The notes beneath the pieces were generated by a model. The model worked only from the letters and a program-made list of their open reading frames with translations, did no database searches and had not been told where the DNA came from. Below, piece by piece: positions 1 through 64,000 of a stretch of DNA of 64,000 bases; position 1 is the first letter of the stretch; each line of letters opens with the position of its first letter. The position numbers and the translations under genes are program-made. The DNA lies in NCBI RefSeq assembly GCF_041260155.1, contig NC_091937.1:6576626-6640625 (forward strand), in the 5' to 3' direction. The stretch comes from Ptychodera flava (taxonomy: Eukaryota).

Positions 1-215
1 TCCTCTAACACGGCCAAATTTGATCGCATTGTGAAACAAATCGATGTGCATCTGTATGGGGTAGGGTACTATCCTTGTGCAAAGTTTGAAAGAAATTGAC
101 CTGGGCATCTCTGAGATATCTGCGTGAACGGACGGACGCACGGACGCACACACGCACGCACGGACGCACGCACGGACATGACCAAACCTATAAGTCCCCC
201 CGGACGGTGTCCGTG
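1..215 (-). repeat. Truncated copy of the satellite-bearing element. Satellite monomer fragment (1-~100), junction, (GGAC/GCAC)n microsatellite (128-177), terminal hairpin (190-220).
   Basis: Bases 1-100 align, in reverse complement, with the ~152-bp monomer of the 5291-6520 array. The junction sequence gaaattgacctgggcatctctgagatatctg is ~70% identical to the 5288-5330 junction. The terminal agtccccccggacggtgtccgtgggacta hairpin matches the one at 5199-5232. Confidence 0.6.
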
Positions 216-745
216 GGACTAAAAATATGTTGTTGAAACTCTGAAAAATTCTGACTTGTACTTGACAATGGTGCCACATGAATCACAGGCAAAAGAAGAA
301 CAGTTTCAAATTTTGTATTAAAAATCAATTCATGGTGACAAATCAAGTTCGTTGGGAAGTGGTAAATGAAATATTATATCAGAGTGTAAGCATAGTTTTT
401 TTCTTGATATGCAGCATATTTTATTAATTTTACTGAACAGAAATCTTAACAATTAAGTTTTGAATTTCAATGTTCATACCAACAAAGTCACATATTCTCT
501 CCAATCAAATTTACAGAGGAAAGGAGAAAAATTTAATTTCACAGTAATTCACATAAATTTTCTCAAAAAATGAAATTTCCTTATTTCAAAAATGTAAATA
601 CTACTGGACAGTTCAATAGCTTCCATCCCTCTTTCCCCTGTGGTATGGGCAAAGTTCCCGTCAGAGAGTAGGGCCTCTGTATAATATACATAAATTTTAG
701 GGGTGTCAGGGCAGTGATATGGGGAGTCACACCCTTGTGTCTTAC

Positions 746-974
746 CTGACTGTGTGTGAAAGTAAATCTCTATTATGTTGAGTTACAAGATGCTTTGGAG
801 CAACGCTGCGGAAACCAGCAGGAGGAGGGACTCTGGTGTCAACTGGAGAGGAGCTTCTTTGTCTGGTATTCCGGGACTGAGCCGCCTTGGTATCAATGGG
901 ATCCAGGGTGAAGTCTTCAGTACGGAATGAGTCTAAAGTCTGGACTGATGATGCTTTTGTTAGAGGGGTAAAAT
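746..974 (-). CDS. Coiled-coil gene exon. Encodes (D)FTPLTKASSVQTLDSFRTEDFTLDPIDTKAAQSRNTRQRSSSPVDTRVPPPAGFRSVAPKHLVTQHNRDLLSHTV(R).
   Basis: Acceptor tctcccag|AT, donor GTCAG|GTAAGACAC (strong). Phase 1 to 2. The gene continues beyond the 5' edge of the window. Confidence 0.6.
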
Positions 975-1340
975 CTGGGAGAATACAGAAATAAATTCAT
1001 AATGAGAAAGCTACATCTTTGTTTCTGTGTAAAGTGACATGATATTGACTCGCTCCTTCCCACTTCCCCTCTACAAGAAACTTTTCATTGCAAAATTGAT
1101 TTGATTTAATATACCTGAGAATATCATTCATGTGAACTCATTGTCCCGTACAGTACCTTTTTAGGCAAGAATTTTACAGAAGTTTATGGATTTTGATAAC
1201 TTTATGTTACCTTCCATTGGCACTTGAACTAGCATCATTGATATTTCTATTTATTTTGGACATTTTCGCCCAAAACCCTGCTCTTCAGGGTCTTGCAGAG
1301 TTTAATATTTCTTGCTGTAGTACTGATTAATAACTGATGT

Positions 1341-1429
1341 TTAACCCTTTCACCACCACGGTTTGTCCCAAATCCATTATCAATGATGATTGTAGACCTT
1401 TTCACTGGGGATTGGGGTGAACAGGTTAA
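1341..1429. mobile_element. MITE-like element, TTAA-flanked with CCCTTTCACC termini.
   Basis: TTAACCCTTTCACCACCACGG ... GGGGTGAACAGGTTAA. Terminal inverted repeats bounded by TTAA on both sides. ~90 bp. Confidence 0.5.
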
Positions 1430-1482
1430 TACGCTGCACATGTTTGTCAGATGCATAAATCAACAACAAAGAATTATCTCAC

Positions 1483-1746
1483 CTCCCCTCCCTGATGAAT
1501 GCTTTTCCCTCCTGTCAGTAGAATGGGATCTCCTGTTTCCTGACCCTCCACCATAGGGGTTCATCTCATCCAACTCATCTAGGAGGGAAGACAGAGAGCT
1601 GCTGCTGCTTATCTGTCCACCCTGCTGGTGTCGATGATGATGTCTGGATTTCTTACTCTTTCCATTGACCTGTGGTTTGCTTTCCTCCAATCCGCTGGTG
1701 CTGTAGTCATCTGTGTCAGGGAATTTCATGGATCTTCTGGATCCTA
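1483..1746 (-). CDS. Coiled-coil gene exon. Encodes (V)GSRRSMKFPDTDDYSTSGLEESKPQVNGKSKKSRHHHRHQQGGQISSSSSLSSLLDELDEMNPYGGGSGNRRSHSTDRREKHSSGRG(G).
   Basis: Acceptor ttccattccag|TA, donor GGGGAG|GTGAGATAA. Phase 1 to 1. His/Ser-rich low complexity. Confidence 0.62.
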
Positions 1747-2308
1747 CTGGAATGGAAATCATGGAAAATACATTGGGATATAAACTTTAGAAGCATGAAA
1801 ATGAGGCATTTTCTGTAAGTTGACAGGCTATACCATAAAAATCGAAAGTAAATCTACCCAAATATGAGCTATATTTCAGATATCTTTTATTCATGGCAAA
1901 TGCAAAATTCAGAGTTTCAACAACACTGGTACATGCACTTGAATTTCAAATTATGTGAAACTCTATAGGTAATTTTCCGGTTATAATTGTACGTAGAGTG
2001 CATTATTTTCAAAACCTACAAGAACTGCAAACTGTTTCACCAATTTACATACTTTGATTTAATAGCAGAAACTCAAATTGAACAGAATAATATCTGCAAT
2101 GTTCTCAATCTCTGAATCTGATAATTTTGCTTTTGCAATCAATGTCAGTATGCTTATTTTAATATCTACGAGGAACATTAAGTTTGTGTTATATACATCA
2201 TAATATCAATGTCTTTTACTTTTTGTTTTATATTGTGACAAAAAATGAAATGAGTAATGTGAAAAAATCTAAAACATGATATAATGAAGAAATCTTTGAT
2301 GATTTTAC

Positions 2309-2467
2309 CCCGTGAGTCGTCTTTCCTTCGTTGCAGCTCTTTATCAATTTGAGCTGTCAGTGAGTCAACCGCACCAAATCCTTCATGGTCCCTATCATCA
2401 TGCCACCCAGCCGTCAACACAGCTGTTGAATCACTGGTATTTGAAGCTGGTGATTCCTTACCTGAAT
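2309..2467 (-). CDS. Coiled-coil gene exon. Encodes (D)SGKESPASNTSDSTAVLTAGWHDDRDHEGFGAVDSLTAQIDKELQRRKDDSR(G).
   Basis: Acceptor cgttttcag|AT, donor CACGGG|GTAAAATC. Phase 1 to 1, in frame with neighbours. Confidence 0.62.
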
Positions 2468-2688
2468 CTGAAAACGTGGAATGAGTTAGCATGAATATGA
2501 ATATGAAAATTGTGTGTTAACTATGTTAGCAATGGTACTTCAGTGGATATTTTTTGTGTATTATCCTTTAAACACCACATTTTGTTATCACCTTATTATT
2601 TAAATGGTAAATACAGTCCAAGGTACAGGAAAATGGGGTTGGGAGGATTAGAAAAGCAACTTGACATATATCTGATTGACTTTCTTAC

Positions 2689-2985
2689 CTTCCCACACTG
2701 GATGCTTCTGAGGGGGTGACAACGATGCACTTAAGCTCTTGGACACCCTGGATGGAGAAAACTTTGAAGGAAGGGCTGATCCACTGTATGACAGCCTTCC
2801 CTCTGGAGGTGTGTAGTACCTGCTGTGATCTGGGTTGGATGAAGACAAGGTTGGCATGTAGCTTTTAGGGGTGGTGGTTGGTGTAATAAGACTCAGCTGT
2901 TCTTTCAAGGCGTGGATTTCATCCATGGCTTCTTGCTTCTCTTTTCTGTATCTCTCCAGTCGACCGTACAATTCTTCTCTTTCTC
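2689..2985 (-). CDS. Coiled-coil gene exon. Encodes (R)ERELYGRLERYRKEKQEAMDEIHALKEQLSLITPTTTPKSYMPTLSSSNPDHSRYYTPPEGRLSYSGSALPSKFSPSRVSKSLSASLSPPQKHPVWE(G).
   Basis: Acceptor tctcacgatag|GA, donor GGGAAG|GTAAGAAAG. Phase 1 to 1, consistent with flanking exons. Coiled coil followed by Ser/Pro-rich content. Confidence 0.7.
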
Positions 2986-3618
2986 CTATCGTGAGAAAAT
3001 TAGGTTAGTCAACTACTTTGTCCATATTACCTTCACTTTGAGGCATTTTCAGGCAAATTTCTGTTATTGAGTGTTAATCATTCAAATCAAACACACAGAA
3101 TTAACAGTGAAATGAAATTTCAAAATATGGCTTGCATGCCAGTAATGTCAAGATTCTGATATTTGTTGAAGTTTTTACAGAAATACATTTGCCATCATGT
3201 GTTGACAATGGACCAAATTTTTTTCCTATATCATACATGAGATTGCAAAATCTCGGCTGACTCGCAGCGTGTTTGCAAGGTTATATCTGATTGGTCGATT
3301 GTCACTATTCACAGCCACTTAGGGAGTCTATTTGTATTGTTTTCATTATATTGGTAAGATTCAGCCACCCAATTGGATAACAGCTTCGAAATCGCTGCGA
3401 GTCGGCCCCAAAATCTTGCACTGTGCAATCTGATAAAATTTAGCTTTTAGTTTTGATCAAAATACCTAAATATCTTTGAGAAAGTACTTTTCAATTTTTC
3501 ATCAATTATTGACATTACTGTATCAAGCCTATGAACAAGTACAGTATACCTGGACAAATACAATAGGAGAATTCTTTTTAGGTTGTTAGGCTGTTCCATG
3601 GGAGATAGGGATGAGAAA

Positions 3619-3710
3619 TTAACCTTTTACCAAAATGGCTTGGCCCAAAGCCATTGTTGTCAATGGTGGGTGTGGAACTGTTTACAGTGGAATAGGGGTG
3701 AAAAGGTTAA
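3619..3710. mobile_element. MITE-like element of the same TTAA-CC(C)TTT(C/T)AC family.
   Basis: TTAACCTTTTACCAAAATGGCTTGGCCCAAAGCCATTGTTG...GGGGTGAAAAGGTTAA. Inverted termini and an internal palindrome (tggcttggcccaaagccattg). Confidence 0.5.
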
Positions 3711-4160
3711 ACGTGTAAAAATATCAAAATTGCTTGCTGATTAGTAAATCTGATTTTCAACCCCATCACTCCTATTCTTCTGCAAATGGTTCCAATCATA
3801 TCATTCAATAAAATACGGCTGGACCAAAGTACAGATATAGAAAGGGTTGAAACTTCATGCAAACGTGACGTGAAGTGAAAGAATAAAAACATCTGTACAT
3901 GCAGAAAAAAAGAAAAAAATGCTAAAAAATGAAAACACAACAAAACAAAACTTTGGCTTACTGGCAGGATATTGACCAAGACTTAATTTGGTGTTTTTCA
4001 TATCGGTGAATGGCGATACACTCAAAGCTGAAAGACAGTTCATGCATATGGAAATGAAGATGATTAATATTCATTGACATACTTAATATTCAAGTCTGTA
4101 CACACTTTTACAATGGTGCCAATCATAAATCACAAAGGTCAGAGATCAGAGTTCACTTAC

Positions 4161-4389
4161 TTGGCCCTACTTCTGAAAGTCTTGAGTTTTCCCTGCTCAG
4201 TGTTGATGTTTCATGTTCAATGTGCTTGTGCTTCCGTTTCAGATCTCGGATGTCGTCCTTCAGTCGTGAATTCTCATCAGTCAAACAGTCGTGTTCCTGT
4301 CTCAGTGATCTTAAGTCTGTTTTGAGAGCCATGACCTCATCTTCAATACTGCTAGGACCACTGTATCTGCTCTGTTTCAACCTGTCAAT
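4161..4389 (-). CDS. Coiled-coil gene exon. Encodes IDRLKQSRYSGPSSIEDEVMALKTDLRSLRQEHDCLTDENSRLKDDIRDLKRKHKHIEHETSTLSRENSRLSEVGP.
   Basis: Acceptor catttcag|ATT, donor GCCAA|GTAAGTG. Phase 0 to 1. Strongly heptad / leucine-zipper-like. Confidence 0.7.
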
Positions 4390-5198
4390 CTGAAATGTAA
4401 TATTTCTTTTTTAAACATTGCTAATTATATCACTTGTTTGCCAGTTTGTATATTTTATGTAAACAACCCAGTATATGTATGCGCCTCGAAAGTGAAAAAC
4501 TTTTGGTTTTGCTCAAACTTTCCTCATGGAATCTTTCAACAATTGTTGTCAAAACATCAAGAATGAAAATCGAGGGTCACTGTGCAAATGTTGATACTGG
4601 AGAAAGAAATTACCAAAATTTACCAATATTTGAAATTCAATATGGCCGCCATCCCTATGTTAACTTTATGGTGAAAAATAAAATTTTTGATTTTCGAAAA
4701 ACTAAGACTGAAAAAAACTTTTTTTTTACACAAATAGCCTTAAAATGAACTCCCACAAGTGTAGATCAGAAAAGAATTGAAAAACTTTGACAGTCCAAAT
4801 ATCTGTCCCCAAGGCACATTCTACTTTAAACCTAGCATATTGTTTGTAAGTGATAGAATAATTCAATTTACTAATTTATTGAAAAGATTTGGCACAAGTC
4901 CAAGACAGCATTCATACATCTTTGCATTTCAATGTCTCATATATTGATATTTTGCAGTATTTCTCATACCAAATGTATCAATCTATAACCAAAGAGTATG
5001 TATATGCTGTATCATTGTGTTCTCTGACTAAAGAATTGCATGGAAAAGTTTAATGTTAATATTTACTGTCTTTTTATCAAACAAGATTACAACAGGCTAC
5101 CATGAATAGCTACAAAATAGGTAAATTACCAAAAACAGCACTCAGTGCATAAAACTACATCTTTGAAGATCACATTATGAATTCTGTTGGTTTGATAT

Positions 5199-5288
5199 TT
5201 AGTCCCCGCGGACGAAGTCCGGCGGGGACTTATAGATTGGGTCCCGTCTGTGCGTCCGTCCGTCCGTCCGTCCGTCCGTCCGTCCGTC
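5199..5288 (+). repeat. Element terminus. 30-bp palindromic hairpin (agtccccgcggacgaagtccggcggggact) followed by a (CGTC)n tetranucleotide microsatellite (5253-5288).
   Basis: Near-perfect 30-bp palindrome and nine tandem CGTC units. The same hairpin-plus-microsatellite module occurs inverted at 121-220. Confidence 0.75.
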
Positions 5289-5290
5289 AT

Positions 5291-6520
5291 CAACAGTTTC
5301 TCAGACACTGCCGAACCAATTTCGTTCAAACTTGGCACAAAGGCATAGCACTATGACCTACAGATGCACGTCGATTTATTTTGTGATACAATCGAATTTG
5401 GCCGCGAGGCGGCCATTTTGTTGCGATTTTTCATGTCTTTGGACCATAACTCAGACATCCTTGAGCAGATTATGTTCAAACTTGGCACAAAGGCATAACA
5501 CTATGGCCTACATGTGCATGTCAAATTAGTTTGCGATACAATCCAATATGGCCGCGAGGCGGCCATTTTGTTTGCGATTTTTCGTGTCTTTGAACCATAA
5601 CTCAAACATCCTCAAACTGATTCTGTTCAAACTTGGCGCAAAGGCATAACACTATGGCCTACACATGCATGTCAAATTATATTGCGATACGATCCAATAT
5701 GGGCGTGAGGCGGCCATTTTGTTGCGATTTTTCATGTCTATGGACCATAACTCAGACATTCTTGAACCGATTCTGTTCAAATTTGGCACAAAAGCAAAAC
5801 AGTATGCCCTTCATATGAACACCAATTTATTTTGTGAAATGATCCAATATGGCTGACAGGTGGCCATTTTTTTGCGATTTTTTCATGTCTTTGAACCGTA
5901 ACTCAAACATCCTTGAACCGATTTTGTTCAAACTTGGCACAAAGGCAAAGCACGTACTATGGCATGCATATGCATGTATCAATTAACCTTGCGATAGGAT
6001 CCAATATGGCTGCAGAACTGCCATTTTGTTGGAATTTTGCATGTCTTTGAAGCATAATTCAAAGGTCATTACACCCATTTTGTCAAAACTTGGCACATAG
6101 ATCAAGCACTATGGCATACATGTCAATTTACTTCGTGACATGTTCCAATATGGCTGCCAGATTGTAAATTTTTTTCCAATATCTCTGCCCGATGGTCTTT
6201 TTTGGATTTTTTCATGTCTTTGAGGCTTAATCATATGCAAATATTCCTTAACCAATGTTGTTGAGACTTGGTACAAAGATAAAGTACTATGGCATACATA
6301 TGCATGTCTACTAATTTTGTGCTATGATCCATATGGTCAAGAGACAGCCATTTGATTTCAATTTTGGTGTGATTTTTTTATGTCTTTGAAACATAAACAT
6401 AGGTCACTGTCCCTCGATGGACTGATTTTGTTCAAACGTGATACGAAGATAAAATACTATGGCTGCATTCTTGTGCACATTAATTGTTTCATTATATGAT
6501 CCGAAATGGCTGATGGCTGA
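5291..6520 (+). repeat. Tandem satellite array, ~8 monomers of ~150-155 bp, with identity decaying 5' to 3'.
   Basis: Monomers begin ttcaaacttggcacaaaggcataacactatggcctaca... and contain ccaatatggccgcgaggcggccattttgttgcgatttttcatgtctttg. Period ~152 bp at 5320, 5470, 5623, 5774, 5926, 6083, 6261, 6431. Confidence 0.85.
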
Positions 6521-7053
6521 TTACAACAACATACCCAATCCCATAGCATTTCGAAAATTCCACCAAACCATGTGTATAGTATGTGCCGTCATGACACTAG
6601 AGGCAGTGAGGGCATCGTTATGTGTGATGTAATCAAAAGTTCCTTCAATGGTCATTACCGGCAGAGATGAGTCATTTATTGAACGTTCCTCAGATTACTT
6701 TATTATGCAAGTCACAGGCCTGATGCACCCGTTGCATCAATGTCATTCCACAGCGACCTAGACCACAGCTACCTAGACACCAAAGATTATAACAAAATGG
6801 ACAAGCGGGGACTGTGTCATCAACGATGACTTGTTCAAAAGAAAAATGCTAACACCGAAAAATTATGCTCACTAAACATTTTAAGGCAGATTTTTGGAAA
6901 TTTGGAGTTTTAAAACCTAAGGCTTCTGTAAGCATACATAAAGAGCCATTTCCAACTCACCATTAGGTGCTATGCTACTCTACACACAGCGATGATAGCT
7001 TTCAACTGAACCAACATATGTCAACAGCTATCAGATTTCATAATTTATGTTAC

Positions 7054-7229
7054 CTCTTTGTACAATTTTTTACTCTCTCCATGGTAGTCTTCATTAGTGA
7101 GTTTGTTTGCTGTTTTCAAACTTTCATTATCTTCTTTCAGTTCAAGTAATTTCTTCTCTGCTTTAGAGAGTTCTGATACAGCGCATTCATTGGCTTCTTG
7201 AAGATCATTGAGTTGACTTTCTAGATCAG
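7054..7229 (-). CDS. Coiled-coil gene exon. Encodes (A)DLESQLNDLQEANECAVSELSKAEKKLLELKEDNESLKTANKLTNEDYHGESKKLYKE.
   Basis: Acceptor aaattgcag|CT, donor AAAGAG|GTAACAT. Phase 1 to 0, consistent with neighbouring exons. Confidence 0.68.
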
Positions 7230-7831
7230 CTGCAATTTTAAAATGGGAAAAAACAACATTGTTTTATGTCCATGCCAACACAAATACCTAAACTCTCTGT
7301 ACAAATAGGACTGCACACTGTGTCTCCTGAACTATTTCACAACAACAGTGTATCTTGACACCCTATCCTTCATCAACTATGGTGTACTCTACCAATCTCT
7401 GAGTATCAGAAAGAACATGTCCACAAGAGTACGTGAAACAGCTGAGGCACCACAAAATTGGAATTTCAGATTGACTGTTTCATGTTAATATTGAAGATAT
7501 TTAATCACAATTTTACAATTATTATTGTCACAAGCTGCGGCAGACTTTGACAAAATCCAGTGAAACGCAACATACAATGATGCTCTGAAAATCAGAATAT
7601 AGATATACACAATTTCCTAAAAACTCCATAAAGTCGATATTTTGATCTCTTTAGTAACTTGCACAAGCTCAAAAAAGGATTTGCTGTCATAAAATAAAAT
7701 TAGGACATAAACACATCTTGTGGTGAAAAAGCGAATTCAAAACCGTATATTTGGCCCAAATATCTATCCATTCCAAGTTTGGGTTTGAAATATACCTTAA
7801 ACATTTTGAAATTTATGCAAGTCTGACTCAC

Positions 7832-8027
7832 CGATTCTTTTCTGTAAGACAGCTGGATCATTGGGATTAAATTCTAAACTTCCTGGAATTTCATCAGCAC
7901 TACTTGATCTTGGAATGTCTTCAGACGCCGAGTGTTTCTGAAGTTCTTCAACTTCTTTCTTCAAGTGGATTACTTCTGTGATAAGGTTTTCTTTTTCCCT
8001 GAGTAACTCATCAAACCTCTTATCATG
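7832..8027 (-). CDS. Coiled-coil gene exon. Encodes HDKRFDELLREKENLITEVIHLKKEVEELQKHSASEDIPRSSSADEIPGSLEFNPNDPAVLQKRI(G).
   Basis: Acceptor ttgccttgcag|CAT, donor ATCG|GTGAGTC. Phase 0 to 1. Coiled-coil composition. Confidence 0.7.
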
Positions 8028-8479
8028 CTGCAAGGCAACAACATGTAATTTGTGAAACAACACTTTTTCTCAGGAAACGTGAAGTTGTCTTCATAGTTTA
8101 TTGATTATTACACCCTTTCAGAGACACCTGTAAGTGACATGCTCATATGTACTGTATAAGTTGGCTCAGGCCTGCAAGGATTGATCAAATTCATTGCAAA
8201 TTTGATGTTGTCATTTTTTAAAACCATTTGGCAAAACCCTGGTGATAACATTGTTTACAAAATAGACACATTGTATCAAAGACTGTCCTTCTATTGATCA
8301 ACTTAGGAAAAAAAGGACCAAAGTGTACTTGCCTGCTTTTATAACCCTTTCACAACCATGGTTCAATCTGATCGTGTGGTTTTAATACCGTAATATAGTT
8401 GGACTTATACATAACAAACTGGGGTGAATTATATTCACCAGATATTGTATTAGACATATCAATATTACATGAGTCTTAC

Positions 8480-8671
8480 CTCTCGTTTGCTTGCTGCAGC
8501 TGAGGACGCCTCACGGACCACATGTTCTCTTTCCTCCAGTAATGTTTTATTGGTGCCCTGTACTGCACCTAGCTCTTCCTTTAATCTGGCAATTTCTAGA
8601 TCTTTTTCTCCAAGGCATCTTTTGAGAAGAGCAATCTGTTCCAGGAGGTCTGTTATCTGTCTGGGGTCATT
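8480..8671 (-). CDS. Coiled-coil gene exon. Encodes NDPRQITDLLEQIALLKRCLGEKDLEIARLKEELGAVQGTNKTLLEEREHVVREASSAAASKRE.
   Basis: Acceptor tgtttgcacag|AAT, donor CGAGAG|GTAAGAC. 64 codons in phase 0-0. Heptad-like Leu spacing (coiled coil / leucine zipper). Confidence 0.7.
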
Positions 8672-9901
8672 CTGTGCAAACAGAAAGAGATCAATCAATG
8701 TTCAAGTCATTGATCTGTTACTGATATTTCTGTTGTGACAAACACTCTCTCTGTTTTCAACTCTGATTTACCCACAATGCAGTGCAACAGTTATGCTGTT
8801 CATATCCATAACGTAAGTTAGAAGTTTTACCAAGGAACAATTATTAATTCAGTGATTATGCAAAGACTTCTAAATTGCAGTAAGTTAATATAACAGTTTC
8901 TTAAAGTCAGATGAGCTTAGAACTTTTCCTAGCTTTAATACGCACTTCTTAACTATTTTGGAGTGCCACATACACTCAGCTTTATTTAATATTCTGGAAC
9001 ACGAGCAAAGTGATTAATTCATATAATGACCATAATTCTGAACAATGAATATTTAGCACATGATGTTATGAATCAAATGATTGACAAATTTTATCAAAAA
9101 GCTGCATTTTGCTAGTGAGAAAGTCATTATACCTGTAAGGGAGTCATTTTATCTGTAAAATGCAACATTATGTTAATAATGGGCTGATGATAGAAGGGTG
9201 TGATTCTCTTGATATTATTTTACAGAATCAGTGAGTTGTATCACTAGTCTTGTGTAAATTATAAATCTAGGGACAGATTGGTTGAACACTTCAGGAGAAT
9301 GCTTGAAACCTAACAGGCATACAAACATTCTGAATGGACACTCATCAGGGTCTTGGCCCATCTGAGGTTTGTCCGTAAAGTTGATACCAGTGTCTACTTT
9401 ATGTAAAATACGTGATTGTTGAAATTCCACCATTCAAAGGGAATGTTTTCTCACTTTTTACACCTTGAATCAAATACAAGTATATAGCTACAGGAAGTAT
9501 TAAACAGTCATTAGCAAGAGGATGTTACTGTACATGTACAATTGTTACCCTGCTTTTCATATTATAAATGTACTGGTATAACAACACAGCTATCTTTACG
9601 TTGATTCCCAAATCAGGTACCTCACTTCATTTCCAAGCTTACCAAAAACACTGCTGTATTGGTGAGACACATTTGGAATATATACAGTACAAGAGATGAA
9701 ACAGACTAGGTGAAACAGTGAAAGAGACTCAGACAAGGTGTTCCATCGAATATTATTATGTCATGGCCCATAAAGTGAGAGACCACACCAGGGTCTAGAA
9801 TTCCTCCAAAGACTACCGGAGCACTACAGACAAGTTATGTCATATGAGCAACACTGTGGAAGACGATGCTTCATGACATGGATAATCCGCAACAAAACTA
9901 C

Positions 9902-10145
9902 TTAACCCTTTGAGTGCCAAAGTCGATTTTTGTTGCCTTTATACAATCTAACGCCAATAATTTCTTTCAGATGTAGACAATTTTATTCTGATTTTTCCTA
10001 AAATTTTGGTCAAAAAGTGTAGCCCATAAAAATTTATATCCATTAAGTCCAAAATCATGGAATAATTACAGAAAAATTCATGAAAGTCGGCAAAATGTTG
10101 CCCTGATATTTTGGGGGAGGAAAATTACAGTGCTCAAAGGGTTAA
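9902..10145. mobile_element. MITE-like element, TTAA-flanked with CCCTTTGAGTGC termini.
   Basis: TTAACCCTTTGAGTGCCAAAGTCGATTTTTGTTGCC ... GTGCTCAAAGGGTTAA. ~16-bp perfect TIR. Internal aaagtcg / caaaatgttgcc inverted motifs. Confidence 0.55.
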
Positions 10146-10362
10146 ATCAGATCACTTGGCTATCCTTCAACAGTGTCAGTTTGTTACATGTACATGTAGT
10201 GTTTATCATCTCATAGGTCAATGTACTAGATGTATCTCTTCAGTTTATATCAGTTTATACAGACTTAGTTATATAAAAACACAGCATAAAGGCAATTCTT
10301 TATAGTTTTAGACTTTATTCTGAGTAAAATTTTATCTGATAGGAGGTTATGCTTCTACTTAC

Positions 10363-11231
10363 TGGCTTGAAGTCAGTTTCTGGCGTACCATTGGTCAATT
10401 GTTGGTCATGTGACGTTATGACAGGTCCATTTGCCCCTGAGGATTTTCTGCTGGAGGTAGACATTGGTGATGTTCTCTGGGTGACCAATGGATCTCTCTG
10501 TAAAACCTTGGCACTTCCCCTATCCTCACTTTTTCCAGACGGTGGCCTCTCTGATGTTCGGCTCCTGTGATCACTTCCGGCATATTCCTTTAGATCTGGA
10601 TTAGAGCTGGGTCTCTCCCTTGACCCTGGCCTTTCCCGACTGCCTGGTCTTGGCACCCCGGCTGATCCAGGTCTTTGACTACTATGATGGGAAGAGCTGC
10701 GGGAACTGGAGGACACTGAACTTTTAGATTTATGCGACCCACGCTCAAACATTTGTTCCACATGTTCTTGGCTGGAGCGTCTACGTCCAGCGTTCATTTC
10801 AAAGAGCTGCGCGACTTCCTGGTCGCTAGCTGCATCCCCTCCATTCCGTCCTTGCCAACTCTCATGGATATTTCCCTGTCCTGAAGCTCTGTCATCAGCC
10901 GGTGGCGGCTCATCACCCCCTTCCCTGGATCCCTGACTGCCACGTCCTACCTGCTCATCAACTTCTACGTCTGACATTCTGTTTTGCCTCCTTCCTGACA
11001 AGTCAAACTCCTCAGCTAAACTAGTCTCTGTTTTCTCAAGTTGCTGTTTCAACAGTTTTTGATAGATTCCAGTCGCTTTCCAAGGCCTGTTTTCTGACAC
11101 CTCACTTTGTTCAATGTCTAGATCTGCAGAGTCACCATTGGGTACGCTCTCTGTTAAAACACTGGGCCGTAATATCGGCGTTGTTTCTGTGAACGAGTCT
11201 GTACTTACTCCAGTTCTTAGATTTTCAGTTT
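10363..11231 (-). CDS. Coiled-coil / Ser-rich protein gene, large Ser/Arg/Gly-rich exon (~289 codons). Encodes ...TENLRTGVSTDSFTETTPILRPSV...SRSSSHHSSQRPGSAGVPRPGSRERPGSRERPSSNPDLKE...TDFKP.
   Basis: Acceptor ttttttacag|AA, donor CCA|GTAAGTAG (perfect consensus). 869-bp open frame on the minus strand. Low-complexity Ser-rich content with SRERPG repeats. Phase-0 end joins the next exon in frame. Confidence 0.65.
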
Positions 11232-14200
11232 CTGTAAAAAAGAATGTCAAAATTTAGCTACAATTTCAGGATTAAAATACTAGAACATGAGGAGATTTCG
11301 AGAGTCAGGATTCAGGATAGCATAAACGGACAATTCTTCAACTTGAGGCTCTTACCCACTCATTGCCTTTGAAACTTGCTGTAATTTGTTGATATTCAGA
11401 TTCAAGTATGAAATGAAATTACTCAGTCAGTTTGAACTTTATTCAAGCAAAACCCTTCCCCATACAATCCACTTTAAATTTAAAGTGTCGTTAGGCATCG
11501 TCAATCTTTTGATGCTGCCCTATACAGCACTGGTATAACTTTAACACATCCATCACAATGATTCATATTTGCTTGAATGAATGGTAGATAGTGTCCTGCC
11601 ACACAAATTGAAACAAAACAGCTAAACTACCATGTTGAGTGGCAAATGGGTCAGTGACACTACAGTACAGCCTGGGACGAACCCTCCCCTATTCAACAGT
11701 AGTCTAGTATTGATACTTAAGCGTTCCTACACAACACACAGTGAGTCAGTGATCCATCAAGTTAACAAAATGCAATACACACTGAGGTCAGAATGATACC
11801 TGGCTCCTCCCACACCAAAGGAGTTTTTTCAAGCTCTTCATTATCCTGTCAAAGTTTGCGTACATTTTTTTCACCTGAAGAGATGCTTACAAAGTCAATA
11901 CTTTATTAGTGAGAAAAAGAACAGTATATCTTCGTAACTCCAATACATATACTGCTACCGTAATAAGTAGCATCTGATGAAACCATACAAAATTCACTCC
12001 TTAATTTGACTGCTTGAAATAAATCCTAAACATAGTCCGAAAGTCTCTCCAAGAACAATTCAACTAATTGATACAAAATGACCCTACGCATGCCATCATA
12101 CTTTTCGAAATCTACTGATGACATATGCTACACATCGTGATACACCCTATATCTGACAAAAAACTCAATAAGTTACCAACCATGTGATTATTGTACTGTT
12201 ATACAGACCCCTGGATGTTTTTGTAATCTGTAAAAGCTGTCACTTGAAGAATTCTTCACACAATCACAATGACACCAAGTTGACAATACTAACACACACT
12301 TCTTACATGTAACAAGCAGACCTATTGAATGACCACAGCTACTAAAAGTTCACATGATGGACAACAATTTTAATGTTCTCCAGGTAATGAGCTAAAAAAT
12401 GGGAGGTGGTAACGCAACAAAGACTCTATTCTAAAAGTAGAACAGCATAGATTTCCAAATCCTCTGGGATCAATCCCACAATGGAAGACATTTACATTGT
12501 AGCGTACATTCAAACGCTTTGATTATTACTGTCATAAATTTTCCAAAACCCCAAGCACACATGCTTTGGACAGAGGCCAAGATCTTTATGGACCTTTAAA
12601 CTGTAAATGTGTACGCCATGCCAAGCTTTGCAACAAATTAACCCAACATGAAAAATCTTGGAGTAGAATCATACTTTTTTGATTTAATAAATTGCTAATT
12701 GATATTACTACCGATTTGAAAACAATCATATATAAGGAATCTATTGTAATTCTTCTATGCGATGCTACAATCACAGCGAAGGGAAATTCAAATTTGTCAG
12801 TAAACTTTTCAAGATCTATTCATAACATCTGCGATTTTAAGAACTACTGCATATCATTTAATCTCAATATTGCAAATATTAAATAGCAGCACAACATTAA
12901 CATCAGTAAAATCATATTCTTTTACTGATGTATCATTAATAGAATTAAATGTCAATCAATTTGGTAAATCTATTGCTCACTAAATTATACAATCATCAGC
13001 ACAGTCTTGACATTACCAAATTACTGACCAAAATTGACAAATCAATGATTTTTGGTATGTGGAGTAATGCTATTGTTGAACAGGTTTGTGTTCATGTTAG
13101 CTGGATGTCTTGACAATGGTGATCTCCTATGTGCAGTGACCTAAAACACAAACGGCGGCGTTCATTTCCTTATCAACCCATTGTGATATCAACAACATGT
13201 GAAATCAGTCAGGTTTACACATAAACTATATCTGAATGGTAGATTTGACTCAAAGGACTGATCTATTTTGATAATTTTTACTTCATTAATTTGCTACACT
13301 GTTACAATGTACACCAAGAACTGCACAGGGCAACCAAAACATGTCCTGCGACTCCCATGGTGACCTATACACACCGCTACAGCAGGTATGTCACTGCACT
13401 GCTATAGTGCTATGTACCCATGCTGTCAAAGCAACAGATCAGATATGTGTGGTTCTTCTCTGCTTTGACACTCTGATCACACAAAATACAGAATATTTGG
13501 CTTACCCCTGGTATCCTGGAGGCTGGTACAGCACACTAGCAATCCAGAGTGTTTGAGGTCACTCTATAACGGCCAGTATGCGTCTCGCGTCTGATCAAAA
13601 ATATTTGATTGAGAGCAACAATGCAATGGCTGACAGTTTCAGGCTTTGAATTGACTCTCATTTGCATCACAAAACACAAGATGGCTGCCATGACCAGCAT
13701 AAGGTAGCTTCCAGGGTTGTTACGGAAACTTTTGTTATGCAAATTAATGTGACTCTTATGGTAATTTAAAGGTTGTACCTCCAGACAAGGTGACCTCTGA
13801 ACTTTTGTGCACGATTCAGACTTAAAAATTTCTGTTCTACTTCTACCATGTCTCTCTTCTTGAATAAGAATTATCAACACTCAGTGTATTATATCATAAT
13901 ATTTTCTTTGAGTGCCAAGAATTGTCAAGACGTATTTTCTAAAGGAATGTCATGAGCCTATGGTTACCACTTTAAGGGACAAAATGTTTGCATTGGTCGC
14001 GTTGTATGTACTGGCTGTATAAAAGTTTAAAGGTCACATCAGAGGAGAAGCTATTACCATAGAAATGGTGTGATCTAAAAAGTGCCTGACCCACACTAAT
14101 TGGTAACACTGTCCATGATTTAGTAGACATTTACTGAAATTGTCGGTGTAAAGACTAGCGAAGATGGCTGGCAGAAATTTGAAGGAAAGCAGTTTGGCTG

Positions 14201-16599
14201 AACACTGGCATGGTGTTCTAAGCCCTCCCTCACTGATGCATGAAATGCATGTATCCATTTACAAGGCATGACACTGGGACATGCTCCAACACATTCTTCA
14301 CAATCTCAACATGTACACAGGTAGTATCAGGGGACAAAGTATGCTCTAAAACAAACAAAGAAACCAAATTAAAACCAATGCATACCATCAGGTGCCTCAC
14401 AAATATACCACACACATTAACCAACTCACTGCTCAAAAAATAGTACTATTACACTGGTATGAAATACTATTGGGAGAATAAACATTTGCATTTCAGCCTG
14501 CATAAAATTCACTACCTTGGCCATTTCCCTGACAAAAGATCAATTTACAACAATAGCACATGTATAAAGTCAATTTCCATACTGGAAGTCATTTCAATGC
14601 CCCAGACTTTTCCAACTTTGACTTTTTTTTCATATAGAAGGCAAATCATACCTCTTAATTCATCTTCTGGTTTGCGGATTGGCATAAACATTTCACCAAA
14701 GTCCTCCAAAATCTCCCACAGAATGATACAAATCCCCTCGCATCGGCCAAGCACGACCCCTGCTCTGTCTATTGGGCTTTAATTTCAAAGCAAGCCAAAA
14801 CTCATGCCGATCTATTTGCACAAGGTCATGTGACCAAACCAAACTGGTTGACACCTTATAGCTATGTTTGGGTGGTTGGCCTTTTGTCAAGTTTTTTCTT
14901 TGTTCAAAAAAAGAAATGGCAAATTGCCAAATTACTTGCACATTCAAACTTTAAAGTATAATTTCCTGAGTTTGTTGGCTTTTTGAAAAAGAATTAGGCT
15001 TTGCATCTTCTCTTTATTTTGAAGAAGAAATGTTGTTGTTTGATTTCAGACGAAGTGTAAAACTTTCATCAATTTGCCTTTTGTAGTCTAAGAGTTGTTA
15101 ATTTTTTGCTCTTTTAAATTTGCTTATTTTCAAATTTCACAACTCCGATTTTCAAGATTTACAAATTGTTTCATGTATAACATCCAAGCTTTTTCAAAAC
15201 AAACATTTAAAAATAAATCAAGAATAAACAAGTCTGAGGACAATTTTGACTAAAATAATCCACAAGCATGTCAAAATTAGGGCTGATAACTTGTTGCCCG
15301 GCAATGAGAGATGTAAGAAGAATTTCACCTTTTAGAAGTTCTCACCTTTGACATATCTGGATCAAGTAATTTGTTGGTGTTGTGTATTATATAGATTTCA
15401 TGCTCAGGTCTTGAAGAGTTACAAATTGGAATACTGTACCAGGCCAATTACCGTATAGTGTAGAGAATTTCGATAGCTGATAAAACTGACTTCAAAATGT
15501 TCATCACTTTAAACTGTTTCGGAGTTGCTCAGATATCAGATTCAAACATGCATCAAACCATAGTCCCTCCAACACTGTGGTCAAACCAATCTACTGTGCC
15601 TTCATTCTCTCTCAATTTGGAATAACCATTGTTATGCATCCAGGCCAGACAACTTCACAGGAATAATCAGGGGTGGACAACGTCCACTATGAAAACTTGC
15701 TGCAGCAAGATGATCTTGATCAACCAAACAATCGACAAGTTCAAAATTTGTAAGACCAAAGTTGTCATTCTGCTCCTTTGCTTCATTGATAATGCACAGT
15801 AAGTGAGGCTACCCACAATTCTCCATGATCTGTACACACGGAGATCACTCACTGAAATGAAGCAAATTTCTTCTGTACACAGAACAACTCAGTCCACATT
15901 TCAAAATTCTGGCAACATAGTTCTGATTATCATAATTTTCTGATTTCTCACTGTGAATAATGAGAAGATCAACCCTTTTCCGCGGAGGAGATAGCATTTT
16001 GTAATTTGTCGACATAGATTTTTGACAGCCATACACAATATTTTCAAGGAAACTAAGGGAATAAGTTGTATCTGTGTTGGCAAAAGAAAGGGTATTGATT
16101 TTTTTTAATGTTCGTAACAAAGGAAATTTGCATGTCTGACAGGTGGTATGATGAGACCATCTTAGTTGCTGATAACTTTATCTTGACAAGTGTGCAATTT
16201 TTAGCACCTCCAAACACCGACTTCTCATTCAATTTACTCTTGAATTTTAAACATAATCAATAATTTTGGAACATAGTTTTAAAAAATAATCCTGAACTTA
16301 AATTGTAAATTAAAAATTGTTAAGAAACTGATAAAATTGAAAAAGCCTTTAGCAAAAAATGTCTGAGTGAACAAATCAAGGGGAATTGTGGGTAGCCTCA
16401 CTTACTGTGTAATGGTTTAATCCTATTCTTTGCTTTCACGGTCATTCCATTTTACAAGAGAGCAGGAGGGGTCCATTTTGACTTTGAAGAAGTGATTTAG
16501 AAGGCCTCCTCAAGGCAAAGTATCTGGCATGACATGAATTTTTTATCAACTTTTGCATACAATGAATAGATAGAAGCTTCTTTTAGATCTAGGAATATA

Positions 16600-16725
16600 A
16601 GCACGTGGAGTGGGAACCCTGGTAAAATTCTGTTGTATGTTCCCTTATATGTAAAATAACTGAAGGGGGGGGGGGGGGGCTCCTGGGATACTAGTCCTCA
16701 CAAAAACACTGTGACTGTGTATTAT
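16600..16725. repeat. Dispersed repeat copy (GGGAACCCTGGTAAAAT ... ACAAAAACACTG family) containing a 15-nt poly-G (16665-16679).
   Basis: Shares gggaaccctggtaaaat and cacaaaaacactg with the copy at 33650-33815. Confidence 0.45.
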
Positions 16726-17532
16726 CAGTATGTTACCATGACAACTGACCAAAATGAATTAGTTCATGTTTACGAATGACTGAAAAGCCTGTAGCAATTG
16801 ATGAAAATCCTTAAACAACACCTGATACTGGATAGGGCTTTAGCTTTTAAAAGTGTTCAAGTTTGCCTAAGGCTCCAAGAAATGCATCTGACAATTTTAT
16901 ACAGTAATCCATTCATTTGGCAACTTGATAGAAAATCCTGCTATGCCCTGTGGTAAGAAATAGACCCTACAATCAACAAGTTTCACATCACCACTAGTCA
17001 AAGTATTTGCATAATATTGCATATACAATACACTGCCTTAACTTCAGAGTAAAAGCTATGTGCTGCATTTAGACTAGAGTTTAAAGATATCGCAACAAAC
17101 CTGAAAAGCATAATTTTTTGTGTGAAAACATACCAGCAACCTTACTGTGTCATTTTTGAAGATTTAGAAACGATGTAAAATTTCACATTAAAAGGGGAAG
17201 TCATCTTCTGAATGTTATTACGTTGCTAAAATGGGGGTAGACATCCAAGTTTTGTATCTAGGTTTTACACATAAAGGTTGTGAGATTCAAGTGTAATTTA
17301 TCAATGATAAGAAGACTACGAGATGTCACCTCTCTGTAAGGTTACAATCCTAACACAGCAAAACAGTGTTATATTCTAATTTCAAAAATGTAAGCAACAT
17401 AAGAGTCACATTTACACATACTTCATATGGATTTGGCTTTTTTCCAATTTGGATGAATATTGAATTACAAATGAATGGGGGCTTTTGCTAGTAGTTTTGT
17501 TGTACTACCTGTTGGTACACTTATCACTATTA

Positions 17533-20150
17533 CAGGGATGCTCAGCGGAAAGTAGACGATGAGATTAAATGATACCTTACTCAATTACTAATTTACATCA
17601 GACACTTTATTTCTAAAATTACACTAGTACCTCACAATATTGCTTGCGAGCGGCAAGTTCTCAAAGACAAGAATAACAAATACCAGACCTAAATGATAAC
17701 AGTCGCTTGCCTGCTTCTCTGCCGACACGAGTGCCTTATCTCTTTCCACTGGTTTATTGCCGTAATCTTATACCACGATACTAATTACACAGCGACAAAA
17801 AGACAACTGTAGTTCTTGCTGAAGAAGTATAAAAGAGTATTTCTCGCGGGGAATCTAGCTCTGCCATAGCGGTGACGGTCTGTGACATTAGCAGTGACAC
17901 GTGTTTTGTCAATTTGGTACAACTTTTTGATGATAAAAATCTTTACTAAAGAGGCCTTTAGGTTACCAAAAATAAACACCATCGACGCGATTGTCGATGG
18001 CACCTAAACCTTGTAAGAGTGAATAGTATTTTTTATTTAGGAGGGTGATCTCAAATATATTCGTGAATGCATCTTCCAAAAGTGAAGTATATACGAAAGT
18101 GAAAGCAACAAATTTGTTCGAACTGGGTATTGTCAGTACTCCCTAACTAGCTTATATACAGTGCAGCTTACGCAGTACAGAGGTATGTAAGAGTGCCTTC
18201 AACAGCATACTCCGAGTTCAAAAACCGAGTCGGACTTGCGTACTCCGAGTAAAACTGCTTACTCGGACATGTATACTCCGAGTGCACTCGGAGTTGAATA
18301 CGCCGAGTTACACTTGCTTATAGAAAAACAATGCTGAAAAACAGAGGAAATATTCGATCTTGTGATAAAAATTTGCAAACAGTATATACAGTACATGTAC
18401 TTTCAGTCGCTCAGAGAAAAGAGTTGTTAACGCGATCTTTCTGATCTCTGATCTGTGTAAAATACCATCCTGTAGCCTACAACACGCTCAAGTCATTGTC
18501 GTTGTCGAGTGTAGCTACCTTCACGTAAATTATTAGTTTGTCTTGTCTTTTCGTTTCATTACCGGATCAGATCCTGATTTGATACATGAATTGAAATGGG
18601 CACAACAACGTTTCATGATCACCGCGATGCATCGCGGCGAATTACATGTATTAGAACACGGACGCCATTATCGAATGACCTGTCGACCTGTGACGTCATG
18701 GCCTTGGTTTGCTAGCGTTGTGAGGCCATGATAGACTTGCCCAAACATTTTAGGCATATTTATGTCTTGATAAAATAATTAAACTAATAATTTTTCAAAA
18801 TAAAATGAGCACAGTGCGCTCGTGTATAGTATGAACCCAGTGCGAGTGACCACTTGGTCGTAAATAATGACCTGACTTGACCTGTGATGTCATGCATTTA
18901 TTTTGCTAATGAAACTGTGCGATATCTAACTGAATAACTGGCTGGACTTGCCTGAAGTTTATTGGCTTTACTGTAAATGTTACGTCTAAGTCATCTTTCA
19001 AAAAACTTCGCTGCTGGCCGTGGCAGCAGCTTTCTTCTGAGGGTAAAATCTCGGTCGCTCTTTGTGGAGGGACCGTGGTTAAAATTGCGCAACAGATTAC
19101 AAGACATCGTGAAAATGAAATTCTTTTTTTTCAAAAGAGCAGATTTTCGACATATCGATCCGCGCTAGCCGTAAACTCCGTGAGTAATAAAATACCTTTT
19201 TTCGACAGATCGTTTCTTGACCGGTATGGCAAAATATGCATTTATAGGAACACGTATCGGCATATTCAAGTCCGAGTAGGCCATGTACTCGGAGTAGGCC
19301 TATACAAGTCCGAGTAGGCCATGTACTCGGAGTATACAAGTCCGAGTAAGCAGTTTTACTCGGAGTATGCAAGTCCGAGTACTCGGACTTGCAAGTCCGA
19401 CTCGGTTTTGGAACTCGGAGTGTATGGTTTGAGATACTCCTACAAATTAGTCACATGTAAAAACAACTTGCGTGCATGCCTGGCTAGCCTTTCAAAAAGT
19501 TTATTTTCTAGCTACGTATGTTGCAAAATTGGTTTTGATCATTTTGAGTGAAACAGCTTCTGAACCCTTGACTTGAATGCTAGGCGCTCTCTGATCTTTG
19601 ACCCAATCGGATCAGCATAATTTATAGATCTTTTTCGTCAGACACATTAGCAGAGCGTATTGTGATTTTGCAACAAAGTGTTTAGATTGATACTTTTAAT
19701 AGTTTGACGTTCAGAGGTCGTGAACTTGTTACAAAGTGTGTCCACTGTTACAGTATAGTAGTCATTTTGAAAAAAAAATCAATTTGTTTGAACTCGTGAC
19801 GACTGCTCAGTACTCAACATCGCGTCCGCGTCGGCCGGTCTACCCCGGCGATGACGTTCATTTCAGCAAGAACTACAGTTGTCTTTTTGTCGCTGTGTAA
19901 TTAGTATCGTGGTATAAGATTACGGCAATAACCAGTGGAAAGAGATAAGGCACTCATGTCGGCAGAGAAGCAGGCAAGCGACTGTTATCATTTAGGTCTG
20001 GTATTTGTTATTCTTGTCTTTGAGAACTTGCCGCTCGCAAGCAATATTGTGAGGTACTAGTGTACTTTTAGAAATAAAGTGTCTGATGTAAATTGGTAAT
20101 TGAGTAAGGTATCATTTATCTCATCGTCTACTTTCCGCTGAGCATCCCTG
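17533..20150. mobile_element. Non-autonomous Tc1/mariner-like DNA transposon (2618 bp) with ~290-bp terminal inverted repeats and a TA target-site duplication.
   Basis: Left terminus TA|CAGGGATGCTCAGCGGAAAGTAGACGATGAGATTAAATGATACC... at 17533. The right terminus is its reverse complement, ending ...CCGCTGAGCATCCCTG|TA at 20150. TIRs span 17533-~17826 and ~19858-20150. Internal sub-terminal inverted repeats rich in ACTCGGAGT/ACTCCGAGT (18180-18300 versus 19255-19450). No ORF above 90 codons, hence non-autonomous. Confidence 0.75.
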
Positions 20151-20289
20151 TAAAGCACCATGCATAACACAATGGCTTGTTCCACTGATTTTAGGCTTAC
20201 ACCCCATTTCCCAATGCAGAGATCCAACTTTTTCATACAAAACAAGGAGTACACCAAACTTTGATGATGACAGGGTTTTGGAATATACC

Positions 20290-20565
20290 AGCAAGTCCTC
20301 TACAATAATTAATTATATTATAATTATTTTCTCCATCATTCCATGGGTCAAAAACTCTTTTATAGGATGAGGTATAATTATGTAATCCATCCAATTGAGC
20401 AACCGGGAATAAAACGCCCTGTTCAAGGGCACAACATCAAACTCCAGATTTGAACACACCATCCCCTGATCAGTGTTGATAGTGAGTTTGCTTTTCTGGT
20501 CTCAAACTCACCAACCTTTGATCATGAGTCTGCTAGCCTATCCACTGAGCCATGATACCTCCTCA
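20290..20565 (-). mobile_element. tRNA-related SINE (minus orientation).
   Basis: On the minus strand: an A-box-like TGGCTCAGTGG and a B-box-like GGTGTGTTCAAATCTGG, followed by GCCCTTGAACAGGGCGTTTTATTCCCGGTTGCTCAATTGG, which resembles conserved SINE body domains. AT-rich tail. Confidence 0.5.
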
Positions 20566-23500
20566 AATCTGTTAGAGCCATGCTTCTTTGCTGATATTTA
20601 AACACAGTTCATACAATTTGCATGCATGATAATTTCAAACATAATTTGCTGAAGAGGCAATGGTTGTGAGTAAAAAACATAAACTTAATAATTTTACACA
20701 ATTACAAAATTGAAGATTCTCTTTTTCATTTTTGTGAGATTGAAAATCACAGAAATCAAAGAAAATTCCCATTTACACACGGTAAATACTGTCATTTTTC
20801 ATCCAACATAAATTGAGACTATCATATTTGTTTGAAAGTATAATGCTATTTCAACATGTAACAAGGATTTTTCAATGGAATCATTTCTCTTCTCGAACTA
20901 GAAATGAATCTGATTGTGTAATGTTCATATGCTACAGCAAAGAATCTGACATATATATCCAAAATGTACAAGACATACAGAATTTAAGATTAAATTAATT
21001 TTGTTTGATAGCAGTGTTATTCCTGATATTTATCATGAACTGCTCAGTTTTCACCAATATGGGCAACAAAATTTAGCTTTTAGCATCTCTGATAGGGTAT
21101 AAATCTCTCGACTCTCTCGGTAAACATCGTGTGGCATGAGAAAATTAAATTCTATATCAGTATACTGCATTTTCACCCTATAGCTACAGTAGTATCATAT
21201 CTGTGTAATATCTCCTCATCATTGTTACACCATGCTGAGGTGTGGATTTTTAAATCACAAGTACTTGGCAGCCAGCCAAACTCATTCAACAGATCCATGA
21301 ACAGGATTAATCTGGTACCCTAACCTACTGTGATTCCACTCTGCTGTCAGATTACTTTTGGATTAAAATGAGACATCTAGATCGTGAATCCATGCTAATT
21401 TGATGATCATATATCAATTTTCTACAAAAAAAATCTATTCCAGCCTTGGATTGATTACAATAGAGCAGTTTGACTATTAGGATACAAGACTTTGAAATTT
21501 GACACCAAGCCATTCAAACACTATTGTCTACCTGCGGAACTAATGTACAAAATATATTTCAAGAAAATGTGTACGACTTTTGTATTTGATTGAAATAAAG
21601 CAACACTTGGAAACAAAATATCTTTGAAGAAAGCAGAAGAAACTGTGTGATGAAATAAAACGATAGGTGATTGGAATTCACTGATAGACATTGTGAAGAA
21701 AAACAAAGTTTACACCGTAAAGCATGTCTTGACACATCTCATCTGCCCAATGCAAATATCATTGTGTGAACAGCAATCAATGCTATCCAGTATCCAAGAT
21801 AGTTTATTTCAATGAAACCAGACAATCACAATTTCTATGGCAATGTTGCCACTACAATTACCAGAACTGACAAAAAAATTCTGCATGATTTAGTTTACAC
21901 CATGTAGCAATGATGTCCCTTAAATCACGTTTCGTTCATTCATTTGTTTGTTTATACATTTTGCTGCCACTAAACCAACAAAGTCTCTTCTAAAGTAAAG
22001 ATGCACATTCTTGTGACTGTGAAATTCATTTGCTTTGGCCATTCAACAAACATGCATAACTTACCAGAAAGCTGTGACTCCATTTTTTTGCTTCAAACTA
22101 GCAACGGCAAAAAAGCTACGCCGCGGTATTCTCAGACGTGATATGCCCAAAGCCTCAGCCTTTTTAAGAAAAATCCAGGATGGAAAATTAATTGAGAAAC
22201 ACATTTTGTAGTTCTGGTCTACACAATCGCTGAACAATTACAAAGTTGCAAGCGGTTCATTTGATAGACACTATACGTTGACTTCTACATAAATGATTGA
22301 GCTACCAGGAGGAAAAATTTGTTCTACTACCTGCCCGATATAATTTCATATGTAAATTTAAGTAAGCTGTTATTGCATTTTGGAAAGCATCGCTGTAAGC
22401 TTCCAAAATCAATGGTCCCTATAATATAGAGGGACTGTGTTATCTCGTAATGCCTGCGAAGGATTTAATCTAATGCATGTATTTCACCTTGGAGTCTAAT
22501 GCAACATGAACACAGGGTTTTAATAAGTATGGTAGCTTCCAAAAATATCCCTACTATATTTGAATATGTTGCTTGGAGATAACAAAACCATGAGATATAT
22601 CATCTTCAAAGTGACACCTGAATGTATTGCTCATATCACTGAGTGATTTTTGACATACAATTAATTCCATTGTGAAGAGGGTCAAAACATCATATAGTCA
22701 ATTCTTTTAGAAAAAAAAAATTAATAACAATTCTCTTCGGCACAACAAAAACAACAATAAGAAACTAAAACTGTTGTAAACACAAGTGACATTCATCTGC
22801 TACATACCTGTCTGACACCTGATGATCAGAAAATGAGTAGAGCTATCATGACCTACAATGCAGCAATAAACAGACTTTCTCTCTATTTACATAAATTATG
22901 AATATTCAAATGAGAGTGAAAGAGAGGCTGGTAAATGAGGGAATCCCTCTACTGTGTGTGAACTAAGGTACAATAGGTTAAAGTTTAACAACTTTATGAA
23001 TACAATAAAAATGTCAATCTACACTGGAATATATCAGTCAGTAAGTTGTAATTACTCATTAGAATGATTGTTTACCGGGAATTTCCTTGAATTCTTTTGT
23101 AGTTTGAGTTCAGTTAGGCTTGATATTCAGTTTGGCTTGATACATTTTAAAGTGTGCATCATAGTATATTTGATTACAATGTGGCAACTTTTTCAAAGTA
23201 CATGAATTATGTTTATATACTAATGTAATTAAAGTGCTTTTGCGATCGGTTTTTGCTTGTCTTGCTTTTAGTGTTCTGCTTTTCCACATATATTTTCAGA
23301 GCAAATAAAACACCATTATGTATTTTCAGCAATTGATTCAACTCGATACAAAAAAATTCAAAATTAATTGATTTGATCTCTTTAAGGGTGAGTTTTGAAG
23401 TGTGCAGCATGTAAAAAGTTCTATTTAAAAGAATTTCAATATTTTGCCAAACAATTAAAATTCCCCTGTGATTAGAGGAATAAGAGGTAAAATGTTTTGA

Positions 23501-24118
23501 AAAAAATTCTTTTTTGCTAAACTGATGTTGAAAGGACCAGAATGACCATTACAATCAACAAATCTCCTTAACTGTGTACAAACAAGGACCATTTTCATTC
23601 ACTTTCAGTGTGTCTCAATATTCAACATTAGATACAAGGGAATGGGATATAAAGGCTGACTCTAGAACTTCTTTGATATTCGAACTCTCAAACTTTTACA
23701 ATTCTTTTCTGATGTACCACTTGTAGGGGTTCATTTCAAAGCCCTTTGTGTAGGAAACATTTTCACCGTCTTACTTTTTAAAAAAGTCGAAAAATTTTAT
23801 TTATCTCAAACAAGTTACCCAGGAATGGTGACTGTTTTGAATTTCAAATATTGGTAAATCTTGGGTAATTTGTTACTAGCTGCTACCAAAATTTGCATGG
23901 TGCCCCTGATTTGTATTCTTGATTTTGAAAGAGAATGATTAAAAGATTCCTTGAGGAAAGTTTGCGCAAAAGTTCAAGTCTTCACTTTCGACACACATAC
24001 TACCCTATGTTTTTTGAGGGTAGTGTGCAAAATCTTTTGAAAGATTCTAGACTACCCTCTTTTGGTTGATCTATAAGATTGAAGGATAGGCAAGTTGTAA
24101 TGCACTTGTATTATAATT

Positions 24119-24260
24119 AAGCAATAAAGCACACCCAGCGACGGTATACCACGAGATTTTGAACAGTTCACGACATATATGCACGAGCGATAGCGAGTGC
24201 ATATATGAAGTGAACTGGTGAAAATCGAGTGGTATACCGTTGCTGGGTGTGATTTATTGC
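24119..24260. repeat. Inverted repeat / hairpin (~35-bp arms, ~75-bp loop); likely MITE.
   Basis: agcaataaagcacacccagcgacggtataccac ... gtggtataccgttgctgggtgtgatttattgct. Central palindrome gcgatagcgagtgc. A second small palindrome gtggtatatcggtgatataccac lies at 24348-24372. Confidence 0.55.
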
Positions 24261-27200
24261 TATTATATCATAACAGTATATTGAAATTCTGGCTTTGAAC
24301 GTAAAAATGGATTTTTGCTCAAGCTAAGAGCTTACGCGTATGCCAGCTGTGGTATATCGGTGATATACCACGGTTCTTTTCGCGTCTCGACCAATCAGAT
24401 CGCTGCATTTGCACCATCAATATACTGACATGATATAATGTGATGTACACTATTCTCACTTGTCGTTTTTCTCGTAAAGTTAGATATCAGGTGCCTAGTG
24501 TTCAACTTACAAACACAAGTTGTATGTGTGCATTGCCCAGTGTTATTGTTGAAGAGTGAATTCTATAACAGACTTGTCAATGATGACTTTGCACGTTGCA
24601 CCCTATGTGTTATGTTAGCCAGGCTAATACTACATCCTTTATGGCAAAGTGTAAGAAAATGCATTTGTTCTCCAAGACAACGGAATGAAAATATTGGAAA
24701 ACATTATCAAAGTTACAGCTATTATCCCTTTAAATCACAATTCCCATGGAGAATATTACATGACAGTTCGATAATATAAAGTAAAATTTATAAAGTTATA
24801 TTATAGTCTTCTATTCTTATGCATAACTTTTTCTATTATTATTAGTGGAATGCACATGATAGAAAAACCCAACTTCACAAGAGACAAACTTGACCTGCTT
24901 ACACCAGCTTAATTAAATTCCTCTATGCTTGACTTAACAATACAAACAGACATGTGGAACTGCCTGTATGGTCAGTTGGCCATATGTTATACACAAACAC
25001 CATGTGCATGGTACAAGAATAATGGTTGGAAAAGCAGCTAAAGGATAATACATATATTATTAGGAGTGCCAATTCAATCTGAGATAGCTGAGGTTTACGT
25101 AGCCTTTATGATATAGAGAAAGTTTTTTTCAATATGCAGTTTGATACATTCTTCAATTCCTACATTACACTGTGTATGTGATGCATCAATATTGTGGACA
25201 GTTTGTAAAATCCAGGCTCTATCCAAGTCATCAATAGCTATGTAACTTGTGAAATTTTACTGTTTTGTTAAAACATTTCACTTGCTGCCTCTGTAGCTTT
25301 GCTACAAAAATCTGAGAAACAAATAATTTTTTTTTCATCTGGCCAATTCAACTAATGCACTGATGGGCCATATGCTGATTCAAGTCTACCTGCTACCCCT
25401 ACTTTCAAAATGGTTGAGCCTCACTTTGGCTAGATATTGCATAACTTGTAATAAACACTGAAATCAATGAAGGTACACAGCAGAATTTCAAGTTACAGAT
25501 TTCTTGTTAGTTTTTACCTTGCTATCAATTATTTCATCCTATTAGTGTCTGCGAAAATTATGTGATAAGTTTAAAATATCCTCTAACAAGGAAAACAAAA
25601 CTTTTCAAAATAGGTTTATGGACAAAGTCCTGGTAAACACCAATCATTTCTGAAGCAACGAGACAGTGTACAATGTAAGAATCCACATTAACTTGAAATT
25701 ATCATGTCTGGATTATATTAAAACCACTTCGAAATCAATTTTCGTACAGCCCTGGCGGCACAAATCAATAAACCAGGGCATTGCATTTGACAGTGACAAA
25801 AGACGCCAGCATGACGTTGAATCATAGAAGACAATGGAAAACAATTTGTGGCTGTCAGTAAACTGACCATTGTCCCGGTCAGTAAAAAATCAATAGACAT
25901 TGTGAGAGAAACGGTACCAGTCTGTTACAGATGTAACATGTTGCTTTAGAGGAACTGAACTGTGAAATATCGACAAGATGTTTATCTATACTTGTCTGTC
26001 ACTGTGTCTAGTATCAATGTATTCGGAGTAAAATCTGTATTTTGAAGCACTGTGTTGGCAGGTCTGAATGGCAACCAAAAATGATTTACAAGTTGTTTTA
26101 GTATCATTAACAAGAGTTTCTAAATTAAAATTTTCACTAAATGATAAAGTTTAAATGCCTCAAATCATGTACTGTAGATAGTCTTCTGGGTTTGAAGGGG
26201 CTGTGAACAGTTTTGAGATAAGTTTTGAAACCTAATTTTGCAAATTTATTCTTGTTTTCTTGTCTGCATTTTTTTAACAAGTATTGTAGTGTTTTGGTCT
26301 AGCTGTCACAGTTAACCAAATCGAATGCTTGGCCAAATCTTCTGCATGGTGGAAGTGAGTGCTTGTCTTATGCTTTCATGATGAACAAATACAAATATAA
26401 ACCCATAGACCATGATAGACCCAAAAACTTATGTTGAATTGATGACAAGAACCAAAAACATTCAGTTTTGTCATTTTGGCACATACGATATCCACTATGT
26501 TCTGGCTGTATTCTTGTTGTACATCTCAATGTCTGCAATTCAGGCAGGCTGGATTTGTAGAGTTAATAATGACAAACATTACTCCTAAATACCAGGATTT
26601 GTGACCAGAGTTCAATCACCCATTGGTATGAAATACCATGATTATACGGATGCAGTCTCTTTGCTGGTGTCGTTCTAAACATTTTTGACAGACTTAACTA
26701 CAAAACAGCTCAGCATTATTGGTGATTTTTGATTCAAAATCTACACAACACTCGTGACCACCTCCCTTTCAAACAGTAACTGACAACTAGACATTTAACA
26801 CAGGCAGGTGCCAATGCCACAAATAAACTGTAACAATGTTTACAGTGTCACCATGACAACCAGAATGCCGCTAAGCCTAGCAACCATGACAGAGCTGCAT
26901 TGCCTGAATAAATCCACTGACAGGTAATAATTGCAAACAAACTGCTATCTTTCAACAATCCCTGATTACTGGATCAGAGCCAGTAAAACCAGATTTCAAT
27001 TGATTATCAGGTCCTTTATTGCTGCAAACTAGTTGCTAAAAAAAGCATAGCAGCAACATAGTATACAACAATAAGTAGTTATTCTTGGCTTGCATTTATA
27101 ATGAACTAGTGTGACTGATGGTACGATGTTACTGTGAAACTCTGACATCTTCTGTGCTTATTGTCTTCCAATCATTGACCAGGCAGAGATTCATGACTTT

Positions 27201-29211
27201 TATAAAGTTGGGGGCGATATTGCAATACTGTAATTGTCAAGCATTTCTGTTCTACATCAATGTGTGTGCCAGATGCATCCTTGTAAAATCAGACTACTCT
27301 GGTAATCAAACAAAATCTATTGAACAGATCTACTCCATCTTGTGCATTCATTTGCAAAATATTCCATTTGATAAAATGTCCTTCCATCATCATCATGCTG
27401 ACTGTCAAATGACAAATTTTAATGAAAATTTTGACGTTCAGTTCTCACTGATTAAAAAGAAGCCTTACATCTGTTGTGTTACAGCTCACAGTAATTAAAA
27501 TGAGTTGATGACTTTTTAGCATGAAATTCACAAAATTATCAGTTCAATTTAGCCTAGGATTGCTTCCAAATAGACTATCTATCTATGCATCAAAAATTTG
27601 ATTACTGTGGTGAAAGAAATAATCCTGTGAGTATAAACCAAGATTGAGGGCAGAATTTCATTATAATTGATGTTTACATAGTGTTATTTCTAATGTATCT
27701 ATCATTCAATACAGTGTTTTGATCAGTTTTCATGTGAACTGAGTAATTCATTATGTAAAATATCAACATCTATGTCTGACTCTTTTGGAAATTGCAATTA
27801 ACACCCAACCAGCCAAAACATAGAGGAGATTTTCCAGTAATAATATTCCCTTCAAAACAAAAGTCAAAATGGCATGATTTTCTGTCAATTATTAGACTCA
27901 GTAGACTCTTCAGTTGTTGAATTTAAACTGCTACGGCATTGAAGAAGATAAAATTCTGATAAAACTTATAAAATGGGTTTGAACATGTCTGTATGTAATT
28001 GTACATTGTATAAAATGTTCATTAAACATGAATTGCTCTACCGGCCTACGTAAATATGCTTAAAGATAAGAAACGATGCATTTCTGTTAATATCAGTTAG
28101 TTGTATATAGTAACAATTGTGAAGTCAGCTTTAAAAATTGAGGACGTCATTTGAAATGAGCACCTTGGTAGTTTAATACTGAAATTTGAAATGGACAAAT
28201 ATTGTCTACTATTAGCATCATCTATCGTTGACGTGGGTTTGTGATATGAACAGTTAAACTTACATATGAACTTGTCTCATGTACTGGCCTTGTAATGCTA
28301 AATGATTGATTTGATATTGATGGTTTCATCACTTGTGCTTCAGCATCAAGGAATTCTCGAGTCAAAACTCTTGGTTGCTAAGAGCGATGAACTTATTGCT
28401 GTGTTCCCCGTCAAACCTTAAGATCACTGACAAACACAGCTGTCATTGGATGCTAAGTATCAGTACAGACTTCTCATTTCATCTACATGGGAACTAATTG
28501 CCTGCCAACACATCAGGCTGATAAAATAAATATTGAGATACATATAAGTATTAACAAGTAAACTTTTCTATAACTCTTGCTTGATAAAATATGCACGGAC
28601 TAGAAACAAGGTTGTACCATTCAGGTGAAGTGTTAATGCTAGCAGATATTACACTGTGTAGCATTTATATGGTATATTAAAGACTATTGACAAACCCTAT
28701 CTGTCTACTACCTAACCCTAACTGTCTATTACCTAACCCTATCTGTCTACTACCTACCCTATGAGTGTCACTACAGCGTTTTACTTTGTAGAGCCTCTAC
28801 ATTACCATAATTTAAGTCCATGCTTGGGATGATTATTAGAATCTGTACCTACATATGCAATCTATGCCAATATATGCATGTATACTAGGCTAGTTGGAAA
28901 ACTTACTATCAGCAATATGATCATGCAAGCAGGTTCCAGCATCCAAACCACTGAGTACTATTTGGATTTGGAGTTTGCTGTCAATGTGAATGTCATCAAT
29001 CATTCCCAGGGTCATAATATCATTGACGTAAAGCAACAACATTATTTTAAAAGTGCCTCAGTCAGTTGTGATGTAGTGAATTAAATACTTAGACTAGGAA
29101 AAATAAAAAAAATAAGTAATATCACTATGCACAAGTAGTTCTCATTGAGAGTTATCATTCAATTGTGTTGACATTTCTGTCAACGCCTTAATCCTATTTT
29201 TCCAATCCCAA

Positions 29212-29231
29212 CCCCCCCCCCCCCCCCCCCC
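29212..29231. repeat. Poly-C homopolymer (~20 nt).
   Basis: Direct read. Confidence 0.9.
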
Positions 29232-32200
29232 TAACTACGACACACTGAACAAAGTTTTAAGGATGGACAAGGCTATCAGGACAGACTGTTACCGTGGCAT
29301 CATGAATTCAAGATTCTCTGACTTGCCTGCTGTTATGGTCAGTGTTATCTCTTTGGTTGCTGGTTTGACCATAAACTTGGAGAGTTCATGGACTTCTTCA
29401 CCAATCACAAGTTGGCAATGGTGATTCCCCACAGCAACCGGAAGAGGCTGTGATTGAAAATGAGCTTCTTGGGCGTTCCACTTCAAGGTAACTGGGTCTC
29501 CCTAGTTTATTGGAAAATAAAATAAAAGAAATAGCCATGATTGTTTGAACACAGTGCACAAAAAGTTGTGAACAAATAATCGTATATTTCATATTTAGGT
29601 CTTGTGACAGCAAAGTTTAAAATGACTTTATTTGAATTAGGAACATTGAAATATTCATAATAAAGCAGGTCTTCTGAATTTTCTTCATGAAAATATTTGA
29701 AGTTCTGTATCTGAACTTTTCCAAAGGATATTCTTTCTTCAGATGAATTCATCCCTTCTGTTATAAATCTGTGATGATCAGATTAACAACTCTACAGGTT
29801 CATACAGAGCAATTTTCCTTTGATATTTGCAATTGTCATCATAATATTTTCAAAATTTTTTTTTCATTAACACATCTTTAGGCATTCGATATAAATGAAT
29901 TATTGCATTATTTCAAGTTAAAATTTGTTTTAATTGTTTGTCCTTTTTATTGAAAATGTCTTGCTATGTATCAAACCTCTTGCTTGAAACCCTCAAGCTC
30001 AAAAGGATCGATACGCCATGCTTTCACGGTCTATATTTGCACTAAAAATCAAAATCAAGCGCGCTTTTAAATAAAATGACCATGGGAGAATTTTAGTCTG
30101 TGTTGGCAGTAGTCGAAGTACCGTACAAAAGAACCATCAGAGAGACTGTAGACTTTGGCAGAAGGACATGGAAAACTGTTCCATCATACTGACTTTCCAA
30201 TGGACTTACAACACTCCAGATGGGAACTGACAAGCTAGTAGTCATCTGACCTAACAGCTGTGCTCTACTGAATCTGGTTCAAGGTTTTCAATAACTACGG
30301 TATCAGTAAAATAAGAAATGTATTTGAGAGGCTTACATTTATAAAGACAGCAGAAAGACTCATTTCAAGGAAGGCGTTTCAACTGTAATATAATAACTAC
30401 ATAACTACATAAATAAATAAATAAATATAATATGTGTCTGTGTGTAAACTTGAGTTTATCTGTTTTATTTGGTTATTTTATTTGTCGCTTTAACTGTAAA
30501 ATTACCTGACATACAAGAGGATGCAAAGTAAAATATATTGTACATTTCATAACATTTACATTTATCAGTTTAAAAACTGCCAGTACTTTCTGAGAAAATA
30601 TAGCTTATTACACTTTGAAAGCAAAAGCGAGTTAAAAAAATTACGACAAAAAAATTTAACATTTTAATTAGGTAATGAGAAATCAATGACATCATTAATT
30701 CTGATTGTTCATAATTTCTCATGTTATTTGACTAAAACAGTCCCTTTTGCTCTGATTGTCTGTATTCTTGCATATTTTCAAATGTTGTGATAGATTGTGG
30801 CAATGTTTTGTGGGTATAGCCAAGCATGTCTATGAACCATGCAGTACAGATGTTGTTGCATAGTAGACAGAGGAGGGGAAGACTCTACATCGTATGGACT
30901 CACAGTGTATATTAGTTTACCAGTTCATATCTCTGATTTGGATGACACAAATACTTTGCATGAACAGATTATCAAAACATACCTATCACACATACAGTTA
31001 CCATATGGATAGAATTGCTTGTCTATTAATTTCCACTTAATCACATTTCCTGTATTTTTACACTTGTCTTTCCCTGCCATACAAAAACTCACTGTTTGCA
31101 GAATTTGTACCTTTTCACCACCCCCAAAAAACAGATACACCCCCACTATATTATTGAAATGGATGGATCTATTCACAGGGGTTAGAGGTGAAAGGCTAAA
31201 GTTCATGGAGCATTTTAGAACACAGCAACAAAAATATGCATACTCTTGAGTCACTTGGTAAAAATAAACATTCTGGATGGGTGAACTTTGACTGTATTTA
31301 AAAATTCATAAAAGACAAGCTGTTACGGGATAAAATAGCATTAATGATATACCTCAGCACAGCATGCTCTGATGTTCACAATTTTACATTTTATCTCTGC
31401 CCTGTTTAATAGTTATGTTTTACATGATTGAGTTGGCTCACTATCTATATCAGAGAGATCCATGTTATCTATCAAATGACACATTGAACAGATTAGGCGA
31501 CAATTAAGAAGAAACCGTTATTTGATAAGATGAAGAGTCACGCTGACTTTGTTGAACACTATGTTTCAATGATTTGATTTGTGAATATTACACTGAATTG
31601 AATCATTTCAGTATATATCAAAAGAATTGTCAGAAGATACTTTGGATTATTTGGTGTTTTGCTTGTTACTCTCACATCCACTTTCCGGCTCAAACAAGAT
31701 GAAAATAATATCTGAGGTCTGAAATTACAATTTAGAGATTTCAAAATGTAACATTTTGCTGAAATATGATAATTAAGGATAAAATACAACATTTAAATAA
31801 TTGTCTGGCAATTTGACCTGTCTCTGCTTTTAAAAATTGTTATTTAAATCAACAAAAGTGAAACTGGTTCTCCTTAGAACATTACTCATAAAATATCATT
31901 GTTTGTTGCTATATCTGAATTATGATAGTAAGATACTATTTACTGCTGTATGTTTTTGGTTGATAAAGTATGATGTATGGAATACAAAGGTTATACCGAG
32001 GTGCTTATAAGAAAATGAATCACATGACGTGGTAAAAATATCAGCTGAAGGCAAGTATGAATGTATTGATAACACATCAAATATTCCACCATACTGCATT
32101 CATCATGCATTTCAAAGACAGGGCTATGATGTGTGTTGTATATTGAAGGAGCTCCATATCATTGGGTTTCAACAAACAATAACACTCTTTTTTATAAAAT

Positions 32201-33649
32201 CACAATAACTAAATGCAGTATTCTGAGATGTCTTTTTAATTTTAGGTGTGTAAAACTTACCATTTTCAGAATTATTCTGTAATTTTTCCATTTTTCTGTT
32301 TTTTTTTAATTTTTAGATGAAATGACAAATTTCATGACATTTTCATGTACACAAAATGGATAATTGGATGAATATACCCATTAGTATGAAAATTCAACCT
32401 GTTATCACACTTGACATTTCCAGCATTTCATTGGCATTTTGTTGTGACAGCTTGTTCAAATTTTCTCGCAGTGGATGGAGCATACATTAGGGATATATTC
32501 AAAGTTGAAAAAATTTCATAATTTCTACTTTGTAGGTTTTACAATTATCCTAAATGTAAGTTTCATCAATCAATATCAAGTTACTTGTACCTATGCAACT
32601 AAATATGCAACATGTTAAAATGCAGTGAATTTAGTGGATAAATGAAAAGAACGCAAGGCCATCATTTACCTATGGGACATAACATTTAATGACATTTCCC
32701 TCATAGTTAAGTCATGAGTCTAACATTTTATTAGATGACACTGAAATTAATGTGGTTTGACTGAACTGTATTCAAACTTTCATGAAAATGAAATAATCTA
32801 TGGCAATTCTCTGTGTAGTAATACAGGCAAAAGTCTTATTTGTCAGTCTTCTGGTGCACAGAGACACACATATTGTCACAACCTGATTAAAATCAGGCAT
32901 CTCTCCATCTGTAGTTTTTTTGCAAAATTCATGTCGTGATCTCATGAACAACTATGGATTTCTCTTTTCGATCAATAGTGTCAACTCTCTGAAAATATCC
33001 CCACAGCCAGTGATATTTTGTCATTAATTACATGTAGGAAATTAGTTTACAGATTTCAATAAGTGGAAATATGATTGCATATATCTGCCTGCAAGACCCC
33101 TGGTGGAAGACAATAAAGACAGTGGGTTGAGAATGGCAAAGTAATCAGCCAGAAAATCACGAAGCTCTGATCGGAAAGCCAGATACCGGTATTATGTAAA
33201 ATTTTTGCTGCTGGCTGTACTTCCTTTAAATTACTAGGATCCGTCCGCTGGAAAATTTCCTTTCAAAAGCAAAACTAGATTAGCAACAACCAGAGTTACA
33301 TTCATTACAATTCCATCATCTGGACAATTGGAGCTTCCGCATTTGATAGCAAACTTATGAAATTTTTATGAAATGGTTTCATGGGAACTGTAATCTTTGA
33401 ATAATTTATGCTAAAAGAATTGTGGAGTATTCTGGTCATACTTTTCACAATTTCCTGCAATGATGGCCATTATAAAAAGATTTTTCCGTCAATTAAACTG
33501 CAGCTGTGAAATTACCACCACATGCACGGTGATTTTCATCTCAATTTTGATTTAGCTCATAAATGACACATGAGTATTAACTATATCCTGTGAAGGACAC
33601 GTTCTGTCACAAATGCAATATCTTTTTTGGAAAAATAGGCAACACTCCC

Positions 33650-33815
33650 AACACAGTGTTTTTGCTAAGGTTGGGGAATATTGATAAATGAGTTGGGAAC
33701 CTCGGTAACATTTGTGCTGTCCAAATCTGATTGCATTGATATACCAAGGGGAACCCTGGTAAAATGACTTGGGAACCCCGGTAACATTTACCGGGGTACC
33801 AGCCTTAACAAAAAC
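33650..33815. mobile_element. MITE-like copy of the same dispersed repeat, with inverted termini cagtgtttttgctaaggttgggg / ccagccttaacaaaaacactg.
   Basis: Imperfect ~22-bp inverted termini. Internal direct repeats ttgggaacc(t/c)cggtaacattt x2 and ggggaaccctggtaaaatgac. Related to 16600-16725. Confidence 0.45.
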
Positions 33816-36329
33816 ACTGCAACAGGTAACTTCCATCAGTTTCAGAAAGCACTTTTCTGCTTTTCCAAGTGACTTGAGACTGAAATTGTAAAAAATGTTT
33901 AATCCCTGTCGGTAATTGATTGCACAAATGGAAATTACATCTAAATTAAAGTAAAACAGCTTTTATTCAGAAAGCAAAGGTTGTAAATGCGTATTTTTAT
34001 TGTAACATGTAATATCTTTTCTAACATTTCCTGTGGTACTATCATTATTCAAACAGTACATTGCCTTTGAAATGCATTGCCATTGCATTTGTAATAATAA
34101 ATGAACTTGCAGTATAGATATCATGATTTGCAGTCAAAGTAATTTTACTTGTAGTCATTTATACACTTGTGATTTCACATGATATTACACTTCCTGCTGA
34201 CAAGAAACAGGATACAGTTTCTCCTCCGTGCTAACACAAATGTTGACTGTTCCTTACATACATAGATACGTCAGTATTTCCTAACATGTGTGTTTTGAAA
34301 CTTCAATAATGATTGAAAATTGCTTCATAGAAACAGTGTCTGCAAGGACCTTGTGCAAGTCTTTGAAACATCTGATTTCATCACACTACGATTTTGTTTT
34401 TCACACATAATGGACATAATTTTACAGTTCATTAATTAATTTGCATGTCATTAACATGATAATAATCAGTTTCTTTGTCTAGGGGATTAGCACCAATTCA
34501 TCAAATATATCCATTTTGCCACTGAACTGTTACCTGGTATCACCAACTTATCTAAACCAAACTTTGGAAATGGCCAAATATTTGAACTCTGATAATGCCA
34601 CATTCTGAACAAACACTTGACAGGTGATCGCTGCATATATGGAGCAACACTACACAGGTTCAGTTCAGGAACAGGTCTAGTATAATTGTCTGTGTGTGAA
34701 GTGTAGCTATGGTACATTGATGACTCCATTGAAGTTCAGTCCACATACAGATCTGGTAGTTGTCTCTGTCAGGAGTATGGCTGTGACATGTGTCTGGTTG
34801 ATGTAGGATATAAGCCTGTGTAGCACACTAGTACTACTGTGTAGTAAACATTTATAACGATGGTACTTTATGATTGAGATCCGATTTGGGATATGATTTC
34901 AATAGGCTTACTTTACGTCACTACAACAGCCTTATGACACAATTAAGTCCTGCCATGTACAACCAGTCGTAAGGTTGACCGTATGGACTTACACATAGAA
35001 AATGGGACATCCACAGGTTACACACAGGTTAACATTACATGTCCTATTCATGAACTGTAAAAGATAAACTATCCACGTCAAAAACTTGACAGAGTTAATT
35101 AATTGAAGAGAGATTTATTCCTGTATAGATCTGCCTCCATGAATGCATGTATGGTGTCAAAATTGAAGTACTGTTATACATGTTCCTAGGAAGACAAAAT
35201 GTGTGTACAGCCAGTATCTCTTCAGCTTCAACTACCATCATCATCGGCCAATCACACACAATCTACCAAGATGTGGTCGGACAACGGAGGTTCATTGGAT
35301 TTGTCACACTGAATACTTTCACTGTTTTCAATCATTTTCATCTTAAACAAGATCATTTATTTCGTGAAAAATATTTGCAGATATACTAAGTTATTTAGGG
35401 ACTGTTAGAGGAGCCTTGTCATATTAGAGAATATAATAGTGATTCTAATTCCAGCTGTTTCACTTTTATGAAACTGATCATACGATTATTAATTTTGAAA
35501 AGAAAAACATCAATATGGACAACGGAAGACCTCTATAACATGGAATAACTTCATACCACAGACAAATCCTTTGAAATGTCGACAATTGTTTTCATTTTAC
35601 TGAAACTGCTCTGAGATCAACAAGTGCTGTTAAGTACAAGACCATATGTCCATGTATTCACACAATTTTTTATGTGAAGAGTACAGAATTTGTTGTGTTA
35701 TTGAAACAATACCGAAACCATTTGAACTGAACACAAAAATGCTGACCTCACTTTGAATGTTTAACATTCCATCACATTTGTCGGATTTAATACCAATCGA
35801 TCAGCCACGTACAATCAATTTCAAAGGCAAAAAAATTCTTGCTTCTCAAAGTGTGGTTACTGTGAATTCACAGGATGTACAATACAGCCACAGATCATGA
35901 TGCCACTGAGATAAATGCAAAATGTGAGCAGTGTTACTATATTATGAATCTCGACATGGAAATAACACTGTGATAACACAAATTGTTCACCACAACAATG
36001 ACCATGTGAGAATGGCACTGCTTACACAACGAACTTCCTAAGAATTTTAGGAGGCACTTGTAAGAGTTTACAGACTGTTAAGTTGTCAGCATTAAAATAG
36101 GAAAGAATGCCATTAACCTGCTGTAAGAATTTTGTCTGATTTTAAACTGGCTACAGTTTTAATATCTGAAAATGTCTTGTACCAGCCTGCAGAGTATTAG
36201 AAATACAGGCATACCAGTAAATGAAATGACTTCTGATTTGTTTAGAGTTTTCCGCTTTCATAATCCAATGGCATAATCAATGTAATGTGGTGCAGTCACG
36301 TCTGCCTTTCACAGTGTAAATTACTGGAA

Positions 36330-36960
36330 TCACTCATTGATGAGATACTGACAATCCCTGGTGCACAGAATGTTGATCGATCCATTGCTCACTGTCACTA
36401 TATTGCCACATATTGGATTTACCATGTACAGGGCAGAGAGTGAGCACCCTTATTGGCACAGTGTTTGCTGATACCAATAATATACACACATGTACATTAG
36501 TCTCAGGTATGTGTAAGTCCAAAGATCGGCACACAGTCCATGTAGCCGACAATGAGATGCAAATGATATGCAGTTAAGGTCTCCTCAACTAACTTTCAGC
36601 TGGTTGTTCACTTTCTACTTTTTTATAGTATTTTATACAAAGGCACAGACTTATTCTACCTGCAACTTAAAACTGATAGTGTTTTTGTAGCTCATTCTTT
36701 ACTATTTTTCATAGTTTTCGGTAGCCGGTAATAGACACTTCGTGTTTGTGTCGGCTACATGGACGATCTGCCAAAAGATCAGTATCAACACATATGTCCA
36801 GTCATCTAGTTTTCAAGCCATGCATACCGGTACATTAACAACAAGAGCATTAACATTCACTGGTCTCTCAGACCAGTGGCATTGCAGATTTATTGGTCAA
36901 AGAAAAAATTTTGGTGGTCCAAGACCTCGTACCACAAGGTTCATTGACCTCCTGAAATGA
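36330..36960. repeat. Diverged inverted duplication (~230-bp arms around a ~180-bp spacer).
   Basis: gtcggctacatggac... at 36735 (+) and its reverse complement at ~36560 (-). The two track ORFs (36334-36552 on the minus strand, 36742-36960 on the plus strand) translate to related peptides (SATWTVC / SATWTIC) only because they are inverted copies of one sequence. Confidence 0.55.
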
Positions 36961-39900
36961 TGGTGTTTGTATGGTGATTGTGGAAATCTTGAATTCCACT
37001 ACACTTCACTGCAATGAAGTTACCTCACACCTTATACACAATGGAACACTTGTTGGTAGAGTGCAATGCAACTTGGAGTCAGCACTTTCCTTCCCTGAGA
37101 GGACTACTGTCATTGGACGGCTTATGGGAGCAATTATTGACCCATGTTAAGATGCTTGTGGGAGATAATTCATTGAAGAATATTCCTAGCAACTGGCAGA
37201 GAGAATCAAAGCAACATATTCTCAGCTCCATCATTTTAATAAAACAAAGGTTTTCATTTGTACTTTTCTTAAACTTTGTCTTTTCATAGACTGAACATAT
37301 TTATTTTAATTTTGGCAATTTGAACATTCAAACTACAATGAACTTGAACCCCGTGTAACAATTACAGAACCTGCCATTTGTCGGCACCTGGATTAATGCA
37401 TATTTTATTGCAAAGCAGAAAGGAGAAACAAGAATTCTATCAGACCACTTCATAGAGTAAAGACAAGTGCAGTAGCGGTGGATATGGCTGAATGAACGTA
37501 AATAACTCGACAACAATAAACACTCTACCATGCAGGTCAAACAATACCATGGTAGCCCATTATTCAGCATAATAATAGTCGCTGTTTACTAGCAAACTAG
37601 CAAACCCAAGCACAGACATGTCTTGCTACAATAGCAACAAGGCCACATACTTCTCTTCAGGAGTTTCTCCTAAGATATTACGGCATGCCAACTAGACGCT
37701 CTCTTCCCATTGACTGTTTCTAAATTAAACCAAATCAAGATAACTTTTTTATCTTCAAAATTAGTAATAAGGATGCACACATACAAGATATACAACTGTG
37801 TTACATTCACTTCAATAAAATCCTTTTTGATGCAAACTGCAATCTTTCAAATAGCTGCATCTTGATTACACTGTATCCGTAATAATCTAAGAATGACTTG
37901 AACAGGTAATTGGAGTAAGAATCTTTGCATAACGAGACTGGCCAATACCTAATTTTCATCACAATTTAACTGCCCACCAAACACTACACTGATATTTGTT
38001 TTGTCAGTAAACTAATTCTACACAAACACTGGTTTTGCACACACAAAACATAAATTTATACTGCCAACTGCCTGTACTAAAGGGTTTTGAGCTGCAAACA
38101 TTGAAAAAACAACACTCTTCAAAGCAGCTGACCCTAACTGGACAATCTTATAACTTCTTTCCTGTAAAAGTCACAATTCTATTGGCATAAAAATGCCACA
38201 TACTTATATCAAGATCAATTGGTAGCCCCGGCAATAACAATCAAAAAGTGATTACCGTTGCTATGATGACCGACAGTCCAGTTAAATCCTAATTTCGGCT
38301 CGACAGTCTGGGTAAAAATCTAGAAATACATTATCTAGTTTTGCCTAGATGCAATTGCCTAGATGCAAGTATTTGGGATCTGCTAAATGTATAAAGAGTG
38401 GGACACAACACCTTCTCATGAACAACAATTGCAGTGTACTTGACTCTGTGTATTTTCAAATTTGGATGACCTCTGACCCCTATCCTACTTGAGAATCACA
38501 GGTACATGTGCAGGATCACAGTTGTTGTTCATGGGACATCCACTCTCAAGAAAGCAGCCAAAGTTGACTGGCAGTTTAACAACTTTGGTTGTCATGGTAA
38601 CCTAATCAATGGGGTGTGAGTTCCATTCCGATTTCTTGGTCTCATGCAGAAGTTGGCATGATTTCAAAATTTCAAAAAAATCGCGCACGAGGGTACGTTC
38701 CTAGACAACAGCGACTTTTTTTAAATGGGCAAGCTTCAGTGACTACCGAAGTGGAACGGAATGGGACCGAGCCTGTCTCTTGGGACAACCTGCTGTAAAT
38801 TGTGGTCGTGGAGCATAGCGTCCTCAGTGATGTTAAAACATGCCACCTGGTTTATTAAGAATCAATGAGCCTGCACACAATAGATGGGTCACCTGTACGG
38901 CCCAATCACTGTGCACTCAGGCCAAATTTTTGACCGGCCTCGCTTGTTTGCCTTGGTACATTTAACAAAACAAAACAAATGTGAAACAGTCTTTCGATAC
39001 ATGTCTCTACTAGTTTGAGGGATAGATGTTTTAAAAGTGATGTCGCTGTATCCCCTCTCACGTCCACCCCTCGTGATTTCTATAATCCTCTCCAACTCTG
39101 CTGCAATTTTCTTTGCATGGTGATTTAACTGTTCCTAGAATTTCAATTCCAGTCAAGATCCCAACCCTGTCATTTGCTAAATACCCAACAACTGTACAAA
39201 GTAATTTAAAAAAAAGCCCAAGCCCTGTTTTGGGCAGAAAATCCTAAAACTGTACTAAAATATATAATTGTACTCATGTTGTTAGTGTTGGAACATCTTC
39301 ATACAGGGAATAGTTTGAAACAGTTACTTTCCCAAATTTCTAAAATGTTCCCAAATATTTTTAGAAGTTTTTTCTGTACCAATTATGGAGTACAATCATT
39401 AATATTCTTAATTTATTATTAATGAGTCATTAGTTCGCCTTATTGATCTATCATGACTACAATTTTATGAGTAGAATATTTGATTCCAAAGACTTTCAAG
39501 ACATTACCTGAGCTCCGAAAACAGGCCTTTTTATACCTGACCAATGCAATAACATCTCTTAAACAGGTGTAATGTTCAAACATGTATGTACCCGATAAAT
39601 CTCAGAACAAGGGATTACTGAGTACTCTAACTTAATTGTTTGCAAGAAACTATTGAAAATAAACCGCTGATAAAATAGTCGTTTTCCAGGGTACATTATC
39701 TTTGCTTTTCTCTTTTCATAGAACCGTTAGAGAACCCTGCACCTCTCATATGTGCATTTGATACGAAGCAGTCAACCGCACAAAATATCGAATGCCAGTT
39801 AACACACGGGCAGTCGCTCGCTTGAAAGCATGACACCTCACTTTTGTTCTTTTGCAGTCGGCGTTTGTTTGGGATTGAATAAGTGCGGTACGAATTACCG

Positions 39901-40245
39901 AAACCCCATAGCGACCCGCAGAGACCGTGGAGAATGGAGTACTACTGTGTCGCCGTGGCAAATAACAACACCAGACGGAACGTGTTCAACGCTGTAACAT
40001 TATCTGAAGACAAGTAGCACCGTTAAAGTCAACAGGCATTCCGCGGGTTTACATAGGGATTAATTGATCATTATCGGTAAAATAACAAACGATAAATAAA
40101 TATTATAAGTTATGATTTTAATCACGGCAAGATTTAACAATGGCATCATTTTTTTCCAAGGACGTTCGTTATGCCGGGATGAAGTGCAAGTATATCCCAA
40201 CTCACACGGTGATAGATTTTTCGGACTGTAAAATACCACTCTCAC

Positions 40246-40349
40246 CTTTCCGAAAGACGTGAGCATAAAAAGTTCCGTCGTGTCTTCATCTACTTGCACT
40301 GTCTTGTACCATCGGAATATCACCTCTGCATCACCTTGTCTCACTGCGT
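40246..40349 (-). CDS. Candidate second exon. Encodes (D)AVRQGDAEVIFRWYKTVQVDEDTTELFMLTSFGK, then donor GGAAAG|GTGAGAG.
   Basis: Acceptor aattttgtag|AC, strong donor. In phase with the upstream candidate exon. No downstream exon in compatible phase could be found within the island. Confidence 0.3.
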
Positions 40350-40502
40350 CTACAAAATTACACAAAAGTTTATTTCCCTACGATGAGCCAAGAACAAAGC
40401 TGTTTCAGGCAAGAACGATAAACACAAGGCACATCAGTTCCCACGGGAGACCGATTTCATGAATGAAACATGTCCAATTGATCACAGAGAACGTAAAAAT
40501 CG

Positions 40503-40590
40503 GTTTTTACCTGGCGGGCCGCCACCGCGGCTCGATATATAATGTTCTTGAAGATTATCTGCGATGCCGATGTCATCTATCCGCTGTGTA
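40503..40590 (-). CDS. Candidate first coding exon (minus strand). Encodes MISTQRIDDIGIADNLQEHYISSRGGGPP, then donor GCCAG|GTAAAAAC.
   Basis: ATG at 40590 with purine at -3. Open frame to a GT donor. Phase-compatible with the candidate exon at 40246-40349 across a ~150-bp intron ending ttttgtag. No homology recognised. Confidence 0.3.
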
Positions 40591-42360
40591 GAAATCATGT
40601 CTTTATAGAGGAAATCCTGAGAGCACGAAGAATATATATCCTCTGTTTTTTTCTGGCGCTAAAATCAACTTGTGTACTGTCGGTCCATTCAAACTGCTCT
40701 ACCACGGAAAATGGCAACTGAGCTGGCGTGTGACACGGGGTGACCGGCCCAGTGATGACACTTCCCGGTTCATTGGATTATTGGAAGGGGGTTGCAGCTT
40801 GACACAGATGGGCAAAGGAAAAGCGCAGGCTTTACATGTGAAACCACGGCCCTTTTGTGGAGGGACCGTGGTGAAACCGTCTCTGTCATTTCGTCATGCA
40901 TGACGAGCACAAAAGGAGCTTTGAATTACTTTTTACGAGAAATGAAATATGTTCGTAAGAAAATATCTATTGTACGTATAAAATTACCAAAACGTTCGTT
41001 TATTATTGCAAAAGTCGTCGAAACACAGCAAAGGATGTAATTTTGGGTCGCAGAACAGCTATTAAAGTACGCGACCTTCAAGTTCGTGTAAACCAGTCCT
41101 AAATACTCAAATTATAAGGCTTGGCGCGCTTGTAACAAAGCCACCTAACTGTAAAAGATATTGACTGAACACAATAATAGGGCTCTAACAGTTCAAACCC
41201 TTTGATTATTGAACTTTCTAACACTTGTTGGCACAGAATCAAAATCTTCAAGGTGCTGTTTCACATTGTCAATTTCTCCTATGTACTGTTGAGTGGGCAA
41301 ACATGCAGGGTGGTCAAAGCTAGTTGCCAGAGATCTGTATTGCTTTCGTTTTAGTTGACAACATCAAAACAGTTTAAGAGCATTTTGTTCTACCAAATAT
41401 TTCAAAGAAATCATTCTTTTTAACCACTTGAGTTTTCTCTTCTTCAAGTAAACATGAAATTTTCATTCTATAAAAATGCTACCATATCTATGATTCTGTA
41501 CATATATACAAACTAATATACTGTACCTTTTTGAACACTTTGCCTTCATATTAACAAAACGTTGGTGAAACGTCCATAAGAGCCAGTAAGGATTTGTTCT
41601 TTGAGGGGGAGGGGCAGGGGAGGGATGCTTTTAGGGGTGTCATAATGAAGCTATGCATTGATGTAAGTTAAACTTTGACAGAGATAGATTCTGCACATAA
41701 GAACAGTAAGCTCAGAGAGTGGATAACCAAATTCATTTTAAAAAAGATGGTAGTGATGGTAGTATTTTTGCCATGCCAGGGCTGGGTGAATGTTTCTTTA
41801 ATGCGATTGGAACTAATTTGGGAGAATTGAATATTGTTCAAATTTCTCAAAAGTGTTAGGTGCCCTATAGCTGAATGTTACCATATTACAAATTACTCAT
41901 GAAAACAAGTGAATAACTTAAAAAGAAAAGCAGATGAACGTACATTTGCAGATTAAACCGACATTACTTTACTGCCCAATAAGATAAGATAAGATCGTTT
42001 CAAACTCATAGATAAGATTGTTTCAATATGCTCCAACATAATCGGTACTCCTGAGAGAAATTTGCTTTGTTTTTATAACCAACAGGTGCTCCGGAGGGCT
42101 CACTCTATAATATCATGTAAAGTCTGTTTTACTTCCTTCCTGTCAGCATTTTCAGTTCCCGGCTTGCAGGTCAAATCGGCACAAACATTCTTTTATTCCA
42201 ACAGCAGTGCGGCTTTAAGTGAAAAGAAATGATATCAAGCTTTTTATCCAGTGTCTGTCTGTTGTTTGTTTGGTTTTTTTATTTCTCTTTTGTAGATTTC
42301 TCGTTCGTGCGTGTAAGTTTTCTCAGTCACCATTTTAATTGCCCTGTGTTTGGGATGAAT

Positions 42361-42382
42361 AAAGTATTGATTGATTGATTGA
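42361..42382. repeat. (ATTG)5 microsatellite, immediately after an AATAAA (gaataaagtattgattg).
   Basis: Direct read. Confidence 0.85.
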
Positions 42383-45300
42383 TTGATTGTTCCAAATTAG
42401 ATGGTTCCAATCGTGTTCTTTCTAAATTTAGAAAACTCATTCAGTCTTCTAGATAGGTTTATTTGGAAACAGTACAAACAATAAACTTTCATTTATTGAG
42501 TTGTTGAAAGGATAATTCCTTAACTTGCGATGTTTATCCACAGTATTATAGGTGTCAGTAAATATGAAACTCTGTAATTGGTGAATTGGTGATTTTGTTA
42601 GTGATATTTACTTGTACATTCTTGAAAAGGATTTACCCCTCATCATGGTCCTTAAAGATATATTGTCTAAATTCTGTTCTTAACGCCTCCTCCCCAAACA
42701 AACAAGTAGATATCATAAACCCCTTTGGAGTCAAAGTCTTTGCAAAATGTCAAACTATTTTCCGTAATGAAATAATAACTGGACTTGCTTGAGGAAAGAA
42801 AACCAATAAAAAAGAGGTTTTACTGTGAGTTAGATTGAAGTAAGAAACCATAAATGACAAAAAGATTTATTTCCACCATTGATTTTCTGTATTTCTTTAT
42901 TGCATGGCACATTGAAGAATCATAGAAATAATTGCAAGTTCTGAAAAGCTCTCTTTCTGATCAACTTCAAGTACATCACATCAAGGTATAGAAAGATAAT
43001 AATGTTCGGAAGCAGAAGTGTGGAGTTCCATGATGATGAGAAAGGACAGGTTTGTCTTGATATTAAAAAAGTGCAGAAAAATTAAAAAAACAAGAAATAT
43101 ATGCAAACATGATTGTACATAGCGTATATTGCAAATATATCTTTAACCCTCCCCTGTTACCCACATGTGGTTTCATCTGATCGTCCTCAGTGACCAGATT
43201 AAACCTATATACAGATAAAGGTTTTAAAGTCATGTGTATTCAAGGCACCTAACATCTCTGAATTATATATATTTGATCAAAACACTAAAAATCTCACTTT
43301 AACATTAAATAATTTATTGATCACTGATTAACAATGGCTCTCTAAAAATAGTCATATAAAGCAGACCTTTGGTATCTTCAACAGCAAAATTTGTCACTGT
43401 ATCAATCAAAAAATTTCATTTCTTTTCGGATTTGCTAGTTTTTACATGAGTATCATCAATGCTTCATTTCTTGTTTGATTTTTTTTAATTAAAATATCAG
43501 GATGATGGCTAACTTGAAGTTTCTCTTCATTGGAATCACAGACTGCATAATTTAAAATTCAGCATGACAGTACTTCTTGTCTTATAAGAGTACAATAATA
43601 GTTGTTTTGGGGTAAAAAAAGCTACTATCATAAATTATCTACATATATTCACATTTTGTACACTGCAAATTCATTGTTCATCTTTTGTAAACTTTCAAAT
43701 GCTCTTAAAAGTCAAGATATGAAATTTAATGAAATCCCTGTTGACTTTATTTCCTGAAATTTTCACTGCCATGAATAAAGAGAATTTTCTAAGTGCCAAC
43801 CATTTTCACTGAATGCTGTACTTTAATACAAATTTTAACACTGTGCAAGTAAAAATTTTTTTTCTACTGCAGCTAATTTTGAATTTGTACTACCATGTAC
43901 CCCCCCTCCCCCCATTCCTGCAAAGTCATTTGGGGTCTTAAAAATGGACCATTATACCTGGACCATCTTGGAGTGCACTCAAAAGTGCCTGTATAAAGCC
44001 CTTGTTGCAAAATGCTGAAATTACATTCTATGGCCTGATGACAATATATTCTTGTTTCCGTTTCCACAGTCATTAGTGATTTGTGATCAAGGAGTAATCT
44101 CTGAACTCAAGTTGTCAGTGCACATGTCCTTGAAATTAACAGCTAACTTTTGTGCCATACAAAAAGCTTGTCAAAGTTATGTATTTGAAGTCTTGAACAC
44201 CTTTTTAAGCCTCAAAAATGTAGTTAGAGTATAGAGTGTCAAACTTGTTCTTGGGTTGAGATATGAAATGTGAAACAGCGTATATTGGTACTCTGTGCCA
44301 TTATAATGGCCAATATGCTAATTACATGACTCTCACAGCTCAATTGCAGACTTGTATGATCCAGCCTGATTAGAAGGCATACAAAAAGCACACATTTTGA
44401 AGTCTTGGCATATCTATATCTGTGAATGTGAAAGCCAGCCTCATAATATCATACAAAATTTTATGTGTCTGATGATGATGTTAGTTGCACATGTACTTTA
44501 ATTCTGCTACCTTCCACAAAGACAATGATTTGTGGAGTTTCTTATCACATGTTTGAACCAACTTTCTGCCGCTTGTTACTTCATGTTTCACATGATTGTA
44601 GTAAGTTTGCATGTGGAAATATTTGTTATCTGAGTTGTGGCACATGTCCGGTATCTCTTCCACCTGCATAGAGGATTGAAATCCATTCTATAGGCTGTTT
44701 TCTTTGACACTGACAAGTCATTGAAAATCTGGCCAGGACAAGACACCAAGAAACAGTAATTGTTATCGACTTGGTGACACTTATCTTGCCTCTACATCTC
44801 TCTAGAATTAGCTTGTCTTCCTTTTGTATTCCATGGAATAGAAACTACAAAACACCTGATGGCATGAAATTAATGTTTTTTTTCATGTATTGCAATCATT
44901 GGTTACATACATCTGTATGGCACTTACAAACACTGAATGTTTCAATGCTTCTCACCCCTTTCACAAACAAAATTGGTATAACCCTGTTATAGTTGGATTA
45001 ATGTTTGGACTGTGGGCCGTGAAAATAGTGAGGTTTCAAATTGGATAATATTGTCAGGATGATATGACCTGTTGGTCTGCTTCACAAAACACAACTACTG
45101 ATCTCTCAAAGCTATATTTAAAGCTTGATTCAGGTACTTGGTTTGCCAATGAATGTATTTCCCAACTGACCATTTTCCATGAGTCTCTTGAAAAGAATCA
45201 CAAAATCCAGAGTTAACTTTGTAAAATATTTCTCAAGTCTCGTAGTGTCCTTCTGCTGTGACTTCTGAAAGACGTTTTAAAAAAATCTCACCAGTGAATA

Positions 45301-45696
45301 CCATCAGCATCACCAGGGATGGGCATACTGTGCTGTCCAATGTAGTATGCTCAAGAGTTTTGTTATTCCTGTATATAACAGCATATTTTGTAGACTGCTT
45401 AATTTTCAAACAGCCTTCTGTATTTCTGGCCTATAAAATTTTGCAGATATGTACAAAAGCCGTTTAAAAATCACAGTAGTTCAGTTGCATCATTAAAATT
45501 CCGATTCCTTGTTGAGTAAAACTGCACACAAAAATATTGATTCCGCAGATATGAACATGTTCTGTGTCATGGTGACGTTGGTTCCAAATCCTCAATGTGG
45601 AATAAATAACTCAGAGCACTTGTTTTTTGTTTCCAGTCCATGGCTGGCATGTTAACACAGGTAATGATAGGTAAATGCTATCCTTTATGTAGTTGT

Positions 45697-45794
45697 CTAT
45701 AACATAAGATCATCATCTTCATCTGTGTTTGGCTTTGTCCTCCTTGGAAGTTCAGGGAGATCTTCCGCAAGTCCCCAGTTTTGCTGTCCAAAAG
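45697..45794 (-). CDS. ARL13B: ARL13B-like terminal coding exon. Encodes (S)FGQQNWGLAEDLPELPRRTKPNTDEDDDLML*, with TAG stop at 45697-45699.
   Basis: Acceptor ttcattgacag|CT in phase 1, matching the exon-8 donor. Short ORF closing with an in-frame stop. No protein-similarity support, so this is the weakest link of the model. Confidence 0.55.
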
Positions 45795-46230
45795 CTGTCA
45801 ATGAAACAAATAAAAGTCGTCAGTCTTTTTTGAAAATATGTCTATCTTCATATTATTTTTCATACAAATACTGACAAAACTCCAAGGAAACTTTTGAGAT
45901 GAATTAGCCAATGTTGCTGAGATTATTTTTAAGTAGCTCTGAGCAAGTTTAGAGACAACAATCAAATCAAAAACAAAATCATCAAATTTAGTTTCACAGA
46001 GATGATCATCATCCTATATTACTACCATTCCCTTTGTTGTCATGGCAAGTAGGAAAGACATCAAAAGTTGCACTACTTTTTTTTGGTAGCATTTTGGTAG
46101 TAAACTAGTATGACAATATGATAACCTAATACATCTTTCAATCGACACGGCGATTGGGCCAGAATGACAGTCAGATGATCATCATGTGACCACATGGGTT
46201 TGCCTATGATATCATATGATATACACTCAC

Positions 46231-46476
46231 AATTTGACTCCACTGGACTGCTGGATCTTGGTGTGTGTTTCTCCATGAGAGGCGCCAACCTGGGTGGACG
46301 AGAGGCTCTGACTTCAAAAATGTTCCTTTGCCCTGGAGCCTGTGCCCATGATGGAGCCATAATAGGTGCTTGAAGAGGTGGAGGATGGAACTCATCTTCA
46401 CCATCAAGTGACATTGGAGCCAATTTATTTTTCTTCTTGAGTTTCTTCTTCTTCTTCTTTTTCTTTTCACTTTCCT
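46231..46476 (-). CDS. ARL13B: ARL13B-like exon 8. Encodes (E)ESEKKKKKKKKLKKKKNKLAPMSLDGEDEFHPPPLQAPIMAPSWAQAPGQRNIFEVRASRPPRLAPLMEKHTPRSSSPVESN.
   Basis: Acceptor tctgatgcag|AG, donor AAATT|GTGAGT. In frame with exon 7. Lys-rich then Pro-rich composition, consistent with the Pro-rich ARL13B C-terminus. Alternative model: read through to a TAG at 46073 as a terminal exon. Confidence 0.65.
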
Positions 46477-46744
46477 CTGCATCAGAATAAAAAGACCTGT
46501 GTTACAATATATTGACAGATATAATAATTTTTGTGATGTGAAGTCGACACACAAAAATAATGACAGACACATACATACACATAGATTTCCTCTGTCACAC
46601 AGAGTAGATTGCAGATGGTACCTATTTGAATTTATTTCAAATTATTGTGACTTTTGCTTTGCTTTAATAGATTCTTTTCACACAATAATAGTTTTCCTTC
46701 GTTGTATCCTGTAGCCTTCACTAAATCAGTACAGCACTACGTGT

Positions 46745-46808
46745 CACTATCATCATTCATGTCAATTTCCCATCATCGTCATCATCACTGTCGTCATCAT
46801 CACTGTCG

Positions 46809-46845
<37 letters not shown>

Positions 46846-46940
46846 TATCACTGTCGTCATCATCATTGTTGTCATCATAATCTTACCTGCCACTTCCTTC
46901 CTCATCTTCACAATCATCAGGTCCTCATCATCATCATCAC
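46745..46940. repeat. (CAT)n / (CATCGT)n microsatellite directly abutting the exon-7 donor of the ARL13B-like gene.
   Basis: catcatcgtcatcatcactgtcgtcatcatcatcatcat... The exon-7 donor (GT at 46885-46886) lies within it. The ORF track spuriously reads it as poly-Met/Thr. Confidence 0.85.
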
Positions 46941-47541
46941 CACCACCGTATCGTGGCAACCGACTTTCCTCCTGGAACGAGGACTCCTTCGCATTCTTGG
47001 ATTTTGAGGAATAATACATTTCATCAGCGTCATCATCCTGATCTGAAGCCACATGAATAATACGTCTCCTGCCAGAATGCTTGGAATCTTCCACACTTGC
47101 ACTGTCCATTTCATAACTGTCACTGTCATCACGCCTTTGACTTCTGAAAAATGTTTCTTTTTTCCGTTCAAGTTCATGGTCATATTTTTGCCTGGAATAG
47201 TCTGATTCGTCAGACTTTTTGTTGTCCTCATCACTGTCATCATCCAAATAAAATCCATATCCCCCTGTTTTTTTAGTTCTAGATCTAGGTGTCAATTTGG
47301 GAGATTCGTACGATTGTTTATAGCCATCCTCATCATCATCACTGAATCTCTGTTTCCGTGGTGATTTCTTTTTCTTCATCCTTGGACTTTTGTGAGGCTT
47401 TTTGGTCACAATTTCTTCATCCTCCTCATCAGATGCATATGATTTGTGATTTTTCACTTTCATCTCATCTTCATCGGTATCTTCGGGGAGTTTCTCTTGC
47501 TTAGTGGGTTTCTTCTTTGGTTTTTTATTCTTGCTGTCAAA
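46887..47541 (-). CDS. ARL13B: ARL13B-like exon 7. Large K/D/E/S-rich low-complexity exon (~218 codons). Encodes FDSKNKKPKKKPTKQEK...SDEEDEE...SDDDEDG...DDDSDED...RYGGGDDDDEDLMIVKMRKEVA(G).
   Basis: Acceptor ttttgtttcag|TTT, donor GGCAG|GTAAGA. Uninterrupted 655-bp reading frame, joined in phase 0 to exon 6 and in phase 1 to exon 8. Alternating Lys-rich and acidic Ser/Asp/Glu clusters (CK2-type sites). No counterpart in human ARL13B as I recall it. Confidence 0.7.
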
Positions 47542-48049
47542 CTGAAACAAAACATTGGAATCTATTGAGTGAAGTACATGTCACACCAAGATTAAAACAA
47601 TACTCAGATTCAAATTGGTCTTCTCTGAAAGTGAATGTGGAAACGTCACAGAACTAAACACACTACATGTACATGATTTTCATGTTAGGAATTTGAAAGC
47701 ATAATTGAATTCTTGGTGTTAAGTGCTTGGTACAGTGTATTCTTCCTTTAACCTTTTCATCCTATGTCCCTGTAGATAGATTCCAGTCTACTAGCCAGTA
47801 CAGGGGAACAGTTGATTTGGGCTAACCCACAGTGGAGAAAGGGGTAAAATAAGTACATGAATTACAATGCAACAGTGAGTGCATGAAAAATACAGTATGT
47901 ATTATCATGGTCTGTCCATCACACCATGCATAATTAATATTGCATAGATGCCATTTTTTGTTTGTTTGGTGGTTCATTTCTTGATGGTACACTAGTATTT
48001 GCTTAGTATTTGAATGGATTGGGGGATAATTATTACAGATATAACTTAC

Positions 48050-48170
48050 TTTCATTTTTTCAACAGGTTTGAAAGGATTGTCACCAACATGGACATCATC
48101 ATCATCATCATCTTCACTTTCTTCTTTCTCAATTCCTTCTCTTTTCCTTCTTTCCTCTTCCTCCCTTTCT
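48050..48170 (-). CDS. ARL13B: ARL13B-like exon 6. Encodes (R)EREEEERRKREGIEKEESEDDDDDDVHVGDNPFKPVEKMK.
   Basis: Acceptor ttccttacag|AG, donor ATGAAA|GTAAGT. In frame with exons 5 and 7. The NPFKPV motif resembles human ARL13B NPFQPI. Acidic low-complexity content. Confidence 0.75.
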
Positions 48171-48870
48171 CTGTAAGGAAACAAATTCAAATTCTGTAGC
48201 TGAGAGTTGCCATGTCCATTGGTCACATTGGCTGCATTGTTTTACATAACCACCTCTGGTTGGATTTTCATATGAGGTTTCTGTTGAACACGATAGCACA
48301 CCTTACCAAAAATATTTTATTCGACACTCGACTGACAAAGCTCTCTCACAAGATCATGATGTACTCACTACCAACCAAATAAAGACGTAAATAAGGTTCC
48401 TTGCTGAATGGCAAAAATCTATGTTCCAGTCTCAGACTGAAATCTACAAACAGACTACAACTATGCATATTACAAAGATATTTCCTGTGTTTCAATTCAA
48501 ATTTTATGAACATAACCAACATAGTTTTGAAAAACTTTCGTAATGCAAATCTCTCACTTGATTAGCCAATTTTAAATGTAAATTACACAGATCTTCTTGT
48601 TTATGGCAATTAAAACTGAATATCTTCTATATCATTTACATCTATAATTTGGCACATTTTGAGACAATGTGAAACCGAGAATTATTATTGTATGTTAAGA
48701 TGAGTCAAACAGTACTGATTTCCATTGTCCAGATGAAAGTTTTTATATTATATTTTAAAAGATCACAGTATAGAATATTTCTAAAGATTAAAAATTTGGT
48801 GGCACAGTGAAAGGAGGGGGGGGGGGCCATTAAACACAAAAACAATTTCCATAGGTCTCCTTTTTCTAAC

Positions 48871-49073
48871 CTTTCTTCCCGGATTTTCCTGACCCTCTCC
48901 AATCTCTCTTTCTTTTCAATAGCCTCTAGTTCCCTTTGTTCCTGTGTTTCCTCTTCAACTCTCTTTCCCAGTTCATCCCATTCCTCACTGATAGTCATCA
49001 ACAGCCACTTGAATCCCGACTTGATTGACTTGTCCATCTTCTTGCCGATGCCGAGAGTCGCAGAACATGTCTC
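48871..49073 (-). CDS. ARL13B: ARL13B-like exon 5. Encodes [67 protein letters not shown](R).
   Basis: Acceptor aatttgtag|GAG, donor GAAAG|GTTAGA (weaker donor). Aligns to human [59 protein letters not shown] (the coiled-coil segment). Phase-consistent with exons 4 and 6. Confidence 0.85.
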
Positions 49074-49515
49074 CTACAAATTGATGTAAACAATGAGAAG
49101 AATTCTGTCAAGTTACCATATAATTATGAAGCCTTTTCTTTCCTAACAACAGCTAAGGTCTACCATATAAGTAGAATACCCACAGCATTTAAAAATTCTG
49201 CCAGATCAGAGGCATATTGCAGATGATTGGCAGCCAGGCAAAGTTAGGAGCTGATTAGTGGTGCATTTTTTTATAAGAAAAAGACAATTTTCATGGGAAA
49301 AAGCTGATTATGAATAAATGAATAGATATCAATCTGTCTGCTATGTAGACACAAATTGTACAAACTGAGTTTATCATATTGATTTTCAGTATAATGCCCC
49401 TGGCCCTGTCACTTCGATATATGTGCCTACAATGTCACTCTGGCTGTCTTTTACCCACTTGACACTACAGTGTTTGCTTCGTCTTTTCCATTTACTCTAC
49501 TGTTTCTTGGAATCT

Positions 49516-50234
49516 AAAGTATTGCATGACTTACCACTCTGCAAGGACTCTGACTAAAGTATTGCATGACTTACCACTCTGCAAGGACTCTGACTAAAGT
49601 ATTGCATGACTTACCACTCTGCAAGGACTCTGACTAAAGTATTGCATGACTTACCACTCTGCAAGGACTCTGACTAAAGTATTGCATGACTTACCACTCT
49701 GCAAGGACTCTGACTAAAGTATTGCATGATTACCACTCTGCAAGGACTCTGACTAAAGTATTGCATGACTTACCACTCTGCAAGGACTCTGACTAAAGTA
49801 TTGCATGACTTACCACTCTGCAAGGACTCTGACTAATGTATTGCATGACTTACCACTCTGCAAGGACTCTGACTAAAGTATTGCATGACTTACCACTCTG
49901 CAAGGACTCTGACTAAAGTATTGCATGACTTACCACTCTGCAAGGACTCTGACTAAAGTATTGCATGACTTACCACTCTGCAAGGACTCTGACTAAAGTA
50001 TTGCATGACTTACCACTCTGCAAGGACTCTGACTAAAGTATTGCATGACTTACCACTCTGCAAGGACTCTGACTAAAGTATTGCATGACTTACCACTCTG
50101 CAAGGACTCTGACTAAAGTATTGCATGACTTACCACTCTGCAAGGACTCTGACTAAAGTATTGCATGACTTACCACTCTGCAAGGACTCTGACTAAAGTA
50201 TTGCATGACTTACCACTCTGCAAGGACTCTGACT
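49516..50234. repeat. 40-bp minisatellite, ~18 tandem copies (taaagtattgcatgacttaccactctgcaaggactctgac).
   Basis: Near-identical 40-mers. One 39-bp variant (~49721) and one A>T variant (gactaatgta, ~49836). The 3'-most copy is continuous with ARL13B-like exon 4. On the minus strand every copy reads CAGAGTCCTTGCAGAGTG|GTAAGTCATGCAATACTTTA. Confidence 0.9.
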
Positions 50235-50319
50235 CTCGTTCACCATGTCTTCAAGATTCAGCTTCTCACAGATGTCAATTTCATCAAGAGCACCGTCTTC
50301 ATCTTGTTTGTTTGCAAGG
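50214..50319 (-). CDS. ARL13B: ARL13B-like exon 4. Encodes (V)LANKQDEDGALDEIDICEKLNLEDMVNESQSPCRV (NKQD G4 motif).
   Basis: Acceptor ttgtatacag|C, donor GAGTG|GTAAGTCATGC. NKQD is the G4 guanine-specificity motif. Aligns to human [38 protein letters not shown]. Phase-consistent. Confidence 0.88.
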
Positions 50320-53153
50320 CTGTATACAAACAAAACACCATGAATGGGAAATTAGTTTTGTGTACTTTAAACAACAACACACAAGAAGGGCTGCATATCA
50401 TGTTGGTAGTATCAGTGTTTTTCATAGCTTGTAAAAACAGTGGGACAGGCAATTTACATAACAATGCACAATATGCATATTCTTTTGATGTGAAAAATGT
50501 ATTCTAGATCACTAGAAATACAAAGTGGTAGCCCACTGCTCAAAATCCCCTTAATAATTGTGGATAGTTTTGAACAGGTGCAGAAAAATGCTATCTAGAA
50601 TGAAACTGTTTGAATATATAGAGATAATTCTTGATGAGTGTTCAGGCACTGTTGGGATGAGATAGGGAGACATCTCCTAGATGGTGATTGATTTTTTACT
50701 TGCCCTTGACACAGTTCCAGGCTGTCTCTAGAGGGCGCACATGCACTGGCTGATAAGACTTCTTATTAACTTACAAATTACATATGATAGTGAACTTAAT
50801 TTTCAATAAGACCTGAACCAAAGAAATTATGTTAAGTATACCGGTATTTAGTACAATGAAATCAGTACATTAACAGATCACATAATGTTTTTATCATAAT
50901 TGGGCAGAAATTTGATAATACTAGTCGTAAATCATCAATAGGCAGAATTTACAGCAAAATCATAGTGAAATCACAAAATATATGCTGCAATATTACAGTG
51001 TTCAATGGTCAGCTGTAGTTTGTTATATGTCATCGTTACAGAGAAAGAAACCTCCAGTCTAAAATAAATAGTAAATCTCTGCCATGAGATATGATTGATA
51101 ATGTGTAAAATTTCTCTCTCTGTGTTGAAATTAAACCCACACACGCTGGGTGATATCGTGAAATTGTACACCGCTCAGAATTAAAGTACCCTTGACTCTT
51201 TGACTGCTGCTTTTATGAATAATTCATCAAACGACTACTTCCTGATAGTTCAATGGAAATGACATAAACAGATGTGCCAAGTCCTGAAGGCATGAACGCA
51301 GAGCTTCCAACAAATGAAATAGCTCCATGTTCAAATCAATTGCTTACAATGACATTACGGAAACACTAGTCATCTGGAACGTGATCTTTCTTACCATAGA
51401 TTGGAAAGGGGTATTCTAATCCTACATGAAGGGCTGAGTATTCGGTACAACAACTTTTCCTGTGAATGCCATGTGTCTCTATGAATTATTTCATCAAATT
51501 CCACAGGAAAATATGAATAATATTCCTACGTATATTATATCACTGAAGATTCTCTAATCCTCTAGTGCAGAATTACATTTTATCAATAACTTCTTGAAGC
51601 CACTGAATTTGATTTCAGTGAGTTTTTTCAGGTTCATATTGCTGTCAGCAACAGATATTTCATTCTTTCAAATTTACCACAAAATATTGGCAATTTGCAC
51701 CTACCATGTATTTCACCAAATTTTTCATATTTTTCATCCTTAAAAATTTAACACATAATATTCTGCAATCTGTATCTTTATTTACATTTGTACAATTACA
51801 GTGTATATTTAGATTTGATTTATTGAAATGGGTTCAAAGTATTAGACAGAGCAGCTATGAAATGATATACCGGTACATGCAATATGAGTCAGACAGGGAT
51901 AGTATTTCATTTTTGCCAAAATCAAGATTTCTCTTCAACTGATTGAGTTACTAGTATTGCTGTCTTCATGATTTACAACTACCGCAGTATGAATCGAACG
52001 TCCGAACTGATAATTCGGCCTTTTTTTCATATCACTTGTCATGCAAAGAAACATTACAATTGAAACTTTAATAGGCAGCCTTGTGATAATTATATATTAT
52101 GTCTCATATGAGTTTTCTGAATTTCAGTGAAATCTGACGGAATCACATTTCCTGATACGTATACTGGTACATATGAACCATCAGAACTTGTTTTTAATGA
52201 AGTCTTCAGGGAACTGAGTAGCTGCACTCAGATAGTGAATGTAACATGAACCAATAAATGTCCCTGGTTTTAACACTTGAGCTAGTTGCTATTTCAATGT
52301 TTTTCTTTCAGGTGGAATGCACCGTGGGGATATTTGGACTCTCAACCTGTCAAGATTCTTTTCTGGTCCCACCACTTGTGGAGGCACATTTTGAAGTTCA
52401 TGAAGTGACTAAAGCTCAGCTTACTGGGTTGCTTTTGTGAAAATCATAAATTTATTTTTCCTCATTAGAGTTAGGACAGGGATGGTGGCCATTTTGAATT
52501 TAAAGTATAAGTAAAATTGGGTAATCTGTAGTACAAAATTTTGCATGATCACAACTGATTTTTATTCATGATTTCAAAAGGGAATAATTTAAACATTCCT
52601 ATAGACAGTTTGAACAAAAGTTTATATCTTTTAATTTCAAGGTGCGTATTACCTTAAGCTCCCTCATGGTTTGTGTTTGTTATAAAACTTCACTGACCAA
52701 ACTATTTTGTGCACTGTAAATCTTCCCTCGCATTTAAAATTTGCTGCAGCTTTTTAAAATAGTAATGGTTGAAAACACACACTTGGACTTGAACTAGAAC
52801 ACGAAAGAGATTGTACTGTATGCATGAAATGGAGTTGATAACGGTAGAAACAGTAAAATACTCAATGATTAGTTTATACAATTGAATTGATTGAATGATT
52901 ATTATAAAGCAATGTAATATTTGCTCATGACTAGCGTTACCTGCATCTGGATTTATTTTGCTAGATACCACCTTGTAGGATAAAAGTTTGTACCATACTC
53001 TATCCTCTCTTTTCAGAACCAAAGTTTGGTATAACCTCATTGTATTCTATAGCATAGCTGTACCACTTTGTAGAAAGAGAGAGGCAAAAGTATTGGAACT
53101 GATCAGATCATCTGGAATGTGATATTCTGATACTGATAAATGCATATACTTAC

Positions 53154-53403
53154 ACCAACAATGGTTTTCCTTGTACCCGTTTGTCTCCCAGCACAGCCTT
53201 CAGAGTTTCCCTTGACTCTTCCAGTCTCTCTTGATCAGCGGCATCAATGACAAATACAACCCCATGGCTTTCAGAGTAGTAGTTCCGCCAGATTCCTCGG
53301 ATCTTCTTGCCACCTCCGAGGTCATAGACCGTAATTTGAAACTTGTCAACCTTAAAGTCTACACTTGAGAAACCTACAGTTGGGGCAACACTTTCAAGAG
53401 GCT
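53154..53403 (-). CDS. ARL13B: ARL13B-like exon 3 (GTPase core). Encodes EPLESVAPTVGFSSVDFKVDKFQITVYDLGGGKKIRGIWRNYYSESHGVVFVIDAADQERLEESRETLKAVLGDKRVQGKPLLV.
   Basis: Acceptor tgtttcag|AG, donor TTGGT|GTAAGT. Contains the ARL13-specific DLGGG switch-II motif (human FDLGGGIRIRGIWKNYY) and APTVGF. 250 bp, phase-consistent. Confidence 0.9.
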
Positions 53404-56400
53404 CTGAAACAGGAAGAGAATAAATGTATAAACTATATGCTTTCTCAGTTTACTTACACACTTTACTTTGAACACCAAACAACTACCAGTGATAATTTTT
53501 CCCCTTTCTCTCCCTTGCTTTTGGTTTGTTCCTATTATTTCAATAGTGTAGACAGACCCATGAATAAAGAAATGGGTTGGCTAAAATTCCATCATAGTGA
53601 ACCTGTGAGATTTTGGGGGCTTTTTCGTGGGTATAAACATTTCAAGGAACCTTTTCATCATCACGTTATGGTTGGTAAAACACTTAGTGTCCAATGGGAA
53701 GTATGGACCTGTACATGTACAGCAGGAAAAACCAATAGGGATGAAATAATGGTACATGAGCATGCAGGCTTGCTGTTCTGCGCTAGGGTATTTATTTCAA
53801 TTGCCTTAATTGTTATACATGTATGGCTCCATTAAGTAATGACATGTCCACAGGTGACAACACGGATATTGCATTTTACTTGTAGTCAGCAAATGGCGCT
53901 GAACTGGATAACAAATTCTCCATGCAATAAATGATAAATTGTGGCTCAAATTACTCCACTGAATATACTGCAATTTGTCATGTTGGGGTTTTCAGATTTG
54001 TGCGGCTCGGTTAAATTTTCGGTTTGTGAAAAATTTTCTCTTGCTCTTGATTAAGTCTACTGGTTCCAAGTGGTTGGTATGATAATTAGCTGGGAGACAT
54101 CTCCTAGTAATCCACATATAGGTATGTGTTCTATCCATCATGTCTGCCATGTTCACAATTATCATCCGTTATGAAGATAATGAGTAATTATTAGCCATTG
54201 GTTGAGTTCCACTTGGTACAGATGATTGTATGCAATCACATAATGACATTACGTTAATGTCAATAAGCATAAAAAGGCCTACCAGTATTTACAATGTAAA
54301 CACTTACTATTCCCATAATACATTCCCAAACAAGCTATTCGAAATGGGAGACCATAATATTAACAATTCAGACATTAATTTCTATATTTTTGATGTATTT
54401 ATTTAAATGCACTATGAAAAACCTCACAATTTTTTATTGTGAATGCTAAATAATGAGAATTTTTATTTTTTTTACGAATATTTGCATCATCACAATTTTT
54501 CTTTAAACAATGCGGCAGACAAATAAACAATAAAATCGCAATTACTGCAAAAAACCTGCAAAACAGACTTTAAATCTGGAAATAAAATATTATTTTATCC
54601 TTATTTGCTATTTTATTACAGAAATTAAGACATGTAGACAAATTCTGACTAGACTTCTTTTGCAGAGAGACATGAAGAAAATGTTTTGTGAATTGATACC
54701 TTGTGCTTGGACTTTCTACCAGCAGGCAGCCATATTGAATTTCAGATTAATGATGGTTTTACTGCGCCCATTGAGAAGCACACAAATTTCATTCATTAAA
54801 ACGGACTCTGAATTCCTTTTTGGGAAGTTTTGAATTCTCAGTCTTAAAACTTTTCACTTTTGATATTTGGTAAGTAATTAGTAACCTGTCTGTCAACTCA
54901 AGTGTTTATTTGATGTTTTGACTGTGTAGTTGACAACATCCCCTGAGCAAGCAATGATTTGAGACTGAAATTCAAGGAAAAGGCAAGTGACACGGTGTAA
55001 GTTCAACACCACCACAGTCTAGCATTACAGTAGTCTAGTACCGTATTTCCTGTCCTGTTTTCGTATACAAAACTATTGATGTATCAAGCAAGGGATAGAT
55101 TACTAGACTATGGTACAGGTAGCTGACCAATGATAATAGACATAGCAATAATTTGGAATTTCATCATCACCGATATTGTCCTTTTAACATATAAACAAAA
55201 TTAGAAAAAAAAACATGAGTAGAATAATTTCTACAATGGATTATCCAGAAAAAGACAAGAAATAACAAAATTTGCAAATTATCACAATAGCAATGACTGT
55301 CACTAGAACCAACTTTCAACATAAGACAAAGGGTGATGTGAAGTTTGAATTCCCACTATTTTCAGAACAGCAATTATAAAATTTTTGATGTCCAGGATTT
55401 GTTGCTATGGTGACATTGCCTATATTATGGCCTTTTGGGTTTTTAGAAATTATAAATATGGTATTCTCAAAAGTGCTAATTACCTTCATGTACAATTACA
55501 AGTTCCTATCATATTTTTGTTTTGACAAAGAAAATCACATTCACCACACCAACCCCCAACAACCAAATGTACATGTCACATTTTTCAGTTTAAGCATAAC
55601 AAATAAGAGATCACCAATGGATTAATCTCAACTTTATACCATAGAAAGATGTGGCTATAACACACCTGTAAGTATTTTACAAACTTAAAGTTAGCAGATC
55701 TATTCATATTAAGATGGTCCACCTACAGCTCTTGAATATGTTAGCAGACTCAATGAATACATGGCACAGACGGCATAGATAGTAGCAATTCAATGTACAC
55801 ACTGAGTTTCCTTTGCAAGTAGAAGAAGTGTTTATTAGCGGTATCACCATGCTACATAATTCCATGCCAATTAATCATTTCAACAGGTTTAAAAAGAGAA
55901 TATCCTTCTATGAAAAGCAATATGATTTCAGTTCCTTGAATTTTTTTCCCATTTGATAATTAAAGCATCCATTCATAATGAACATAGTAAAAAAAAAATT
56001 ATCCTGGTAATTTTGAAGTGATTCATTGCCCTTTGCTGGCCATGCATTCCTGGTCTGTACTTCTGATGGTACTACATGTAAACCGTACTCAGATAAGAAC
56101 TGTTTTATTTAATTTGTAAGTCACTATTCTTAAATTCTATGCCTCTGATACAAAGGTGAACTGAAATTGTAATTGCAGGATCAAATAAATCAAACAAAGG
56201 GACTTTAGTTTGTTTTTAAACACTGCGATTAAACATTAATTTACAGGATATGTTCACACAAAATACATTATTTACTCATCGCAAAACTTTTTTGACAAAC
56301 AGAAAGCTTATCAAATACGTTATTATTCAAGAGACATTTAATTTTTGTTACAATGTCAAGTAAACGTGTTGAAAAAGTTGTACATTCATATGCAGACTGA

Positions 56401-57807
56401 TATCAGACATGTAGTTTTTACAGATTACAACTTTTGCTGTGTTATAACACAGGAGACACTGAGGTTGTACACATGCTTTATCAAAGACACATGTTTGATA
56501 AATTGTGACAGAACACCTGACACCTTGTTGATCTGTGATAAAAAGGGCACAGGTTCATATGCTCAAGGTGACGTCAATTCAACAATTTAGAAATTTATCT
56601 GGATAGATTAACACTTATCAGTTTAGTGCATACATATTATTTGCAATAGCTACTACAAGTTGTCAATATGTAATGTGGCTGCATAAGTGTCGAACCCTGA
56701 TTGAAATTAAATGAATGTTTCATTCCTACAATTGAAATTGAATGAACGTTTGATTCGTACGAGATCTGCAACATCAAATGATGTCGGTATATGGTCTAGC
56801 AGTACACCTTTGCAATGTCCATGCATTCAGCAGTACAAAAGTTTGATACAATCCAGTGATTAAGATTACCATCAGATGTTACATCTGATGTAATTGTAAC
56901 AAGTTTCCTACTTACATGTATTATCCACTAATGGTCTAACAGTCTAACTAACAAAAAAACATGCATGAATTGCTATTAGCAAAAATATAACACAGTTAAT
57001 GGTGAATGTGTTGATAAACACTTCTTCTGTATTTTTTGGCCGATCTTTTATTTCTTCAAGACACGCACTGCACCCTATTCATTTAAAACTGTATGGTATA
57101 CATGTATCTCTAAACTTTATGACAGAGAGAAGTTTGACATCATATTTGACTTCAAAAGCATAGTTTAGACACAAAGTTACAAAATATTAGAGACCTAATA
57201 TTTGGCACATTGCATCCACGATGAATGTAAGAATTACTGGCAAGAGGATGTCATATCATTATTACTGTAGATTGAGTGGGTAGCCTTTTTCATGCAAGGA
57301 GATAGATGGGACTTCACTGAATGGAAGTTGGTTTTCAAATTAAAAGTTCAATGCCCTAAAGTAATGGATCTGGTGGTTCCAGGGAGTACACTAGAGAACT
57401 TTGGCCGGGTTGCCATGATCCAAATATCAAATTGACAAATTATTTCATGTTTATTGTTCATAGCCTGATCATAGTCCCTCCCTTGGATGGGAGTGACTAG
57501 TGCCTATGGACTGAGTCACAATGTTTGTCTGAAAACTTCCTTTGGACTAGAATGAAAAGTGAAATCTGCATTGACATTGGAGAATGACAAACAAGTTGCA
57601 TGAAATGATACTTGATGAAAAAACAAAGTAATCTGTCTAATCTTGAGCATTATCTTTCAAACACCCTATTGGTTTGCTGCTTTATAAGGCTTTTGAGCAA
57701 AATGATAGCATTGTGGTATTGAACACTGAACAGGAAATATCATTGTGTTATGCCAGATGGGGAGTTGATTGAGATGGGCAAGTCTTATCGCGGTCACTTC
57801 AAAAAAG

Positions 57808-58750
57808 TGGTCTTACATAATGCACAGTCGCTCAAGAGTTATTCAGCTCTTGGACTAGTCGCCCCATAGACGAGTATACAGAAGAGAGAAATACCTCAAG
57901 TCTGGAAACAGAATGGCTATAAAAACCACGCCATGTCACATTCCGTGTCCGATTTCACTGTGAAAATTAGCAAGTTCAACTATCATGCAACGCGTCGATC
58001 GTTCCCTACCATTCTAAAAAATCATACCTGATACTATATCTGATTCAAAAACGCTCGTTTCGTGTGATTTTCGGCCGAATTCGACGGACAACTCGCCAAA
58101 ACCTGGGGGTGAGCAACATTCCGGTCACCTCTTGGGTACCTCCACTTTACTGACGTTTGCGCAGCCTACCCATGAGGGATGACTGGAATGTTGCTCACGC
58201 TTATGTTTTGGCCAGGTGTCTCTTGAACTCGGCCGAAAATCACAGGAAATGAGCATTTTGTAAGCAGATGAAGTATCACGTATGAATTTTTCGTGTGATT
58301 TTTCGGCCGAGTTCAGAAGACACGTCGCCAAAACATAAGGCATGAACAACCTTCCAGTCACCCCTCATGGGTACGCGGCGCTAACGTCAGTAAAGTGGAG
58401 GTGCCCAACGTCCACTGTGAGGTGCCCGGAATGTTGCTCACGCTTATGTTTTAGCGACGTGTCCGTCGAATTCGGCCGAAAATCACACGAAACGAGCGTT
58501 TGTGAAGCAAATCAAGTACCAGGTATGAATTTTGAGAATGATAGGGAACGGTCGACGGTTACATGATAGATGAACTTGCTACTTTTCACGGTAAAATCGA
58601 ACATCGAAGTTGACATGGTGGCAAAATCCCTATACGAAATAGCCATTCTGTTTCCAGACTTGAGGTATTTCTCGCTTCTGTATACTCGTCTATGGGGCGA
58701 CTAGTCCCAGAGCTGAATAACTCTCGAGCGACTGTACATAATGGAAGAAT
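57808..58750. mobile_element. Foldback-type element: ~940-bp near-perfect nested palindrome in ARL13B-like intron 2.
   Basis: The outer arm at 57808-57918 is the reverse complement of 58641-58750. The inner arm at 57960-58110 is the reverse complement of 58380-58600. The centre (58120-58380) carries four alternating-orientation copies of cgtgtgattttcggccga(a/g)ttc...cgccaaaac...gagcaacattcc. Symmetry centre ~58265. Confidence 0.75.
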
Positions 58751-59141
58751 TTTTATCAGTGGCTGGATAATGGTGAGCAGTCAATATTGGTATAATAAAT
58801 TAAGGTAAATATCACATCTCAGCGGGTAGTGCAGAAATGGTGTTGACAAAGTCCCCTGGTCAGTGTCACTTTCAATTTGAGAAAAGCATGACACGCATGA
58901 GATGAAAATGTCCAATCTAAATATCCACAATTATACTGTGTCACAAATATCATCATGTGGTCTATATCATCCAGTCAGAAAAATCACCACAATTTCAAGT
59001 GTTTTGTCGCAGTGACTTATTGCTAGCTCATGGTATTTTGAAAGTTCAAATCACACTGTCTAAACGAGACTACAGTACAGTCTCTGATTTTTTACAAAAG
59101 TGGCCATCATTTTCAAATTTGTCTTATTATCTGCAGCTTAC

Positions 59142-59212
59142 CTCCTTTGACCCCCTTGATGGCTGTAGTTTTGCCAGCATTATCAAGACCAACCAAGCAT
59201 AGTGTCACTTTC
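59142..59212 (-). CDS. ARL13B: ARL13B-like exon 2. Encodes (R)KVTLCLVGLDNAGKTTAIKGVKG (P-loop).
   Basis: Acceptor ttctccag|G, donor GGAG|GTAAGC. Translation contains the G1/P-loop motif GLDNAGKT, as in ARL13B (VTLLMVGLDNAGKTAT). Phase-consistent with exons 1 and 3. Confidence 0.88.
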
Positions 59213-59302
59213 CTGGAGAAAAATTACATGCAGTGGTTAATGCACATTGTTTCACATCAACAGAAACGTTGAGTCTTTTAAAACATATCCACATAGCTAT
59301 GC

Positions 59303-59932
59303 TGCAAAATTGTAGCGCTATACGGTGAGGCGGTCGGTGATTTTTGGTTTTTGCGACTTCGCTCACCAGTAGCGCTACAAGGCCGATGGCCCTGGGGAGT
59401 ATCATATAAGCGCGTCGTATTCGACCAGGCGTTTTGATGTGGAATGCAACATATTTACTGCATTTGGTCGTACCGATTTATCACTACTGAAGACTAAACA
59501 GTATACTGCACTAACTTTGTCATTTATGGGGTTTGGAATTTGTTCAAACACGACGATCGCGTTCTGAAAACATTGAGCGTGGGGCGTCGGTGTTTGTGGG
59601 AGCCGCCATTACCGGAAGTTGGTAATGACGGCTCCCAGAAATGTTTCGGAACGCGATCGTCGTGTTTGAACAAATTCCAAACCCCATAAATGACAAAGTT
59701 AGTGCAGTATACTGTTTAGTCTTCAGTAGTGATAAATCGGTACGACCAAATGCAGTAAATATGTTGCATTCCACATCAAAACGCCTGGTCGAATACGACG
59801 CGCTTATATGATACTCCCCAGGGCCATCGGCCTTGTAGCGCTACTGGTGAGCGAAGTCGCAAAAACCAAAAATCACCGACCGCCTCACCGTAGCGCTACA
59901 ATTTTGCAGCTATCCACATAGCTATGCAGAGA
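59303..59932. mobile_element. Large palindrome / foldback element (~275-bp arms, ~80-bp centre) in ARL13B-like intron 1, flanked by a 15-bp direct repeat.
   Basis: ctgcaaaattgtagcgctatacggtgaggcggtcgg... at 59303 is mirrored at ...ccgaccgcctcaccgtagcgctacaattttgcag, ending 59932. The centre holds its own small hairpin gagccgccattaccggaagttggtaatgacggctc. Flanks: atccacatagctatg occurs at 59288-59302 and 59918-59932. Confidence 0.8.
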
Positions 59933-60297
59933 CTATGCAGAGACTATGCACAGAAGTTTAAAATTGACCCATGAAAAGCTGTAATTTTCCACCGTGATTT
60001 TAATAAGGTAGCTTTCAGATTTGCAAGAATGCAATGGAAAACTTCAAAGGACATCAGCTTCATCTATTATCAGAAATAGAAACGACAGCCAGACACTGAG
60101 CTTCTGTTTGACATCACCAGAACAGACCTTGGCCTTGGTGAACCCGCTGTGAAAAAGAAACTTAATTTGGGAAGAATTGAAGCCACATCACATAAAGTAA
60201 TAACTTTTCTGGTACATTGTAACTTTTTGGCAGCAATGAGTCTGGTATGTATTTTCATACTACTGACTGTAGATGTAGTAAAATGGGAATAACTTAC

Positions 60298-60356
60298 CTT
60301 GGAGGCACTCGCCTTTCTTTGATCCAAACGAAACAGTTCCCCATCAGGCTAAACAT
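60298..60356 (-). CDS. ARL13B: ARL13B-like exon 1 (start codon at 60356). Encodes MFSLMGNCFVWIKERRVPP, then donor CCAAG|GTAAGT.
   Basis: Minus-strand ATG followed by a peptide matching the vertebrate ARL13B N-terminus ([21 protein letters not shown]) from memory, including the conserved Cys8. Consensus GTAAGT donor. Lies at the edge of a CpG island. Ends in phase 2 and joins exon 2 in frame. Confidence 0.8.
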
Positions 60357-60359
60357 ACC

Positions 60360-61200
60360 CCCGGTAGCAATAAATATCGAATCATAAAACACTGAAAAAT
60401 AATGTCGACATCTGAAATGAAGCGGGAAGTTTTCTTCCTTCTCCTGAGAAAATTGACGGTTTGCCCGTATTTGAAATCGTTGGTGTTAGTTCCCAGCAGT
60501 GCAGTGTCCGCTAGCTAGCGAAGTACAAGCTCTGAATCATTCAGTGTTCTACCGGCTTCGAATAGAACGTCCTCACCGGTTCCGAGTGTTCCAACCCGAT
60601 TGTGGAACAAGAAAAATGCGTAAACCTCTCTGTATAACAAGACCACTGACTGCGTAGTAAAATGTTCGGATTACTCGCTCGAAGTGAGTTTAAAATGAAG
60701 TCAGTCTTCAAAGTTTATAGTGGTGGCCGTTCACAGAAACATTACACAGACGCCGCCATATTGGTTGCTGTTTGCGAATAACAGAGGGTATCCTGCCTGA
60801 CGTATTAGTCACGTGGTTATTGTTGTGTTGTCTTGGAGACGGTTCGATAAATTTTAATGTAGTTCTCACTTGGCGGTCGAAGGTCAAGCACCGCATTTTT
60901 TGATCTTCCTTACAAATTTTCCAAATATTGTGCAAAATCGCATTTCTTGATCATAGGCGCTTGCTGAGGCATAACTTCGCAAACTGCCGTTTCTTCCAGT
61001 GGACAATGAATAAAGTTGTGTCACTTTCCTTTCGAACCGATGAGGCACGTCGAATCCGATTTTGCAGAGCGCCACCAAATATATTCTCGCAGAGGTCGCC
61101 AACAATATCTTTTGCACTACATTGTGTGAAAACTGCATGTAATATACAGACAAACACAAAGGAGCTGATTTATGGAAAAACAGTTACATTGTGAAATTGA
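60360..61200. promoter_or_regulatory. CpG island / putative promoter and 5' UTR of ARL13B-like gene (possibly bidirectional).
   Basis: Local CpG density is much higher than in the rest of the window. Contains CCAAT (caaccaatatggcgg), CRE-like tgacgta and E-box cacgtg (tgacgtattagtcacgtgg). Sits immediately 5' of the minus-strand ATG at 60356. Confidence 0.55.
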
Positions 61201-62594
61201 AGCTGCAGTTGTCTGTCCCATGATCCCTAAAACTTGAAACTAATAGTGGATAAACATTGACAAATTTATTAAAATAGGGGGTGTTGCGTATTTTATAGTT
61301 AGGCCTAGTAGGCTATTGGTTGATCATAAAAGAACGACGTAATGAATTGTTGGTATATGGGGCAAATTAGGCGGAAATGGTTAAATCGAACTTGTTGCAG
61401 ATGGCATATTTGGCATATTGTTGTTGTTGTTGTTTTGTGGATAAACCATTAAATAACCACTTTCGATAAGCAATTAGGCCTATGCTTCGAAATTTTAAAC
61501 TTATGCGCTGAGTTGCTATAAATAATACAATATTTACACTACTCAAGTTTTTTTTTATCAGACGGTACACGTTTCTTTCATCAGAAGTTTTTAAATTGGT
61601 GATATCAATCCGACTTTGAAGAATGGCTAGGTCACTGGACCATACTTGACTACCAACATCAAGACATCTTCGTATTAAAAATAGTGAATCATCATCATCC
61701 AGTCTGCATACCCCACGCGATGCCAAAACCAAAACTTGACAGAACGTCGTTAATAACTTTGTTATGCAAAGTTACATGTAATCTTTCTAAAAGCAGAGTG
61801 TTTCCAAAGACTGTCTACCAAATCCTATATAGTAGCTCGAGGTAAAGGGTATTAGGGTGGGACGGTTTTGCCGTCCGACCAAAATAGCCTACTCAGGCAA
61901 AACCTCGAGCTACTGTACTGCAGCTACCAAATCCCGAGCCACTCACGTAGGGCAAAATGGTCACCTACCCTCGGGCACATAGTCCCATGATTAGGCTATA
62001 ATCTATTTTGGTTTTTTTCCCCTTAATATGTTGCCTATGATACATTTTTTCGGAAATATTGTGGTCAGTGTTTGATCGCCCTGAACCCCCTGAAAAATAA
62101 CAATAATTTGGAAAAAATATCCCTGCCGATCTACCTACCCTATTTTTGAAAACCATGTTATCGGAACAGCAGAATCTATTTATTTACTTATTTTTTGCCT
62201 ACAATGAGAGTATAGAGAAGACGATAAATGATTACACAGTTAGCGGGCTTTTAAAAACGCCATCAATCGACAAAGTTCCGAAAGTTATAAATGCAGCGCC
62301 CCCACACTTCAGAATGTCGTTCGTTGTTCATTCATTGAAATCGAGGCTACCTAATGTTTGGGTTTTGCTAATGAGGCCATCTTGAAAATCGGAGGATTGT
62401 GCTGTGTAGATAAGCCGCGTACCCTTTGGAATATCTGCTATCATCTGCGTCATTCCACAACCAAATTCGTCGAAAACAGCGGTGATACATCGTGGAATAA
62501 TAGTCACACCATCGGATTTTGTTTTTGTTTGGTTAGAGTGGGAACTATTTGGACATTTAGCCGTGTGAAACTTGCAGGCTTTCACAGTCCAAAA

Positions 62595-62900
62595 ATGGCC
62601 TGTGGTGCAACGTTAAAACGGACTCTAGATTTTGATCCTTTACATAGTCCTTCGCCGTCACCGAAAAGACGAAGATGTGTGCCTCTTATACCGCCAACAA
62701 CACCACAGACAAAGGCGCATCAGTTAGAACCGTCACCGTTTGGCCACGTTTCACCAAAGTTAACGCCAGGTAAGACCGGAAGAAGACAAAGACGCTGCAA
62801 AAACAGGTCGAACATTGCGAGTCAAGTGGAGCATAATTTAAATGGCGTCGTTTGCAAGTTTGAGCCTGTTCGAAAGCTCATTGTTTTATCACGATTTTGA
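62595..62900 (+). CDS. Candidate small basic protein ORF (101 aa). Encodes [101 protein letters not shown].
   Basis: ATG with aaaaATGg context ~1.4 kb beyond the CpG island, on the strand opposite ARL13B-like. SP/KRRR-rich (NLS-like). A possible GT donor at ~62770 (CGCCAG|GTAAGACC) means it may instead be a first coding exon. No family recognised. Confidence 0.3.
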
Positions 62901-64000
62901 TTCAACTCCCGTTAATGAATTTCGCAGGGTGTAGATTCTAAATACCCGAAGAAGTTGTAAAGTTAGACGAAATAGGCAAGCATTTGTGAGAGTTTGTAAA
63001 TGCAGACGACAATCATTGCTCAGGTTCCCACAAGTACTACGCCACATCATTTGAATTCGTAAATGTTCGATCAGAACACAGTATCCTAACGATTTCTTCT
63101 CTCAATAGGTATTATTTCCCATACAAAATCATGATCACTGTCTTCATCGTCTACACTTCCCCACCGAATCATTCATGTGTCCATACTTCTAAAAACTCTT
63201 TGTCGACAAGTCATGTAAATTCGATAACGGTCAAAATGGACGCCATGTAAATTTTAGATTCAAATGCTGTTGTAGAAGGGCCGGGCTTGACCCCTACCGT
63301 GCATGCCGTAGACCTTCCGCAATTTATGCCCTCAAGAGACAGTTCTTAATAATGAGCGAAATTTCAAAGCCTTAGTAAGAAATACAATGTGAAAACGTTC
63401 TGCTTGTGGTCCGTCTCTGATCATGACTTGTGACTGGTGTATCAGAAGGGGAGGTCACCCGATAAAAGCTGATTTATTCAATTCTGTAACTGAGATATAG
63501 AGATTCGTCAGCGTTGGTCGCATTTCTCGTCAGCCTTTGTAATGCGGAAAGTAGTGTACTGGTGTGTAAGTTTTATGTCGTATGATTTTTACGATTAATT
63601 TGCTTTAAGAATTCATGGAAGCCCTATGATGTTATTTCCTATCTGTTCCACTGGGGGGTCTTTTGGAAGCCCTTACAGTCACTTGCTTTGTGAATATGTT
63701 AATGATAGAGTAATGTGTGTGGCACTGAATAGCTTCCCATTTACTTGTCCAAACAGACCAAACACAGCACTGGATTTCTAAGTTTACATGAACTGCTGCA
63801 GAATAGTTTTGTGTCAGGTAGTGACAAATACAATTTATCAATTGCATCGGAATGTAAAATCCATGCAGTGTAAATTGTCTTTCATGCCAAATTTATAATA
63901 CCACAATTTGGACTAATGTAGACACAATTTCAAGTGTTTCAGTGCACAAGTACTAGTAGAAAAAGTGTACCGTGGACTTTTTTCACCATTTATGACAGAT

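Follow-up and report, generated by a model that had tools for sequence, protein, structure and literature searches.

The window analysed is a 64,000-nucleotide stretch of the Ptychodera flava genome, and its minus strand carries an ARL13B gene (60356..45697). Exon-by-exon rebuilding gave nine exons, with all introns being GT..AG and phases consistent, and a CDS of 1809 nt that translates into 602 aa followed by TAG. The ends of this model coincide exactly with those of the original prediction (ATG at 60356, stop end at 45697), and the motifs listed in the latter all lie on the minus strand where it had placed them: GLDNAGK (59170-59190), DLGGG (53309-53323), NKQD (50301-50312), KSIKSGF (49011-49031), ERVRKIREE (48873-48899), and EREEEERRKRE (48137-48169).

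Exon 1 (60298..60356, minus strand as all the others) starts at the ATG and encodes the N-terminal amphipathic helix, MFSLMGNCFVWIKERRVPP(R), with the Cys8 codon at 60333-60335. Exon 2 (59142..59212) carries the P-loop GLDNAGKT, and its boundary at aa 43/44 is common to Saccoglossus, Glandiceps, urchin, crinoid, and mammal. Switch regions, the DLGGG lacking a catalytic Gln, R79, W82, and Y86 are all contributed by exon 3 (53154..53403), and the guanine-specificity motif NKQD by exon 4 (50214..50319). In a tandem array of 18 copies of 40 bp, the first copy consists of the last 19 nt of exon 4 together with its donor. Exon 5 (48871..49073), whose donor (gttaga) is weak, completes the G domain and continues into the long alpha-6/coiled-coil helix with R200, K216, and R219. 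In exon 6 (48050..48170; EREEEERRKREGIEKEESEDDDDDDVHVGDNPFKPVEKMK) an acidic run is accompanied by an NPF[KQ]P motif that is kept from vertebrates to a nemertean, P262 and F263 being invariant in a 13-species alignment. Exon 7 (46887..47541) measures 655 nt, confirming the 218 codons claimed for it, and encodes a charged, blocky linker predicted to be disordered (IDR). Exon 8 (46231..46476) contains a poly-K run (46427-46468), a KLAP site (46415-46426), a Pro-rich stretch, and an RLAPL motif, while exon 9 (45697..45794) encodes the conserved C-terminus NWGLAEDLPELPRRTKPNTDEDDDLML, in which L583, P592, and N593 are invariant in the aligned species, and ends with the TAG stop.

The rebuilt protein matches XP_070567727.1, named "ADP-ribosylation factor-like protein 13B [Ptychodera flava]", with 100% identity and coverage, and the Pfam Arf domain (PF00025) is detected at aa 20-187 (E = 3.3e-43; 147.6 bits, the cutoff being 22.3). 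The shared Arf fold on its own would also suit another ARL (ARL13A, ARL2, ARL3, or ARL6), and structures of ARL2 and ARL3 do match with E values of ~1e-32. Nonetheless, the best solved structures in the PDB search are those of Chlamydomonas ARL13B (5di3_B and 4m9q, best E = 2e-54), which are 22 orders of magnitude ahead and also span the extra helix. In the protein similarity search, ARL13B is the name on every gene-named match among the best 120 matches listed. In addition, the protein is collinear from end to end with mammalian ARL13B, including the C-terminal KPN-D..D motif, and exon mapping places boundaries common to urchin, crinoid, and mammal at aa 43/44, 127/128, 162/163, 230, and ~266-272. 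ARL13A is, as far as is known, a short paralogue present only in vertebrates. Assignment to a different ARL is thus hardly credible, and the predicted orthology holds, the gene being an ordinary ARL13B orthologue already annotated in RefSeq under the right name. A second objection is that the gene model might be an artefact, with all or part of exon 7 being intron or alternatively spliced, so that the main mRNA lacks it and encodes a protein near the vertebrate length. The weak donor of exon 5 and a (GAT)n microsatellite adjoining exon 7 (46771-46878) lend this some ground. On the contrary, with the base composition of the window, 218 codons would stay open by chance with a probability of ~3e-7, and, as 655 nt is not divisible by 3, an mRNA lacking exon 7 would read the conserved peptide of exons 8 and 9 out of frame. 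Moreover, one large exon flanked by the same peptides also occurs in Saccoglossus, Glandiceps, and a crinoid, the junction-spanning PVEKMK/FDSK and KEVA/EESEKKKK (slashes at the junctions) being kept in the other acorn worms, and the RefSeq model is identical. Such an artefact is therefore very improbable; judging from the RefSeq model, the open frame, and the cross-species conservation, exon 7 appears to be fully included in the mRNA.

A helix is predicted by AF2 at aa 2-16, within the N-terminal segment MFSLMGNCFVWIKERR, where all 13 aligned species have C8 and, within the same set, only vertebrates have C9. Thus, the predicted N-terminal Cys is present as a single residue, while the vertebrate C8/C9 pair is not matched. 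Functional roles have been described for the N-terminal helix of ARL13B and its palmitoylation (PMC10011728). In DLGGG (aa 71-75), all 13 species share G73 and G74, and 12 of them G75; absence of the catalytic Gln is a reported trait of ARL13B (PMC4868535). C8, T35, G73-G75, R79, W82, Y86, and R200 are conserved (R200 is invariant), and the protein also has K216 and R219. The mutations R79Q, R200C, and K216E/R219E impair ARL3 activation, and the G domain and alpha-6 helix of Chlamydomonas ARL13B form the ARL3 GEF module (PMC4868535). Alignment with this structure (5di3_B) covers aa 19-248 of the P. flava protein, encompassing both G domain and alpha-6 helix, and in the AF2 model, computed from a shallow 13-sequence alignment, a helix at aa 194-240 (pLDDT ~91) directly follows the G domain.

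Regarding ciliary targeting, the original prediction noticed no RVxP-like motif in the C-terminal exons. Strict RVxP is indeed absent from them, but the homologous site is conserved and reads KKKKKKKKLKKKNKLAPM, with KLAP (aa 506-509) following the poly-K run in place of the mammalian RVEP. The proline of this site is invariant in 13/13 species, and its first position is K, R, or Q. A search of the full translation does return one literal RVxP, RVPP at aa 16-19, although at a non-homologous position. Among 30 representatives, strict RVxP occupies the homologous site in just two, KTAP, KLAP, and RTAP being commoner; this rarity argues against the motif as a defining feature of the family, and not against membership in ARL13B. 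The "RVxP" of ARL13B across animals is better described as a looser [KRQ]-[VLTI]-x-P that comes after a cluster of basic residues and in which the proline alone is fixed, which calls for caution when ciliary targeting is predicted from motifs. The C-terminal stretch of P. flava ARL13B is modestly Pro-rich (HPPPLQAPIMAPSWAQAP...RPPRLAPL) and aligns with its vertebrate counterpart; the proline-rich C-terminal region of ARL13B binds IFT46/56 (PMC12154643).

Exons 6 and 7 together encode 259 aa with 29% D+E, 23% K+R, and 11% S, and their charges segregate into blocks far above shuffled sequences (z = 7.6), so that the alternation of K-clusters and acidic clusters originally noticed is real. The "many CK2-type sites" were, on the contrary, overstated: exon 7 contains 8 minimal [ST]xx[DE] sites versus 8.7 +/- 2.3 in composition-preserving shuffles, while strict [ST][DE]x[DE] sites number 5 versus 2.2 +/- 1.4 (P ~0.06). 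With the same shallow alignment as input, pLDDT values fall below 50 at aa 246-382 and 407-474. Exon 7 gave zero Pfam family matches at E <= 1, self-comparison revealed no significant internal repeat, and TRF reported none inside the exon.

The original prediction described the vertebrate protein as having no such block. Exon mapping contradicts this: the linker is encoded by one exon in every species mapped and, with the same boundaries, exon 7 comprises 218 codons in P. flava, 181 in Saccoglossus, 281 in Glandiceps, 150 in the crinoid Anneissia, and 75 in the mammal Elephantulus, this latter being the counterpart that encodes a named IDR; exon 6, with its acidic run and NPF[KQ]P, is likewise conserved in vertebrates. 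The reported layout of human ARL13B is PAL-GTPase-CC-IDR-RVEP-PRR, and deletion of the IDR leaves the protein ciliary and is tolerated in ciliogenesis (PMC12289987). Measured from NPF to [KR]xxP, the linker spans 241 aa in P. flava; vertebrate linkers measure 78-99 aa and those of echinoderms 125-177 aa, all with similar charge. The excess of P. flava amounts to ~143 codons relative to the mammal and is much smaller relative to echinoderms. Among ARL13B-like proteins (30 representatives of 50%-identity clusters with both landmarks findable) linker length ranges from 72 to 449 aa with a median of 162, and 7 of the 30 reach at least 241 aa. The P. flava linker is therefore not unusual in length, and the acidic/basic block is no new insertion but the charged linker that all ARL13B have in that position, in a longer form. 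One way in which such a linker can grow is internal duplication, as clearly observed in exon 7 of Glandiceps (score 73 versus 34 +/- 3.4 in shuffles).

Within exon 7, alignable islands of 43-53% identity extend across three enteropneust families, namely KKPxKQxKLP, KSYxSD-acidic, HKSP[RK][ML]-basic, STP[KR]S, [RK]II[HQ]V[AT]S-acidic, and DEDxM[IL]xxMR[KR]EVA. Because these families have the islands in common, the description of the block as lineage-specific is partly right. Together with the non-random charge blocks, the islands speak for a selected function that goes beyond passive spacing. This raises the question of a phospho-regulated module specific to the lineage, in which the alternating CK2-type and basic clusters of the expanded block would confer a new regulated property. 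Four acidic Ser sites kept in all three enteropneust families, SDEED (aa 307), SDDDE (aa 337), SDEDN (aa 373), and SDQDD (aa 436), the presence of the KSPR[ML] island also in crinoids, the charge blockiness, and the number of strict sites all point in this direction. However, minimal CK2 motifs are as frequent as composition predicts, human ARL13B needs its counterpart region neither to reach cilia nor for ciliogenesis (PMC12289987), linker length varies widely among ARL13B-like representatives, and the middle of exon 7 varies in length even within acorn worms, with large gaps in Saccoglossus. A phospho-regulated module of this kind is thus rather unlikely. It is more doubtful still that the islands KSYxSD-acidic, HKSPRM-basic, RIIHV[AT]S-acidic, and DEDxMIxxMRKEVA are new short linear motifs that provide an added, possibly kinase-controlled interaction with no counterpart in vertebrate ARL13B. 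The island DEDxMIxxMRKEVA and aa 383-404 are weakly helical by prediction. One possibility for such an interaction is that K-blocks bind axonemal tubulin tails electrostatically, phosphorylation of the acidic Ser clusters next to them acting as the switch. The reading retained, and very probably the correct one, is that of a single P. flava ARL13B gene whose acidic/basic block is an ARL13B-type disordered linker encoded by an expanded orthologous exon.

What the present analysis demonstrates is the structure and orthology of the gene, the homology of its exons, the conservation of catalytic and interface residues, the predicted disorder of the linker, and the distribution of linker lengths. 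Judging from its homologues, P. flava ARL13B would be anchored to the ciliary membrane by its N-terminal amphipathic helix and palmitoylatable Cys8; the G domain of Arf type, with DLGGG and no catalytic glutamine, would act together with the long helix as an ARL3 nucleotide-exchange factor; and the basic cluster, K-L-A-P, and proline-rich tail would mediate ciliary targeting and IFT binding. Between helix and targeting sequence, the end of exon 6 and exon 7 encode the disordered linker, as in every ARL13B, its orthologous exon having expanded to 181-281 codons in acorn worms. This linker is most likely a flexible, highly charged spacer with a few short conserved motifs (acidic Ser sites, KSPR); it does not constitute a new domain, and in this presumed role it leaves the core ARL13B function unchanged. 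In general, the IDR of ARL13B emerges as a one-exon hotspot of length change, consistent with its experimental dispensability in human cells. Beyond annotation the finding matters little, the correct name being already in RefSeq, but if the enteropneust islands are functional they would offer a small case study of disordered linkers gaining new interactions.

In comparison with vertebrate ARL13B (human/mouse, represented here by Elephantulus P0089, shark P0059, and barb P0112), P. flava shares the N-terminal helix with Cys8, GLDNAGKT, DLGGG, NKQD, R79/W82/Y86/R200/K216/R219, the long helix after the G domain, NPF[KQ]P, a charged disordered linker, a basic cluster followed by xxxP, a tail that in P. 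flava is modestly Pro-rich, the C-terminal KPN.D motif, and identical exon boundaries through exon 8. Differences concern exon 7 (75 codons in the mammal versus 218), the C8/C9 pair versus one Cys, and the targeting site, which is RVEP or KVEP in vertebrates and KLAP in P. flava; in human ARL13B, basic residues followed by the RVxP ciliary targeting motif occupy aa 347-363. The P. flava gene has nine exons. In the mammalian model, 23 residues between exon 8 and the last exon (aa 381-403) were left unplaced in the mapping; they correspond to the 69-bp exon 9 of mouse (PMC12154643), a region that lies inside exon 8 in P. flava.

The enteropneust orthologues are those of Saccoglossus kowalevskii (XP_002735021.1, 566 aa) and Glandiceps talaboti (XP_077977080.1, 658 aa), both 60-61% identical to P. 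flava over the full length and with the same nine-exon layout and one large exon 7. Glandiceps shows an internal duplication (DxAMDTYFG[RK]Q.RDS) that P. flava lacks, whereas in Saccoglossus much of the central segment of exon 7 is missing, appearing as gaps in the alignment. Chlamydomonas ARL13B (PDB 4M9Q, and 5DI3 in complex with ARL3) resembles P. flava in G domain and alpha-6, although its solved constructs end after the helix and offer no counterpart of the linker or tail. Finally, the ARL13B-like representatives P0171 (802 aa), P0187 (766 aa), P0205 (758 aa), and P0153 (725 aa) have linkers of 386-449 aa, longer than that of P. flava and matched by landmarks rather than by linker alignment, these landmarks being NPF, a charged S-rich linker, a basic cluster with N[KR][LVT]xP, and a near-C-terminal WGLAE[DE]LP.

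The ARL13B gene was rebuilt by scanning the minus-strand frames for motifs and by reading the DNA around each block, giving a model of nine exons on the minus strand of the window (60356-60298, 59212-59142, 53403-53154, 50319-50214, 49073-48871, 48170-48050, 47541-46887, 46476-46231 and 45794-45697, with a TAG stop at the very end of the last one, at 45697). Each of the eight introns has GT..AG borders, with compatible phases, and the coding sequence of 1809 nt corresponds to 602 aa plus the TAG. Gene start and stop are exactly those of the original prediction, its 218-codon exon 7 is the 655 nt exon of the rebuilt model, and all peptides quoted there turned up at their predicted sites in the scan of the three frames. 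For exon 8, the acceptor cacag/GT was discarded, as it opens the wrong frame and yields an R/K-rich ORF resembling no orthologue, while tgcag/AG restores KEVA-EESEKKKK, matching other species.

The 602-aa translation matches the protein recorded as 'ADP-ribosylation factor-like protein 13B [Ptychodera flava]' (XP_070567727.1) with 100% identity and 100% coverage, so that exactly this gene model is part of the existing annotation. An Arf domain is recognised by Pfam at aa 20-187 (E = 3e-43). The top solved structures are those of Chlamydomonas ARL13B (5di3_B and 4m9q, E = 2e-54), with an alignment that includes the extra helix and reaches aa 248; structures of ARL2 and ARL3 rank next (E ~1e-32). 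Among the best 120 matches, every one carrying a gene name is ARL13B. These observations, together with the conserved residues described below, bear out the predicted orthology, and the alternative that the gene encodes another ARL is effectively excluded. Both gene structure and orthology being demonstrated, P. flava has an ordinary ARL13B orthologue.

A 13-species alignment shows no variation at residues C8, T35, G73, G74, R79, W82, Y86 and R200; the P. flava protein also has K216 and R219. Conservation of anchoring, catalytic-site and ARL3-interface residues is thus directly observed. ARL13B is reported to lack the catalytic glutamine, its exchange activity requires the G domain together with the following helix, and ARL3 activation is lowered by R79Q, R200C and K216E/R219E (PMC4868535). 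From the 13-sequence alignment, AlphaFold2 models the G domain and, over aa 194-240, a helix (pLDDT ~91). By homology, the P. flava protein would be placed on the ciliary membrane by a palmitoylated Cys8 and an amphipathic helix, and its Gln-less G domain would activate ARL3 with the help of the helix.

The acidic/basic charged block, formed by the end of exon 6 and by exon 7, had been regarded as a novel insertion. The loci of five orthologues (Saccoglossus, Glandiceps, an urchin, a crinoid and a mammal) were compared after mapping their own proteins back onto each of them. Exon boundaries at aa 43/44, 127/128, 162/163, 230 and about 266-272 are common to P. flava and all five, exons 5 and 6 of Glandiceps being those not recovered. 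A single exon encodes the segment that follows the NPF motif in every species where it was mapped, with lengths of 75 aa in Elephantulus (mammal), 150 aa in Anneissia (crinoid), 181 aa in Saccoglossus, 218 aa in P. flava and 281 aa in Glandiceps. In each case, the exon that follows opens with one or two acidic residues and continues with a poly-K run; the mammalian exon starts DNSKKKTKK, that of the crinoid DESIVKKKK and those of acorn worms EESEKKKK. The block is therefore not inserted sequence but the orthologous exon itself, in lengthened form. Neither does exon 6 take part in any novelty, its acidic run and the NPF[KQ]P behind it being conserved down to vertebrates, with P262 and F263 invariant in the 13-species alignment.

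Linker lengths, taken between the NPF motif and the counterpart of RVEP, the ciliary targeting motif (RVxP) of mammalian ARL13B, are 241 aa in P. flava, 304 aa in Glandiceps, 204 aa in Saccoglossus, 125-177 aa in eight echinoderms, 157 aa in one nemertean and 78-99 aa in three vertebrates, all of them being charged (13-29% D+E and 17-30% K+R). A profile-free search with aa 1-270 against 1.84 billion cluster representatives further provided 30 matches in which both landmarks were recognisable, and automatic measurement in them indicated linkers of 72-449 aa (median 162), seven of which reach at least 241 aa. The cluster representatives also include proteins of 725-802 aa in which these landmarks recur. 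The distribution is an ordinary one, and the P. flava linker lies in its upper part. Human ARL13B is organised as PAL, GTPase, coiled coil, intrinsically disordered region (IDR), RVEP and proline-rich region, and when deleted of its IDR it is still ciliary in RPE1 cells, the IDR being dispensable for ciliogenesis (PMC12289987). The block is this known IDR, lengthened within the range of the 30 ARL13B-like representatives.

Doubts about the reality of exon 7, either as an artefact or as an exon skipped from the transcript, find little room in these data. Its frame is open over 218 codons, with a chance probability of ~3e-7 given the base composition of the window; skipping would remove 655 nt and throw the conserved C-terminus out of frame; and the same single exon with the same junction peptides is found in three other species. 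Such an explanation is unlikely. Regarding the proposal of a phospho-regulated, lineage-specific module, certain acidic Ser sites are conserved together with other islands of exon 7. On the other side, minimal CK2 motifs amount to 8 versus 8.7 +/- 2.3 expected in shuffles, so that enrichment over composition was rejected, and the strict [ST][DE]x[DE] motifs (5 versus 2.2 +/- 1.4, P about 0.06) are marginal at best. The module is a possibility of low probability, the lengthened IDR being the preferred reading.

Exons 6 and 7 together contain 15% D, 15% K, 14% E, 11% S and 8% R, and the segregation of their basic and acidic runs is strongly non-random when compared with shuffles (z = 7.6; mean squared net charge in 5-aa windows of 5.1 versus 2.4 +/- 0.36). 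AlphaFold2 gives pLDDT below 50 at aa 246-382 and 407-474, with weak helices predicted at aa 383-404 and 476-504, and no known Pfam domain is detected in exon 7 at E <= 1. Exon-7 peptides of the other enteropneusts are 43-53% identical to that of P. flava in a three-peptide alignment, as against 81% for aa 1-270 in the comparison of P. flava with Saccoglossus. Identity in exon 7 among the three enteropneusts clusters in islands, namely F.xKK...KKxPxKQxKLP, KSYxSD-acidic, HKSP[RK][ML]-basic (with KSPRL in crinoids too), STP[KR]S..TKK, [RK]II[HQ]V[AT]S-acidic and DEDxM[IL]xxMR[KR]EVA. By homology, the lengthened linker would behave as a flexible, blocky polyampholyte tether, maybe carrying a few short motifs.

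The centre of exon 7 varies in length, Saccoglossus being mostly gapped there and Glandiceps the longest. In Glandiceps, part of the exon is unmistakably duplicated (DIAMDTYFGRQSRDSE / DVAMDTYFGKQNRDSD, score 73 versus 34 +/- 3.4 in shuffles), which demonstrates that this exon can grow, as one way, by duplicating short units. For P. flava exon 7, tandem duplication was rejected as growth route, since TRF reports no repeats within it and its best off-diagonal 16-aa match scores 36 versus 32.3 +/- 4.2 in shuffles (P = 0.2).

The claim that no RVxP-like motif occurs in the C-terminal exons stands as far as a strict RVxP is concerned, but a homologous site is present: KLAP (aa 506-509; window 46415-46426), located after the poly-K run, aligns with mammalian RVEP. 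The equivalent sites read KVEP in shark, RVDP in the barb Puntigrus (a cyprinid fish), KTAP in urchins and crinoids, KLAP in starfish, KLGP in Saccoglossus and QTVP in a nemertean, the proline being invariant in the 13-species alignment, and the 30 representatives show KTAP in six, KLAP in four, RTAP in three, RVAP in two, KVEP in two and others. As judged from the alignment, the P. flava site is present but degenerate. Searching the full translation did reveal one literal match away from this site, RVPP at aa 16-19 in the N-terminal helix region (window 60300-60311, minus strand), exclusive to P. flava; it is treated as probably coincidental because other aligned species have REP(P/V/R) there. 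Full ciliary enrichment is reported to need RVEP plus its basic flank (human aa 347-363); the N-terminal helix binds TULP3 and can target an RVxP-less fragment (PMC10011728, PMC12289987, PMC12154643). By homology, the poly-K/KLAP segment, together with the proline-rich tail, would provide targeting and IFT contacts.

Several repeats accompany the gene. A (GAT)n / 15-mer microsatellite of ~105 nt (46771-46878) at the start of intron 7 adjoins the Asp-rich end of exon 7. It is intronic, because its poly-Asp reading, discarded here, lies in a different frame and past the TAA made by the GTAAG donor, and read-through in the gene frame gives poly-Met. The microsatellite also creates a spurious His-rich ORF on the plus strand (46654-47007). 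At the exon 4/intron 4 border, a 40-bp unit, TCAGAGTCCTTGCAGAGTG/GTAAGTCATGCAATACTTTAG, occurs in 18 tandem copies with 99% match (49514-50234, minus strand); it comprises the final 19 nt of exon 4, the GTAAGT donor and 21 nt of intron. The CAGAGTG/GTAAGT donor is intact in 17 copies, only that of the first one giving the conserved ...SPCRV/ETCSA junction, while use of a later donor adds 40(k-1) nt with an in-frame TAG. The array may be a genuine minisatellite made of decoy splice donors, or an artefact of assembly; intron 4 of Saccoglossus ARL13B, of ~400 nt, is too short for such an array. Intron 1 contains a perfect inverted repeat (59321-59892) with two 249-nt arms (59321-59569 and 59644-59892), 100% complementary and 74 nt apart, and no further copy within the window; it could be a foldback/MITE-like insertion or, again, an assembly artefact.

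A strict scan of the 64-kb window for the RFX X-box consensus GTNRCC(N0-3)RGYAAC found a sole match, the near-palindromic GTCACCATAGCAAC in intron 2 (55401-55414), and none upstream of the ARL13B ATG. This match alone does not show RFX regulation, because ~0.25 chance matches are expected by a rough estimate. Head-to-head with ARL13B, ~2.2 kb upstream of its ATG, a plus-strand ORF at about 62590-62900 contains ...EPSPFG, has no Pfam match, and presumably resembles the N-terminus of akirin. A Ser/Arg/Pro-rich open frame of 311 aa on the minus strand (10315-11250; ...SSSSRSSSHHSSQRPGSAGVPRPGSRERPGSRERP...), also devoid of Pfam matches, probably represents a large exon from a different gene. Regarding ARL13B itself, intron 3 of P. 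flava contains no ORF of at least 130 aa, while that of Elephantulus holds an opposite-strand syntaxin-family gene (Pfam PF00804; 49099-49983 of L004, the Elephantulus ARL13B locus), the introns of the P. flava gene being much shorter than those of its Elephantulus counterpart.

Follow-up and report, generated by a model that had tools for sequence, protein, structure and literature searches.

A gene with nine coding exons lies on the minus strand of the window, i.e., the 64,000 nucleotides of the Ptychodera flava genome analyzed here, and its intron 4 opens with a minisatellite of 18 units that reiterate the end of exon 4 together with the adjoining splice donor (Table 1). Five exons were first located by a six-frame search with a human ARL13B sequence as query. 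Splice sites were placed by eye, and the resulting exon 4-8 model was then used as protein query, which matched the ADP-ribosylation factor-like protein 13B of P. flava (RefSeq XP_070567727.1) along its full length at 100% identity. When the exact N-terminal 230 residues served as query, the protein search gave only matches of ~60% identity, the named ones all being vertebrate, and missed the P. flava protein. A second, C-terminal query did recover it; absence from the matches of the 230-residue search is weak evidence. The encoded protein contains a Pfam Arf domain (E=3e-43) and is about 60% identical to vertebrate ARL13B. In combination with intron positions matching those of fish, these sequence comparisons assign the host gene as the ARL13B orthologue. 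The gene call, the exon number and the exon 4 limits of the preliminary description of this DNA, made from the letters only, agree with the exact map to XP_070567727.1.

Table 1. Position of ARL13B, its exon 4/intron 4 boundary and the minisatellite with its reiterated donors (window coordinates).
Feature	Position	Strand	Basis
Ptychodera flava ARL13B, nine coding exons	45697-60356	-	exons mapped exactly to XP_070567727.1; last exon found separately
ARL13B coding exons 1-3	60356-60298, 59212-59142, 53403-53154	-	exact translation to XP_070567727.1
ARL13B coding exons 4-6	50319-50214, 49073-48871, 48170-48050	-	exact translation to XP_070567727.1
ARL13B coding exons 7-9	47541-46887, 46476-46231, 45794-45697	-	7-8 by exact translation; 9 found separately
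Exon 4: 106 nt, encodes (V)LANKQDEDGALDEIDICEKLNLEDMVNESQSPCRV, phase 0 end	50214-50319	-	exact map to XP_070567727.1; same exon in fish, Glandiceps, Saccoglossus
Intron 4: 1140 nt	49074-50213	-	exon map
Exon 5, acceptor exon for donor 1	48871-49073	-	exact map to XP_070567727.1
Minisatellite: 18 head-to-tail units, 40 bp each (one 39 bp)	49514-50234	-	Tandem Repeats Finder (TRF), unit-by-unit listing, pattern search vs shuffles
Unit 10 substitution, sole one in array: T>A on minus strand	49837	-	unit listing
Unit 13, 39 nt: one G deleted, donor +5 G destroyed, GTAAGT to GTAATC	49715-49753	-	unit listing
Authentic donor 1, GTG/GTAAGT, cleavage between 50214 and 50213	50208-50216	-	exact protein map; XP_070567727.1 reads ...SPCRV-ETCSA...
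17 reiterated donors (pseudo-sites), region	49529-50176	-	unit listing
Pseudo-site GT starts	50173, 50133, 50093, 50053, 50013, 49973, 49933, 49893, 49853	-	unit listing
Further pseudo-site GT starts	49813, 49773, 49733 (degraded, GTAATC), 49694, 49654, 49614, 49574, 49534	-	unit listing
In-frame TAG in unit 1, six codons beyond donor 1 (...CRV VSHAIL*)	50193-50195	-	translation

The boundary at which the minisatellite begins is shared by four species. In P. flava, exon 4 ends with ...SPCRV and exon 5 opens with ETCSA... at 49073. The boundaries of exons 1-5 are identical between P. flava and fish ARL13B, and exon 4 of the mudskipper Periophthalmus comprises the same 35 codons, ending with ...CLCQI/gtaagt followed by EPCSA. 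Within the hemichordates, exon 4 ends with ...TGCAGAGTG/GTAAGT in Glandiceps talaboti and with ...TGCAGAGTG/GTGAGT in Saccoglossus kowalevskii. Judged from these alignments, the intron position at 50214 is ancestral, and with the exact protein match and the conservation in four species the first monomer of the array spans a genuine exon-intron boundary. The array occupies the first 700 nt of intron 4 (61%); the unique remainder extends over 49074-49513 and runs into an acceptor end TTTGTAG. Without the 17 extra units, the intron would measure 461 nt.

TRF reported a single array with a period of 40, 18.0 copies, 99% matches and a score of 1428, far above that of any other repeat in the window. 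Its period falls into the size range of minisatellites (units of about 10-100 bp). On the minus strand, the unit consists of GTCAGAGTCCTTGCAGAGTG, the last 20 nt of exon 4, followed by GTAAGTCATGCAATACTTTA, 20 nt of intron composed of GTAAGT and 14 further bases. The earlier account of the 40-bp unit needs correction in its composition, having assigned 19 nt to the exon (quoted as a string of 18 nt) and 16 nt to the intron after GTAAGT. Unit 1 covers 50233-50194, its exonic half being the last 20 nt of exon 4 (50233-50214), and contains the exon-intron boundary between 50214 and 50213. A search with the 40-mer allowing up to 3 mismatches gave 17 matches compared with 0 in 100 shuffles, the copy outside these matches being the 39-nt unit 13. 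All 40-mer matches were located inside the array and none elsewhere in the window; a dispersed repeat or transposon as its source was therefore rejected within the 64 kb. Sixteen of 18 units are identical. Unique sequence adjoins the array on either side, so its borders are clean, and the outermost bases, A at 50234 and G at 49514, also fit the unit and form a microhomology of 2 nt at the duplication borders. TRF, the unit listing and the protein match bear out the earlier reading of an in-register tandem duplication of the exon 4 end plus donor within ARL13B, and the 99% matches its conclusion that amplification was recent or that the array is homogenized.

The exon end itself (50214-50240, minus strand) shows short direct repeats, with AGAGTC occurring twice in tandem and CAGAGT twice at a distance of 11 nt. 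These are specific to P. flava, because Glandiceps and Saccoglossus have different codons at this place, and they might have favored the first slippage event.

As a consequence of the unit composition, the splice donor is reiterated along with the exon end. Seventeen of 18 copies are intact GTG/GTAAGT sites and one is degraded to GTAATC; the earlier count of 18 consensus donors was correct for the units and too high by one for the sites, unit 13 being the exception. Beyond donor 1, the array hosts 16 copies of GTGGTAAGT and one GTGGTAATC at 40-nt spacing. GTG/GTAAGT agrees with the consensus CAG/GTAAGT at seven contiguous positions (-1 to +6), available for U1 snRNA pairing, and by consensus matches the array donor equals or exceeds most other ARL13B donors. 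Among the nearest pseudo-sites (units 2-12), no silencing substitution is found, a point against their being silent.

The coding consequence of using any of these sites is uniform. Read-through of donor 1 continues with GTA AGT CAT GCA ATA CTT TAG, so that the use of donors 2-18 or intron retention would yield a product ending ...SPCRVVSHAIL; translations from all internal donors first stop at residue index 41. The preliminary description had pointed to the frame shift caused by each 40-nt extension, which holds, and had missed the main effect, since the extensions of 3, 6, 9 or more units in steps of three that keep the frame also include the same TAG. Internal donors cannot give a functional protein because of this stop in unit 1, and on the predicted translations donor 1 is the only donor yielding the conserved, functional protein. 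RefSeq XP_070567727.1 requires donor 1 and is the one isoform named; a product ending in ...SPCRVVSHAIL had no exact match in the protein collection searched. Annotation, protein conservation and the human precedents discussed below are the grounds on which the use of donor 1 is proposed.

Two special roles of the reiterated boundary were considered and rejected. A recursive splice site (YYYNCAG/GTAAGT, generating a zero-length exon) does not match the unit, in which 4 nt separate the end of the acceptor-like CCTTGCAG from the GT (CAG-AGTG-GTAAGT). A structured RNA masking the downstream donors was dismissed as well: exon 4 together with four units showed no more stable fold than shuffled sequences (z=+1.17, with 179 of 200 shuffles folding as well).

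Comparison with the orthologous intron, which the preliminary description had proposed as a check, revealed a lineage-restricted element. Repeat search of the ARL13B loci of Glandiceps and Saccoglossus detected no tandem repeat at the exon 4/intron 4 junction and a single donor in each species. Their introns measure about 923 nt and about 397 nt, respectively, a range that includes the P. flava intron without its extra units. Identity between units is 99% in the P. flava array versus 59-97% in most other arrays of the hemichordate ARL13B loci. Absence from the junction in two other hemichordates together with this high identity characterizes the array as derived and recent; on the sequences compared, it is young and so far found only in the Ptychodera lineage. 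A conserved “poison” site, being an element kept in orthologous introns, does not describe an array missing from both Glandiceps and Saccoglossus.

Minisatellites as such are frequent in all three hemichordate ARL13B loci. The Saccoglossus locus, mostly in its introns, contains long ones at 4246-4575, 6327-6753, 15605-16083 and 20076-20257 (locus sequence L004), with 16-bp units in 21-27 copies, 25-bp units in 19 copies and 34-bp units in 5 copies. With several long arrays in one gene region, minisatellites are commonplace in hemichordate genes. A second junction-spanning repeat was found in Glandiceps ARL13B (49 bp x 3.1, 94% match, L003 10964-11114), its unit combining 10 nt from the 3' end of the penultimate coding exon (GTAGATAGCT) with a GTAAGT donor and 33 nt of intron. 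It provides three in-register donors, the first of which is needed for the annotated protein (...AVDS-SFGATNWGL...).

Further repeats and open reading frames were recorded in the P. flava window. A CAT/ATG-rich repeat with 15-bp and 3-bp periods (46771-46878) begins 8 nt past the donor of exon 7 (GT at 46886), which it excludes, and on the minus strand reads as poly-Met or poly-Asp by frame. The tandem repeat at 5313-6160, with periods of 150 bp and 301 bp, 2.4-5.3 copies and 78-82% identity, is older and more diverged than the ARL13B array. Overlapping tandem repeats of 18-38 bp at 19259-19400 are built on GTCCGAGTA and TACTCGGAC, mutual reverse complements, and this cluster may represent the end of a transposon or a repeat able to form hairpins. 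An ORF at 62358-62900 (plus strand), containing ...SPKRRRC, is oriented divergently to ARL13B (ATG at 60356, minus strand), with the GC content rising to 0.40-0.44 in between; we take its product to resemble the N-terminus of akirin. The ORF at 10315-11250 (minus strand) is a frame of 311 aa with a high content of Ser, Arg and Pro and probably represents a large exon of a different gene. Pfam search of both ORFs gave no match.

Minisatellites spanning an exon-intron boundary have been described in human genes since the 1990s, so that the novelty implied by the preliminary description is unjustified. Borensztajn et al. 2006 (PMC1557585) name F7, IFI6, CBS, LMNB2 and PDGFA. Intron 7 of F7 contains a 37-bp unit in 5-9 polymorphic copies, of which only the most upstream site is used (PMC1557585). 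According to the same paper, IFI6 (6-16) carries 25 pseudo-sites in intron 2 and uses the authentic donor plus the first two of them, CBS has a 31-bp VNTR of 15-20 repeats in intron 13 and uses two pseudo-sites besides the authentic donor, and LMNB2 (100 bp, 10-15 copies) and PDGFA intron 4 (81 bp, 16-18 copies) use the authentic site only. In a series of 50 F7 minigenes, the pseudo-sites were functional, working after the upstream ones had been mutated, and perfect-consensus pseudo-sites competed; deletion of repeats left the splicing pattern unchanged (PMC1557585). A different rule emerged from globin and adenovirus substrates with duplicated strong sites, for which an intron-proximal preference was found with a switch at about 30-45 nt (Hodson et al. 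2012, PMC3413131).

By sequence, the P. flava array agrees with every structural feature of the class represented by F7 intron 7. In both, the first monomer spans the boundary and is followed by identical, in-register copies of the donor, the units are of similar length (37 vs 40 bp), and the upstream donor gives the functional mRNA, as the annotation predicts for P. flava. The two differ in copy number (5-9 in F7, 18 in P. flava), in the exonic share of the unit (only 4 nt vs 20 nt) and in the site, which is weak in F7 (UGG/gugggu) and strong in P. flava (GTG/GTAAGT). Moreover, donor use and polymorphism have been shown for F7, whereas the P. flava array is known from its sequence. With IFI6 (Turri et al. 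1995, as cited in PMC1557585) it shares many reiterated donors following the authentic one, described there as “multiple splice donor sites”; the first two pseudo-sites are used constitutively in IFI6, whereas such use in P. flava would lead to a premature stop. CBS, LMNB2 and PDGFA, also cited in PMC1557585, likewise carry junction-reiterating repeats in 10-20 copies, differing in unit length and in host, all being mammalian. The array in P. flava ARL13B is the first such case pointed to in a hemichordate. The substrates of Hodson et al. (PMC3413131) resemble it in presenting identical strong tandem 5' splice sites to one acceptor, several U1 snRNPs binding at once. However, they contain two sites and splice intron-proximally, opposite to what a functional ARL13B needs. 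The 40-nt spacing of P. flava lies within the 30-45 nt threshold separating the upstream “scanning” rule from the intron-proximal rule.

Taken together, we favor, with a probability of roughly 0.7, a young minisatellite of the F7 intron 7 VNTR architecture, with its first monomer spanning the exon 4/intron 4 boundary of ARL13B and the upstream donor in use. It would have originated when a 40-bp segment, with 20 nt each from exon and intron and the 2-nt microhomology at its borders, was duplicated in tandem, and may have expanded to 18 copies by replication slippage or unequal exchange. Productive mRNA would derive from the most upstream donor (50214/50213), as the human precedents and the annotation suggest, and the 17 downstream copies would be pseudo-sites, largely silent. 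Copies 2 and 3 are the likeliest candidates for leaky donors, if there are any, and transcripts from internal donors would end at the TAG and then undergo nonsense-mediated decay. That donor 1 dominates splicing is considered probable and not stronger than that, because of the 40-nt spacing, the sites being stronger than those of F7, and the competition by perfect-consensus pseudo-sites in F7 minigenes. Use of the internal donors as alternative donors, as suggested earlier, is plausible in principle because the reiterated sites of F7 work once the upstream ones are mutated. Copy number of the array is probably variable. Such an element would presumably have no evolved function: the array is most likely a neutral or mildly costly slippage product rather than a U1 sponge or a regulatory device. 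Across a genome, boundary overlap should come about regularly by chance: a random 40-bp seed is estimated to cover one of the gene's 8 donor 9-mers fully with a probability of roughly 8 x 32 / 14660 = 1.7%, and with ~1.7% per seed and minisatellites being common in hemichordate introns, many junction-spanning arrays per genome are expected.

A functional role of the array would take the form of a dosage device, in which either regulated use of internal donors diverts transcripts to degradation via premature stops, or a U1 platform or sponge alters the definition of exon 4, with the copy number tuning ARL13B. All 17 pseudo-sites lead to a premature stop and 16 of them are intact and strong, as such a device would need, and two pseudo-sites each are used constitutively in IFI6 and CBS (PMC1557585). 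The junction VNTR of human CBS is moreover reportedly associated with reduced enzyme activity, to go by the title of Lievers 2001 among the references of that paper. Nevertheless, we regard this explanation as unlikely: neither of the other two hemichordates compared has the array in the orthologous intron, the near-perfect unit identity points to an origin so recent that selection had little time to act, and RefSeq names a single protein isoform. The F7 deletion series likewise revealed no regulatory element in the repeats (PMC1557585), and the U1-binding sponge or splicing-regulatory platform proposed in the preliminary description found no support among our computations, which covered the distribution of the array in the two hemichordates and RNA folding, the latter being unremarkable (z=+1.17). 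Slightly less likely still is a proximity rule, by which splicing would favor the most acceptor-proximal donor (GT at 49534) or several downstream donors in mixture, making the allele an ARL13B hypomorph or null, heterozygous in the sequenced animal. Two identical strong 5' splice sites at least 45 nt apart are indeed spliced almost wholly intron-proximally (PMC3413131), the donors of the array are strong, and the published P. flava assembly is collapsed to one haplotype of a single male (PMC11175523). Yet exon 4 would then measure 785 nt instead of 106, all nine exons otherwise keep an intact reading frame, the annotation joins donor 1 to exon 5, and in the junction minisatellites known from nature, spaced at 37-100 bp, it is the upstream donor that is used (PMC1557585).

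Least likely, in our view, is an error of assembly or polishing that would affect either the whole array or its copy number and two variant positions. The published chromosome-level P. flava assembly was built from sperm of one male at 60x PacBio coverage using MARVEL, haplotig purging and Pilon polishing, and its gene models made use of RNA-seq and Iso-seq (PMC11175523). If the window derives from this assembly, the copy number and the two variant positions represent one assembly and one individual. The noisy PacBio reads were assembled by MARVEL and polished with short reads (PMC11175523), a procedure unreliable inside identical repeats, and independent P. flava sequence was found neither in the protein cluster, which has a single member, nor in a metagenome scan with a 30-mer across the unit-to-unit junction (0 matches). 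Against this, the 721-bp array is far shorter than the long reads at 60x, which would span it together with unique flanks (PMC11175523), its borders are clean with unique sequence on both sides, and comparable arrays occur in independently assembled relatives. Given that long reads readily cross 721 bp, the array itself is considered real, with less certainty attaching to its exact number of copies and to the variants in units 10 and 13.

There is a slim chance that the locus represents a natural competition among 18 donor sites in a non-vertebrate deuterostome which, if the copy number varies and donors leak, would act as a heritable copy-number dial on ciliary GTPase dosage. Were this true, the junction repeat in Glandiceps ARL13B would hint at a repeated origin of such dials in hemichordates. 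If the preferred reading of a young, F7-like minisatellite with the upstream donor in use is right, the array is an ordinary by-product of minisatellite turnover, and the only need of annotation is to flag the 17 cryptic donors of intron 4. The locus is also a practical warning for software that predicts genes or aligns reads, because the junction can be placed at any of 18 identical positions. Its value as a model would be modest, offering more and stronger reiterated donors than human F7 in a host far from mammals, and the locus could show whether “most upstream donor wins” holds outside vertebrates and for near-consensus sites.
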